Notes: generated from the letters alone by a model not told the origin. Positions 1 through 39,157 are shown, counted from the stretch's first letter. The stretch is DNA of 39,157 nucleotides from Candidatus Thalassarchaeaceae archaeon (GCA_034400015.1 DASCRU010000070.1:1-39157); one strand, 5' to 3'. Program-made: numbers and translations.

Positions 1-63
1 CCCTCCGACCAAAATCGACATTAGTGGCATCTCTATTCCGAACATCTTGTATGACATATTCAT
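1..63 (-). CDS. Possible 5' end of a CDS truncated by the left window edge (product unknown)
   Basis: The reverse strand reads fixX stop TGA (72-74), then AGGAGACG, then ATG (63-61). This is followed by 21 open codons (MNMSYKMFGIEMPLMSILVGG) running off the window. Only the stop-SD-start geometry supports it. Confidence 0.2.
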   Translation of the reverse strand, partial: MNMSYKMFGIEMPLMSILVGG

Positions 64-71
64 CGTCTCCT

Positions 72-389
72 TCAACCGTATGCGTAAGTAATTCCAAAGC
101 CGCCGCGGGGATGGTTCCAACTCAATGCACCGTCGGTACACATGAGGAAGCAAGTTCCACATTCAACACAATCTTCGTATTGGAATTTCATTTCTTCCAA
201 GCCTACATCTCGGAACATATAGCACTGTGCGGGGCATCCCCAAACACACATCATGGAATCACAATCACCACATTTCTTTGTATCTACAATGATATGTGCA
301 TGCTCGTGTTCATCGACATTATATGCAATTAATCCTAGTCCATTTTTGACATCATATTCAAAGAGCCCAAATTTTGTTTTCTCGTCCAT
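72..389 (-). CDS. fixX: Ferredoxin-like protein FixX (partner of FixC/ETF-quinone oxidoreductase)
   Basis: 105 aa. The Cys-rich ferredoxin-like core contains CGDC..CVWGCPAQC and CVECGTC. The C-terminus WNHPRGGFGITYAYG matches the conserved FixX ending (YPRG.FG..f.YG). It lies 17 nt downstream of fixC on the same strand. Confidence 0.85.
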   Translation of the reverse strand: MDEKTKFGLFEYDVKNGLGLIAYNVDEHEHAHIIVDTKKCGDCDSMMCVWGCPAQCYMFRDVGLEEMKFQYEDCVECGTCFLMCTDGALSWNHPRGGFGITYAYG

Positions 390-406
390 ATTATCACCTC
401 ATTTGT

Positions 407-1969
407 TTACAGTTTGCGGCCCATCAACCCTAATCTGATTAAATTTAGTAGCCCCATGCCTTTCTTAGTTTTCTTATCTTTTCGTCGCATCTCTTTTCTT
501 AATTTACGAGCCTGCTTTTCAACAGTGATTTTTTCCTCGCCTATTTCACGAACAACTCGGTTGAACATTTTGCCCATGAATTTTGGCACCCAAGTATAAT
601 TTGCATCGTCTGCGAGGAATTTTGCTGTTGTTTTGAAACGTTTTAGATCTCGCATTACGTATGAAGAATCAAGATCTTTCCTGTACTGTCCCAGTGATTT
701 TTTACTGTAATCTCCTGATTCGATACATTTGGCAATTACTTTAGCCGCAAGTTTTCCAGAATGAATTGAATAATTTTGCCCCTGAATTACTGCTCCATTT
801 GAGTAAACAAGTCCAGCAGCATCTCCAATTACAACAGCGCCATCTCTCACTAGGCGAGACGGCATCCGATCTAGCCCATACTCGGGAACTAAATGGGCAC
901 CATATTCTACCGATTCTCCACCGCTAATTAGGGGGGCAATCGCTGGATGGCTCTTGTACGCTTCTAACATATCATAGGTATGAATTCCTGAAGGTAGGCT
1001 ATCTAACTGAATTACTACGCCGATTGAGACTGTATCGCGATTAGTGTAAAGCCAACCACCTGCTCTAGGAACTTGACCCGCAGTCACAGGGTATTCTTCC
1101 CATGCCTTTTCAGCCATATCGTCGTAAATGGCTAATGCGGCTTCCATTGCCATTCCACTTGGAGGTCGTTCATCGTCACCCGAAAAACATCCGAATCGGC
1201 TGTTAATTACATCTTCACCAAGATGAATTACTTCCTTGACGCCCAAGATAATTCCATGGCGAGATTGAGCATGCAGCATCGTATCGAACGCGTATGATCT
1301 AGTCAGAATTGAATTACTGCCTTCTGCAATTACAACCACATTACTGGTCATTACTTCTCCATCTTGAACAATTCCACAGATTTTCCCTTCACGGATTGCA
1401 TTGACTATCTCTGGATCGGCATTGTCAATCTTCCACTTTTGATTATCTCCCCTTCCAGAATCTTCGGCTGGAGAAGTCAAGTCTCTTGCTGAATATGATG
1501 TGTGGTCAAGTCCATCGATATGTAGTTGATCAATCTTGATTCCTGGCATGATGAAAACGCCCGCTTCTTCCAATTTTTCAGCAAACCAAGAGTCTGTTTT
1601 TGCACGAAGCACACTCCATCCTGTTCTCATTGATGGTTCTTCTGTGCCTCCAATTCCATCCCAAGAAGCAAATTTACCTTCCATAATAAACGCATCTTCA
1701 GAGGACAAGAATCCAATTTTTTTGTGGTTAATGTATCGTTCTATACCGGGGTTATCCATCTCCCAGTTTGGAAAAATATCCTCCAGGTCATCGAGTTCTC
1801 GCCCCCATAAAATTCCGCCGGATAGATTTTTGGCACCAATTGGTTCACCTCTATCTACTACGAGGATTCTATCTCCTTCTACACCTTCTTTGAGCAATTG
1901 TGCTGCACAAGCCATTCCAGCCATCCCGCAACCGATGATGATGACATCGAAGTCTGCTTCTTCACTCAT
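407..1969 (-). CDS. fixC: FAD-dependent oxidoreductase FixC / electron-transfer-flavoprotein:quinone oxidoreductase-like
   Basis: 520 aa. It has an N-terminal dinucleotide fold (DVIIIGCGMAGMACA), GAKNLSGG, and GDAAG in VVIGDAAGLVYS. The C-terminus (GLLNLIRLGLMGRKL) resembles FixC (GFINLIKDGMKG). GGTGAGG lies upstream of the ATG. It is about 90 aa longer than E. coli-type FixC because of internal insertions. Confidence 0.8.
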   Translation of the reverse strand: MSEEADFDVIIIGCGMAGMACAAQLLKEGVEGDRILVVDRGEPIGAKNLSGGILWGRELDDLEDIFPNWEMDNPGIERYINHKKIGFLSSEDAFIMEGKFASWDGIGGTEEPSMRTGWSVLRAKTDSWFAEKLEEAGVFIMPGIKIDQLHIDGLDHTSYSARDLTSPAEDSGRGDNQKWKIDNADPEIVNAIREGKICGIVQDGEVMTSNVVVIAEGSNSILTRSYAFDTMLHAQSRHGIILGVKEVIHLGEDVINSRFGCFSGDDERPPSGMAMEAALAIYDDMAEKAWEEYPVTAGQVPRAGGWLYTNRDTVSIGVVIQLDSLPSGIHTYDMLEAYKSHPAIAPLISGGESVEYGAHLVPEYGLDRMPSRLVRDGAVVIGDAAGLVYSNGAVIQGQNYSIHSGKLAAKVIAKCIESGDYSKKSLGQYRKDLDSSYVMRDLKRFKTTAKFLADDANYTWVPKFMGKMFNRVVREIGEEKITVEKQARKLRKEMRRKDKKTKKGMGLLNLIRLGLMGRKL

Positions 1970-2054
1970 CCCATCCTCACCCAGTCCAATGCACTAGCAT
2001 ATTGCCCTTGAATGTCACCATCTCTCTAACTTTCCATCTTCTCTGAAATTAGTA

Positions 2055-3044
2055 ATGGATATTGGCGAAGTACCCGAGCGGAAAGCGATGCGGCGCGCAG
2101 ATGCCCCAGGCAAAGCCATCCTTTTTGGCGAACATGCTGTGCTTTATGGGGCGCCAGCAATTGCAATAGCTGTAGACCTGCGAGCCTCATTTTCTGCTGT
2201 GGAATCAGATAGGTGGCGCCTCAATGGAGAGGATTTCAAACCGGTGGAAAATCCATATCTAAGCCCCCTTATTTCTGAATTTGGAGATTTCGAATCCCCG
2301 TTATCATTGACTATCGAAAGCGACATCCCAATTGCCGCGGGGCTTGGTTCTTCGGCGGCATTGTCTGTTGCATCTGCATTAGCAATTTCTTCACATTCCC
2401 AGTCACCAGAGAAATTAGCACGGGCGGCTCATCGTGCGGAAGCCTTGGCTCAAGGCGGAAGAGCGAGTCCTACGGATACTAGCACTTCTGCGTTAGGAGG
2501 AGCGGTAATTGTAGCTCCCTCCATCATCAAATCCCTAGAACATCAATGGAGTATCGATATGGATGGCCCCGATGGAACCAAACATTGGGATGTACATTCC
2601 TTACCAATTCCTGAGTCCCTTGCTGAAGTCCCAATCGTAATTGGATATACTGGAATACCTTCTTCAACTAGAGAAATGGTTGAAGGTGTTGCGGCTAGGA
2701 TGTCTTCAGTATCCTTCAGATTATCTATGGATGATGTTTCAAATCTTGCACGTTCATCCATTGATTTGCTGAAGACTGGAAACCCCTCATTGATTGGAAA
2801 TGAAATGATTCGTTGCCATGATCTTTTACGAGAAATTGGTGTCTCATCTCCAGAGTTAGATAATCTGATTGACGCGGCCCTTCCTTTTTCGTATGGAGCC
2901 AAATTGACGGGAGCTGGAGGAGGGGGGTGCATCATTGCATTAGCAACTGATCCGAATGCCTGTGCTGCAGCCATTATTGAAGCAGGAGGAATTCCATTCA
3001 TCACTTCTTTTGCGCAACGAGGAGTTCAGTTAACAATAACATAA
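2055..3044 (+). CDS. mvk: Mevalonate kinase (GHMP family)
   Basis: Contains APGKAILFGEHAVLYGAPAIA (the MVK N-terminal signature), the GHMP motif II AAGLGSSAA, SPTDTSTSALGG, and motif III KLTGAGGGGC. An alternative start at 2088 (MRRADAPGK) is possible. Confidence 0.85.
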   Translation: MDIGEVPERKAMRRADAPGKAILFGEHAVLYGAPAIAIAVDLRASFSAVESDRWRLNGEDFKPVENPYLSPLISEFGDFESPLSLTIESDIPIAAGLGSSAALSVASALAISSHSQSPEKLARAAHRAEALAQGGRASPTDTSTSALGGAVIVAPSIIKSLEHQWSIDMDGPDGTKHWDVHSLPIPESLAEVPIVIGYTGIPSSTREMVEGVAARMSSVSFRLSMDDVSNLARSSIDLLKTGNPSLIGNEMIRCHDLLREIGVSSPELDNLIDAALPFSYGAKLTGAGGGGCIIALATDPNACAAAIIEAGGIPFITSFAQRGVQLTIT

Positions 3045-3080
3045 ATCTAGAAATTTCACCGACACTTTTCTTCACACTTG

Positions 3081-3088
3081 TTTATATA
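3081..3088 (+). promoter_or_regulatory. Candidate TATA box of the tbp promoter (leaderless or near-leaderless transcript)
   Basis: TTTATATA is centred about 26 nt upstream of the tbp ATG (3111). No SD-like element lies in between. This spacing is typical of archaeal leaderless mRNAs. Confidence 0.45.
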
Positions 3089-3110
3089 CTCCTGATAAAT
3101 CCCCTATTAT

Positions 3111-3854
3111 ATGAGCGATGAAGACCGATTAGTAGTAGTGAACGTAGTAGCAAGCACTAGAGTTGCTGAAGAATTAGACCTCCCTGAAATTGCAATAGAA
3201 TTGAATTGCGAATATGAGCCGGAACAATTCCCTGGTGTCGTATACCGAGTTACAGATCCACGTTTGGCAATTCTAATGTTCCGTTCTGGTCGTGCAGTAT
3301 GCACTGGTGGAAAAAATGAGCAGAATATCCATACCGGAATCGAGAGAATGATTGCTGATTTGAGAGCCGCAGATATCGAGACTTGGAATTTAGAGGACGT
3401 GAAAATTGAAGTCCAAAATATGGTTGCAACATACGCTCTGCATTATCCAGAAGATTATGATGGAATTTCCAAAGACGTTGATCAGCGAATGAAGATTGTC
3501 AAGGATCCGGGTCACAAGGACTCCAATAGTGGTGGCTGGCGTGCTCCAACACCTGAAGAAGTAGATTTGCCTGATGAGGAAAGCCCTCTGACTACTCTTC
3601 CGGTTGGTGAACCATTAGCAGGTCTTCCACGCCATTTGAATCTCAATCATTTGACTTTCCATCTTCCCTTTGATAAGGTAGAATATGAGCCGGAACAATT
3701 CCCTGGCCTGATTTACAGAATCGATTACCCGAAGGTTGTTTGTCTGATTTTTGGTAGTGGAAAGATGGTGATTACAGGTGCACGTCATAAGGACGAGATT
3801 CTAGAAGCGATTGAATTCATCAAGGATGAATTGGCCGATTTGCTCTACGAATGA
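3111..3854 (+). CDS. tbp: TATA-box binding protein (TBP) with a large insertion in repeat 2
   Basis: It has two TBP repeats. Repeat 1 is VVNVVAS..EYEPEQFPGVVYRV..AILMFRSGRAVCTGGK. Repeat 2 is VQNMVAT..EYEPEQFPGLIYRI..VVCLIFGSGKMVITGAR. At 247 aa it is longer than the usual ~180-200 aa for archaeal TBPs. Confidence 0.9.
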   Translation: MSDEDRLVVVNVVASTRVAEELDLPEIAIELNCEYEPEQFPGVVYRVTDPRLAILMFRSGRAVCTGGKNEQNIHTGIERMIADLRAADIETWNLEDVKIEVQNMVATYALHYPEDYDGISKDVDQRMKIVKDPGHKDSNSGGWRAPTPEEVDLPDEESPLTTLPVGEPLAGLPRHLNLNHLTFHLPFDKVEYEPEQFPGLIYRIDYPKVVCLIFGSGKMVITGARHKDEILEAIEFIKDELADLLYE

Positions 3855-3872
3855 TAGTTTATTCTTGAGCGA

Positions 3873-6800
3873 TTGGTTGATACACAGCCGAATGGCTGTA
3901 GGTGCATGGTGGCTTCAGCAGTAGTGCCCTCACGAAGGTCGGCGCTGTTCATTGTTCTTATTTTTCTACTATCTTCTCAATTGGCGTTATTTCAATCGCC
4001 AGACCCTCTTGACGACATAGAATCTTCGTTACACGTTATGGGAGTTAGGAACGCCCAAGGTTCAGTTGATGTTCCTGAATGGGCAGTTGGAGATGTTTGG
4101 ACATATGATGCATTTTTCGATGTTCAAGAATTAATTTCATCCGGCGCCCCCGGTTCAAATGTGGGTATTCTTCGAGGAACCCTTACGAAGGAAGTGATTG
4201 ATACCACGATTATGATGATCGAGAATCAATCGACAATCGTTTATGTCGTTGAATCATCTGGGACATTTCAGAAAAATGGAATCTCAATTGTTACAGACCA
4301 AGCTACTGTTACTGGTGATCTAAGAGTTGTTTTTGAATCGGATGAACTGGTAAGAGCTTCAGATTTAGGTCAAATCACGTATAATATGGATTTGGATGTT
4401 GATTTACGTAATATTCCATTCCCAATTAGCATCATTACAGGATCAACTCTTGATTTAGCAGATCTTTCGATTGGGACACAATATTCGCCACCTAAGGAGT
4501 ATTACGATTTTCCTATGGCAGTTGGAGAATATTGGAATACAAGTGTGACGTTAAGCACCACTTGGTCCGGTTCAGTGTATCAAAATCTCTTTGAATTACC
4601 TGCGGATTCTGACGATCAAAGTACGGAATCTCATGGAGTAACTTCGGTAGGCAATCCAGGTGTAGGATATAGTGGATGTGCGTCTTCTCTCAATGCAACA
4701 TCGTTCAATTCTACTGGAGCGGTCACGGGATTCAAATGGTATTGTCCTACTGCTAAGGGAGAAGCATGGTGGCATCAGGAACTAGAGTTGGGTCTCCAGA
4801 TTGATTTCAAGCTTCTAACATATACTCCTGCTACACGTGACCCGACTATTTCAGTTGAGACAGTCTTCCCAGCGTGGCCTCTAAATTCGAATATGGGGGC
4901 ATGGGTCAATTTGACGGATCCATCCACTGGGTCACCTTTAGGGAATCAAGGAGTTCAATTCAGATACGAGTCTACTGGCGATTATCGTGCATTGACTACA
5001 TCCACTAATGGTAGTGCATATGTTGAGTTCGACACAGGTGCGTGGCCTGATCCTTCTCCGACAACATATGATTACGCTAGTCATGGGGTGATTGGTTGGG
5101 CATCTGCCACTAAGTCAGTAGGCGTTTCTACTATGATATTGGATGAAAATTTGGTGGAAATAGACTTGGCTGCCTCGTCATCAGGTGTTTCAGTATCTCG
5201 TATTAGAGATGGTGTTTCCGAGCAATTGAATTCAGTTACTGGTTTCAATTCAGTACCTAGTGATGTTCTTGAATTTTCAATACCTGTTCGAAATGAGGGT
5301 ATTCTTACTGCCCCCGCTACTGAACTCGAAATTACTTCTCCAGATGGTAGTTCATCTAGAGTCAATATTCCCAGTTTACCTGCAAGAAGCGAGGTCCGTG
5401 TAGATGTACAATGGACAGTTCCAGTGGGTCAAACAATAGGAAACAGCCTTCTTCAATTTGAGGTTGATCCTGATGTGTTGGTAACTGCAGATGCGAATCG
5501 AAGTAACAATGCAGATGTGTTCAATATTTTTGTGGGACGTCTCCCAATTGCAGAGTTATCTGAAATGACTAGTTTTTACACACTTACAACTGTAGTTTTA
5601 GATGGTTCGTCCTCTTATGACCCTGATGGGGCTTCTGAAATTCTCTGTACTTTCAGAGTCCACGATCATCTCGCAGTTGACGACAATGATGGCGATCCGA
5701 ATGATGGGATCATCACACGAACAATTTTCACTGATTCCCCCGATGATTGTGTGCTAGAATGGTCCTGGGACGATGATGGAGAATATTTGGTAGAGTTCGG
5801 AATAATTGATGACGAACTTGATTCTGCTAATACAAACATGACTGTTGTGGTGCTAAACCGTGCACCTGAGGTGGTTCTATCTTCAGATAGGTCTAGTGTT
5901 CCTGTAATGGATCCAATCACATTCAACGCATTCCAACACAGTGATGCAGATACGATGACTCCTGAAGCTCCCGTCGACTTCCTCTGGGAAGCCGATTGTG
6001 ATCAAGGGAGAGTAACTCAACTTTGCACTGTTGTTCCAATGGTAGAAGGGATTTACACCATGAGGGCCACAGTGACTGATGACGATGGAGCAGTAACTTC
6101 CGGTAGCCATAGTATCAATGTGACTAACATCGCACCGTGGAATGCTACGATCTCTGCTGCGGACGAAAATGGTAATTCCATTGAAGTTGATTCTCAAATG
6201 GTTTGGCATGTTTTAGAAGATCAACCTATAGTTTTCACAGGTACTGCTCAAGATTCATCCAACGATGTCCCATCGTTAAGTTATGAATGGTGGCCAGATG
6301 TTGAAATTGATACTTCCAATTCAACTATTGATAGTGAAGCAGGTGCTAGTTCTTCTCATACTCATTCGTATTCCACTCATGGAATGCACGTAGTGCAGAT
6401 GCAAGCTACTGATAACGATAATCTTCGAACTAATGTCGCCAGTGGTTGGCTTCAAGTTCAAAATGTGCCACCTACAATTGATTCATTCCCTACAATGTTA
6501 CCAATAGCTGAGGATCAAGTTCTTTCTGTAACCGGTTTATTCCACGATACAGCTTCCGATATCGATACTCTTCATGCATGTTGGGACATTAATCCTTCAT
6601 CCAATACTGATTCTGTAGGTTCTGCAGAGGATGATTGTGATGTTGAAGGTGCAGATTTGGCATATTCATGGCCAGATGCGGCCACAGCTCCGTCTCAGGT
6701 GGTTTTCCATGTGACTGATGATGATGGAGAGAGAGCTGTTGAAATGCTAAATATTACAATTCGAAATCTTCGACCTAAAGGTGCCATTAACATGACTGAA

Positions 6801-7604
6801 GGGCCCTTTGAAGTGGGTCAGGATATTGTTTTCAGTGCTGAAGGAACTACCGATTCTACCCTCGACATGATGCGCTTAACATATCGATGGGATTTCAATA
6901 CTGGAGTTGATAGTGATGATGATGGGTTCACAGAAAACGATATCGAAGATGAGGGCTTTAGCGTAACACATGTGTTCAATGAACCAGGAACGTACATTGT
7001 ACGATTGACTGTAGGAGATGAATCAGAAGAGGACTCTGTTGATGTTCAAGTGATAGTTGAGGATACCAGTATTCTTGGTGGTTTACTAGATGTCGGATTT
7101 GGTGGAGCAAGCGCCACGACAGCGATTATTCTGATATTAGTAGTGGTTTTACTTTCACTTCTTGTTGGAATTGGAATGATGAGGCGAGGAAGTGGAAGTG
7201 ACTTTGAGTCTTATGGGGCTACATCTGCTCTACATTTGGGAGGAGCCCAGCAGCCTTCTATGCCTAGTGCTCCACCTCCTAATTACGCGTTTAATGAAGA
7301 GGCAAGTAGTGGCCCTCCAGTTCCTGCCGAGGGTCTTCCGTCAGGTTGGACTATGGAACAATGGAATCACTATGGTCAACAATGGTTAGATGGTCAACAG
7401 CAGACAGTTTCAGATCCAGTTGAACCTGCTTACGTTGCTCCAGTTGAACCTGCTTACGTTGCTCCAGTTGAACCTGCTTACGTTGCTCCAGTTGAACCAG
7501 TTACGCCTGCCGCCCCGTCAATGGAATCAATCTCCCCTGCGGTAGGCAAGACTCGTGAAATTGAAGAATTAGCTCAAACAGATATTCTAGATTTTGATTT
7601 GTGA
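3873..7604 (+). CDS. Giant cell-surface protein with a CARDB-like domain, about 5 PKD-like domains, a single C-terminal TM anchor and a repeat-bearing cytoplasmic tail
   Basis: 1243-aa ORF. The N-terminal hydrophobic signal is RRSALFIVLIFLLSSQLALF. The CARDB-like segment is LEFSIPVRNEGILTAPATELEITSPDG. PKD-like modules end in ...ATVTDDDGAVTSGSHSINVTN, ...MQATDNDNL, ...FHVTDDDGERA and YRWDFN...THVFNEPGTYIVRLTV. The TM helix is AIILILVVVLLSLLVGIGMM followed by RRG. The real start is probably ATG 3906 (MVASAVV...), because a 6-bp stem hairpin (3884-3899) sits inside the TTG-3873 extension. Confidence 0.8.
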   Translation: MVDTQPNGCRCMVASAVVPSRRSALFIVLIFLLSSQLALFQSPDPLDDIESSLHVMGVRNAQGSVDVPEWAVGDVWTYDAFFDVQELISSGAPGSNVGILRGTLTKEVIDTTIMMIENQSTIVYVVESSGTFQKNGISIVTDQATVTGDLRVVFESDELVRASDLGQITYNMDLDVDLRNIPFPISIITGSTLDLADLSIGTQYSPPKEYYDFPMAVGEYWNTSVTLSTTWSGSVYQNLFELPADSDDQSTESHGVTSVGNPGVGYSGCASSLNATSFNSTGAVTGFKWYCPTAKGEAWWHQELELGLQIDFKLLTYTPATRDPTISVETVFPAWPLNSNMGAWVNLTDPSTGSPLGNQGVQFRYESTGDYRALTTSTNGSAYVEFDTGAWPDPSPTTYDYASHGVIGWASATKSVGVSTMILDENLVEIDLAASSSGVSVSRIRDGVSEQLNSVTGFNSVPSDVLEFSIPVRNEGILTAPATELEITSPDGSSSRVNIPSLPARSEVRVDVQWTVPVGQTIGNSLLQFEVDPDVLVTADANRSNNADVFNIFVGRLPIAELSEMTSFYTLTTVVLDGSSSYDPDGASEILCTFRVHDHLAVDDNDGDPNDGIITRTIFTDSPDDCVLEWSWDDDGEYLVEFGIIDDELDSANTNMTVVVLNRAPEVVLSSDRSSVPVMDPITFNAFQHSDADTMTPEAPVDFLWEADCDQGRVTQLCTVVPMVEGIYTMRATVTDDDGAVTSGSHSINVTNIAPWNATISAADENGNSIEVDSQMVWHVLEDQPIVFTGTAQDSSNDVPSLSYEWWPDVEIDTSNSTIDSEAGASSSHTHSYSTHGMHVVQMQATDNDNLRTNVASGWLQVQNVPPTIDSFPTMLPIAEDQVLSVTGLFHDTASDIDTLHACWDINPSSNTDSVGSAEDDCDVEGADLAYSWPDAATAPSQVVFHVTDDDGERAVEMLNITIRNLRPKGAINMTEGPFEVGQDIVFSAEGTTDSTLDMMRLTYRWDFNTGVDSDDDGFTENDIEDEGFSVTHVFNEPGTYIVRLTVGDESEEDSVDVQVIVEDTSILGGLLDVGFGGASATTAIILILVVVLLSLLVGIGMMRRGSGSDFESYGATSALHLGGAQQPSMPSAPPPNYAFNEEASSGPPVPAEGLPSGWTMEQWNHYGQQWLDGQQQTVSDPVEPAYVAPVEPAYVAPVEPAYVAPVEPVTPAAPSMESISPAVGKTREIEELAQTDILDFDL
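7416..7498 (+). repeat. In-frame tandem repeat, 24 bp x 3 perfect copies plus an 11-nt partial copy, encoding (VEPAYVAP)n
   Basis: CCAGTTGAACCTGCTTACGTTGCT occurs at 7416-7439, 7440-7463 and 7464-7487. A partial copy follows at 7488-7498. It lies in the cytoplasmic tail of the 3873-7604 protein. Confidence 0.95.
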
Positions 7605-7608
7605 TAAT

Positions 7609-8079
7609 ATGGTGGATATTTTCAGACTACTTGGTCTCCCATCCCCTACATCTAGCAGTTCACAAAAGGGAAGTGAGCAATCAGAAATCCCATCATCTTC
7701 AGGTCCAACTACGGTTCCATCTCCCGATTCAACAGAATTCTTGGACTTATCCTCCGTTCAATGGGCGAAGAAGGCAGGTGCTATCACTCCTGATCGCCAT
7801 TTGAGATACATCCAACCAGATGATAGGCATACCATCCCTCATTCTGAGATTTCTGAGCGTTTAAGGGAGGGTGATGTCGTCATTGTAGATTTGCGTAGAT
7901 TAGCACATATGGATGCTCAGAAAAGTGCATGCCGTCGTAGAATTCAGGAGATTGCTAATGATTTGTCTATACATGCTTTCGTTCTTGATAGTTCAGAAGA
8001 TTTGATACTTGTTCCAGGTGTGGGAATTTCTGTTGATGTTGATCGCCATATTTTAGGTATTGAAACCGATTTAATTTGA
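7609..8079 (+). CDS. sepF: Cell division protein SepF (archaeal FtsZ membrane anchor), long-linker form
   Basis: The N-terminal amphipathic helix MVDIFRLLGL resembles the SepF membrane-targeting sequence. A Ser/Pro-rich linker follows. The C-terminal core is EISERLREGDVVIVDLRRL...RRRIQEIANDLSIHAFVLDSSEDLILVPGVGISV. It aligns by eye with haloarchaeal SepF (..DAVYDGNLVIADITR...IDDLRQVAREVDGDIV..GDDQIVITPTGISIS). The ATG at 7609 lies 4 nt after the upstream stop. The ORF-track start at 7594 (TTG) is less likely. Confidence 0.65.
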   Translation: MVDIFRLLGLPSPTSSSSQKGSEQSEIPSSSGPTTVPSPDSTEFLDLSSVQWAKKAGAITPDRHLRYIQPDDRHTIPHSEISERLREGDVVIVDLRRLAHMDAQKSACRRRIQEIANDLSIHAFVLDSSEDLILVPGVGISVDVDRHILGIETDLI

Positions 8080-8904
8080 TTGAAAATCCTGTATCTTTTG
8101 ATTCCAAGATGTTGATTGAATCCCCCCCAGTAGGTTGTTTGCGATTTGTGCTAGAATTGAACTTGATTCAATATCCTCAATATTACTTGATGACGGTTTA
8201 ATTATTGAATCAACACTCAGTATTACCCACTCTGCAACTGAACCTAGGGGCAATGGATGGCATTCTACCAAAGTTGTCTCTATTGCTGCAATTGCTAGGC
8301 CGGGTACTGTAACTCCTCCTTCAATCGTAGTTACTGCTTCTATTTCACTCCATTCTGATTCGCCTCTAGGGAGGGGTGTAGCAGTTTTTTCAATAATCTG
8401 TGCTGATTTCTCATTTGAAGGTAGAATTGCGAGGGTCGCTTTCCTTGTTTCCTTCAGATTTAGCAGTGTATCTCGTGGCCTACCCTCTCGATTACTCGAG
8501 AGACTCATCCCAATTAATGGAGGAGTATTGGAGATGACTGAAACCGAACTCATTGGTGCAAGGTTTGGTTCACCATTGGATGAAATTGTAGAAACTAGTA
8601 CCAATGGCCTAGGTGAAATAATGGCTGAAAGCCACCTAGTTCTTTCTTGATGGCTCATTTCTTCTAGATTAATGACTTCTGAACCCAATTCTAGACTAAT
8701 TTCATCTCCTGAATCAAACCAATCATCTAATTCTCCTCGAGAAATTTCTTCGGAAGCGTGTGCAGTAAAATCACGATACGCTTGCCATCGAGAAATTTCT
8801 TCGTCCTCCCCACCTCTTTCCTTTTTCCGTTGAATAGATTCATCTGCATATACAATGCAACGTTCTAGGAATTGAATGACATTTTGTTTCGAATCATTAT
8901 TCAT
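8071..8904 (-). CDS. Flavin reductase-like (FMN-binding split-barrel) domain protein with a ~95-aa acidic N-terminal extension
   Basis: PRPLVLVSTISSNGEPNLAPMSSVSVISNTPPLIGMSL is the typical flavin-reductase-like domain core. The gene lies 13 nt downstream of bcp on the same strand. Confidence 0.6.
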   Translation of the reverse strand: MNNDSKQNVIQFLERCIVYADESIQRKKERGGEDEEISRWQAYRDFTAHASEEISRGELDDWFDSGDEISLELGSEVINLEEMSHQERTRWLSAIISPRPLVLVSTISSNGEPNLAPMSSVSVISNTPPLIGMSLSSNREGRPRDTLLNLKETRKATLAILPSNEKSAQIIEKTATPLPRGESEWSEIEAVTTIEGGVTVPGLAIAAIETTLVECHPLPLGSVAEWVILSVDSIIKPSSSNIEDIESSSILAQIANNLLGGIQSTSWNQKIQDFQSN

Positions 8905-8917
8905 TCAATTGCCCCTA

Positions 8918-9388
8918 TTATTCGATATCTAAAATTTTCAGAATGCGCCCTACATGCCCAGTAGCTTTCACTCCTCTTCCTAGCCATTGGATTAGCCCAT
9001 CCTGATTGATGATAAATGTGCTTCGAATTGCCCCTATGTACACCTTCCCATAGTTCTTTTTCTCCCCCCATGCTCCGTATAATTGGTGGATTTCTGTTTC
9101 TGAATCTACAATTAAATCAAAATTCAAGGATTGGGAATTAATGAAACGAGTATGGCTTGCTGCGGAATCTCTTGAAACACCAACAACTGTCCAATTTTCA
9201 TCGTTTAATTTGGTTTTAGCATCACGAAAATCACATGCTTGAGTAGTGCATCCAGGAGTACTGTCCTTTGGATAAAAATAGAGGATGACTCCTTTTTGTT
9301 TCAATGCGTCTGATAGGGTCCACTCACTTCCATCTTGGAGTGTTGCAGTAAAATTAGGGGCTATATCTCCAATCTCTGGTCCGTCCAT
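8918..9388 (-). CDS. bcp: Thiol peroxidase / peroxiredoxin Bcp (PrxQ type)
   Basis: GDIAPNFTA..KGVILYFYPKDSTPGCTTQACDFRD contains the peroxidatic Cys in PGCT and the resolving Cys 5 residues later. GGAGGTG lies 9 nt upstream of the ATG. Confidence 0.85.
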   Translation of the reverse strand: MDGPEIGDIAPNFTATLQDGSEWTLSDALKQKGVILYFYPKDSTPGCTTQACDFRDAKTKLNDENWTVVGVSRDSAASHTRFINSQSLNFDLIVDSETEIHQLYGAWGEKKNYGKVYIGAIRSTFIINQDGLIQWLGRGVKATGHVGRILKILDIE

Positions 9389-9427
9389 ACTCTCTGCACC
9401 TCCTTCGACATAGTCAACCCTGTGATT

Positions 9428-10486
9428 CTATTTCGGGTCCTTTTCAGTGAAATCTACGATTTGTATTGCATCATCGGCAAGTTCCGAAATACTCCTTCGT
9501 CCATCTCGTCTACGAATTACTAGGCCTAATTCACTCATTCGAGTAACGGCTGCCACTCTCCTAAGTTGTAGTATTGATTTAGTCCAATTGAATGTGGTGC
9601 CTTCTCCAAATTTCCTTACCATCCTAGCATCCAATCTGTCGTTGCCAACAGATCCACCCCTCATGCCATCGATTATCGTTCTCATAATTTTCCATTCCAT
9701 TGGCAATCGATGATGAATGGAACCTAGAATCAAAGTTCTTTCTAGAGGGCTGAATGGCCCTTCATGAGCTAAATCTCTATCGATTATTGGATTTGGTAAA
9801 CGAGCTAAATCTACTCCATGAGGGGTTAATCTATGACCTTCTGAATCTTTTGAGGACCATCCAATGATTTCCATTGCTGAGAGTTTCATGGACCCACCTG
9901 GGGCTCCAATCATCCAATTTACTGTTCTACCTCTTGCATCATCATCTAGGTGGCTGAATCCTGCAGCTAGTCGTTCGCCTCTACCTCTTCCATATCTATC
10001 GTCTTCCAATGCCAATATTGCTCCGTTGAGTTGCAACATCTGATTCAATGCGGCTCTAAATTCTCCATCTGGCACAGATCGTTTTGTTTTGCTAGACATT
10101 GACCACAAGAGTCGGAGAGCATGTTTCATCGGTAATAATCGGAGTAAACCGGTGGGCAACATTTCATCTTCTAATCGCCCTATATTCGCCCCCGTCATCG
10201 GCTCCCCTCGAATAGAATCGAGTTGCAAGGACTCCCTGTTCCCCAAATCTCTCTCTGCTAGATGATCTCCGGCCTTTGATCTCCTATCCCATGCTCTTTC
10301 AGCAAGGCCAGATATGTTCTTGTTTCCAACTCTCGGAAGTTCATCACCACCTTCTCTTTGATTATCTGTTAATATTGAATTTGCACTTTGAATTAACCAA
10401 TCTTCTACGTTCATTCCATTGCTTTGAGCGGCTTGAATCCACTTGATTAGGCGTTCATCCTCTACTGAAAGAGTGACGTCAACCAT
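9428..10486 (-). CDS. Hypothetical protein; possible ribbon-helix-helix-like N-terminus and winged-helix-like C-terminus (putative DNA binding)
   Basis: 352 aa with no cysteine. The N-terminus is MVDVTLSVEDERLIKWIQAAQSNGMNVEDWLIQSA (beta strand plus two helices, CopG-like pattern). The C-terminus RVAAVTRMSELGLVIRRRDGRRSISEL looks like a wHTH. I recognise no family. Confidence 0.55.
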   Translation of the reverse strand: MVDVTLSVEDERLIKWIQAAQSNGMNVEDWLIQSANSILTDNQREGGDELPRVGNKNISGLAERAWDRRSKAGDHLAERDLGNRESLQLDSIRGEPMTGANIGRLEDEMLPTGLLRLLPMKHALRLLWSMSSKTKRSVPDGEFRAALNQMLQLNGAILALEDDRYGRGRGERLAAGFSHLDDDARGRTVNWMIGAPGGSMKLSAMEIIGWSSKDSEGHRLTPHGVDLARLPNPIIDRDLAHEGPFSPLERTLILGSIHHRLPMEWKIMRTIIDGMRGGSVGNDRLDARMVRKFGEGTTFNWTKSILQLRRVAAVTRMSELGLVIRRRDGRRSISELADDAIQIVDFTEKDPK

Positions 10487-10500
10487 GTGCTTCCCATATT

Positions 10501-10519
10501 ATCATTCATTATGAATGAT
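10501..10519. promoter_or_regulatory. Perfect 9-1-9 palindrome (ATCATTCAT-T-ATGAATGAT), candidate operator overlapping the promoter of the 9428-10486 gene
   Basis: It is located 15-33 nt upstream of the start codon at 10486, inside a ~168-bp very AT-rich spacer. Two direct ATTATATTG repeats follow at 10523-10531 and 10533-10541. Confidence 0.45.
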
Positions 10520-10654
10520 TCTATTATATTGAATTATATTGCATATAATGATTATAATGAGTAGAAAACGAATTGCTAATAGTGAGTATTGTAGAATAAT
10601 AATTGGGAAGACGATAGATATTAAGATAATGAATCAAAAACGATTCACTAGTAT

Positions 10655-11521
10655 TCATTCAACATCGAAGAAACATACTTCTTGTGGTGGATCTCCACTG
10701 CTGATTTGCCCTTTGAACTCACGTGGGCTCCCATCCACTGTAACTAGAATGTTGAATTCTGTTACGTCGTTTGAATCGTGTTTCTCAAAATGCTCAACAA
10801 ACACGCGAAATCGTCCTTGAGGGGCATCTTTTTCCCAGAATACATTCTCTACAGGTTCGTCTGAGTTTCCGCTTTCATTCATGTCGATATCTAAGCGGCC
10901 ACCACAGTTTGAGATTTTATTATCAAATGAAATTCGTTCACCACTGGGGCAAACAACTGATAGGTCCAAATCGTTCTTATTGAACCAAATCAAACTGACC
11001 TGTACTTCTCCAGTTTCAGCTCCTTCTCGTCCAAGGCGTTCTGCGAAAACGTCCTCCTGTTCTGCCTCAACCTCAGTACCAATAACTTCTACATCGTCCA
11101 AATCGGGCGCTGAAGGTAAATCGCTAGCTTCTGCTTCCTCCTCTTCTTCTGCAACTTCCTCGAGAATTGTTTCTTCAACTTCGGGTTCTTCCTCTTCTTC
11201 CAAAATTGGACCAGGGGATGATGTTGGCATAGATGAGCTAGAAGTGGTCGTGTTTACTTCTACGCTTCGATCCAGTTGTTTTCTAGGGCGCCTGAGACCT
11301 TTGTCGATTAGTGGTGCAGGAAGTGAGGCCATTGATGGAAGCAATGCCCTCCGGGCATCTCCTCGAATTATTCGGTAGATTCCTTGGAGGGAGCCCACTG
11401 TCAAGGTGGCTATGACGGCTCCACTGACGGGGTCCATAATGAGCCTGAGGGAACTTGAAGTATGTCTTCGTTTCGTTTGAATTAGGATTGAATGAAAGAA
11501 TGTAATGTGCGGTTCCTTCAT
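10655..11521 (-). CDS. Hypothetical protein: weak N-terminal hydrophobic segment, poly-acidic linker, C-terminal DUF2135/YfaP-like beta-sandwich
   Basis: The C-terminal segment VSLIWFNKNDLDLSVVCPSGERISFDNK..CGGRLDIDMN...PVENVFWEKDAPQGRFRVFVEHF fits the pattern L.W....DLDLhV..P.Ge........GG.L..D.......E.v.......G.Y.v.V. The linker is EEEEEPEVEETILEEVAEEEEEAEA. The start is uncertain. Options are ATG 11521 (GGAGG 3 nt upstream), ATG 11437 (MDPVSGAVIATL) or GTG 11572 (ORF maximum). Confidence 0.55.
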   Translation of the reverse strand: MKEPHITFFHSILIQTKRRHTSSSLRLIMDPVSGAVIATLTVGSLQGIYRIIRGDARRALLPSMASLPAPLIDKGLRRPRKQLDRSVEVNTTTSSSSMPTSSPGPILEEEEEPEVEETILEEVAEEEEEAEASDLPSAPDLDDVEVIGTEVEAEQEDVFAERLGREGAETGEVQVSLIWFNKNDLDLSVVCPSGERISFDNKISNCGGRLDIDMNESGNSDEPVENVFWEKDAPQGRFRVFVEHFEKHDSNDVTEFNILVTVDGSPREFKGQISSGDPPQEVCFFDVE

Positions 11522-11562
11522 ATTCCTCCGGGAACTGGTTATGGGATAGCGGAGGCCATGCA

Positions 11563-11979
11563 ATGACTGCACGTTTGGGTAGAAAGGCTAGAAGATACCT
11601 CCGTCGTATCCAGAAGGCCCGTATCTTGCAAGACCTTCAGTTCATTGCGAACGAAATTCAAACAGAGGTTGATTCTCGTTCTGTGAATTTTGAAGAAGCC
11701 AATCATTTGGGTAATCGAATCCAAGAAAGGGCAGATTTGATTGATGAGAATGGGTTGGTGTATGCAATTAGTGACAGGGACACATATCGTAGGACTTTGG
11801 AGATTTATCTCAAAGATGGATTGCTTACCCGTACAGAGCAGATGTTGCTGTGGGATGAGCGTAGGAAACTTGGAATTAGTGAAGAAGAACATACTCGGTT
11901 GTTGGACAAGTTAGTTTCATTGTATCGGGGGCAAGGTCGCTCAATCAGGATTCAGAAGTCTTCTGGAGGTAGTTCCTGA
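11563..11979 (+). CDS. Small basic helical protein, first gene of a coupled three-gene module (function unknown; weak TerB-like pattern)
   Basis: 138 aa. GGAGG (11551-11555) lies 7 nt upstream of the ATG. The N-terminus is Arg-rich (MTARLGRKARRYLRRIQKAR). The segment DGLLTRTEQMLLWDERRKLGISEEEHTRLL resembles TerB/DjlA-N-type helical repeats, with low confidence. Its stop overlaps the next start (TGATG, 11977-11981). The antisense ORF 11539-11892 looks non-protein-like. Confidence 0.6.
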   Translation: MTARLGRKARRYLRRIQKARILQDLQFIANEIQTEVDSRSVNFEEANHLGNRIQERADLIDENGLVYAISDRDTYRRTLEIYLKDGLLTRTEQMLLWDERRKLGISEEEHTRLLDKLVSLYRGQGRSIRIQKSSGGSS

Positions 11980-14900
11980 TGAAGATTTTTCAGTCGATTA
12001 TTCTGGTATTATTATTGCTAGTTTCTTCTTTGGGACAATTAGCGATTTACAACCTTGATGAACCACAGTCATTTACTTCTGGACGTTCAGTAGATATTTC
12101 TGTAGATTTAGTAGAAATAATTTCACCTTCTTCAGTAATTGGCGGAACACATACATTGGCAGAGGGGACCCAAGTAGTCAGAGTTAGAATTGTAAATCTT
12201 GGAACTACTACAGCAACTGGTACATTAGAACTCAATGTAGGGGTGAATTCAGGAGCGCCATCTGTGGTTGATTCTGTTTCATTTACTTTAGCTGGAAGTA
12301 CTTCTGAGACTCATCTAATGGAATGGGTGCAACCTTCTGGGACGGCAGACGTTTTTGTAGTTGCTACAGCGGGTTCTGATTCCGATCCAGCAAATGATCA
12401 ATTCACAATCCCCGATACTCTCACCGTCCTAGATACCTCTGATTATCTCATTGTTTCCGATACTCTCCCCAATGATGGCGCAATTATTGGTAGGGATATG
12501 TGGCATGGTGATTGGGTATTCTCAAACACGGGCAATATCCCATTTACTGCGGAAGGACAATTGATTCTAACACCTGCTTCCGGTGGCTCAAATATCGATG
12601 TAACATCTAGTGTTACTCATGCACCTCCTGGTTCTATTTCGGCCAATGCAGGAAATTCCGTAGTGAACCTATCCTTCGACGGTTCTCCTTTAACTGGTAC
12701 ATACACGTTAAGCGGGCTGTTTGAGATTACTTTTGACGATGGCTCGACTGCCGATATACCCATCTCTTCTCGGAATATAGTGTTGACAGATTCCCATGCG
12801 ACTCTGACTCCTCCGTCAAATATTTCGGTTGACCCAGGTAGTGGAACCGGCCTCCTTTTCATTGTTCAGAATGTCGGTTCTACTTCAGATACTTACTCTG
12901 TAGAATATAGTAATGTTTCAGGGTGGGTGGACCCCTCCACGCTACCTCTTACAATAAACAATCTTGCAGCCAATACCGGTGCCCCAATCAATGTCCCTGT
13001 TGATGTCCCGATAACCGCAAATCGATCAGATGTGGAGACTGTCACTGTTTACGTGAACAGTACCACTACCGGTGTGAGCGTTTCTGCTAGAGCATCAGTT
13101 CTAGCAGGAGATCTCTTCCAGTCGGACTTACAGAGCAATGGTAGTCTAGTCTACATTGATCCAGGTTCATCAGTAGTCGTTGATTACACACTGGTCAATA
13201 CAGGAACATCTCCCGCACATTTTGATTTAACAGCTGGGCTTCAAGAAGAACCCAACGGTTGGTTAGTCGAAATTGATCCGGAGATGACTGATTTAGTTTC
13301 ACCGGGAAATACTAGGGCAGTCACAATCACAGTCTCTGCTCCAATATTGGAATCCCCTCTTGATCCAGAAGCCAAGATTTCCGCAGGAAATAGATTGCAC
13401 CTCCGCGTGACTTCTACGCCAGTAGAAGGAAATGCAGCCCTTACTGCATCAAATATTACCGATATCGAGGTTCGTCCATCAGTTAGTGTCTCGATGAATC
13501 CTTCTGTAGATGAATTGGTATTTTCGACAGCAGATTTAGAGGAGGGGGATGTCTTTGATTTATTTGATTTGGAAGTTATTTTGTTGAGTAACTTTCCATC
13601 GGGTACAATAGGTTCCGCAGTCGTGAATATTACCTCTTCCCCAACTTCATTTAGTTCTGTAGATGGGGCGTCTTATGGAGCCCAAGAAATTTTGAGATGG
13701 AACTCTACAGTAGCACCTGGTTCTGTAATTTTAAATCTTGGAGAATCACGAACTGTAGTCACTTCCGTACTTGGTCCTAATGATGCCCTTCCTGCTGCTG
13801 GGATTCTGAATTTCACTCTTTCAGCCACGACATCTTTGAGTGGTATGGTAGGCATCACTTCTCCTGAGACAACTGCCTCATTCAGAGTAATTATTGAAAC
13901 TGTGATTGATGGCGAGTTAGAAGATAGCCCACTTGTCGCAGGAGTTCCTGGAGTAGAGAACAATGCCACATTGATCCTTACCAATAATGGAAATGCTCTT
14001 GCAGATTATACTCTCTCTAGTCCCGGTCTTCCAAATTGGGTTGTGAATCTAACTCCAAACGCAGTCACTGCATTAGCACCTGAAGTTGGCACATGGCCCT
14101 CTGGAATAGATTCAGTGTTTCAAAATGTCGTGGTCACAGCCACTCCTCCTACTGATGCTAGAGCTGATATCGTTCACGAGATCGAAATTTTGGTATTCGA
14201 TGGAGAAGGTAGATTTGTAGATAATGGATCCGCTAGATTTGTTCTTGATGAAGTGATAGGTGCTTCGATAGAACCCGATGAAATGTACATTGAAGTTCCT
14301 TCTGAGGGTACACAAACAGCAAGTTTCCAAGTCAGGAATTTGGGTAATTCTCTTCAGACATATGATATTTCAACAGGAAATTTTGTTGGTGGAACTGATT
14401 TCACAGTTGGTGCACCTAACAGTGTAACATCTGATCCTGGGGCAAACATCACTCTAACACTCGATGTTACTGCATTAAGTAGTGCTAGAGCCGATTCAAC
14501 CTATTCGTTTCAACTAATTCTAGAACATTCTGGTATTGAACAGGACCGTTTGACGGTGCGAGTAGGAATTGAGAAGGTACATGATCTTCGATTATCTCAT
14601 GATTCTTCTTTTGAGGCAATTCCTGGGGAAACGTTGACCCTGCCTGTAACAATTGAGAATCAAGGCAATCTTCGAGAAGTAGGTTCATTCAACCTATCTA
14701 CTCCTGCCGGTTGGATACAATCATCAGATGCGATCGACATCTTGCCGGGGGAAACCATTTCCGGATTGTTAGTTTCCCTCACTGTTCCTGCTTTGGATTC
14801 AGAAGAGGTCCCTATGGCTGGGCAAGTGTATACCATCCCAATTCTTGCAATTAATGCAACGGATAATCTAACCATCGGAGAATCCACTGTGACTGTTACA

Positions 14901-16691
14901 ATCAAACCGGTATTCCAACTTGTGATGGCTTCGTATCCAATACGAATTGCAAGTATCCCTGGCGAATCTAGAGATGTAGCATATCTAATGAGGAATGCAG
15001 GGAATGATGCAGTTATTCTCGATGTTACTTGTTTATTGGACGCATCTGCTGTGGGTCGATGGTCAGCGCCTGTTTGCCCTGCAACGTTAGAATTAGCACA
15101 GGGGGGAGAGCGTTGGATAAATCTCTCAATGACTCCTACTGATGATAGGCATTGGGATAAAGAATCCGGCACGTTGTCCTTTGATTTCATTCCACGTGGA
15201 GAAGTGGGTGGAAATGCGAGTTGGTCAACCCCTCTTTCCGTAGAGCGAGTACAAACTGATGACCCTGTAATCCTACGTGGTTCCGATGGCCCACAAAACA
15301 CATTGAACATTGATTGGATGCATGTACCTGAATTGAGCCAAACCGGTACCTTGACTCCATCATCTTATTCTCTAAGATATGTCTCTGCAGAAAGAACTGT
15401 GAATGCTTCTCTATATCCTGAAACTTTGTGGAGTTTTGCTATCCCAGGGGGGCCAAGTCCATTGGTTCCAGGAGATATCCATTCTCTTGGTTCTGCTTCC
15501 CCCTATGCTCTTGATTCCTTTGATATTCAGATAACCATGCCCGATTCTACTTCTATTGCACCAGGTGATGGTTGGAATCTCACATTTAATCTTGAGAATC
15601 TCGATGAGGCGGGGAGTCGGCCAGGAACAAATTTTGTAATTAAATTAAGAATGGATTCCTATAGCGATCCTCGAATTGTAGGAGTTAGTTTTAGTTCAGG
15701 TACTCTTGTGGAAGGAAGCACTACTGACTTGATTGTGAACGTTACGAATTCTGGGACTGCAATCCTCCCTCTCTATAGCTTTGTAACACTTTCATGTGGC
15801 GACTCAGTCACTATTTCTGATAATTCACCCAAGGTTATTCCATCATTGGGGGTTCAAGAATCGGTTGAAGTAAATTGGACTGTAACTGCTGATCCATTAC
15901 CCTGGTACCTGACTCAAGGCGATTTGGAATGCACCGTCAAATTGTCGTTGCCTGACTCCGTCTATGGAAATGAAGAAGAAAATGACATTGATATCCGAAT
16001 GCTTTCGATTGATTCATGGAGTCCTGGCTTCCTTGTTAGTTTAGTTTCTGGAATTTTAGTAATGGTCCTGTCTTTGTTCTTATTCAGGAGGGGGCTGGAT
16101 GATGATGAACGAGCCCTGCATGGTTCAACGTATATCGCTATGTTAGGACTTGCAATATTTGCTCGTTCATCCGTAATTGCAGATATTGGTATGATCTGTA
16201 TAGTTCTTGCAACACTTTGGATGATGGTGGTATCCTGGTTAGGTGCTGGTGAGATTCAGGCAATTCATGATGACCGTCGAAAGGCCTTGATAGGTGAGAG
16301 GGCAGCTCTTGGTAATCATGCTGATGAGATTGAAACAACAAGACGCGAAGTTGGACTAATTCTACTCGGTGCTCCGATATTTTTCGTATTAATGATGACG
16401 ATCGATCCTAGTTTGAAGGTCGATATAAGTGCCATAGGCATTGGGTCTAGTATTGGCTACATTCTTGTTGTTGGAATAATGTGTCTTGTGGTCCTTAGAT
16501 ATCTGGACCGTCTTTACGGATTGCTGCATAACGATTTGGCAGCATTGGATATTCGAACGGCTAGGATTCGAGGTATTCTTCAGAGTAGAACACAGAATCG
16601 TACCAATCTATTTTCCTCGCCTCCTCCAAAGCCCGAAGCATTCAATCAGGAAATGGATTCAGATGGAATTGAAGGGGGTGAAGAGGAATGA
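11979..16691 (+). CDS. Giant (1570 aa) surface protein: signal peptide, at least 9 CARDB/NEW3-like beta-sandwich repeats, C-terminal ~5-TM membrane module
   Basis: The signal peptide is MKIFQSIILVLLLLVSSLGQLA. A strand motif x-[VI]-x-N-x-G recurs: VRIVNLGTTTA, FIVQNVGSTSD, YTLVNTGTSPA, LILTNNGNALA, FQVRNLGNSLQ, VTIENQGNLRE, YLMRNAGNDAV, IVNVTNSGTAI. P.GW follows in several repeats. From about nt 16020 there are hydrophobic helices: FLVSLVSGILVMVLSLFLF, YIAMLGLAIFA, IGMICIVLATLWMMVVSWLG, VGLILLGAPIFFVLMMTI and IGSSIGYILVVGIMCLVVL. The tail is acidic (DSDGIEGGEEE). GGAGG lies 9 nt upstream of the ATG. Confidence 0.85.
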   Translation: MKIFQSIILVLLLLVSSLGQLAIYNLDEPQSFTSGRSVDISVDLVEIISPSSVIGGTHTLAEGTQVVRVRIVNLGTTTATGTLELNVGVNSGAPSVVDSVSFTLAGSTSETHLMEWVQPSGTADVFVVATAGSDSDPANDQFTIPDTLTVLDTSDYLIVSDTLPNDGAIIGRDMWHGDWVFSNTGNIPFTAEGQLILTPASGGSNIDVTSSVTHAPPGSISANAGNSVVNLSFDGSPLTGTYTLSGLFEITFDDGSTADIPISSRNIVLTDSHATLTPPSNISVDPGSGTGLLFIVQNVGSTSDTYSVEYSNVSGWVDPSTLPLTINNLAANTGAPINVPVDVPITANRSDVETVTVYVNSTTTGVSVSARASVLAGDLFQSDLQSNGSLVYIDPGSSVVVDYTLVNTGTSPAHFDLTAGLQEEPNGWLVEIDPEMTDLVSPGNTRAVTITVSAPILESPLDPEAKISAGNRLHLRVTSTPVEGNAALTASNITDIEVRPSVSVSMNPSVDELVFSTADLEEGDVFDLFDLEVILLSNFPSGTIGSAVVNITSSPTSFSSVDGASYGAQEILRWNSTVAPGSVILNLGESRTVVTSVLGPNDALPAAGILNFTLSATTSLSGMVGITSPETTASFRVIIETVIDGELEDSPLVAGVPGVENNATLILTNNGNALADYTLSSPGLPNWVVNLTPNAVTALAPEVGTWPSGIDSVFQNVVVTATPPTDARADIVHEIEILVFDGEGRFVDNGSARFVLDEVIGASIEPDEMYIEVPSEGTQTASFQVRNLGNSLQTYDISTGNFVGGTDFTVGAPNSVTSDPGANITLTLDVTALSSARADSTYSFQLILEHSGIEQDRLTVRVGIEKVHDLRLSHDSSFEAIPGETLTLPVTIENQGNLREVGSFNLSTPAGWIQSSDAIDILPGETISGLLVSLTVPALDSEEVPMAGQVYTIPILAINATDNLTIGESTVTVTIKPVFQLVMASYPIRIASIPGESRDVAYLMRNAGNDAVILDVTCLLDASAVGRWSAPVCPATLELAQGGERWINLSMTPTDDRHWDKESGTLSFDFIPRGEVGGNASWSTPLSVERVQTDDPVILRGSDGPQNTLNIDWMHVPELSQTGTLTPSSYSLRYVSAERTVNASLYPETLWSFAIPGGPSPLVPGDIHSLGSASPYALDSFDIQITMPDSTSIAPGDGWNLTFNLENLDEAGSRPGTNFVIKLRMDSYSDPRIVGVSFSSGTLVEGSTTDLIVNVTNSGTAILPLYSFVTLSCGDSVTISDNSPKVIPSLGVQESVEVNWTVTADPLPWYLTQGDLECTVKLSLPDSVYGNEEENDIDIRMLSIDSWSPGFLVSLVSGILVMVLSLFLFRRGLDDDERALHGSTYIAMLGLAIFARSSVIADIGMICIVLATLWMMVVSWLGAGEIQAIHDDRRKALIGERAALGNHADEIETTRREVGLILLGAPIFFVLMMTIDPSLKVDISAIGIGSSIGYILVVGIMCLVVLRYLDRLYGLLHNDLAALDIRTARIRGILQSRTQNRTNLFSSPPPKPEAFNQEMDSDGIEGGEEE

Positions 16692-17536
16692 TTGGCAATA
16701 ATCCAATGGATGATTTGATGGGTTCGGGTGCAGATGCTTCCTCAAGATTCGTCGATCAATTGACTATTCGTTCAGCACGAGTGCGTCATTTCCTTTGGAA
16801 TCACAGGCCTTTCAAGGCTAGAGCCGATTTGAGGGAAGCAAATAGGGATGCGGAATTCCTTGAAAAACAGGTGATTCGCCTTCATCGTTCTTTATTGGCT
16901 TTGGAACAGCATCTAGCCGGACTTGATGATTTAAGTGAGGAAGAAATGAGGGCAAGGGGAATAGTCACAGATGGATTGATTGATCTCGGAAAAGGGGAGT
17001 GGGAAGCGGCTTTGGATTCATTCCGTACAGCAATCCAATCGTTAAGCGCATCTGGTGGAAGAGTGAACCCATTCGTAGCTGGACGTTTCTTCTTCACCGT
17101 GGAGGCTCGCTGGCCACCTGAATTGGAGCACGGTTTACTCATGATGACGATTGAGAATCTTGGAGAACATGATCTTCCTGCGATGAGAATTGCAGCACCA
17201 GCGCCCACTGGGTGGGTTGCTGAACCCAAGGCCGCTCAGATTCCCGTTATCCCTCCTGGGGGAGTTATTGAGATGGGTATCCACATTCACCCTACAGGGA
17301 CAATTTCAGAAAATCTAGTGTTATCAAAGCAAGTCTCAGTAGTTACTGGATACATGGTAGATATGGGCGATATCTCAGTCATGTCGCGGATTGAGAATCG
17401 TACTTTACGAACAATTGACGGTTTTGTTGTAGATGTTTGGCTTCCACCTGGTTTCGCCGCAAAACGAGTGCCCTTTGTCCAAAATCTTACTCCCGGGGAA
17501 GTCGTTCATGTACCGACTGAAATAGATGCAAGATAG
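16688..17536 (+). CDS. Hypothetical protein without signal peptide: helical N-half plus CARDB/NEW3-like beta-sandwich C-half
   Basis: It overlaps the upstream gene by ATGA. GGTGA lies upstream. The N-half is helical (LEKQVIRLHRSLLALEQHLAGLDDLSEEEMRARG, GEWEAALDSFRTAIQ). The C-half (LLMMTIENLGEHDLPAMRIAAPAPTGWVAEPKAAQIPVIPPGGVIEMGIHI) has the same domain pattern as the giant protein. Confidence 0.7.
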   Translation: MIGNNPMDDLMGSGADASSRFVDQLTIRSARVRHFLWNHRPFKARADLREANRDAEFLEKQVIRLHRSLLALEQHLAGLDDLSEEEMRARGIVTDGLIDLGKGEWEAALDSFRTAIQSLSASGGRVNPFVAGRFFFTVEARWPPELEHGLLMMTIENLGEHDLPAMRIAAPAPTGWVAEPKAAQIPVIPPGGVIEMGIHIHPTGTISENLVLSKQVSVVTGYMVDMGDISVMSRIENRTLRTIDGFVVDVWLPPGFAAKRVPFVQNLTPGEVVHVPTEIDAR

Positions 17537-17625
17537 CTTTCATTATCCACTCAGGACTTTGAATTTATGCGGTCTTAGGATTACTATGATATACTTCAAT
17601 GAATTGCAACAGGTTGGTGAACACC

Positions 17626-18204
17626 ATGAACAACAGAAACACACCCTACAAGAATGACGATGCAGCATCGATTGGAATCGGTGCAATGATTGTATTTATT
17701 GCCCTAATATTGGTAGCAGCAGTAGCATCTACAATCATTATCAAGACCGCAGAAGAACTACAGCAACGTGCTGAAGCAACGGGTGATGATACCCGTGACG
17801 AAATTTCCGGAAAGGTAACAATCGTCTCAGCTCATGTTGATGGTGTGACGACAGGGGCCGTTACTCAAATATTGGTCATTGCTCAGATGAGTGCTGGTTC
17901 AGATGACGTCACTGGCGGAGATATCACATACGTAATTGTCTGTGAAGATCCTGGTACTGCTGGGTCTGCTCTCACCGATATTGACCTAATCACAAACGGA
18001 AACTCCGCAGAACTTGATGGAACAGGTATCGCGGCCGGAACAACCATAGATTCTGGTACAACTTTCACCTTTGAGATGACACTAGCAAACTGCAACCCTG
18101 GTGCAGGTGACGCAGTTGAGGTACGTCTCGTCGTCAATGGCGGCGGAGAAACATACGCACAGATGGAAGTTACTTCCCTTGATGGCGGCGCAGTCTTAGT
18201 TTGA
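17626..18204 (+). CDS. arlB: Archaellin (archaeal flagellin FlaB/ArlB), single copy
   Basis: It has a class III signal peptide and conserved hydrophobic N-terminus: MNNRNTPYKNDDAAS-IGIGAMIVFIALILVAAVASTIIIKTAEELQQRAEATG. GGTGA lies 5 nt upstream of ATG 17626. The longer ORF from ATG 17599 would give an atypically long leader peptide. Confidence 0.85.
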   Translation: MNNRNTPYKNDDAASIGIGAMIVFIALILVAAVASTIIIKTAEELQQRAEATGDDTRDEISGKVTIVSAHVDGVTTGAVTQILVIAQMSAGSDDVTGGDITYVIVCEDPGTAGSALTDIDLITNGNSAELDGTGIAAGTTIDSGTTFTFEMTLANCNPGAGDAVEVRLVVNGGGETYAQMEVTSLDGGAVLV

Positions 18205-18276
18205 TTACTAGTTCTAATCATTATCCTGGGTCATACCAGGTTAGTGGTTGCTACTGTCTACTAGAGGAGCGATATT

Positions 18277-19077
18277 ATGGAAAGTCAAGAAGGCCGCATT
18301 GCGGATAGGCTAGACGAAGCATCTCGAGTCACAGTGGATCAGATAGATATTCCTCCAGAATATCGTCCTACCGACCTTGAAGCCTGGTTGTTCACCCCAG
18401 GCGCAACTCGTGTAGGATTCATGGGCGACATGGGTTCAAGACCTCCATCTGGATCTCCTCCATCTGGAACTACATCTTCGGGGCCAGCTCCTGATGAATT
18501 ACTTCGTATGCTTGCGGACCGTTTTGAGCGGTTAGAAGCATCAATAGGTCATATGGAGACCAATTTAGCTCTAGGACAGGTATCTGGAGGAGGTGTTTCT
18601 GTATCTGATGTGATTCACACAGTAGGAGATGATGGCGAAGTATCCTCAGTTTCATTGAATGAATTAGGAGAAGGTACTGATGCTCTTCATTCAGGTCCGG
18701 ATTTACTTGATTTGTATGAGGCCCAGTCACTTGCATTGAATCCATTCCTTCGGTCTAAGGATGCAGGGATTTCTGGACCAGGAGTAGATCCTGCAAAAAT
18801 CGCCGCACTTATTCTAGACAATCTATCTGGAAGTGATGCCCAATCATTCATTCAAGCCGCTGCCAAAAGCGGCTTTCTCAATTCACAAGAAGCGAAGACA
18901 CTCAGTGGGATTACGTCATTGGCTGAACCCGGAGAGAGTAGTGGAAGTGCAACACTCCCTAATCGCCCTCTATTGATTTTCGTTGCAATGGTGGATGCAT
19001 GGCGGTCGCAATCATCGTCCATTCGTCATTCTTCAATTCCTTCAGCACCCATGGTTGATGTTGAACCGGGGGAGTGA
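18277..19077 (+). CDS. Hypothetical protein occupying the ArlC/D/E position of the archaellum operon
   Basis: 266 aa. GGAG lies upstream of the ATG. It has a Pro/Ser linker (RPPSGSPPSGTTSSGPAP) followed by a short coiled-coil-like stretch (DELLRMLADRFERLEASIGHMETNL), vaguely FlaC-like. I saw no recognisable FlaD/E domain motif and no TM helix. Confidence 0.6.
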   Translation: MESQEGRIADRLDEASRVTVDQIDIPPEYRPTDLEAWLFTPGATRVGFMGDMGSRPPSGSPPSGTTSSGPAPDELLRMLADRFERLEASIGHMETNLALGQVSGGGVSVSDVIHTVGDDGEVSSVSLNELGEGTDALHSGPDLLDLYEAQSLALNPFLRSKDAGISGPGVDPAKIAALILDNLSGSDAQSFIQAAAKSGFLNSQEAKTLSGITSLAEPGESSGSATLPNRPLLIFVAMVDAWRSQSSSIRHSSIPSAPMVDVEPGE

Positions 19078-19080
19078 GAT

Positions 19081-19476
19081 GTGGGCGGTTCTGCCAGCGT
19101 CGGCGCCTTAATTGTAGGCACAGTTCTTTTGTCTATCTTTGCTAATGCAATGGTCATTACTCTGGAAAATCGGCAAAGATTTGAAGATATTGATGAGGAT
19201 AAATCCAAAGATGTTGAAGTTAGAGTAGTCAATGCTACTCTGGTTACTTCTACCCTCTTCATCAACATCACAAATGATGGTTCTGATCCGGTATTATTTT
19301 CTGATATTTGGATAATTTTGGACGGAGGGAATCCACTTCCATTCACCGACTATTTTTCATCAAACGAATACTTGTTCCCTGGGGAGAATGTCATGGGTTC
19401 AGATACGGTGCCAGGTACTCCAAATAGGGCATTTGTTTCATCATATGGGCACGGTTCAGGAGTTACAATCCAGTAG
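19081..19476 (+). CDS. arlF: Archaellum protein ArlF (FlaF)
   Basis: GTG start with GGGGGAG upstream. The N-terminal helix is GGSASVGALIVGTVLLSIFANAMV. A beta-rich domain follows (VEVRVVNATLVTSTLFINITNDGSDPV). Size (131 aa) and operon position match FlaF. Confidence 0.7.
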   Translation: MGGSASVGALIVGTVLLSIFANAMVITLENRQRFEDIDEDKSKDVEVRVVNATLVTSTLFINITNDGSDPVLFSDIWIILDGGNPLPFTDYFSSNEYLFPGENVMGSDTVPGTPNRAFVSSYGHGSGVTIQ

Positions 19477-19484
19477 GTGATATT

Positions 19485-19958
19485 ATGTCGGATGGGGGTG
19501 CGTCGGAAATGATCATGCTCGTAGCTAGTCTGATTGTGGCTGGAGTCGTTTCTGCAGTTCTCATTCAAGCATGGGGGGGTGTTTCTTATGCATTGGATAG
19601 TGGAGCAGATCAGATTGAAGCAAATGCAAACACAGATGCTACATTAGTTAGTGACCCTATGAACATTAATTGGAATCCATCTCTCAATCAAACCATGATA
19701 ACAGTGCAAAATACTGGAAATTCAGTTCTCAATATTACCTCTACTACAGTTCTTCTAAATGGTTCACTCATGAACGTAACTCAAAGAGGAGCCATTCCAT
19801 CTGTTTGGTTACCTGGTACGATAGTAAATTTCACGATTCAGGCGGCAATTCAGTTATCTACTAATGATGAAGTGTTTCTCAATGTGGTTGTTTTAACGGA
19901 AACATTGAGTCCTGCCCAAGGAGTCAATTCATTTACGGAGGTGGTGCGAATTGTATGA
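19485..19958 (+). CDS. arlG: Archaellum protein ArlG (FlaG)
   Basis: The N-terminus GGASEMIMLVASLIVAGVVSAVLI matches the FlaG signature (ASE.IMFIAA..VA). The segment ..LVSDPMNI.. resembles methanococcal FlaG. AGGTGA lies 6 nt upstream of the start. Confidence 0.8.
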   Translation: MSDGGASEMIMLVASLIVAGVVSAVLIQAWGGVSYALDSGADQIEANANTDATLVSDPMNINWNPSLNQTMITVQNTGNSVLNITSTTVLLNGSLMNVTQRGAIPSVWLPGTIVNFTIQAAIQLSTNDEVFLNVVVLTETLSPAQGVNSFTEVVRIV

Positions 19959-20640
19959 AGACTCATTTCCGTTTGGATTAGAGCAAGATAGTCTTGCCAA
20001 CAGCCTAGGTGCCGCCATTCCTAATCGGTCTCTTATGCTTGTAGAAGGCGACATAGGTGGAGGAAAGAGCCTAATTGCACAGCGACTTGCTTATGGTTTG
20101 GCTGAAAATGGGACTAAGGTGGCATTAGTGACTACTGAATTGACCACGAGAGGTTGGCTTGAACAAGTGGCTAGCATTGGTTATGGGATGTCGGATTATA
20201 TCGATAAAGGCCAATTTTTATTGATATCTAGATTTGGAGTTCTAACTGATGAGGTAGAGGTCGAAATCACTATTGAGGACCTTCTTTCAAATGAAGGCCT
20301 CAAAGCTGCAGATTTTGTAATTATTGATCGAGCATCGCAATTAATTCAAGAGGGAACAAATCCGGCATCCTTCCTATCAGCAATCCGTCGATTTACAGCG
20401 GAGGGGAGAACTCTGATGTTATGTATTGACTCTGATGAAGTAGAACCAGCCTTATTGCGCGATATCAAAGGTTCTGCAGAAGTAGTTCTAGGCCTTTTGG
20501 CCTCCACACAGGGGGGCCAACTGAATCGAACACTTGCAGTCACTCGTTTCCTTAGGGCTGCAGGTCCAGTTCAAGCTCGAATAGGATGGAGGGTGGAACC
20601 TAGCATGGGCTTCATCGTCGATATTACGGCGGTCAGTTGA
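19951..20640 (+). CDS. arlH: Archaellum ATP-binding protein ArlH (FlaH), KaiC/RecA-like
   Basis: Contains SLMLVEGDIGGGKSLIAQRLAYGLAENGTKVALVTTELT (Walker A in a KaiC-like context). The TTG start overlaps the arlG stop by 8 nt. The first in-frame ATG would delete the region preceding Walker A. Confidence 0.8.
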   Translation: MYEDSFPFGLEQDSLANSLGAAIPNRSLMLVEGDIGGGKSLIAQRLAYGLAENGTKVALVTTELTTRGWLEQVASIGYGMSDYIDKGQFLLISRFGVLTDEVEVEITIEDLLSNEGLKAADFVIIDRASQLIQEGTNPASFLSAIRRFTAEGRTLMLCIDSDEVEPALLRDIKGSAEVVLGLLASTQGGQLNRTLAVTRFLRAAGPVQARIGWRVEPSMGFIVDITAVS

Positions 20641-20650
20641 GGTGTGACCA

Positions 20651-22372
20651 ATGGCAGAAGAAGAGGAAATTGGGATCCAAAAGGGGGACCTTGAGGGGCT
20701 TATGGCCAAACATTCTCATGTTCGAAAATGGGTGGAAGATTTTGAAGCCCAACATGGCTCTCGACCCTTTTTCTATGGCCCGTTGGATAGGGGGGCGAAA
20801 AGCATCGAACCACGTAATCTGATTTACAGCCTTAAACCACCTCTTTTTGCCCATATTTACAAGCCACCAGATGACGATGAACAGGGTGCAGGGACTACGT
20901 TATGGTTTGGAATTGAACCGGTTTTGAATGAAGAAGAGGAAGTTATTCGACAGGAGATTGTTGATCGACTTTTACGTGATGCACCAAGTGCACCATCATT
21001 CACATCTGATTCTGAATTCGAGGGTATTCTTGAAGGGATGATAGACAGGATGACTACTTCACGTTCCAGTGTTATTCAAACAGAGAACGTCCTTGGCCCT
21101 GCAATGAGTTTTCTAGGATTTGGAGAATCACCTGTGGAGGTCACAGAAGAGCAATTGGTGCGATTGAAGTACATTATTATCCGTGATTTGGTTAAATCCG
21201 GTCCATTAGAAGCACTTCTTTCTGATGAAATGCTAGAGGATATTCATTCTGTAGGTTTGAGATACATCAACATGGATCACAAGGTATTCGGAATGGTGAC
21301 ATCAAACATCCGATTTAGAGATGTAGATGTTCTAGGCAGGTATCTCCGTTCGATGTCTGAACGTATTGGTCGGCCAGTTTCCGACAGTAAACCGATTATT
21401 GATGGGGCATTACTTGACGGTTCAAGAATCAACATCATTTTCAGTGATGATGTTTCCATGCTTGGTCCATCATTTACAATCCGAAAATTCGCCGAAGAGA
21501 CCATTTCGTTCACACAATTAGTACAATGGGGGACTATGTCTTCTCAACAAGCAGCATACATTTGGCTTGGTCTTGAGAATGGTATGTCTCTTCTTGTATC
21601 TGGAGAAACAGCCTCTGGGAAAACGACAACATTGAATGCAATATTGCCGTTCATTGATCATAATGTGAAAATATATTCTGCAGAAGATACTCCTGAAGTT
21701 AAGGTGCGTCACCGACTGTGGCAACGTTTGGTAACTCGTGATTCAAAGAATGAAGATTCACGGGTAGAGATGTTCGATTTATTGAAGGCTGCTCTAAGAT
21801 CTAGGCCACGTTATATCATCATTGGTGAGATTCGTGGTGTAGAGGGCGCCACTGCATTCCAAGCAATGCAGACTGGGCACCCTGTGATTGCAACATTCCA
21901 CGCATCATCGATTGTCAAGATGATTCAGCGATTTACTGGCGACCCAATCAATGTCCCCGCTCGATTCTTCGATAACCTCAATTTTGCAATTTTCCAAGAA
22001 GTTGTGGAAGCACCAGGTGGAGGAATAGCTAGAAGGATAACAGGGATTGATGAGGTAATTGGATACAACAAATATGCCGATGGAATCTTGACTAGAGGGA
22101 TGTTTGAGTGGGATCCGGTTCAAGATAAGCATTACTTCAGAGGAATGTTCCAATCACATTTGATGGAGAACAAGATGGCTCCCATGATGGGTTTTTCAAA
22201 TAAACGTGATATTTACGACGAAATGGAACGAAGGACAGAAGCCATTCAGAGAATGGTTGATCGTGAATTGACGCATTATGACGATGTATTCGACCTTTTA
22301 GACGTATATTACCAACAGGGGTGGGAGCAATTCTCCTCTGCCATCGATACCTGGGAAGGGATAAATCATTAG
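20651..22372 (+). CDS. arlI: Archaellum motor ATPase ArlI (FlaI), type II/IV secretion ATPase superfamily
   Basis: The Walker A is LVSGETASGKTTTLNA. Other motifs are RPRYIIIGEIRGVEGATAFQAMQTGH and ATFHA (Asp/His boxes). GAGGTG lies upstream of the ATG. Confidence 0.9.
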   Translation: MAEEEEIGIQKGDLEGLMAKHSHVRKWVEDFEAQHGSRPFFYGPLDRGAKSIEPRNLIYSLKPPLFAHIYKPPDDDEQGAGTTLWFGIEPVLNEEEEVIRQEIVDRLLRDAPSAPSFTSDSEFEGILEGMIDRMTTSRSSVIQTENVLGPAMSFLGFGESPVEVTEEQLVRLKYIIIRDLVKSGPLEALLSDEMLEDIHSVGLRYINMDHKVFGMVTSNIRFRDVDVLGRYLRSMSERIGRPVSDSKPIIDGALLDGSRINIIFSDDVSMLGPSFTIRKFAEETISFTQLVQWGTMSSQQAAYIWLGLENGMSLLVSGETASGKTTTLNAILPFIDHNVKIYSAEDTPEVKVRHRLWQRLVTRDSKNEDSRVEMFDLLKAALRSRPRYIIIGEIRGVEGATAFQAMQTGHPVIATFHASSIVKMIQRFTGDPINVPARFFDNLNFAIFQEVVEAPGGGIARRITGIDEVIGYNKYADGILTRGMFEWDPVQDKHYFRGMFQSHLMENKMAPMMGFSNKRDIYDEMERRTEAIQRMVDRELTHYDDVFDLLDVYYQQGWEQFSSAIDTWEGINH

Positions 22373-22392
22373 AATGGTGAGGAGGGGAGCAA

Positions 22393-24189
22393 ATGGAGCG
22401 CCTCCCTCTTTGGCAAATTGCTATTCGTAGATTGGGGATGCCTGCTCAGGAATATGTCTTCAAAGTGATTATTCCTTCAACAGTAGTTGGATTACTGGTT
22501 GGCACATTTGTATTCTGGGGCGCTTCAGGTCTGTTCACAGGAATTTCCGGGTTAATCTTGGCGTTTATTTTCCCTGTAATGACTGGTGCTGCTGCCTGTG
22601 TTTGGCCTTTAATTCAAACTCAACGTACTGCCATAGCGATTGAACGTGAAATGCACATGTTCATCACGCGAATGGGCATTTTATCTCTTGGGGATGCAGG
22701 GGCCCAATCCATGTTCGATATTCTAAAACAAATGGGAGATTATGGTGCTTTAGCAGAAGAGGTCCAGTCAATCGAGACCTTGGTTGATCGTTGGCATACC
22801 AATTTACCTGAAGCTGCACGAATAGTTGGTAGACAAAGCCCATCTCCGATATGGGGTGATTTTCTAGATCGTATGGCCTTTTCAGTTGAAGCCGGACAGC
22901 CATTGGAGGATTTCATGCGTTCTGAACAGGATACATTCCAAGAAGAATTCAATACATTATACGATACTAGGTTAGAAGCAGTAGATACTCTACGTGAGAT
23001 TTACGTTTCCTTAACTACCACTGGAATGTTCTTGCTCGTTGTGGCTGGCATTCATCTTGTATTGTTCATGACTGGTACTTTGGAAGATGATCCTTGGACC
23101 GTGATGGTGCGAATACGTTGGATTCTTCTTGCTGCATTGATCTATTCTCTTTTGCAATTCTTCGGTTTAATTTCGTTCATGGTTTTGATTCCAGATGATG
23201 ATTTGTTCCCACGTAATGATATGCAAACTTCTTACAAGATTACAATGCGGAGGGCATGGATTATCGCCTCTTTCATCGGTATTTTATTGATTGCATCCTT
23301 ATTATTTTCGAGTATAATTATTAGTTTTGAATTTATTTTGGAAAATTGGCACAAATATGGTCTTTTATCTATTGCCGCAATTGTTACGCCGTTAGCCGTC
23401 CCGGCTTATTTGGTTGGTCGTGAAGAAAGGTCCGTTCGAAGAAGGGATGAATCTTATCCTGGTTTTATTCGTGCACTTGGAGGAACTGCTCAAGCCCGAG
23501 CATCTGAACCAGTTGCAACGGTTAGAGCCCTTCGTAGTATTGATTTTGGTGCATTGAACAAATCAATTGAACAGTTAGAGAGAAGACTTTCAATGAGGAT
23601 TGATAGTGATCATTCTTGGGATTGGTTTGCTGCTGATGCAAATTCTATGATGGTCTCCCGTTTCATTCGAATATATCTGGAAGGCGCTCAATCTAGTGGA
23701 GAACCTGCGGGAGTAGCAGAATTAGTTTCAAAGAATACAACGAATCTCCTGTCTCTTCGTAGACGCAGAGCATTATCTTCGGGTACAATGCAGGGAGTTG
23801 CATTTGGTGTGCTGATTGCGATGATTACAAGCCTAAATATCACTATCTCGATTGTACAAGGTCTTGGCGAATCAATTAGTGGCGTAGCCCAAGGCATCAC
23901 TGGAACAGATGTCTCAGAGATACCTCAAATGTCCGGAGGTTTTGGTTTACCGGTATTAGATGACAGTGCTGTTGTTGAAGAGAATATTTTCTTGTTCAAG
24001 ATTGTAGTTTCAATTCTTGTTTTGTTTATGATAATCATTCTTGGATTGATATCTGCTCGGATTCGTGGAGGGGGAATTTCTCTGTCAGTAGGTCAAATGA
24101 TTACGATGCTGTGGGTGGCTGGATTAACCAGTTTCTTGACCGCAATTGTTCTTGATGCATCAATCGGACTATTCATCGCAGGTGGTTAA
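22393..24189 (+). CDS. arlJ: Archaellum platform membrane protein ArlJ (FlaJ), TadB/C-GspF-like
   Basis: 598-aa polytopic membrane protein directly after arlI. It has two cytoplasmic helical domains separated by TM clusters, which is typical of FlaJ. GGAGGAGGGG lies upstream of the ATG. Confidence 0.8.
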   Translation: MERLPLWQIAIRRLGMPAQEYVFKVIIPSTVVGLLVGTFVFWGASGLFTGISGLILAFIFPVMTGAAACVWPLIQTQRTAIAIEREMHMFITRMGILSLGDAGAQSMFDILKQMGDYGALAEEVQSIETLVDRWHTNLPEAARIVGRQSPSPIWGDFLDRMAFSVEAGQPLEDFMRSEQDTFQEEFNTLYDTRLEAVDTLREIYVSLTTTGMFLLVVAGIHLVLFMTGTLEDDPWTVMVRIRWILLAALIYSLLQFFGLISFMVLIPDDDLFPRNDMQTSYKITMRRAWIIASFIGILLIASLLFSSIIISFEFILENWHKYGLLSIAAIVTPLAVPAYLVGREERSVRRRDESYPGFIRALGGTAQARASEPVATVRALRSIDFGALNKSIEQLERRLSMRIDSDHSWDWFAADANSMMVSRFIRIYLEGAQSSGEPAGVAELVSKNTTNLLSLRRRRALSSGTMQGVAFGVLIAMITSLNITISIVQGLGESISGVAQGITGTDVSEIPQMSGGFGLPVLDDSAVVEENIFLFKIVVSILVLFMIIILGLISARIRGGGISLSVGQMITMLWVAGLTSFLTAIVLDASIGLFIAGG

Positions 24190-24191
24190 TC

Positions 24192-24836
24192 TCATCTACG
24201 TTCGCTGTTGATACGTTTTTTTGAAGCAGCCCAAGAACAAATCAGGCAACCTGTGAGATCATGAAACCGAGCAGGACAATGTTCTCTCCCGAAATAAATG
24301 ATTTGTAGATGTCTTGCATTCCATGATTCTCTTGGGAAAACTGCTTTCAAATCCGTTTCTGTTTTCCCTACGTTTTTCCCATTGCTAAGCCCCCATCTTG
24401 CGGCTAGCCGATGGATGTGTGTATCTACTGGAAAGGCAGGGATTCCAAAGGCCTGAGACATTACTACGCTTGCAGTCTTGTGTCCTACTCCTGCAAGCGA
24501 TTCTAAGAAATCCCAATCTGGAATTATCTCTCCTCCCTTAGAAATAATCTGCTCAGCCATCCGTTTGAGATTCTTTGCTTTAGTAGGGGCAAGACCGATT
24601 TCACGGATTATTTCCTTTATTTCATCAACATCAAGAGTTGCCATAGCTGCAGGGTTTGGTGCGATTTTGAATAAAGATGGAGTGACTTGATTCACCTTCT
24701 TATCTGTTGTTTGGGCAGATAGCATTACTGCAACCAGTAGAGTATAGGGGTCATTGTGATCCAAAGGAATAGGTGTTTCAGGGTATAGATTGTCGAGTAT
24801 CTTGCCAATCTGTTCTGCCTTCTCTTTTCGCTTCAT
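24192..24836 (-). CDS. nth: Endonuclease III (DNA glycosylase/AP lyase, HhH-GPD family)
   Basis: Contains LLVAVMLSAQTTDKKVN, the HhH plus catalytic Lys in LAGVGHKTASVVM, and the Asp in FPVDTHIHRLA. The C-terminal Cys cluster CPARFHDLTGCLIC holds only 3 Cys in the whole protein. Confidence 0.85.
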   Translation of the reverse strand: MKRKEKAEQIGKILDNLYPETPIPLDHNDPYTLLVAVMLSAQTTDKKVNQVTPSLFKIAPNPAAMATLDVDEIKEIIREIGLAPTKAKNLKRMAEQIISKGGEIIPDWDFLESLAGVGHKTASVVMSQAFGIPAFPVDTHIHRLAARWGLSNGKNVGKTETDLKAVFPRESWNARHLQIIYFGREHCPARFHDLTGCLICSWAASKKRINSERR

Positions 24837-26791
24837 TTTCTTCCTTCCAACATTCTAGCTTCAATCTCGTGGCCCGGAAGACAATTCAAAACATCATTTG
24901 CCTCCAACCATCCCTTTCTTGCAATTTGCACCCCAAACCACACATCTTTCAGTCCTTGAGTTGAGTGTGCATCAGGATTGATTACAATAGGGACTCCCTG
25001 TGATTTTGCATATTTGCAAAGCCGCCAATCCAAATCCAATCTATATGGGCTTGCATTAATTTCACAGGCCTTCAGTAATCCGTCAGAATTTAATTCTCCC
25101 ATTCTTCTCAGAACTGCATGCATGTCCACAGGAAACCCATCTCTTCCCCCGATGATTCTTCCAGTTGGATGACCAAGAATAGTGAAGGTGGGATCTTCAA
25201 TGGCTTTGATTAAATTCTCAGTATTCTCAATTTCATCACGATTCTTCCATGATCCAAGAGCATGAACACTTCCAACTACATGTGTGAATTCCCGTCTAAT
25301 ATTTTCTGGATAATCCAATTTCCCATCAGGTAATATATCGCATTCAGAACCATGTAGGATACGAAAATCAGTTTCTGAGTCTAACCATTTTTCATTCATT
25401 TCCCGTATTTCGTTGCCCTGTTCGAAAACCATGTCTTGAGGTACTCCAATGCTTCTTCCTCCAATGTTGAGTACTTCTGAATGATCAGCAATTCCCAAGA
25501 ATTCCCATCCCAAGGCGATTGCAGCATCAGCCATTTCAGTCAATGAAGCAGCCCCATCAGACGCAGTCGTGTGGTTATGTAACGCTCCTTTAATTTGCTC
25601 AGGAACCAATAGATGAGGGAGTGTTCCCGACGACGCTGCCTCAATTTCTCCCATATCTTCTCTCATTTCTGGGGCGACCCAATCCATCTTTAGATGCTGA
25701 TATATTTCTTTTTCATTGTCAGCAGGCATTCCATTTGCTGCTGCTTCTAATCCTTTCATATCCCCTAGACCTTCAAGTGGGAATAATCCAAATTCATTGA
25801 GCCTTAATCCCATGTCTAAAGCACGTTGTCGCATTCTAACGTTGTGTTCTTTACTTCCAGTGAAATAGGCCATTGTGTAAGCAAAAACATGAGGTGGAAC
25901 CAATCTGACTTGTGCATCTATTGTTGAGTTTGATTCTAATTCTTCCCATGCTTCACCTCCTAGAGCAGCAAGAACTCCTCCATCAATCATTGATCCTGAA
26001 GATGCATCATCAAAGAGGGTTGATTCAAGAATTAGACTAATTTTTGAATCTCCAGCGCCCTTCACTTCTGCAATTCCAGGAATTGCAAGTATTGCCTCAG
26101 TCACCTCTTCAAGATCGCTTTTTTCTACAGCTGCAACAACATCCAAATCACCAATCGACTCTTTTCGTCGTCTGGCTGAGCCTGCAAGCTGTGCTTTTTT
26201 GACACCGGGAATTGATGAAATCCTCCCCTCAAATGCTTCTCCATAGAGTAGCCCAATGTCTAGACGTCGCCGTCCAGTGAAGCGAGCCAATAATTCGATT
26301 CCTTCTAAAATCCGTTCTTCCATTTTTTTGCCCATACGAGGTAGTTTGCTTAGGGCTCCATCTTCAGCCGCAGAGCGTAGTTCAGCAATACTTTCTATTC
26401 CAAGTTCATCGTGAAACTGTTTGATTCTCTTAGGGCCTAGGCCTGGAATTCCTAGCATTGCGATTAATCCCTTTGGGACCTTTTCATAAAGTGAATCTAG
26501 CCCCCCCCATGATCCTTCTTTCATTGCTTCGTCAATTAGTCCAGCAATTCCTTTGCCAATCCCTTTGATATCAATCAATAAACCACCATTCACTGTTTCC
26601 CATAGATCTTCTTCATGTGCAGAGAGGCTTCTAGAAGCATTTTCATATGCTCTTACTCGAAATGGATTTGCTCCATCTAATTGCAACAATGTTCCTACTT
26701 GTTCTAGAACGGTAATAATCTGACTTTTGGTGAAGAATGGTGGTTCTTTCCTTCGTGAACGGGGCAAAACCCAACCGTGAACACTCACCAT
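24833..26791 (-). CDS. polX: Family X DNA polymerase with C-terminal PHP phosphoesterase domain (PolX)
   Basis: The N-terminus is NPFRVRAYENASRSL. HhH motifs are IKGIGKGIA and IPGLGPKRI. The catalytic motif is GSARRRKESIGDLDVV. The PHP motif is LHNHTTASDG, plus HSEV and GSECD. Its stop overlaps the nth start by ATGA. Confidence 0.85.
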   Translation of the reverse strand: MVSVHGWVLPRSRRKEPPFFTKSQIITVLEQVGTLLQLDGANPFRVRAYENASRSLSAHEEDLWETVNGGLLIDIKGIGKGIAGLIDEAMKEGSWGGLDSLYEKVPKGLIAMLGIPGLGPKRIKQFHDELGIESIAELRSAAEDGALSKLPRMGKKMEERILEGIELLARFTGRRRLDIGLLYGEAFEGRISSIPGVKKAQLAGSARRRKESIGDLDVVAAVEKSDLEEVTEAILAIPGIAEVKGAGDSKISLILESTLFDDASSGSMIDGGVLAALGGEAWEELESNSTIDAQVRLVPPHVFAYTMAYFTGSKEHNVRMRQRALDMGLRLNEFGLFPLEGLGDMKGLEAAANGMPADNEKEIYQHLKMDWVAPEMREDMGEIEAASSGTLPHLLVPEQIKGALHNHTTASDGAASLTEMADAAIALGWEFLGIADHSEVLNIGGRSIGVPQDMVFEQGNEIREMNEKWLDSETDFRILHGSECDILPDGKLDYPENIRREFTHVVGSVHALGSWKNRDEIENTENLIKAIEDPTFTILGHPTGRIIGGRDGFPVDMHAVLRRMGELNSDGLLKACEINASPYRLDLDWRLCKYAKSQGVPIVINPDAHSTQGLKDVWFGVQIARKGWLEANDVLNCLPGHEIEARMLEGRK

Positions 26792-26884
26792 GAAACTTGG
26801 TTGTTCACGGGGGGTCTTGAATCATCTTCTTACTTTGCTCAATATCAAAGACTGGCAATTCTAGTTTAGTTCGGAGGCGAGTGT

Positions 26885-27223
26885 ATGCTGGAGTTTTTTG
26901 CATCCGCCCTTTCTTGGTCTTGTGGACTTATTATCGTGATTTGGATTTCGATTGGAACACTTGCTCGTTCGGAGAAAATTGAACGTTTATCTCACAATAT
27001 TATGACTTTACTTTGTTTGTTAACCGCGACAGGTCTAGTTGTTTTCCATTTTTCAGGAGGTGTTTTCTGGGGGTCACCGCCTATGGCTAATTTCCTCGCT
27101 CTAGTGTTAGTTGTGATGGGGTTGACCAGCCAGATAATTCCAATTAATGGAGAAGAGATTCAAGGTGAACCCAACCCCCATCATCTGATGAAGATGCGTC
27201 GAGAGAGGGGCGAAGAAGAATAA
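26885..27223 (+). CDS. Small membrane protein (about 3 TM), function unknown
   Basis: 112 aa. GGAGG lies 7 nt upstream of the ATG. The hydrophobic segments are CGLIIVIWISIGTL, LLCLLTATGLVVF and FLALVLVVMGL. The tail is charged. Confidence 0.55.
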   Translation: MLEFFASALSWSCGLIIVIWISIGTLARSEKIERLSHNIMTLLCLLTATGLVVFHFSGGVFWGSPPMANFLALVLVVMGLTSQIIPINGEEIQGEPNPHHLMKMRRERGEEE

Positions 27224-27235
27224 TCATTCAACTTC

Positions 27236-27514
27236 TTAGGATTCATTTGCAAGTTTTTCATCGATGAATTGCCGCATATATTCGGGTAACTCTCCATTTT
27301 GGAACACTACATCGTTCACGTCTTCCAATTGCATCAAGGAATAGTAGATCTGCATAGCAGTCATGGGCGTTGAACCACATCCCGTACAACCGCCTTCAAG
27401 AGAGATCATGATGATTCCATCAGTAGTGTCTACAACGTTTACTATTCCATCATGTGCATCTAGTACGGCCTGAACAGGGCCTACCGAATCTAGGATGAGT
27501 TGCTTGTCGACCAC
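27236..27514 (-). CDS. NifU C-terminal domain-like (Nfu-type) Fe-S cluster scaffold/carrier protein
   Basis: 92 aa with a GTG start. It contains LDAHDGIVNVVDTTDGIIMISLEGGCTGCGSTPMT, which carries the Nfu CxxC motif in its usual context. Confidence 0.7.
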   Translation of the reverse strand: MVDKQLILDSVGPVQAVLDAHDGIVNVVDTTDGIIMISLEGGCTGCGSTPMTAMQIYYSLMQLEDVNDVVFQNGELPEYMRQFIDEKLANES

Positions 27515-27634
27515 AATTTACGCACTATGTCCTCCCCTATCAACCAACTCATGCAATAACCTGTTTTTTGGGGTGTATGGCGATTATTGAATACTCTTCA
27601 AAAAGGTAGAGAATTGAATTCGTATCGGTCTCCA

Positions 27635-27644
27635 TTAAATATAG
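27635..27644 (+). promoter_or_regulatory. Candidate TATA box for hppA
   Basis: TTAAATATAG lies about 40 nt upstream of ATG 27679. AGGTGA (27669-27674) sits between the presumed TSS and the start. Confidence 0.3.
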
Positions 27645-27678
27645 GTCGATTTTCGCGTTGACGGAATAGGTGAATTAA

Positions 27679-29790
27679 ATGAGTGTTCTAACCCCTGAAC
27701 AATTAGCACAACTAGGCGTCGGATTGGCTGTTTTCGGATTGATTGCAGCGTTTGTCCTTTATCGCAGGAATGATTCAATCGAGATTGATAATGAAACAGT
27801 CTCTGATATTACAAATCAGATACAGAATGGAGCGATGGCTTTCTTGTATGCTGAATATCGATATCTTGCTGTGTTTGTTTTAGTTGTTGCAGGCCTACTT
27901 CTCGGAGGTGGCCAGATGAACGATGATTTAGGAATGGAGACTGCAGTAGCTTTCCTTCTTGGAGCATTCACTTCTGTAATGGCAGGGTATTCTGGAATGC
28001 GTAGTGCTACTTCTGCAAATGGAAGAACTGCAATGGCTGCCAAGAATGGCGGGCAACCTGCTGCACTTCTTGTTTCATTTAACGGTGGAGCTGTGATGGG
28101 ACTTGCTGTAGGTGGATTAGGCTTACTGGGTGTCTCTTCGATGTATCTTTGGTTGGGTCAAGATTTCAGTACGGTAGGGTCCATTGCCGGTTTCGGAATG
28201 GGTGCATCTAGCATTGCACTTTTCGCCCGTGTAGGCGGTGGAATTTACACGAAGGCTGCTGATGTGGGCGCAGATCTTGTTGGCAAGGTAGAGGCGGGAA
28301 TTCCGGAAGATGATCCGCGTAATCCAGGTGTGATTGCAGACAATGTAGGTGATAACGTAGGAGATGTAGCAGGAATGGGTGCAGATATCTTCGAATCCTT
28401 CGTTGGTTCGATTATTGCTGCAATGGTAATCGCTGCTTCTTCTGGTGCAGCTGCAATGGCCGCTGGGAATATCCCCGGAGCACAGTACTATGGTGCATTG
28501 GTTCTCTTGCCAGTGGCACTAGCATTGGTTGGTTATCTTGCTAGTATCATCGGCGTGTTCTCGATGTCGTTCTTGAAGAACATGGATGATGCCGCAGCAG
28601 CTTTACGATACACTACTTTCATTGGTGCTGGTTTGTTTTGGGCAGGTGGATACCTGATAATGGGGCCTAACGGAATGGATCTCCCCAACTATGACCCACT
28701 GTATGCAGTAATAGCAGGTTCAATAGTTGGTATTCTCATTGGTCTTGTAACTGAGTATTATACTGGAATTGAACCAGTGATGGGGCTGCCTGTGAGAGAT
28801 ATCCCATATATTGGTGAGATGTCGAAGACCGGCCCTGCTACCAATGCAATTGCAGGTCTTTCTGTAGGGATGAAATCGGTATTCGTTCCAATTCTTCTAA
28901 TGGCGATTGGCATCTACATTGCCAACGATTTCGCAGGATTATATGGAATCGCAATGGCTGCAATGGGTATGCTTGCCACAGTCGGAGTTACAATGACTGT
29001 TGATGCATATGGTCCAGTTGCTGATAACGCAGGCGGGATCGCGGAGATGAGCAAACTTGGCTCAGATGTTCGTGAGATTACAGACGCCTTAGATTCGATA
29101 GGAAATACCACTGCTGCAGTTGGCAAAGGCTTCGCAATTGGAAGTGCTGCATTAACTGCCTTAGCTCTCTTCGCAGCGTTCAAGTCGGCTGTTGATGCGG
29201 CAACTCCAGGATTTACAATGGAGTTGACAGATCCTATGGTAGTAATTGGCCTCCTTATTGGTGGTTCTCTTCCATTCGTGGTAGCTGCAATGACTATGAC
29301 TAGCGTTGGAAAGGCTGCTGGCGACATGGTCACTGAAATTCGCCGTCAGTTCCGCGAGATAGAGGGCTTGCTTGAAGGAAAGCCGGGTGTAAAGCCAGAT
29401 AGTGCAAGATGTGTTGACATTTCTACCAAGGCTGCACTTAGGGAGATGATTCCTCCAGGAGTAGTTGCTGTATCTTCCCCAGTAATTGTTGGATTGATTT
29501 TAGGTCCTGCCGCATTGGGCGGACTTCTTGCTGGCGCCACAGTAACAGGTGTACTCATGGCTTTGTTTATGGCAAATGCTGGTGGAGCATGGGATAATGC
29601 GAAGAAGGCGATTGAACAAGGCCACATTGAAGGTGCAGAGAAGGGCGATGCGGCTCATTCTGCTGCCGTAATTGGTGATACCATTGGTGATCCATTCAAG
29701 GATACTTCTGGACCTTCGTTGAATATTCTAATCAAGTTGATGAGTATCGTGAGTCTTGTGATTGTTCCATTGCTCCCAGCAATTGTTTAA
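27679..29790 (+). CDS. hppA: Membrane-bound cation-translocating pyrophosphatase (K+-dependent type)
   Basis: Contains [50 protein letters not shown] and [32 protein letters not shown] has Ala, not Lys, at the K+-dependence position. Confidence 0.92.
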
Positions 29791-29895
29791 TTGATGAGTA
29801 TAGTTGCAGTTGTAAATGCTTGATTCTTGGTGAGGGTCACCTTTTCTGAGCAGTATACCCGTATACTGAAAAATAACATCGCTGTGGGCAGTAAT

Positions 29896-30852
29896 ATGCG
29901 TGCTTACTTGTTGTCGCTATTGATGATGACAGTCAGCCTTACGGGCTGTATCAGTGATGAGGTAATTACAGAATCTAATATTGGTAATACTACCCAAGAC
30001 GAATTAGCCCTGCCTGAATGGCAAATCGGTGAGCAGTGGCTGTACACGTTCATCACTCCAGAGTTTGGAGAAGACAGTACTCGCTTAGTAGTCGCAGATA
30101 TTCGTGAGGACGAAGGCTTATTCATGCTAGGTATCCCGTCAGAAGGAGAAGCTCAAAGACATGCAGTAATCAATCACAATCCATTCTTAGGCAGAGTAAC
30201 AATGGACGGTTTGTCTGTTTATGAGAATGGGGAGCCTCAGCCAGTTTTTAATTTCCCTTGGGAAGTTGGCAACACTTGGGATTTTAGACTCTTAGGCCAA
30301 GATTGGAGTGCAAATACCGACAATATCTACAACGGAGAAGTCACAGTTTCTGCAACATCGAGTGAAGACCACACTCTTAGTTATGTATTTAGTGGCCGTG
30401 AGGGTTTCATCAAGAGCCTCCTTTGGACTGACAATGAGGGTGTGGATCATTTACAAATAAATCTCAATGAAAAGAAAACTGGCTATTCTGGAGATGTTTT
30501 CTTTTACCGCGCTGGGGACATACATGATAATTTGTATGAGGAAAATGATCAAGAAATTTATGATACATTTCTCGATGAAGGGTATTCTCCAAACGAGGCA
30601 TGGGATACTTTAGTTTGGTATTTAGATGTTGAAATAAGTCAGCAAGGTGGCTCAGGTTCACTTAGTATCAAAGATCACCAAGGTGCTTCCCCTTTGACTC
30701 GAGCATGGGGTGCAGGAGCAACAGAAAAGGGTTCATTTGGCACCATTCCATCTAATTCCGGCGAGCATTCAATCACCGTCACTGTAAGAGGTCAAGATTC
30801 TTTTGTTCACCTCAAAGTTGCCGGTGCTCTTGTTCGTTCTTGGACATTGTGA
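29896..30852 (+). CDS. Putative lipoprotein, function unknown
   Basis: The start at ATG 29896 gives MRAYLLSLLMMTVSLTGC, a signal peptide with a lipobox-like LTGC. The ORF-track start at 29827 adds a non-signal extension. It shares the PEW.[VI]G[DE].W.Y motif with the 3873-7604 protein. Confidence 0.6.
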   Translation: MRAYLLSLLMMTVSLTGCISDEVITESNIGNTTQDELALPEWQIGEQWLYTFITPEFGEDSTRLVVADIREDEGLFMLGIPSEGEAQRHAVINHNPFLGRVTMDGLSVYENGEPQPVFNFPWEVGNTWDFRLLGQDWSANTDNIYNGEVTVSATSSEDHTLSYVFSGREGFIKSLLWTDNEGVDHLQINLNEKKTGYSGDVFFYRAGDIHDNLYEENDQEIYDTFLDEGYSPNEAWDTLVWYLDVEISQQGGSGSLSIKDHQGASPLTRAWGAGATEKGSFGTIPSNSGEHSITVTVRGQDSFVHLKVAGALVRSWTL

Positions 30853-30861
30853 GGTTGCAAC

Positions 30862-31452
30862 ATGCCTTCACTCGTGATGATGCACGGTTTGACAGGTACT
30901 GCGAATTTGATCCGTCCTCTTGCTGAATCTTTGCTTTCTCCTGGAATGAATTTGATACTTCCAGAAGCAACAATTCCTCATCCAAAACGTGGTTTTGCTT
31001 GGTGGTTACGTGATGAACCTCCCAGTGAACCGTTGAATAGTTTCTCTCTTATGGAAGTAGATGAATCTGTAGAATCAATTGTTGATGTTATCAATCTCGA
31101 ATCATCTGATGAAAAATTGATTCTTGCAGGGTTTTCTCAAGGCGCAGCTATGGCTACTGAAGTTTTCATGCACAAAAAAATCCAACATCGGGTTCTTGGA
31201 ATGGTTTTAATTTCTGGAAAAGCAATTCGTCCTAAAGAGTTGTATGAGGCTTTATTGGATAATCCAATACCCGTTGTTTGGATGCATGGAGATAGGGATA
31301 AAATAGTGTCAATAGAACAGGCGCATGAATTGTCTAATCTAATTGAGAAGGCAAATTGTTCGATATTGAAACTTCAACATCATAAAGGACACATGGTCGA
31401 TTTGAATCAGAAAAATTTGATTATTGAGTGGATTCGTTTAGTCTCAAAATAA
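30862..31452 (+). CDS. Phospholipase/carboxylesterase-family alpha/beta hydrolase
   Basis: The nucleophile elbow is LAGFSQGAAMA (GxSxG). The acid is in WMHGDRDKIV and the His is in HHKGHMV. It is about 196 aa. GAGG lies upstream of the ATG. Confidence 0.7.
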   Translation: MPSLVMMHGLTGTANLIRPLAESLLSPGMNLILPEATIPHPKRGFAWWLRDEPPSEPLNSFSLMEVDESVESIVDVINLESSDEKLILAGFSQGAAMATEVFMHKKIQHRVLGMVLISGKAIRPKELYEALLDNPIPVVWMHGDRDKIVSIEQAHELSNLIEKANCSILKLQHHKGHMVDLNQKNLIIEWIRLVSK

Positions 31453-31714
31453 GTTCGTCAGATCCGCCTACGAATATTGGCTGTTCATTTCTCAAATCCC
31501 AAATGATTGGTACTGTTCGCCATCCAGTTTTTTCCCTTGCTTCAAGATGGATATCAAGTTCTTCATTTCCATTGATTTCAAAATACGAATAACCCTTTGC
31601 ATCTAAGATATTTTTAGCCCTTATGCAATAATAACAAACATTTGTAGAAATCATCAAAAAATCAGTTTTTGATTCTAGAGCTAGATCTAGATTCATTCTT
31701 TCACCAACAATCAT
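31421..31714 (-). CDS. Glutaredoxin/NrdH-like small redoxin with CYYC active site
   Basis: Contains MISTNVCYYCIRAKNILDAKGYSY...RTVPIIWDL..QPIFVGGSDEL, the glutaredoxin fold pattern (CxxC ... TVP ... GG.dd). The start is either ATG 31714 (ATGA overlap with the upstream stop) or ATG 31696. The 3' end overlaps the convergent esterase gene by 32 nt. Confidence 0.65.
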   Translation of the reverse strand: MIVGERMNLDLALESKTDFLMISTNVCYYCIRAKNILDAKGYSYFEINGNEELDIHLEAREKTGWRTVPIIWDLRNEQPIFVGGSDELILRLNESTQ

Positions 31715-32595
31715 TCCATTGATTCATTATTTTGAACTACTAGGCCATCGTTATCAAATTCCCATTCAATCACTGTCCAACCCGCTTCTTCACATGTCAT
31801 TTTCACGACATCTTGGGCACTTGGTCGTACCAAAATAGCTGCACAACCTCCTCCTCCCGCACCCACTGCTTTCCACGCCATCACATGTTTTGCTTCAATC
31901 AATGGTTCAATTACTGGTTTGAATGGCGCGTGTATATTTTCATCAATTAGGTCTACTCCATTACATACTTGTTTCAAGGATTCAACTACAGCATCTCTTC
32001 GATCTCTATTGAGACCTTCAGCCATTTTTTTTGCAGCAGTTCGCAGCAATAGCAATCCTTCTTCTACTGCAGAATCACCTTGTTTGAATCTCTCCCAAAC
32101 ACTCTTGTGCATATCTCCAGAAACGTGTTGAATGCCACAATCGACCAAAATTAGATGTTTAGATAACCAGTTTGTTGAACTAGTCAAAGGTTCTAATGGG
32201 AGTTGTTCTACTCTCTCCCCAATGAAAAGTAAATGGTTGAATCCTCCAAGTGCTGCAGCCCATTGGTCCTGTCTACCTCCTATATTTCCCAATTGCATCT
32301 CAAACTTGTATGCCTGCTCTGCAATATCTAGAGGGGCGGACTTTCCACCATCAATAGCAGCTAGAAGTGCAACATTGACTGCACCAGTTGTGCCAAGGCC
32401 TGAACCAAGTCTGGAATTGCTTCTATAGTTAGCAATTAACATTCCATCTTCATTGGTACTAACATTGGCTTCTGCATGTATTTTGATTGCAAAATTCACT
32501 ACTTCTCCACCATACTTCTCAGCGAAGATTGGAACATCTGTCCAACCACCTGCTAGGTCTATCCTAGTAGGTGCTTTAGCAGAAGTAGATCTCAT
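31711..32595 (-). CDS. GHMP-family sugar kinase (HddA/fucokinase-like subgroup)
   Basis: Contains APTRIDLAGGWTDVP, motif II RLGSGLGTTGAVNVA, GGRQDQWAAALGG (the G.QDQ.aa.GG signature of the heptose/fucose kinase subgroup), and motif III AVGAGGGGC. GGAGGGGG lies upstream. ATGA overlaps occur at both ends. Confidence 0.7.
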   Translation of the reverse strand: MRSTSAKAPTRIDLAGGWTDVPIFAEKYGGEVVNFAIKIHAEANVSTNEDGMLIANYRSNSRLGSGLGTTGAVNVALLAAIDGGKSAPLDIAEQAYKFEMQLGNIGGRQDQWAAALGGFNHLLFIGERVEQLPLEPLTSSTNWLSKHLILVDCGIQHVSGDMHKSVWERFKQGDSAVEEGLLLLRTAAKKMAEGLNRDRRDAVVESLKQVCNGVDLIDENIHAPFKPVIEPLIEAKHVMAWKAVGAGGGGCAAILVRPSAQDVVKMTCEEAGWTVIEWEFDNDGLVVQNNESME

Positions 32596-33794
32596 TGTTC
32601 CCCCTCCGGGAAGCCCAATGCAATACGATTTCTCTGATGGTTTACATTAGTCACGATAACCCTCACAGATTGGCCCCTAGGATACAGAGTCTTGAGGTTG
32701 TCGAGTCCAAGATTCGGAATCATGCTCATTGGTATCAATCCATTCATATTCGGTTGTAGTTCTACGAAAAGACCATGTTTGTCGTGCCATCCATCTACTG
32801 TCCCCCTTACGATATCACCTTTTGAATATGGAATTCCTTCTAGCCTTGCTCTATCTCTCGGATCATTGTCTGTACTTCTCCCATAGTCAAAATGTTTGAT
32901 TCCGAGAATAGGGATTCCATCATCTAGATGCCCAGTTCCCGGCTGAATCCAGGGTACAGATAAATCAGGGTCTATTTCTGTTTCCAGGATTTCTTTAGTT
33001 CGAAGTCTAATTTTTATTCGAAGTAATGGGGTCTTGAACAATGTTCTGAACCATCCGCACACTGGTTCAATTGTGAAGCCACTAACTTTTGTTCTATCTA
33101 GAATATCTATTTCGTTGATCTTCATTTCTTGTTTTTCTTCTGGAACTTGTCCCCAACGAATTAGCCCCATTCCATCCTTTCCCCTATGTTGAATAGTGTC
33201 CCAAGTACCGAATAACTTCAATTTCTGAATAATATGCTGCCGTGTTTCATTGTTCATTCGATCTTCACCATCGAATAGGGATTTTATTCCCGTTGATTCT
33301 TTTAATTTCAATATTCTATGTTCTCCCATCATGTTGGATGTTGGTTCACTACTTCGATGGGTGAGAATTATTGCTGCCTTAATTGGGGGGGCATCATCAC
33401 CTACACCGCTTTGGATGATGGTTGGGCGTAGAATTCTACCAACTTGGTTGATACGATCATCAAGTCGATGGAAGGGGTAGTCAACTCCCCCTCTAGTTTG
33501 TTTCATACCTTCTTCTGAAACATCGATTTTCCCTTTCCAATGCTTTACTTCTATCAGAACAATCCCTTTGGGTGAAATTGCTATGATATCTATTTCAAAC
33601 CGGCCAACCGGTCTGTTTGGATCTGGAATCAAAACACCTGTTAGAAAGTGCCATCCTTGTGGACCCAATTTTTTGTCTAAATTTTTTCGGGCATTTTCTT
33701 CACCCATCAAACCTGCTTCTTCACCATGGTTCTTCTCTTCGATGGCCTCTATCATCCTCCTGCGGAGTTGAAACCTAGCGCGGAAACTGGTCAT
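32592..33794 (-). CDS. NERD (nuclease-related) domain protein fused to a C-terminal S1 RNA-binding domain
   Basis: The NERD core is GEENARKNL..GWHFLTGVLIP....GRFEIDIIAISPKGIVLIEVKHWKGKI (PD-(D/E)xK-like D...E.K). The C-terminal S1/OB domain is KGDIVRGTVDGWHDKHGLFVELQPNMNGLIPMSMIP...GQSVRVIVTNVNHQRNRIALGF. Confidence 0.7.
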   Translation of the reverse strand: MTSFRARFQLRRRMIEAIEEKNHGEEAGLMGEENARKNLDKKLGPQGWHFLTGVLIPDPNRPVGRFEIDIIAISPKGIVLIEVKHWKGKIDVSEEGMKQTRGGVDYPFHRLDDRINQVGRILRPTIIQSGVGDDAPPIKAAIILTHRSSEPTSNMMGEHRILKLKESTGIKSLFDGEDRMNNETRQHIIQKLKLFGTWDTIQHRGKDGMGLIRWGQVPEEKQEMKINEIDILDRTKVSGFTIEPVCGWFRTLFKTPLLRIKIRLRTKEILETEIDPDLSVPWIQPGTGHLDDGIPILGIKHFDYGRSTDNDPRDRARLEGIPYSKGDIVRGTVDGWHDKHGLFVELQPNMNGLIPMSMIPNLGLDNLKTLYPRGQSVRVIVTNVNHQRNRIALGFPEGEQ

Positions 33795-33835
33795 GTTGAT
33801 GCTTCAGATACTCCACGGTACATAGTACGAAGTGT

Positions 33836-36800
33836 TCACGAAAGTCTCCATTGAACAATCGCTCCAGAGGGGATTTCTGCATTCCATCCGCCTTTACTCA
33901 AATCTACTTTCTTTCTCTTCGCATTTTCTAACATACTACATTCATGTACACGCTTTAAATCTAAATCGGATGAGATTCGTCCACTCCAATCAGAATCTGT
34001 AGGATTGTATACGCGAAGTACAATCGCCCCTTGATCTTCTGAAGGTTTGAAGGCGGAGAGTATTGGTTTGGGGCCCTCTCCTTCAAAGCGGATATGTTGA
34101 AGACTACGTCCTAGATTTCCAGGGGTTAGTGATTCTTCAAAGAACCCATTTGCTAGAGGTTTTCTTGTTGCAACTAACAAATTAGCTGATGCGGAGAAGC
34201 ATTCTGCAGCATGATGTATTGATTCACTTTGCCAATTCTCATCGAAAGGAAGAACAGACCATCGAGTAATCGATGATCCAATACATTGGGATCCAGGTGC
34301 AGGAAGTATAGCATCGGCAGCAGCATGCCTATGTGCAAACCCATTTTGTGACGTCCACCCTACAGAACGGACCAATGTTAGTGCTATGTCGTGCCCACCT
34401 GGGTCTACATCATCTGCAAGTATTATCTCGTATTCATTTACTCCAGGTGATAGTAGTGCTAATCCTCCATCGTTCAACCCATCATCTGTACCAGTTACAG
34501 CGACGAATCGCTCCATTGGTTGTGTTGGTACTAGAGGTTGCATCCAACTTTGGTCATGAGGGTGAAGCACTGGTCTCCGAACAACATCGAAGGGAGTTCC
34601 TGCATTGGATTCAGTTAAGTGCATTCCAGTAGGAATAATCAATCGAAGTCTGTGATCCTCGGCTTTGTTGTCTACCCAAGTTTCTACTTCTACATTTCTT
34701 TCACCTAATCGAAGTGTGATGAAATGGTCAATAGTGACTGGTGCCAATTCAACACTCCTGGTTTGATTAGTAGCATCAAGAAATGCTGGAAGGTTCCAAA
34801 TTATTCGAAGGTGAACAGTCGCTGACCATTCATCAGAGTGTTGCAAGTTACTGGTTGTCTGAATTCGAGTAATATCAGAATCATGGAGTCTCCTATCCAT
34901 CGGTTGAGCACGTAAATCCATGGGCTCATCTCTTTGACCGGGATGGCCTGCAGGACTATGGTCGTGAGAATCACCCGCATCTTCAACATCTTCCAGCCGT
35001 CCAATTCCTGGGAACCTACGTCCTGTAGAACGGTCAATCAAATCGAATCTTCCATCTGGGAGGAATTCAATTCGAATTTCTCCATTGTCTATTGCAGTGA
35101 CTTTGCCTCCATCTTGATCAACTTGAACAGGCTTCCCAGGGAGTGTAGATGGTGCAGCATGGCCAGGGATTGCATGGAGTACATGTATTCCAGGCGGTAA
35201 TCGATGAATTTGCACCCTTCCTCTGATTCGAGGGAGTTCAAGTTCGACGTGAGAATCTCTATGGAGATGCGTATCCACTTCTGGTGGGACTTGAATGATA
35301 TCGCTAATAATGACTGAATCTTTTGGGGCTTTAGAAAATTCGAGGTGCACTGGGTGACCAGCATCTAGCCAACACCGATATGCCGGAGTTACAATATCTA
35401 CTGGAAGCATCCCACTCCATTCTGTCCCCAATGGATTGTGTAATAGGATTGGTATTGCATCACGATCAATGTGGTGAAGATTCATTGAGTCTGCCAATTC
35501 TATTCGAACATCTTCAGTCACCATAGCCGCAGTTTCTTGTGCATGTCTGAATGAATCTTCCATATCCATATGGACTGTATCTGGAGAAACACCTCCAATT
35601 TCATGGAACCCATGATTTTGAAGTACAAGATCCCAAGCATTCTGTATCCTGTCCCACCTTTTTCTCCCATCATGGAACCAACTGAGAGCTGCTAATGGTT
35701 CGGTAGATTGGGTGATTGTTCGAATCGTATGATCATTCATTCTCTTGAGGTAAATTCTAGATGATAATGCCCCACTATGTAACATCCTATCCCATCCGTG
35801 ACGCATTTCTCCATCATACGAGTACAATTTTTTCCTTCCAACCCATGAACGTACATCCTTTCCGAATTGGGTGAAACTTGAATGCTCAAAAGTCACTTCC
35901 CCTTCCATTGCTTTGTTAGCGTCTGAAATTAGACTAGGTAGAGATGGTTGAGCCATTCCGTGACGGGTACTATTTCCAAAGACCATCATAGGTGGGAGCC
36001 AACCATATCTTTCTAGATGTAAATTTGAAAGTTCTCTAATTCTATCAGAAGCGGTTTCTGGATCCACATCCATGTTGTCCTTAGAATCAGTCTCTCTTTT
36101 CTCAAAACCCCAACCTCCCAATGCATTTCCACTAGGGACTTGTTTAATCGCTAGAACAGATGTATTTCCATCAGGTGAACTCCACTTGAAAACTCCTCTT
36201 GCATCTTGAATCCAAGGTCCAGCACCTCCATTGAAAATCAATTCATCCGAGCCAATATCAGAAAGTAAAGCAGGAAGTTGACTAACATGAGATGTACTTC
36301 GAGGCATTACTGTACTTCCCACATTCCCTCCAAATGATTTGATGGCCGAGACACCTTTTTGCAGATTTCGAATCAATGCTTCCCCACCTACTAGGAATTG
36401 GGCAGGAGGATTATACCATGGCCCTATATTCAATCGACCTTCAGAGATTAGAGCACCAACCCGTTCACGATTTTCAGGCCGGTAAGAGAGATATTCATCC
36501 AACATCAATGTCTGACCATCAAGATCGAAAGATGGAAAAGTACCTTCATTCGATTCTAGAAGAGTCAACAAATCATCCATCATGTCGAGAAGAAGATGTC
36601 GATTGGATGCAACTGAACGAACGGCTGTTCTAGGCCAAAGAGCGAATGGAACGATGTGCCCTGTTCGTTCAGTCTTTTCTAATTCATCATAGACTGATCC
36701 AGCGGGCGCGTGAACTTCTCTAGGCGTGATAGATACGGACGGCGGGGCATCTTCAGGATGACTTTCTGCAAGAGGAACTCGATTTGGCAAAGCGTCTAAT

Positions 36801-37321
36801 GATTCAACTTGAATCTCCATTGGTTTCCGAGTATCTGTGCCGAATTTATCCACAATTATGGGTTCACTATCAGAATTCTCATCATCATCATCAGATCCCT
36901 CATCATCAGATCCCTCATCATCAGATTCCTCATCATCAGATTCCTTCTCATCATCAGATTCCTCCTCCTCATCAGAATCTTCTTCGTCATCAGATTTTGA
37001 CGATATTGGAGGGCCCCGCATTGGGGGGCGTGAAGAAGGAGGTCCGGATGGTGGGCCTGAACTAGGTGGGCCTGAACTAGGTGGGCCTGAACTAGGTGGG
37101 CCTGAACTAGGTGGGCCTGAACTAGGTGGGCCTGAACTAGGTGGGCCTGAACTAGGTGGTCCAGATGATGGCGGTCCACGCGTAGGCGGTCCACGTGGAG
37201 GTCCGGAAGAGGCCTCAGTCTCCACGTTTTCTATTTCTTCTTCTTCTTCGTCTACGGGGCCAGTTGGTGGCCTAGAAGTCGGCGGCCCTCTTGGGGGGCC
37301 TTTGGAAGGGCCGGGCGCCAT
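33836..37321 (-). CDS. GH38-family (MngB/alpha-mannosidase-like) protein, probably non-catalytic, with a 167-aa low-complexity N-terminal extension
   Basis: The GH38 scaffold motifs RLNIGPWYNPPAQFLVGGEALIRNLQKG and DDHRLRLIIPTG are conserved. The metal and catalytic motifs look substituted (see findings). There is no signal peptide. A TATA-like TTCATTAT lies about 30 nt upstream of ATG 37321. An alternative internal start exists at 36820 (MEIQVESL). Confidence 0.75.
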   Translation of the reverse strand: MAPGPSKGPPRGPPTSRPPTGPVDEEEEEIENVETEASSGPPRGPPTRGPPSSGPPSSGPPSSGPPSSGPPSSGPPSSGPPSSGPPSSGPPSGPPSSRPPMRGPPISSKSDDEEDSDEEEESDDEKESDDEESDDEGSDDEGSDDDDENSDSEPIIVDKFGTDTRKPMEIQVESLDALPNRVPLAESHPEDAPPSVSITPREVHAPAGSVYDELEKTERTGHIVPFALWPRTAVRSVASNRHLLLDMMDDLLTLLESNEGTFPSFDLDGQTLMLDEYLSYRPENRERVGALISEGRLNIGPWYNPPAQFLVGGEALIRNLQKGVSAIKSFGGNVGSTVMPRSTSHVSQLPALLSDIGSDELIFNGGAGPWIQDARGVFKWSSPDGNTSVLAIKQVPSGNALGGWGFEKRETDSKDNMDVDPETASDRIRELSNLHLERYGWLPPMMVFGNSTRHGMAQPSLPSLISDANKAMEGEVTFEHSSFTQFGKDVRSWVGRKKLYSYDGEMRHGWDRMLHSGALSSRIYLKRMNDHTIRTITQSTEPLAALSWFHDGRKRWDRIQNAWDLVLQNHGFHEIGGVSPDTVHMDMEDSFRHAQETAAMVTEDVRIELADSMNLHHIDRDAIPILLHNPLGTEWSGMLPVDIVTPAYRCWLDAGHPVHLEFSKAPKDSVIISDIIQVPPEVDTHLHRDSHVELELPRIRGRVQIHRLPPGIHVLHAIPGHAAPSTLPGKPVQVDQDGGKVTAIDNGEIRIEFLPDGRFDLIDRSTGRRFPGIGRLEDVEDAGDSHDHSPAGHPGQRDEPMDLRAQPMDRRLHDSDITRIQTTSNLQHSDEWSATVHLRIIWNLPAFLDATNQTRSVELAPVTIDHFITLRLGERNVEVETWVDNKAEDHRLRLIIPTGMHLTESNAGTPFDVVRRPVLHPHDQSWMQPLVPTQPMERFVAVTGTDDGLNDGGLALLSPGVNEYEIILADDVDPGGHDIALTLVRSVGWTSQNGFAHRHAAADAILPAPGSQCIGSSITRWSVLPFDENWQSESIHHAAECFSASANLLVATRKPLANGFFEESLTPGNLGRSLQHIRFEGEGPKPILSAFKPSEDQGAIVLRVYNPTDSDWSGRISSDLDLKRVHECSMLENAKRKKVDLSKGGWNAEIPSGAIVQWRLS
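36886..36996 (-). repeat. In-frame 15-bp tandem array (degenerating) encoding acidic pentapeptides (DDEGS/DDEES/SDDEx)
   Basis: CATCATCAGATCCCT occurs at 36886-36900 and 36901-36915. CATCATCAGATTCCT occurs at 36916-36930 and 36931-36945. Degenerate copies continue to about 36996. Confidence 0.85.
37051..37155 (-). repeat. Seven perfect in-frame 15-bp tandem repeats encoding (GPPSS)n
   Basis: GTGGGCCTGAACTAG occurs 7 times back-to-back (37051-37155). Degenerate copies flank it on both sides (37039-37050 and 37156-37170). Confidence 0.95.
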
Positions 37322-37413
37322 GACTATCGATACAAGGCTGAGATAATGAAACTGCCTCGGAATATGTCCGATTGTTGAGTCATGCTCAAGGAGGATAATG
37401 CTACCCGAGTATC

Positions 37414-38310
37414 ATGGCTGCCGGGCCGGTTGAGGCTGAATTAGTTAGTGGAGAGGTAGGACAAAAGGGTTCTAGTTTCGCTCTAAAGGTTGCTAGTAAG
37501 TATCCATTTGGTCGAAAAGAGGATCCCTCTAAATCAGAATTATTACGCGCAGTATGGATGTCCACTATTATCTTCACAATACCATTTATCGCTGCAATCC
37601 CACTATTGAATCCTGAACCGGAAAGTGAGGTAGAGGATTGGTTTGCTGAATGGTCAACACAATCTTGGTCCACTGAAGTAGGTCAGACAATTTCAAGTGG
37701 TTCTAGAGTTGAAGCAATGGTCACAGTAGACCAAGGTGGATTAATCGGAGCTAATTACACTGTGGAAAATCAGGGAGGAAATCTAATGGGTTTTGATTGT
37801 GAACCACAATGGTTGGTTGAATTACGTGCCCCTGATCCTGTAAATTTCTCTGATGGAACCAATAGTACATCGTGGTCAGCAGAGAATTGGGAAGGTTCTG
37901 ACTCTGTTGTAATCAATACTCCGTTGCCAGAAATTGAAGCCAAGTCTAGTGACGAACTCCAGGAGGCGATTTTCAATCTCAAGAGTGATACGCAGGTTTG
38001 GATGCATGGGAAAGGAGAATGGCTCCTTTCAGTTACAAATCAAGGTAGTGAAGGCACTTTGGGTAACTGTGGTGGTCAGCAGGTCACGTTTAATATCAAT
38101 CTCACAGTGACAAATTGGAGAGAACCTAGATTTGCAGATGGGGATTTTAATTTCACAACATCGACAGTTGGTGGTGGAACTCCAATAGGAACATTTGTCA
38201 CTCTTGGTGGTTCAGTCCCCCTTCTTCTAATTGCAGCAGTGGTTACATTGGGATTACGTAATTCAGAAAGCGATGATTCTGTAGAGAAAAATCGAGATGA
38301 GATGAATTAG
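37414..38310 (+). CDS. Hypothetical surface protein with N-terminal signal/anchor helix and C-terminal TM anchor
   Basis: The hydrophobic segments are MSTIIFTIPFIAAIPLL and, near the C-terminus, VPLLLIAAVVTLGL followed by RN. The middle part is Trp/Asn/Thr-rich and looks extracellular. The start is uncertain (37414 or 37558). Confidence 0.55.
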   Translation: MAAGPVEAELVSGEVGQKGSSFALKVASKYPFGRKEDPSKSELLRAVWMSTIIFTIPFIAAIPLLNPEPESEVEDWFAEWSTQSWSTEVGQTISSGSRVEAMVTVDQGGLIGANYTVENQGGNLMGFDCEPQWLVELRAPDPVNFSDGTNSTSWSAENWEGSDSVVINTPLPEIEAKSSDELQEAIFNLKSDTQVWMHGKGEWLLSVTNQGSEGTLGNCGGQQVTFNINLTVTNWREPRFADGDFNFTTSTVGGGTPIGTFVTLGGSVPLLLIAAVVTLGLRNSESDDSVEKNRDEMN

Positions 38311-38340
38311 TCTAGTTAAAAGAATAGATTAAGGTGTTTC

Positions 38341-38874
38341 ATGGACATATTTACTCATTTTATTATCGGGGCAAGCATTGGTGAAGCTGCTCCAAAAGAT
38401 ATCAAAAATCGACATGCCATTGGTGCTGCCTTTGCTTTACTTCCAGATATTACTAATTTATTACTTGTCCATCCTTATCTTGGATGGTTGGCTGGAAGGA
38501 CAATTCCATTTGCATATGCTGAAGATTTCCTTTCTCATCCTGAGATTCTTAATCATTGGACCTATCATGTTTGGTTATTCTCGCATGGTTTGATTTTTTG
38601 GTTATTTTTTGTACTTCCTTTTTGGCGCAAACATCGTGCTGCCCCTCTTGCAATTATTGCTTACCTTTCCCATGTTCTGATGGATATCCCCTCCCATACT
38701 GGGATTTATGGGACTCAACCGTTCTACCCCTTGCCTCTAATTTTCGATGGTTGGTTTGATGCATGGCTTTGGGGGCCGTTGGAAATATTGGGTAGTGCGT
38801 TCTTTTGCACATGTATTTTTTTAATTATTAGACAATCCCGAAAGTATTGGAAATGGGAATCAGAGAAAATATAA
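38341..38874 (+). CDS. YdjM/DUF457-like membrane-bound metal-dependent hydrolase family protein
   Basis: MDIFTHFIIGASIG is the typical family N-terminus. It has 4-5 TM segments with conserved His residues (SHG, SHVLMDIPSH). AAGGTG lies 5 nt upstream of the ATG. Confidence 0.6.
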   Translation: MDIFTHFIIGASIGEAAPKDIKNRHAIGAAFALLPDITNLLLVHPYLGWLAGRTIPFAYAEDFLSHPEILNHWTYHVWLFSHGLIFWLFFVLPFWRKHRAAPLAIIAYLSHVLMDIPSHTGIYGTQPFYPLPLIFDGWFDAWLWGPLEILGSAFFCTCIFLIIRQSRKYWKWESEKI

Positions 38875-38876
38875 TT

Positions 38877-39157
38877 TTATTTATTTGCATCTTGAAGAGA
38901 TTTCAGAGTTGCATCTTTTCCATGTCCATGAGTGATTAAACCATGAAGGAATCCGCCGATCCACTCGCCTAGGGCCTCTTCTCCAGTGTTTTCTATCTCT
39001 GCAACTCCGTAAGAATGAGCATCTGCCCCCCATCCTCCATCTTGATTTTCTCTTGCAATTAAATGAGGTATCAATGTCTTTTGTTGGATTAGTTCTAGTG
39101 ATTTAATTTGGTGTTCTTTGGTCTGAGGGATATCCCATTCATCATGTGCCGTGATTA
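38877..39157 (-). CDS. C-terminal part of a CDS truncated by the right window edge; carries a prenyltransferase/squalene-cyclase-type QxxDGGWG repeat
   Basis: The reading frame is open from the window edge: ...ITAHDEWDIPQTKEHQIKSLELIQQKTLIPHLIARENQDGGWGADAHSYG.... The ORF-track TTG start at 39074 is therefore probably internal. ENQDGGWG is the alpha/alpha-toroid repeat signature. Confidence 0.5.
   Translation of the reverse strand, partial: ITAHDEWDIPQTKEHQIKSLELIQQKTLIPHLIARENQDGGWGADAHSYGVAEIENTGEEALGEWIGGFLHGLITHGHGKDATLKSLQDANK

Follow-up and report, generated by a model that had tools for sequence, protein, structure and literature searches.

The archaellum cluster of Marine Group II (MGII) archaea raises the question of what is contributed by three coupled genes, here designated g1, g2 and g3, that are located at its front throughout the Poseidoniales, the ocean's most abundant planktonic archaea. 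Conserved unannotated genes have been drawn in a 'putative MGII motility operon' (Tully 2019, PMC6336850, Fig. 4), and it is only as such unannotated boxes that the trio appears in the literature, the nearest precedent being the Ig proteins of S-layer-like type that other archaellum loci encode. The view of the initial annotation that the combination is not a described archaeal system does not hold in full, since the module had been drawn and S-layer-like precedents had been published. MGII lack chemotaxis genes, and half of the MGIIb genera are without the archaellum cluster (PMC6461757). How Thermoplasmatales, which have no S-layer, anchor their stator is still to be explained (PMC12448462), and all archaellated archaea retain ArlCDE, if in divergent form (Makarova 2016).

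Here, the trio was analyzed in a stretch of 39,157 nucleotides (the window) from an MGII archaeon of the Poseidoniales, family Thalassarchaeaceae, and in its relatives. A dedicated accessory of the archaellum agrees better with the data than does a general S-layer. To the reading of g1-g2-g3 as a conserved, lineage-specific archaellum accessory module of MGII, with an envelope-spanning anchor or scaffold as its likeliest job, we assign nearly, but not quite, an even chance; the trio would probably tie the swimming motor to the cell envelope.

Gene order and translational coupling

The module comprises three plus-strand open reading frames, g1 (11563..11979, 138 aa), g2 (11979..16691, 1570 aa) and g3 (16688..17536, 282 aa), which are joined by overlapping stop and start codons, i.e., TGATG at 11977-11981 between g1 and g2, and ATGA at 16688-16691 between g2 and g3. 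Shine-Dalgarno-like elements, read from the sequence, precede each start codon on the same strand: GGAGG at 11551..11555 (7 nt before the g1 ATG), GGAGG at 11965-11969 (9 nt before the g2 ATG), and GGTGA at 16677..16681, within the end of g2 and 6 nt before the g3 ATG. The reading frames, overlaps and elements listed in the initial annotation were all recovered, and its description of the trio as a unit that looks co-translated is supported by the conservation of the overlaps in relatives. The GAATGATG junction between g2 and g3 is kept, and the median spacing amounts to -8 nt from g1 to g2 (n=72) and -1 nt from g2 to g3 (n=76). Coupling and gene order are maintained over more than 70 distinct junctions and order-level divergence, which is far beyond chance.

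The downstream archaellum genes

The trio ends 62-89 nt before the archaellin gene, as had been proposed, the range corresponding to arlB starts at 17599 or 17626. From the first of these, arlB covers 17599..18204 (plus strand; Pfam Arch_flagellin, 2.5e-17), and the second is the more likely one, with a predicted 14-residue class III signal peptide. The spacer contains an A/T-rich candidate TATA-type promoter box, ACTATGATATACTTC (17583..17597, plus strand; putative function), that is identical in L007, L010, L013 and L016, with variable flanking spacer. With a promoter-like box that arlB seems to have to itself in this subclade, the trio may be transcribed separately, which weighs against a role as archaellum anchor.

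Downstream of arlB, and also on the plus strand, are u266 (18277..19077), an arlF-like gene (19081..19476; NCBIfam ArlF, 4.8e-5), an arlG-like gene (19485..19958; NCBIfam ArlG, 4e-18), arlH (19951..20640; Pfam KaiC-type ATPase), arlI (20651..22372; Pfam T2SSE), and arlJ (22393..24189; Pfam T2SSF), with both the ArlF and the ArlG match under the curated cut-off. The arlF-like and arlG-like genes are the stator genes and together occupy 19081..19958. The constant neighbor of arlB on its downstream side, u266, encodes a soluble, lineage-specific protein with a coiled-coil segment and a helical C-terminal domain, and has no Pfam or NCBIfam match. Identification of g1, g3 or u266 as ArlX, which is defined by one N-terminal TM helix and a ring-forming domain in the cytosol, was rejected, as they contain no TM segment and no match at E <= 0.1 in Pfam and NCBIfam, two libraries in which the presence of an ArlX model is unconfirmed. 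Likewise, ArlC/D/E was rejected, as no FlaC_arch or Arch_fla_DE match at E <= 1 was obtained for g1, g3 and 8 u266 orthologs. Plain HMM searches can miss ArlC/D/E because of their divergence (Makarova 2016); despite the HMM result, u266 may be remotely related to these proteins and is a candidate divergent ArlC/D/E-type component.

Synteny and distribution

Two-way synteny was observed without exception. When anchored on g1 (80 species-representative genomes), g2 was recovered in 72/72 cases, g3 in 58/58, arlB in 38/38, u266 in 35/35 and arlH in 33/33, and when anchored on u266 in metagenome contigs, arlB was recovered in 31/31, g3 in 21/21 and g2 in 17/17; anchoring on g3 retrieved the same cluster. 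Gene order persists even where g2 and g3 identity is 22-34%, and the genes that flank the cluster differ between the two families. The trio is thus co-located and co-oriented with arlB/F/G/H/I/J in both directions, and operationally a component of the archaellum cluster. The synteny in relatives, the absence of which would have spoken against the module, and the linkage to arl genes extend across the Poseidoniales. Co-occurrence of all three genes is not strict: g2 and g3 accompany the cluster in all the contexts counted above, but g1 is missing from one subclade, and a gene of ~1050 aa is inserted between g1 and g2 in 13/80 species. The module is plastic, with g1 dispensable in one subclade and an extra gene inserted in another, which argues against the anchor reading.

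Loss of g1 coincides with changes in its partners. The g2 tail is net acidic in g1-bearing genomes (-18 to -1 in 67/67 orthologs), whereas in the g1-less subclade it is short and basic (net +2 to +9 in 4/4 orthologs), and g3 of that subclade carries an extra helical hairpin of ~60 aa. The charge switch and the hairpin are a hint at binding of the g2 tail by g1; the correlation probably goes back to one event in evolution, a point against the anchor reading.

The small basic protein g1

The g1 protein contains 20 Arg residues (14.5%) and a strongly basic N-terminal helix, has no hydrophobic segment in hydropathy analysis, is of cytoplasmic-protein type in composition, and is predicted by AF2 to consist of six helices (pLDDT 88.6), in agreement with the soluble, Arg-rich and all-helical protein originally described. 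Its alignment has 44 invariant columns (15 sequences), including a conserved C-terminal hairpin motif, SDRDxYRR...LLTRTEQxLLW[DE]ERRxLG. Among 1.84 billion representatives, full-length members make up a very small family, and between-family identity (52-57%) is on a par with that of ArlH and ArlI. Foldseek returned no structural neighbor from the PDB (best E 0.24). Similarity to a hairpin, which in remote hits coincides with sub-threshold matches to TerB, Tic110 and ENT, is limited to residues ~70-120, and the earlier suggestion of TerB (PF05099) was rejected, since beyond this motif resemblance there was no Pfam TerB match at E <= 0.1 and no TerB neighbor in Foldseek. Neither g1 nor g3 matched a characterized family; a match to an unrelated one would have spoken against the module.

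Its first position in the cluster, very basic character and high conservation would also suit a small nucleic-acid-binding protein that regulates transcription or translation of the cluster rather than a structural partner of g2, and the hairpin motif recurs in remote hits that bear AsnC-type HTH domains. We consider such a regulator very improbable, as neither an HTH nor any other DNA-binding fold is present in g1 itself, the overlap of the g1 stop with the g2 start is found in nearly all lineages, and presence or absence of g1 tracks the charge of the g2 tail.

The giant surface protein g2

The g2 protein has a predicted Sec-type signal-like N-terminus (residues 1-27; 11979..12059, plus strand), with K2 followed by a hydrophobic core of 16-18 residues in hydropathy analysis, and an N-terminal hydrophobic segment is present in every g2 ortholog examined. 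The ectodomain (residues 47-1335; 12117..15983, plus strand) consists of NEW3/CARDB/choice-of-anchor-T-type beta-sandwich repeats, of which a custom HMM detected 8 (47-167, 275-367, 385-482, 646-742, 763-851, 871-960, 983-1073 and 1234-1335). The gaps among these leave space for ~4 more, i.e., ~12 in total, so that the at least nine repeats initially reported are plausible but were demonstrated for eight; the strict [VILF]x[VILMF]xNx[GS] motif occurs 6 times in g2. Curated thresholds were exceeded by Pfam NEW3 (NPCBM_assoc, PF10633; 37.1 bits at residues 394-455, gathering threshold 24.4), by a HYDIN-type Ig of Pfam (30.8 bits, cut-off 25.5) and, barely, by NCBIfam choice-of-anchor T (NF041740; 74.3 bits, cut-off 70; three stretches, best 267-456). 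With 23 N-glycosylation sequons, 0.5% Lys and 22% Ser+Thr in the ectodomain, g2 is of extracellular-protein type in composition, and the ectodomain diverges fast (22-33% identity between families).

The polytopic membrane base (residues 1346-1510; 16014..16508, plus strand) is predicted from hydropathy and the positive-inside pattern to contain about five hydrophobic helices, at ~1346-1368, 1384-1403, 1403-1426, 1456-1476 and 1488-1510. Between the third and fourth, residues ~1427-1455 form a charged and conserved loop (E-x-x-x-I-H-D-D-R-R-K...G...H) on what is predicted to be the cytoplasmic side. Base layout and loop motif are kept in 12 diverse orthologs of both families, with at least three to five segments each. 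The tail of ~60 aa (residues 1511-1570; 16509..16688, plus strand), predicted to be cytoplasmic, is composed of an amphipathic basic helix, a Pro-rich linker and an acidic end with the terminus DSDGIEGGEEE. The polytopic base with acidic tail that had been proposed is borne out by these segments and the tail. Identity of g2 as a canonical archaeal S-layer protein or adhesin, which would have one anchor at its C-terminus (a TM helix or a sorting signal such as PGF-CTERM), was rejected, since five hydrophobic segments and the tail are found instead.

Could g2 simply be the main (S-layer-like) surface glycoprotein of archaellated MGII, with g3 and g1 as cytoplasmic chaperones or insertion factors, and the adjacency to arl genes a matter of co-regulation or frozen gene order? 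The NEW3, CARDB and choice-of-anchor T families of its ectodomain are typical of anchored surface proteins, and its glycosylation sequons are numerous; S-layer-like genes adjoin type IV filament loci in many archaea, where they are deemed inconsistent components (PMC4858521), and the whole neighborhood is fairly stable, with a peroxiredoxin gene upstream in 57/72 loci. However, the exceptionless two-way synteny holds over two families though their flanking genes differ, S-layer proteins are not usually coupled in translation to two TM-less proteins or built on a polytopic base, and a wall protein of general function would be expected to persist in those MGIIb genera that are without the cluster (PMC6461757). 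This explanation is therefore considered unlikely.

The putative cytoplasmic protein g3

AF2 predicts for g3 (pLDDT 81) helices at residues 7-121, which form a four-helix N-terminal domain, and beta-strands at 133-277, the latter being a beta-sandwich region of NEW3-like type in which two [IV]-E-N / P-x-G-[WF] units occur. Hydropathy revealed no hydrophobic segment in g3, hence no signal-like N-terminus or TM, and its composition is of cytoplasmic-protein type. Both the helical N-half with beta-sandwich and the lack of signal or TM had been described initially, and a secretion signal, which would have contradicted that description, finds no counterpart in the non-hydrophobic N-terminus. The g3 of the window scored 18.1 bits (E 0.003) against PF10633, under the 24.4 gathering threshold, whereas 9/11 g3 orthologs matched NEW3 at E <= 0.1 (best 1.1e-5), and some database homologs of g3 bear a precomputed PF10633 match. 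Profile comparison with the PDB yielded a match (E 6e-4) to a GH20 enzyme, in its NEW3-like C-terminal domain, and the Foldseek neighbors are adaptin-appendage and MSP-like.

No ArlX or ArlC/D/E is recognizable in the cluster, which is counted in favour of the module as a scaffold and also of replacement of the cytoplasmic ArlX/ArlCDE ring by g3, with or without g1. In the latter case the g2 base would be a tether, the key function would lie inside the cell, as motor scaffold or as switch, and the ectodomain would be secondary. The g3 protein combines a helical oligomerization-type domain with Ig-like protein-binding domains as in cytoplasmic scaffolds, and ArlX is also membrane-tethered (PMC8978795). 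Against this, u266, which is soluble, coiled-coil and in the euryarchaeal arlC/D/E slot, is the more economical candidate for a divergent ArlCDE, g3 shows no relationship to u266, and a conserved ectodomain of 1,300 residues is hard to call secondary. Overall, such a replacement appears quite improbable.

A putative archaellum anchor and its alternatives

In the anchor or scaffold reading, g2 would be exported by Sec to place a ~1,300-residue stalk of Ig-like beta-sandwiches, probably glycosylated, outside the cell, with the polytopic base rooting it in the membrane and the conserved loop and tail directed towards the cytoplasm. Coupled translation would supply g3 and g1 as cytoplasmic partners that dock on the g2 base, g1 probably being attached to the acidic tail. 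Outside, g2 may be the fixed envelope partner for the ArlF/G stator or the emerging filament, and inside the module may connect this envelope partner to the side of the motor that faces the cytoplasm, the site of action of ArlX or ArlCDE in other archaea. What the analysis shows is the genes, their coupling, the order-wide synteny in both directions, the predicted topology and folds, and the link between tail charge and presence of g1; that the three proteins form a complex, touch Arl proteins and serve as an anchor is inferred. That the envelope of the Poseidoniales requires a special anchor is an assumption. A more far-reaching form of this proposal, possible but on the doubtful side, holds that the Poseidoniales archaellum motor is of a distinct kind, in which a trans-envelope complex of g2, g3 and g1 replaces the S-layer as the fixed partner of ArlF/G outside and, with u266, the ArlX/ArlCDE ring around ArlH and ArlI inside; if true, the most abundant planktonic archaea would have solved the stator problem of the archaellum in a third architectural way.

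The long Ig-repeat stalk suits an adhesin equally well, and the main rival is a sensor of contact or adhesion, in which g2 would bind particles or algal surfaces and pass a strain or ligand signal via its base to g3 and g1, thereby modulating the archaellum (start, stop or switch) in place of chemotaxis input. The lack of che genes in MGII and the proposed function of their archaellum in attachment (PMC6461757) are in line with such a sensor, as are the adhesin-like and fast-diverging ectodomain, a multi-TM base with conserved cytoplasmic loop that exceeds the needs of an anchor, and the ArlH/ArlI-like conservation of g1, expected of a protein touching a conserved motor part. On the other hand, no recognizable signaling domain (kinase, receiver, HAMP, PAS, GGDEF etc.) is present in any of the three proteins, the ectodomain is without lectin, vWA or other ligand-binding domain, and the synteny suits a structural role equally. 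We regard the sensor as a possible but rather doubtful alternative.

Relation to known systems

Like g2, the arCOG05057 proteins of Methanococcales and their counterparts in Thermococcales are large, secreted multi-Ig, S-layer-like proteins encoded in or beside the arl cluster, for which local envelope adaptation has been proposed (bioRxiv 10.64898/2026.04.22.720090; Makarova 2016, PMC4858521). Compared by description only, g2 differs from arCOG05057 in its polytopic ~5-TM base with cytoplasmic loop and tail, its coupling to two cytoplasmic proteins, its position upstream of arlB and its different phylum-level lineage, none of which has been reported for the precedent. The NEW3/CARDB/choice-of-anchor (COG1470-type) surface proteins share with g2 an above-threshold ectodomain, the repeat motif and composition; these families are defined by the ectodomain alone, and usually have a single TM or sorting signal as anchor, with no cytoplasmic partners and no archaellum link.

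In Thermoproteota and Euryarchaeota, ArlX and ArlC/D/E, respectively, form the cytoplasmic scaffold or switch of the motor; they are restricted to their lineages and little conserved, and some of g1, g3 and u266 may fill their role. These have no detectable sequence similarity to ArlX or ArlCDE, g1 and g3 have no TM, unlike ArlX, and their genes precede arlB instead of lying in the interval from arlB to arlF, and MGII have neither CheF nor Che for an ArlCDE-type switch. The ArlF/ArlG stator on the S-layer embodies the same concept of a fixed extracellular partner for a rotating machine, and ArlF-like and ArlG-like proteins are encoded here; g2 would be the partner rather than the stator, its contact with ArlF or ArlG being pure conjecture. 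Finally, PilO-LysM and PilN genes are located directly upstream of horizontally acquired arl loci in Chloroflexota (PMC12488501). These proteins are unrelated to g1-g2-g3, bind peptidoglycan via LysM in bacteria and include no giant Ig-repeat protein, but like the trio they are envelope-specific, encoded upstream of the arl locus and proposed to act as anchors (PMC12488501).

Gene organization of the module and the downstream archaellum cluster

The module comprises three ORFs, g1 (138 aa; 11563-11979, +), g2 (1570 aa; 11979-16691, +), and g3 (282 aa; 16688-17536, +), at exactly the positions assigned to them in the initial annotation. As read from the sequence, the g1 stop and g2 start codons overlap in TGATG (11977-11981) and the g2 stop and g3 start codons in ATGA (16688-16691); the starts of g1 and g2 are preceded by GGAGG at 7 and 9 nt, respectively, and that of g3 by GGTGA at 6 nt. 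The coupling is conserved in relatives: at 72 distinct junctions the nearest g2 start codon overlaps g1 by a median of 8 nt, and at 76 the nearest g3 start codon overlaps g2 by a median of 1 nt.

The module is followed by the archaellin gene arlB (17599 or, likelier, 17626 to 18204), u266 (a 266-aa ORF; 18277-19077, +), ArlF-like and ArlG-like stator genes, and arlH, arlI, and arlJ. The start of arlB can be read in two ways: ATG 17626 yields a class III signal peptide of 14 residues and ATG 17599 gives 23 residues, and the 14-residue version precedes an S-I-G-I-G-A-M core, as in other archaellins. Elsewhere the window encodes TBP, mevalonate kinase, H+-pyrophosphatase, and further housekeeping proteins, which identifies the source as archaeal, and the names of near-identical database proteins assign it to Candidatus Thalassarchaeaceae (Marine Group IIb, order Poseidoniales). 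Rfam and tRNA scans of the window were empty, and scanning for sigma-70 promoters and intrinsic terminators, with models that are not suited to archaea, gave background levels. The stable chromosomal synteny and the absence of corresponding domains led to rejection of a mobile element or defence system.

Conservation of the module across Poseidoniales

A pattern scan based on the g1 alignment, covering one genome per GTDB species, detected 199 genomes, the best 80 of which were examined. Wherever these 80 provided enough downstream DNA, the gene order was g1, g2, g3, arlB, u266, arlF/G, arlH, arlI, and starting from g1 the expected genes were encountered without exception (g2, 72/72; g3, 58/58; arlB, 38/38; u266, 35/35; arlH, 33/33). 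The reverse search, starting from the lineage-specific cluster gene u266 in metagenome contigs, recovered arlB in 31/31, g3 in 21/21, and g2 in 17/17 cases, and the same cluster surrounded two divergent g3 homologs. The adjacency of the trio to the archaellum genes, first noticed in the window, thus recurs in relatives without exception in both directions for g2, g3, and arlB. This order is kept even though g2 and g3 are only 22-28% and 27-34% identical between MGIIa and MGIIb, the two families of Marine Group II (MGII) archaea; g1 is 52-57% identical between the families, equal to the conservation of ArlH and ArlI. The genome labels were nearly all Poseidoniales or broader archaeal, and three were bacterial (L065, L067, and L069, from MAGs labelled Rhodobiaceae, Salipiger bermudensis, and Verrucomicrobiales); these three MAGs carry a complete MGIIa-type module with arl genes on what look like mis-binned archaeal contigs. 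In 57 of 72 loci, drawn from both families, a peroxiredoxin (AhpC/TSA) gene (8918-9388, - in the window) is located upstream, indicating that the position of the archaellum cluster on the chromosome is itself conserved.

The spacer between the g3 stop codon and the archaellin core measured 93-288 nt in every case. In the subclade of the window an invariant box within this spacer, ACTATGATATACTTC (17583-17597), is a candidate TATA element for arlB, whereas the MGIIa spacer (e.g., L030 and L042) has instead a GC-rich hairpin, CCACCCTC...GAGGGAGG, with an A-run and GGTGA after it. This difference suggests that the two families differ in how the archaellin gene is transcribed or processed. The archaellin-like transcription start site reported in Red Sea mdRNA-seq data belongs to a PilA-type pilin outside this cluster (PMC5069720).

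Co-location of these genes is not new, since a "putative MGII motility operon" containing "several orthologous proteins lacking annotations" has already been drawn as a conserved region (Tully 2019; PMC6336850). In the literature searched, no account was found of an order-wide two-way synteny, which is quantified here, nor of two coupled proteins proposed as cytoplasmic partners, one of them from an orphan family, a polytopic base with a conserved cytoplasmic loop and tail, or the pattern of g1 loss and tail charge described below.

A beta-sandwich ectodomain on a predicted polytopic membrane base

The g2 protein begins with a signal-like stretch (residues 1-27), in which K2 precedes a hydrophobic core, and its ectodomain extends to approximately residue 1340, with a composition (22% Ser + Thr, 0.5% Lys, 23 N-glycosylation sequons) that is typical of archaeal surface proteins. 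In Pfam the beta-sandwich domain NEW3 (PF10633) exceeded its threshold with 37.1 bits and an Ig domain of the HYDIN/VesB type was also detected, and NCBIfam gave a choice-of-anchor T domain (74.3 bits; cut-off, 70). A repeat HMM, seeded on six strict motif occurrences and iterated on g2 itself, delineated eight units of one beta-sandwich family, including two outside the seeds (residues 385-482 and 983-1073). Of the "at least nine" repeats in the initial annotation, eight are therefore demonstrated and a ninth is plausible from the gaps between units, which leave space for approximately four further domains.

The C-terminal hydrophobic region consists, as had been supposed, of several segments rather than a single anchor (approximately 1346-1368, 1384-1403, 1403-1426, 1456-1476, and 1488-1510), followed by a 60-residue tail. 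Basic residues are found after TM1, throughout the 1427-1455 loop, and after TM5, and because of this pattern and the outside location of the N-terminus the loop and tail are predicted to be cytoplasmic, whether or not the weaker TM2/TM3 pair spans the membrane. Twelve orthologs from both families share this layout, together with an amphipathic helix after TM5 and a loop motif that reads E-x-x-x-I-H-D-D-R-R-K...G...H in the window. The domain families of the ectodomain would also agree with a general S-layer protein accompanied by helpers, but this is improbable: the polytopic base does not fit it, the coupling to two TM-less proteins is left unexplained, and the two-way synteny holds without exception while flanking genes vary between the families.

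The proposed cytoplasmic partners g3 and g1

Hydropathy analysis detected no hydrophobic segment in g3, in agreement with the proposed lack of a signal peptide or TM helix. Its AlphaFold2 model, built on a 30-sequence alignment (pLDDT 81), contains four helices (residues 7-121) and beta-strands (133-277), and in the alignment an [IV]-E-N strand combined with a P-x-G-[WF] turn makes up a unit that occurs twice in succession. NEW3 scored below threshold in g3 of the window (18.1 bits) and matched 9 of 11 orthologs, two of the orthologs matching an adaptin-appendage Ig domain. Searches of the PDB with sequence profiles of g1 and g3 gave only coiled-coil noise and one NEW3-like domain, the C-terminal domain of a GH20 enzyme, as a g3 match (E = 6e-4), and Foldseek comparison of the g3 model with the PDB yielded no informative homolog, its neighbours being generic Ig-like folds of low TM-score.

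The g1 protein lacks a TM segment and contains 20 Arg, the majority of which fall within its first 20 residues; it is modelled by AlphaFold2 as six helices (pLDDT 88.6), for which Foldseek detected no structural neighbour in the PDB (best E = 0.24, mainly designed TPR proteins). An exhaustive HMMER profile search of 1.84 billion representatives recovered only a handful of full-length relatives and, with respect to domain fusions, only fragments of the same family and motif-level matches. Remote matches cover only residues ~70-120, a hairpin that in those proteins coincides with sub-threshold TerB, Tic110, and ENT matches and is frequently joined to AsnC-type HTH domains. Membership of g1 in TerB, one of the models listed for searching in the initial annotation, was rejected on the basis of the profile search and family scans, as the resemblance is confined to the motif.

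In a separate subclade, represented by metagenome contigs L110, L130, L132, L141, and L148, g1 is absent from the locus, and the g1 HMM (positive control, 6e-69) detected no relocated or fused copy across 11-21 kb of these loci. As both families possess g1 and the g1-less loci are nearer to the window than MGIIa is (their u266 is 46-49% identical to that of the window), this absence represents a secondary loss. The g2 tail is net acidic beside g1 in 67/67 distinct orthologs (-18 to -1, median -9). In the g1-less subclade it is short, with a net basic charge (+2 to +9 in four orthologs), g3 is enlarged by a duplicated helical hairpin of ~60 residues (344-351 aa in total), and two archaellin genes are present. 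This pattern is as expected if the Arg-rich N-terminus of g1 were to bind the acidic g2 tail, with g3 sharing the docking site, which it suggests only weakly since the loss of g1 was probably one evolutionary event. That g1 would instead be a nucleic-acid-binding regulator is very improbable, as both its coupling to g2 and the correlation with tail charge count against it.

u266 and the cytoplasmic ring

The archaellum motor proteins ArlH and ArlI are encircled by a cytoplasmic ring, formed by ArlX in Thermoproteota or by ArlC/D/E in Euryarchaeota, where it is coupled to chemotaxis via CheF. For some lineages no ring protein has been assigned (PMC8978795). No ArlX or ArlC/D/E was recognisable in the window cluster using Pfam and NCBIfam, and scans against both databases, ArlC/D/E models included, gave zero matches for u266 and none above threshold for g1 and g3. 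The position of arlC/D/E is occupied by u266, a soluble protein found between arlB and arlF in all Poseidoniales arl clusters examined, which combines a short stretch of coiled coil with a helical C-terminal domain that is conserved (LYEAQxLxxNPFL ... WR). This position suggests that u266 is a divergent ArlC/D/E-type component. It is improbable that g3 and g1 are the true replacement of ArlX or ArlC/D/E and g2 a mere tether, u266 being the more economical candidate.

An invariant N-P-F-[LIV] is common to g3 (residues 127-129) and u266 (155-158), and could be a docking motif or a coincidence. Homology of u266 to g3 or g1, raised by this shared motif, was rejected, as hhalign probabilities were below 2%.

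A proposed role in anchoring the archaellum motor

MGII are uncultured and dominate the planktonic archaea of the surface ocean, and it is debated whether they use their archaellum to swim or to attach. ArlF and ArlG form the extracellular stator, which is thought to grip the S-layer. Thermoplasmatales have no S-layer, and how their stator is braced has yet to be explained (PMC12448462). Ig-rich envelope proteins have been linked to archaellum loci before, S-layer-like Ig proteins in Methanococcales and Thermococcales loci having been proposed as local S-layer modifiers (bioRxiv 10.64898/2026.04.22.720090). PilO-LysM and PilN, encoded upstream of the Chloroflexota archaellum loci, have been proposed as wall anchors (PMC12488501). 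Like these, g1-g2-g3 is lineage-specific and located in or beside archaellum loci.

We tentatively propose, at somewhat less than even likelihood, that g1-g2-g3 is an envelope-spanning accessory that anchors or scaffolds the MGII archaellum motor. The g2 protein would provide an extracellular stalk and a membrane root, g3 and g1 would assemble on its cytoplasmic loop and tail, and the resulting complex, in contact with Arl proteins, would anchor or scaffold the motor. Alternatively, the module may be an adhesion or contact sensor controlling the motor, which would suit the absence of chemotaxis genes from MGII (PMC6461757), the fast-evolving, adhesin-like stalk of g2, and its elaborate base; the absence of a signalling or ligand-binding domain makes this rather unlikely. 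If true, it would reveal how the motor is controlled in an archaeon that lacks chemotaxis.

The field has yet to settle how the archaellum is braced against the cell envelope and what substitutes for ArlX and ArlC/D/E beyond the model phyla, and the anchoring accessory proposed here, a membrane-spanning module with one giant external and two internal parts that is invariably tied to the cluster, is a testable candidate for both. Moreover, genes formerly drawn as black boxes now have names and architectures. The gene set, its coupling and synteny, and the predicted topology and folds are established here, whereas we infer the complex, any contact with Arl proteins, and the anchoring role. The module is nevertheless a worthwhile lead on stator anchoring and motility control in an uncultured, globally dominant group.

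Variant loci and neighbouring genes

Two extra genes adjoin the module in MGIIb only (28/72 loci; 10655-11437, -, and 9428-10486, - in the window; 8131-9989 in L077), and are divergent from g1 in the subclade of the window and co-directional in others. In the product of one (~260-400 aa), a TM helix at the N-terminus is connected by an acidic linker to a small beta-domain at the C-terminus (LxWxxxxDLDL...GGxLDxDMN...EN), a topology that resembles ArlX, and the product of the other (~320-350 aa) has a possible ribbon-helix-helix-like N-terminus.

In 13 of 80 species a gene of ~1050 aa is inserted between g1 and g2 (L077, 10443-13595; also L004, L021, L029, L033, L035, L038-L040, L048, L051, L052, L062, and L167). 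Its product, for which Pfam gave zero matches, consists of an N-terminal TM anchor and a long, highly charged, probably cytoplasmic coiled coil, and bears two copies of the small beta-domain of the 305-aa neighbour in the window.

Finally, approximately 4 kb upstream of the module the window encodes another giant protein of surface type (3873-7604, +; 1243 aa, TTG start), which contains PKD and CARDB domains, and a similar ORF of 1242 aa is located upstream in L047.
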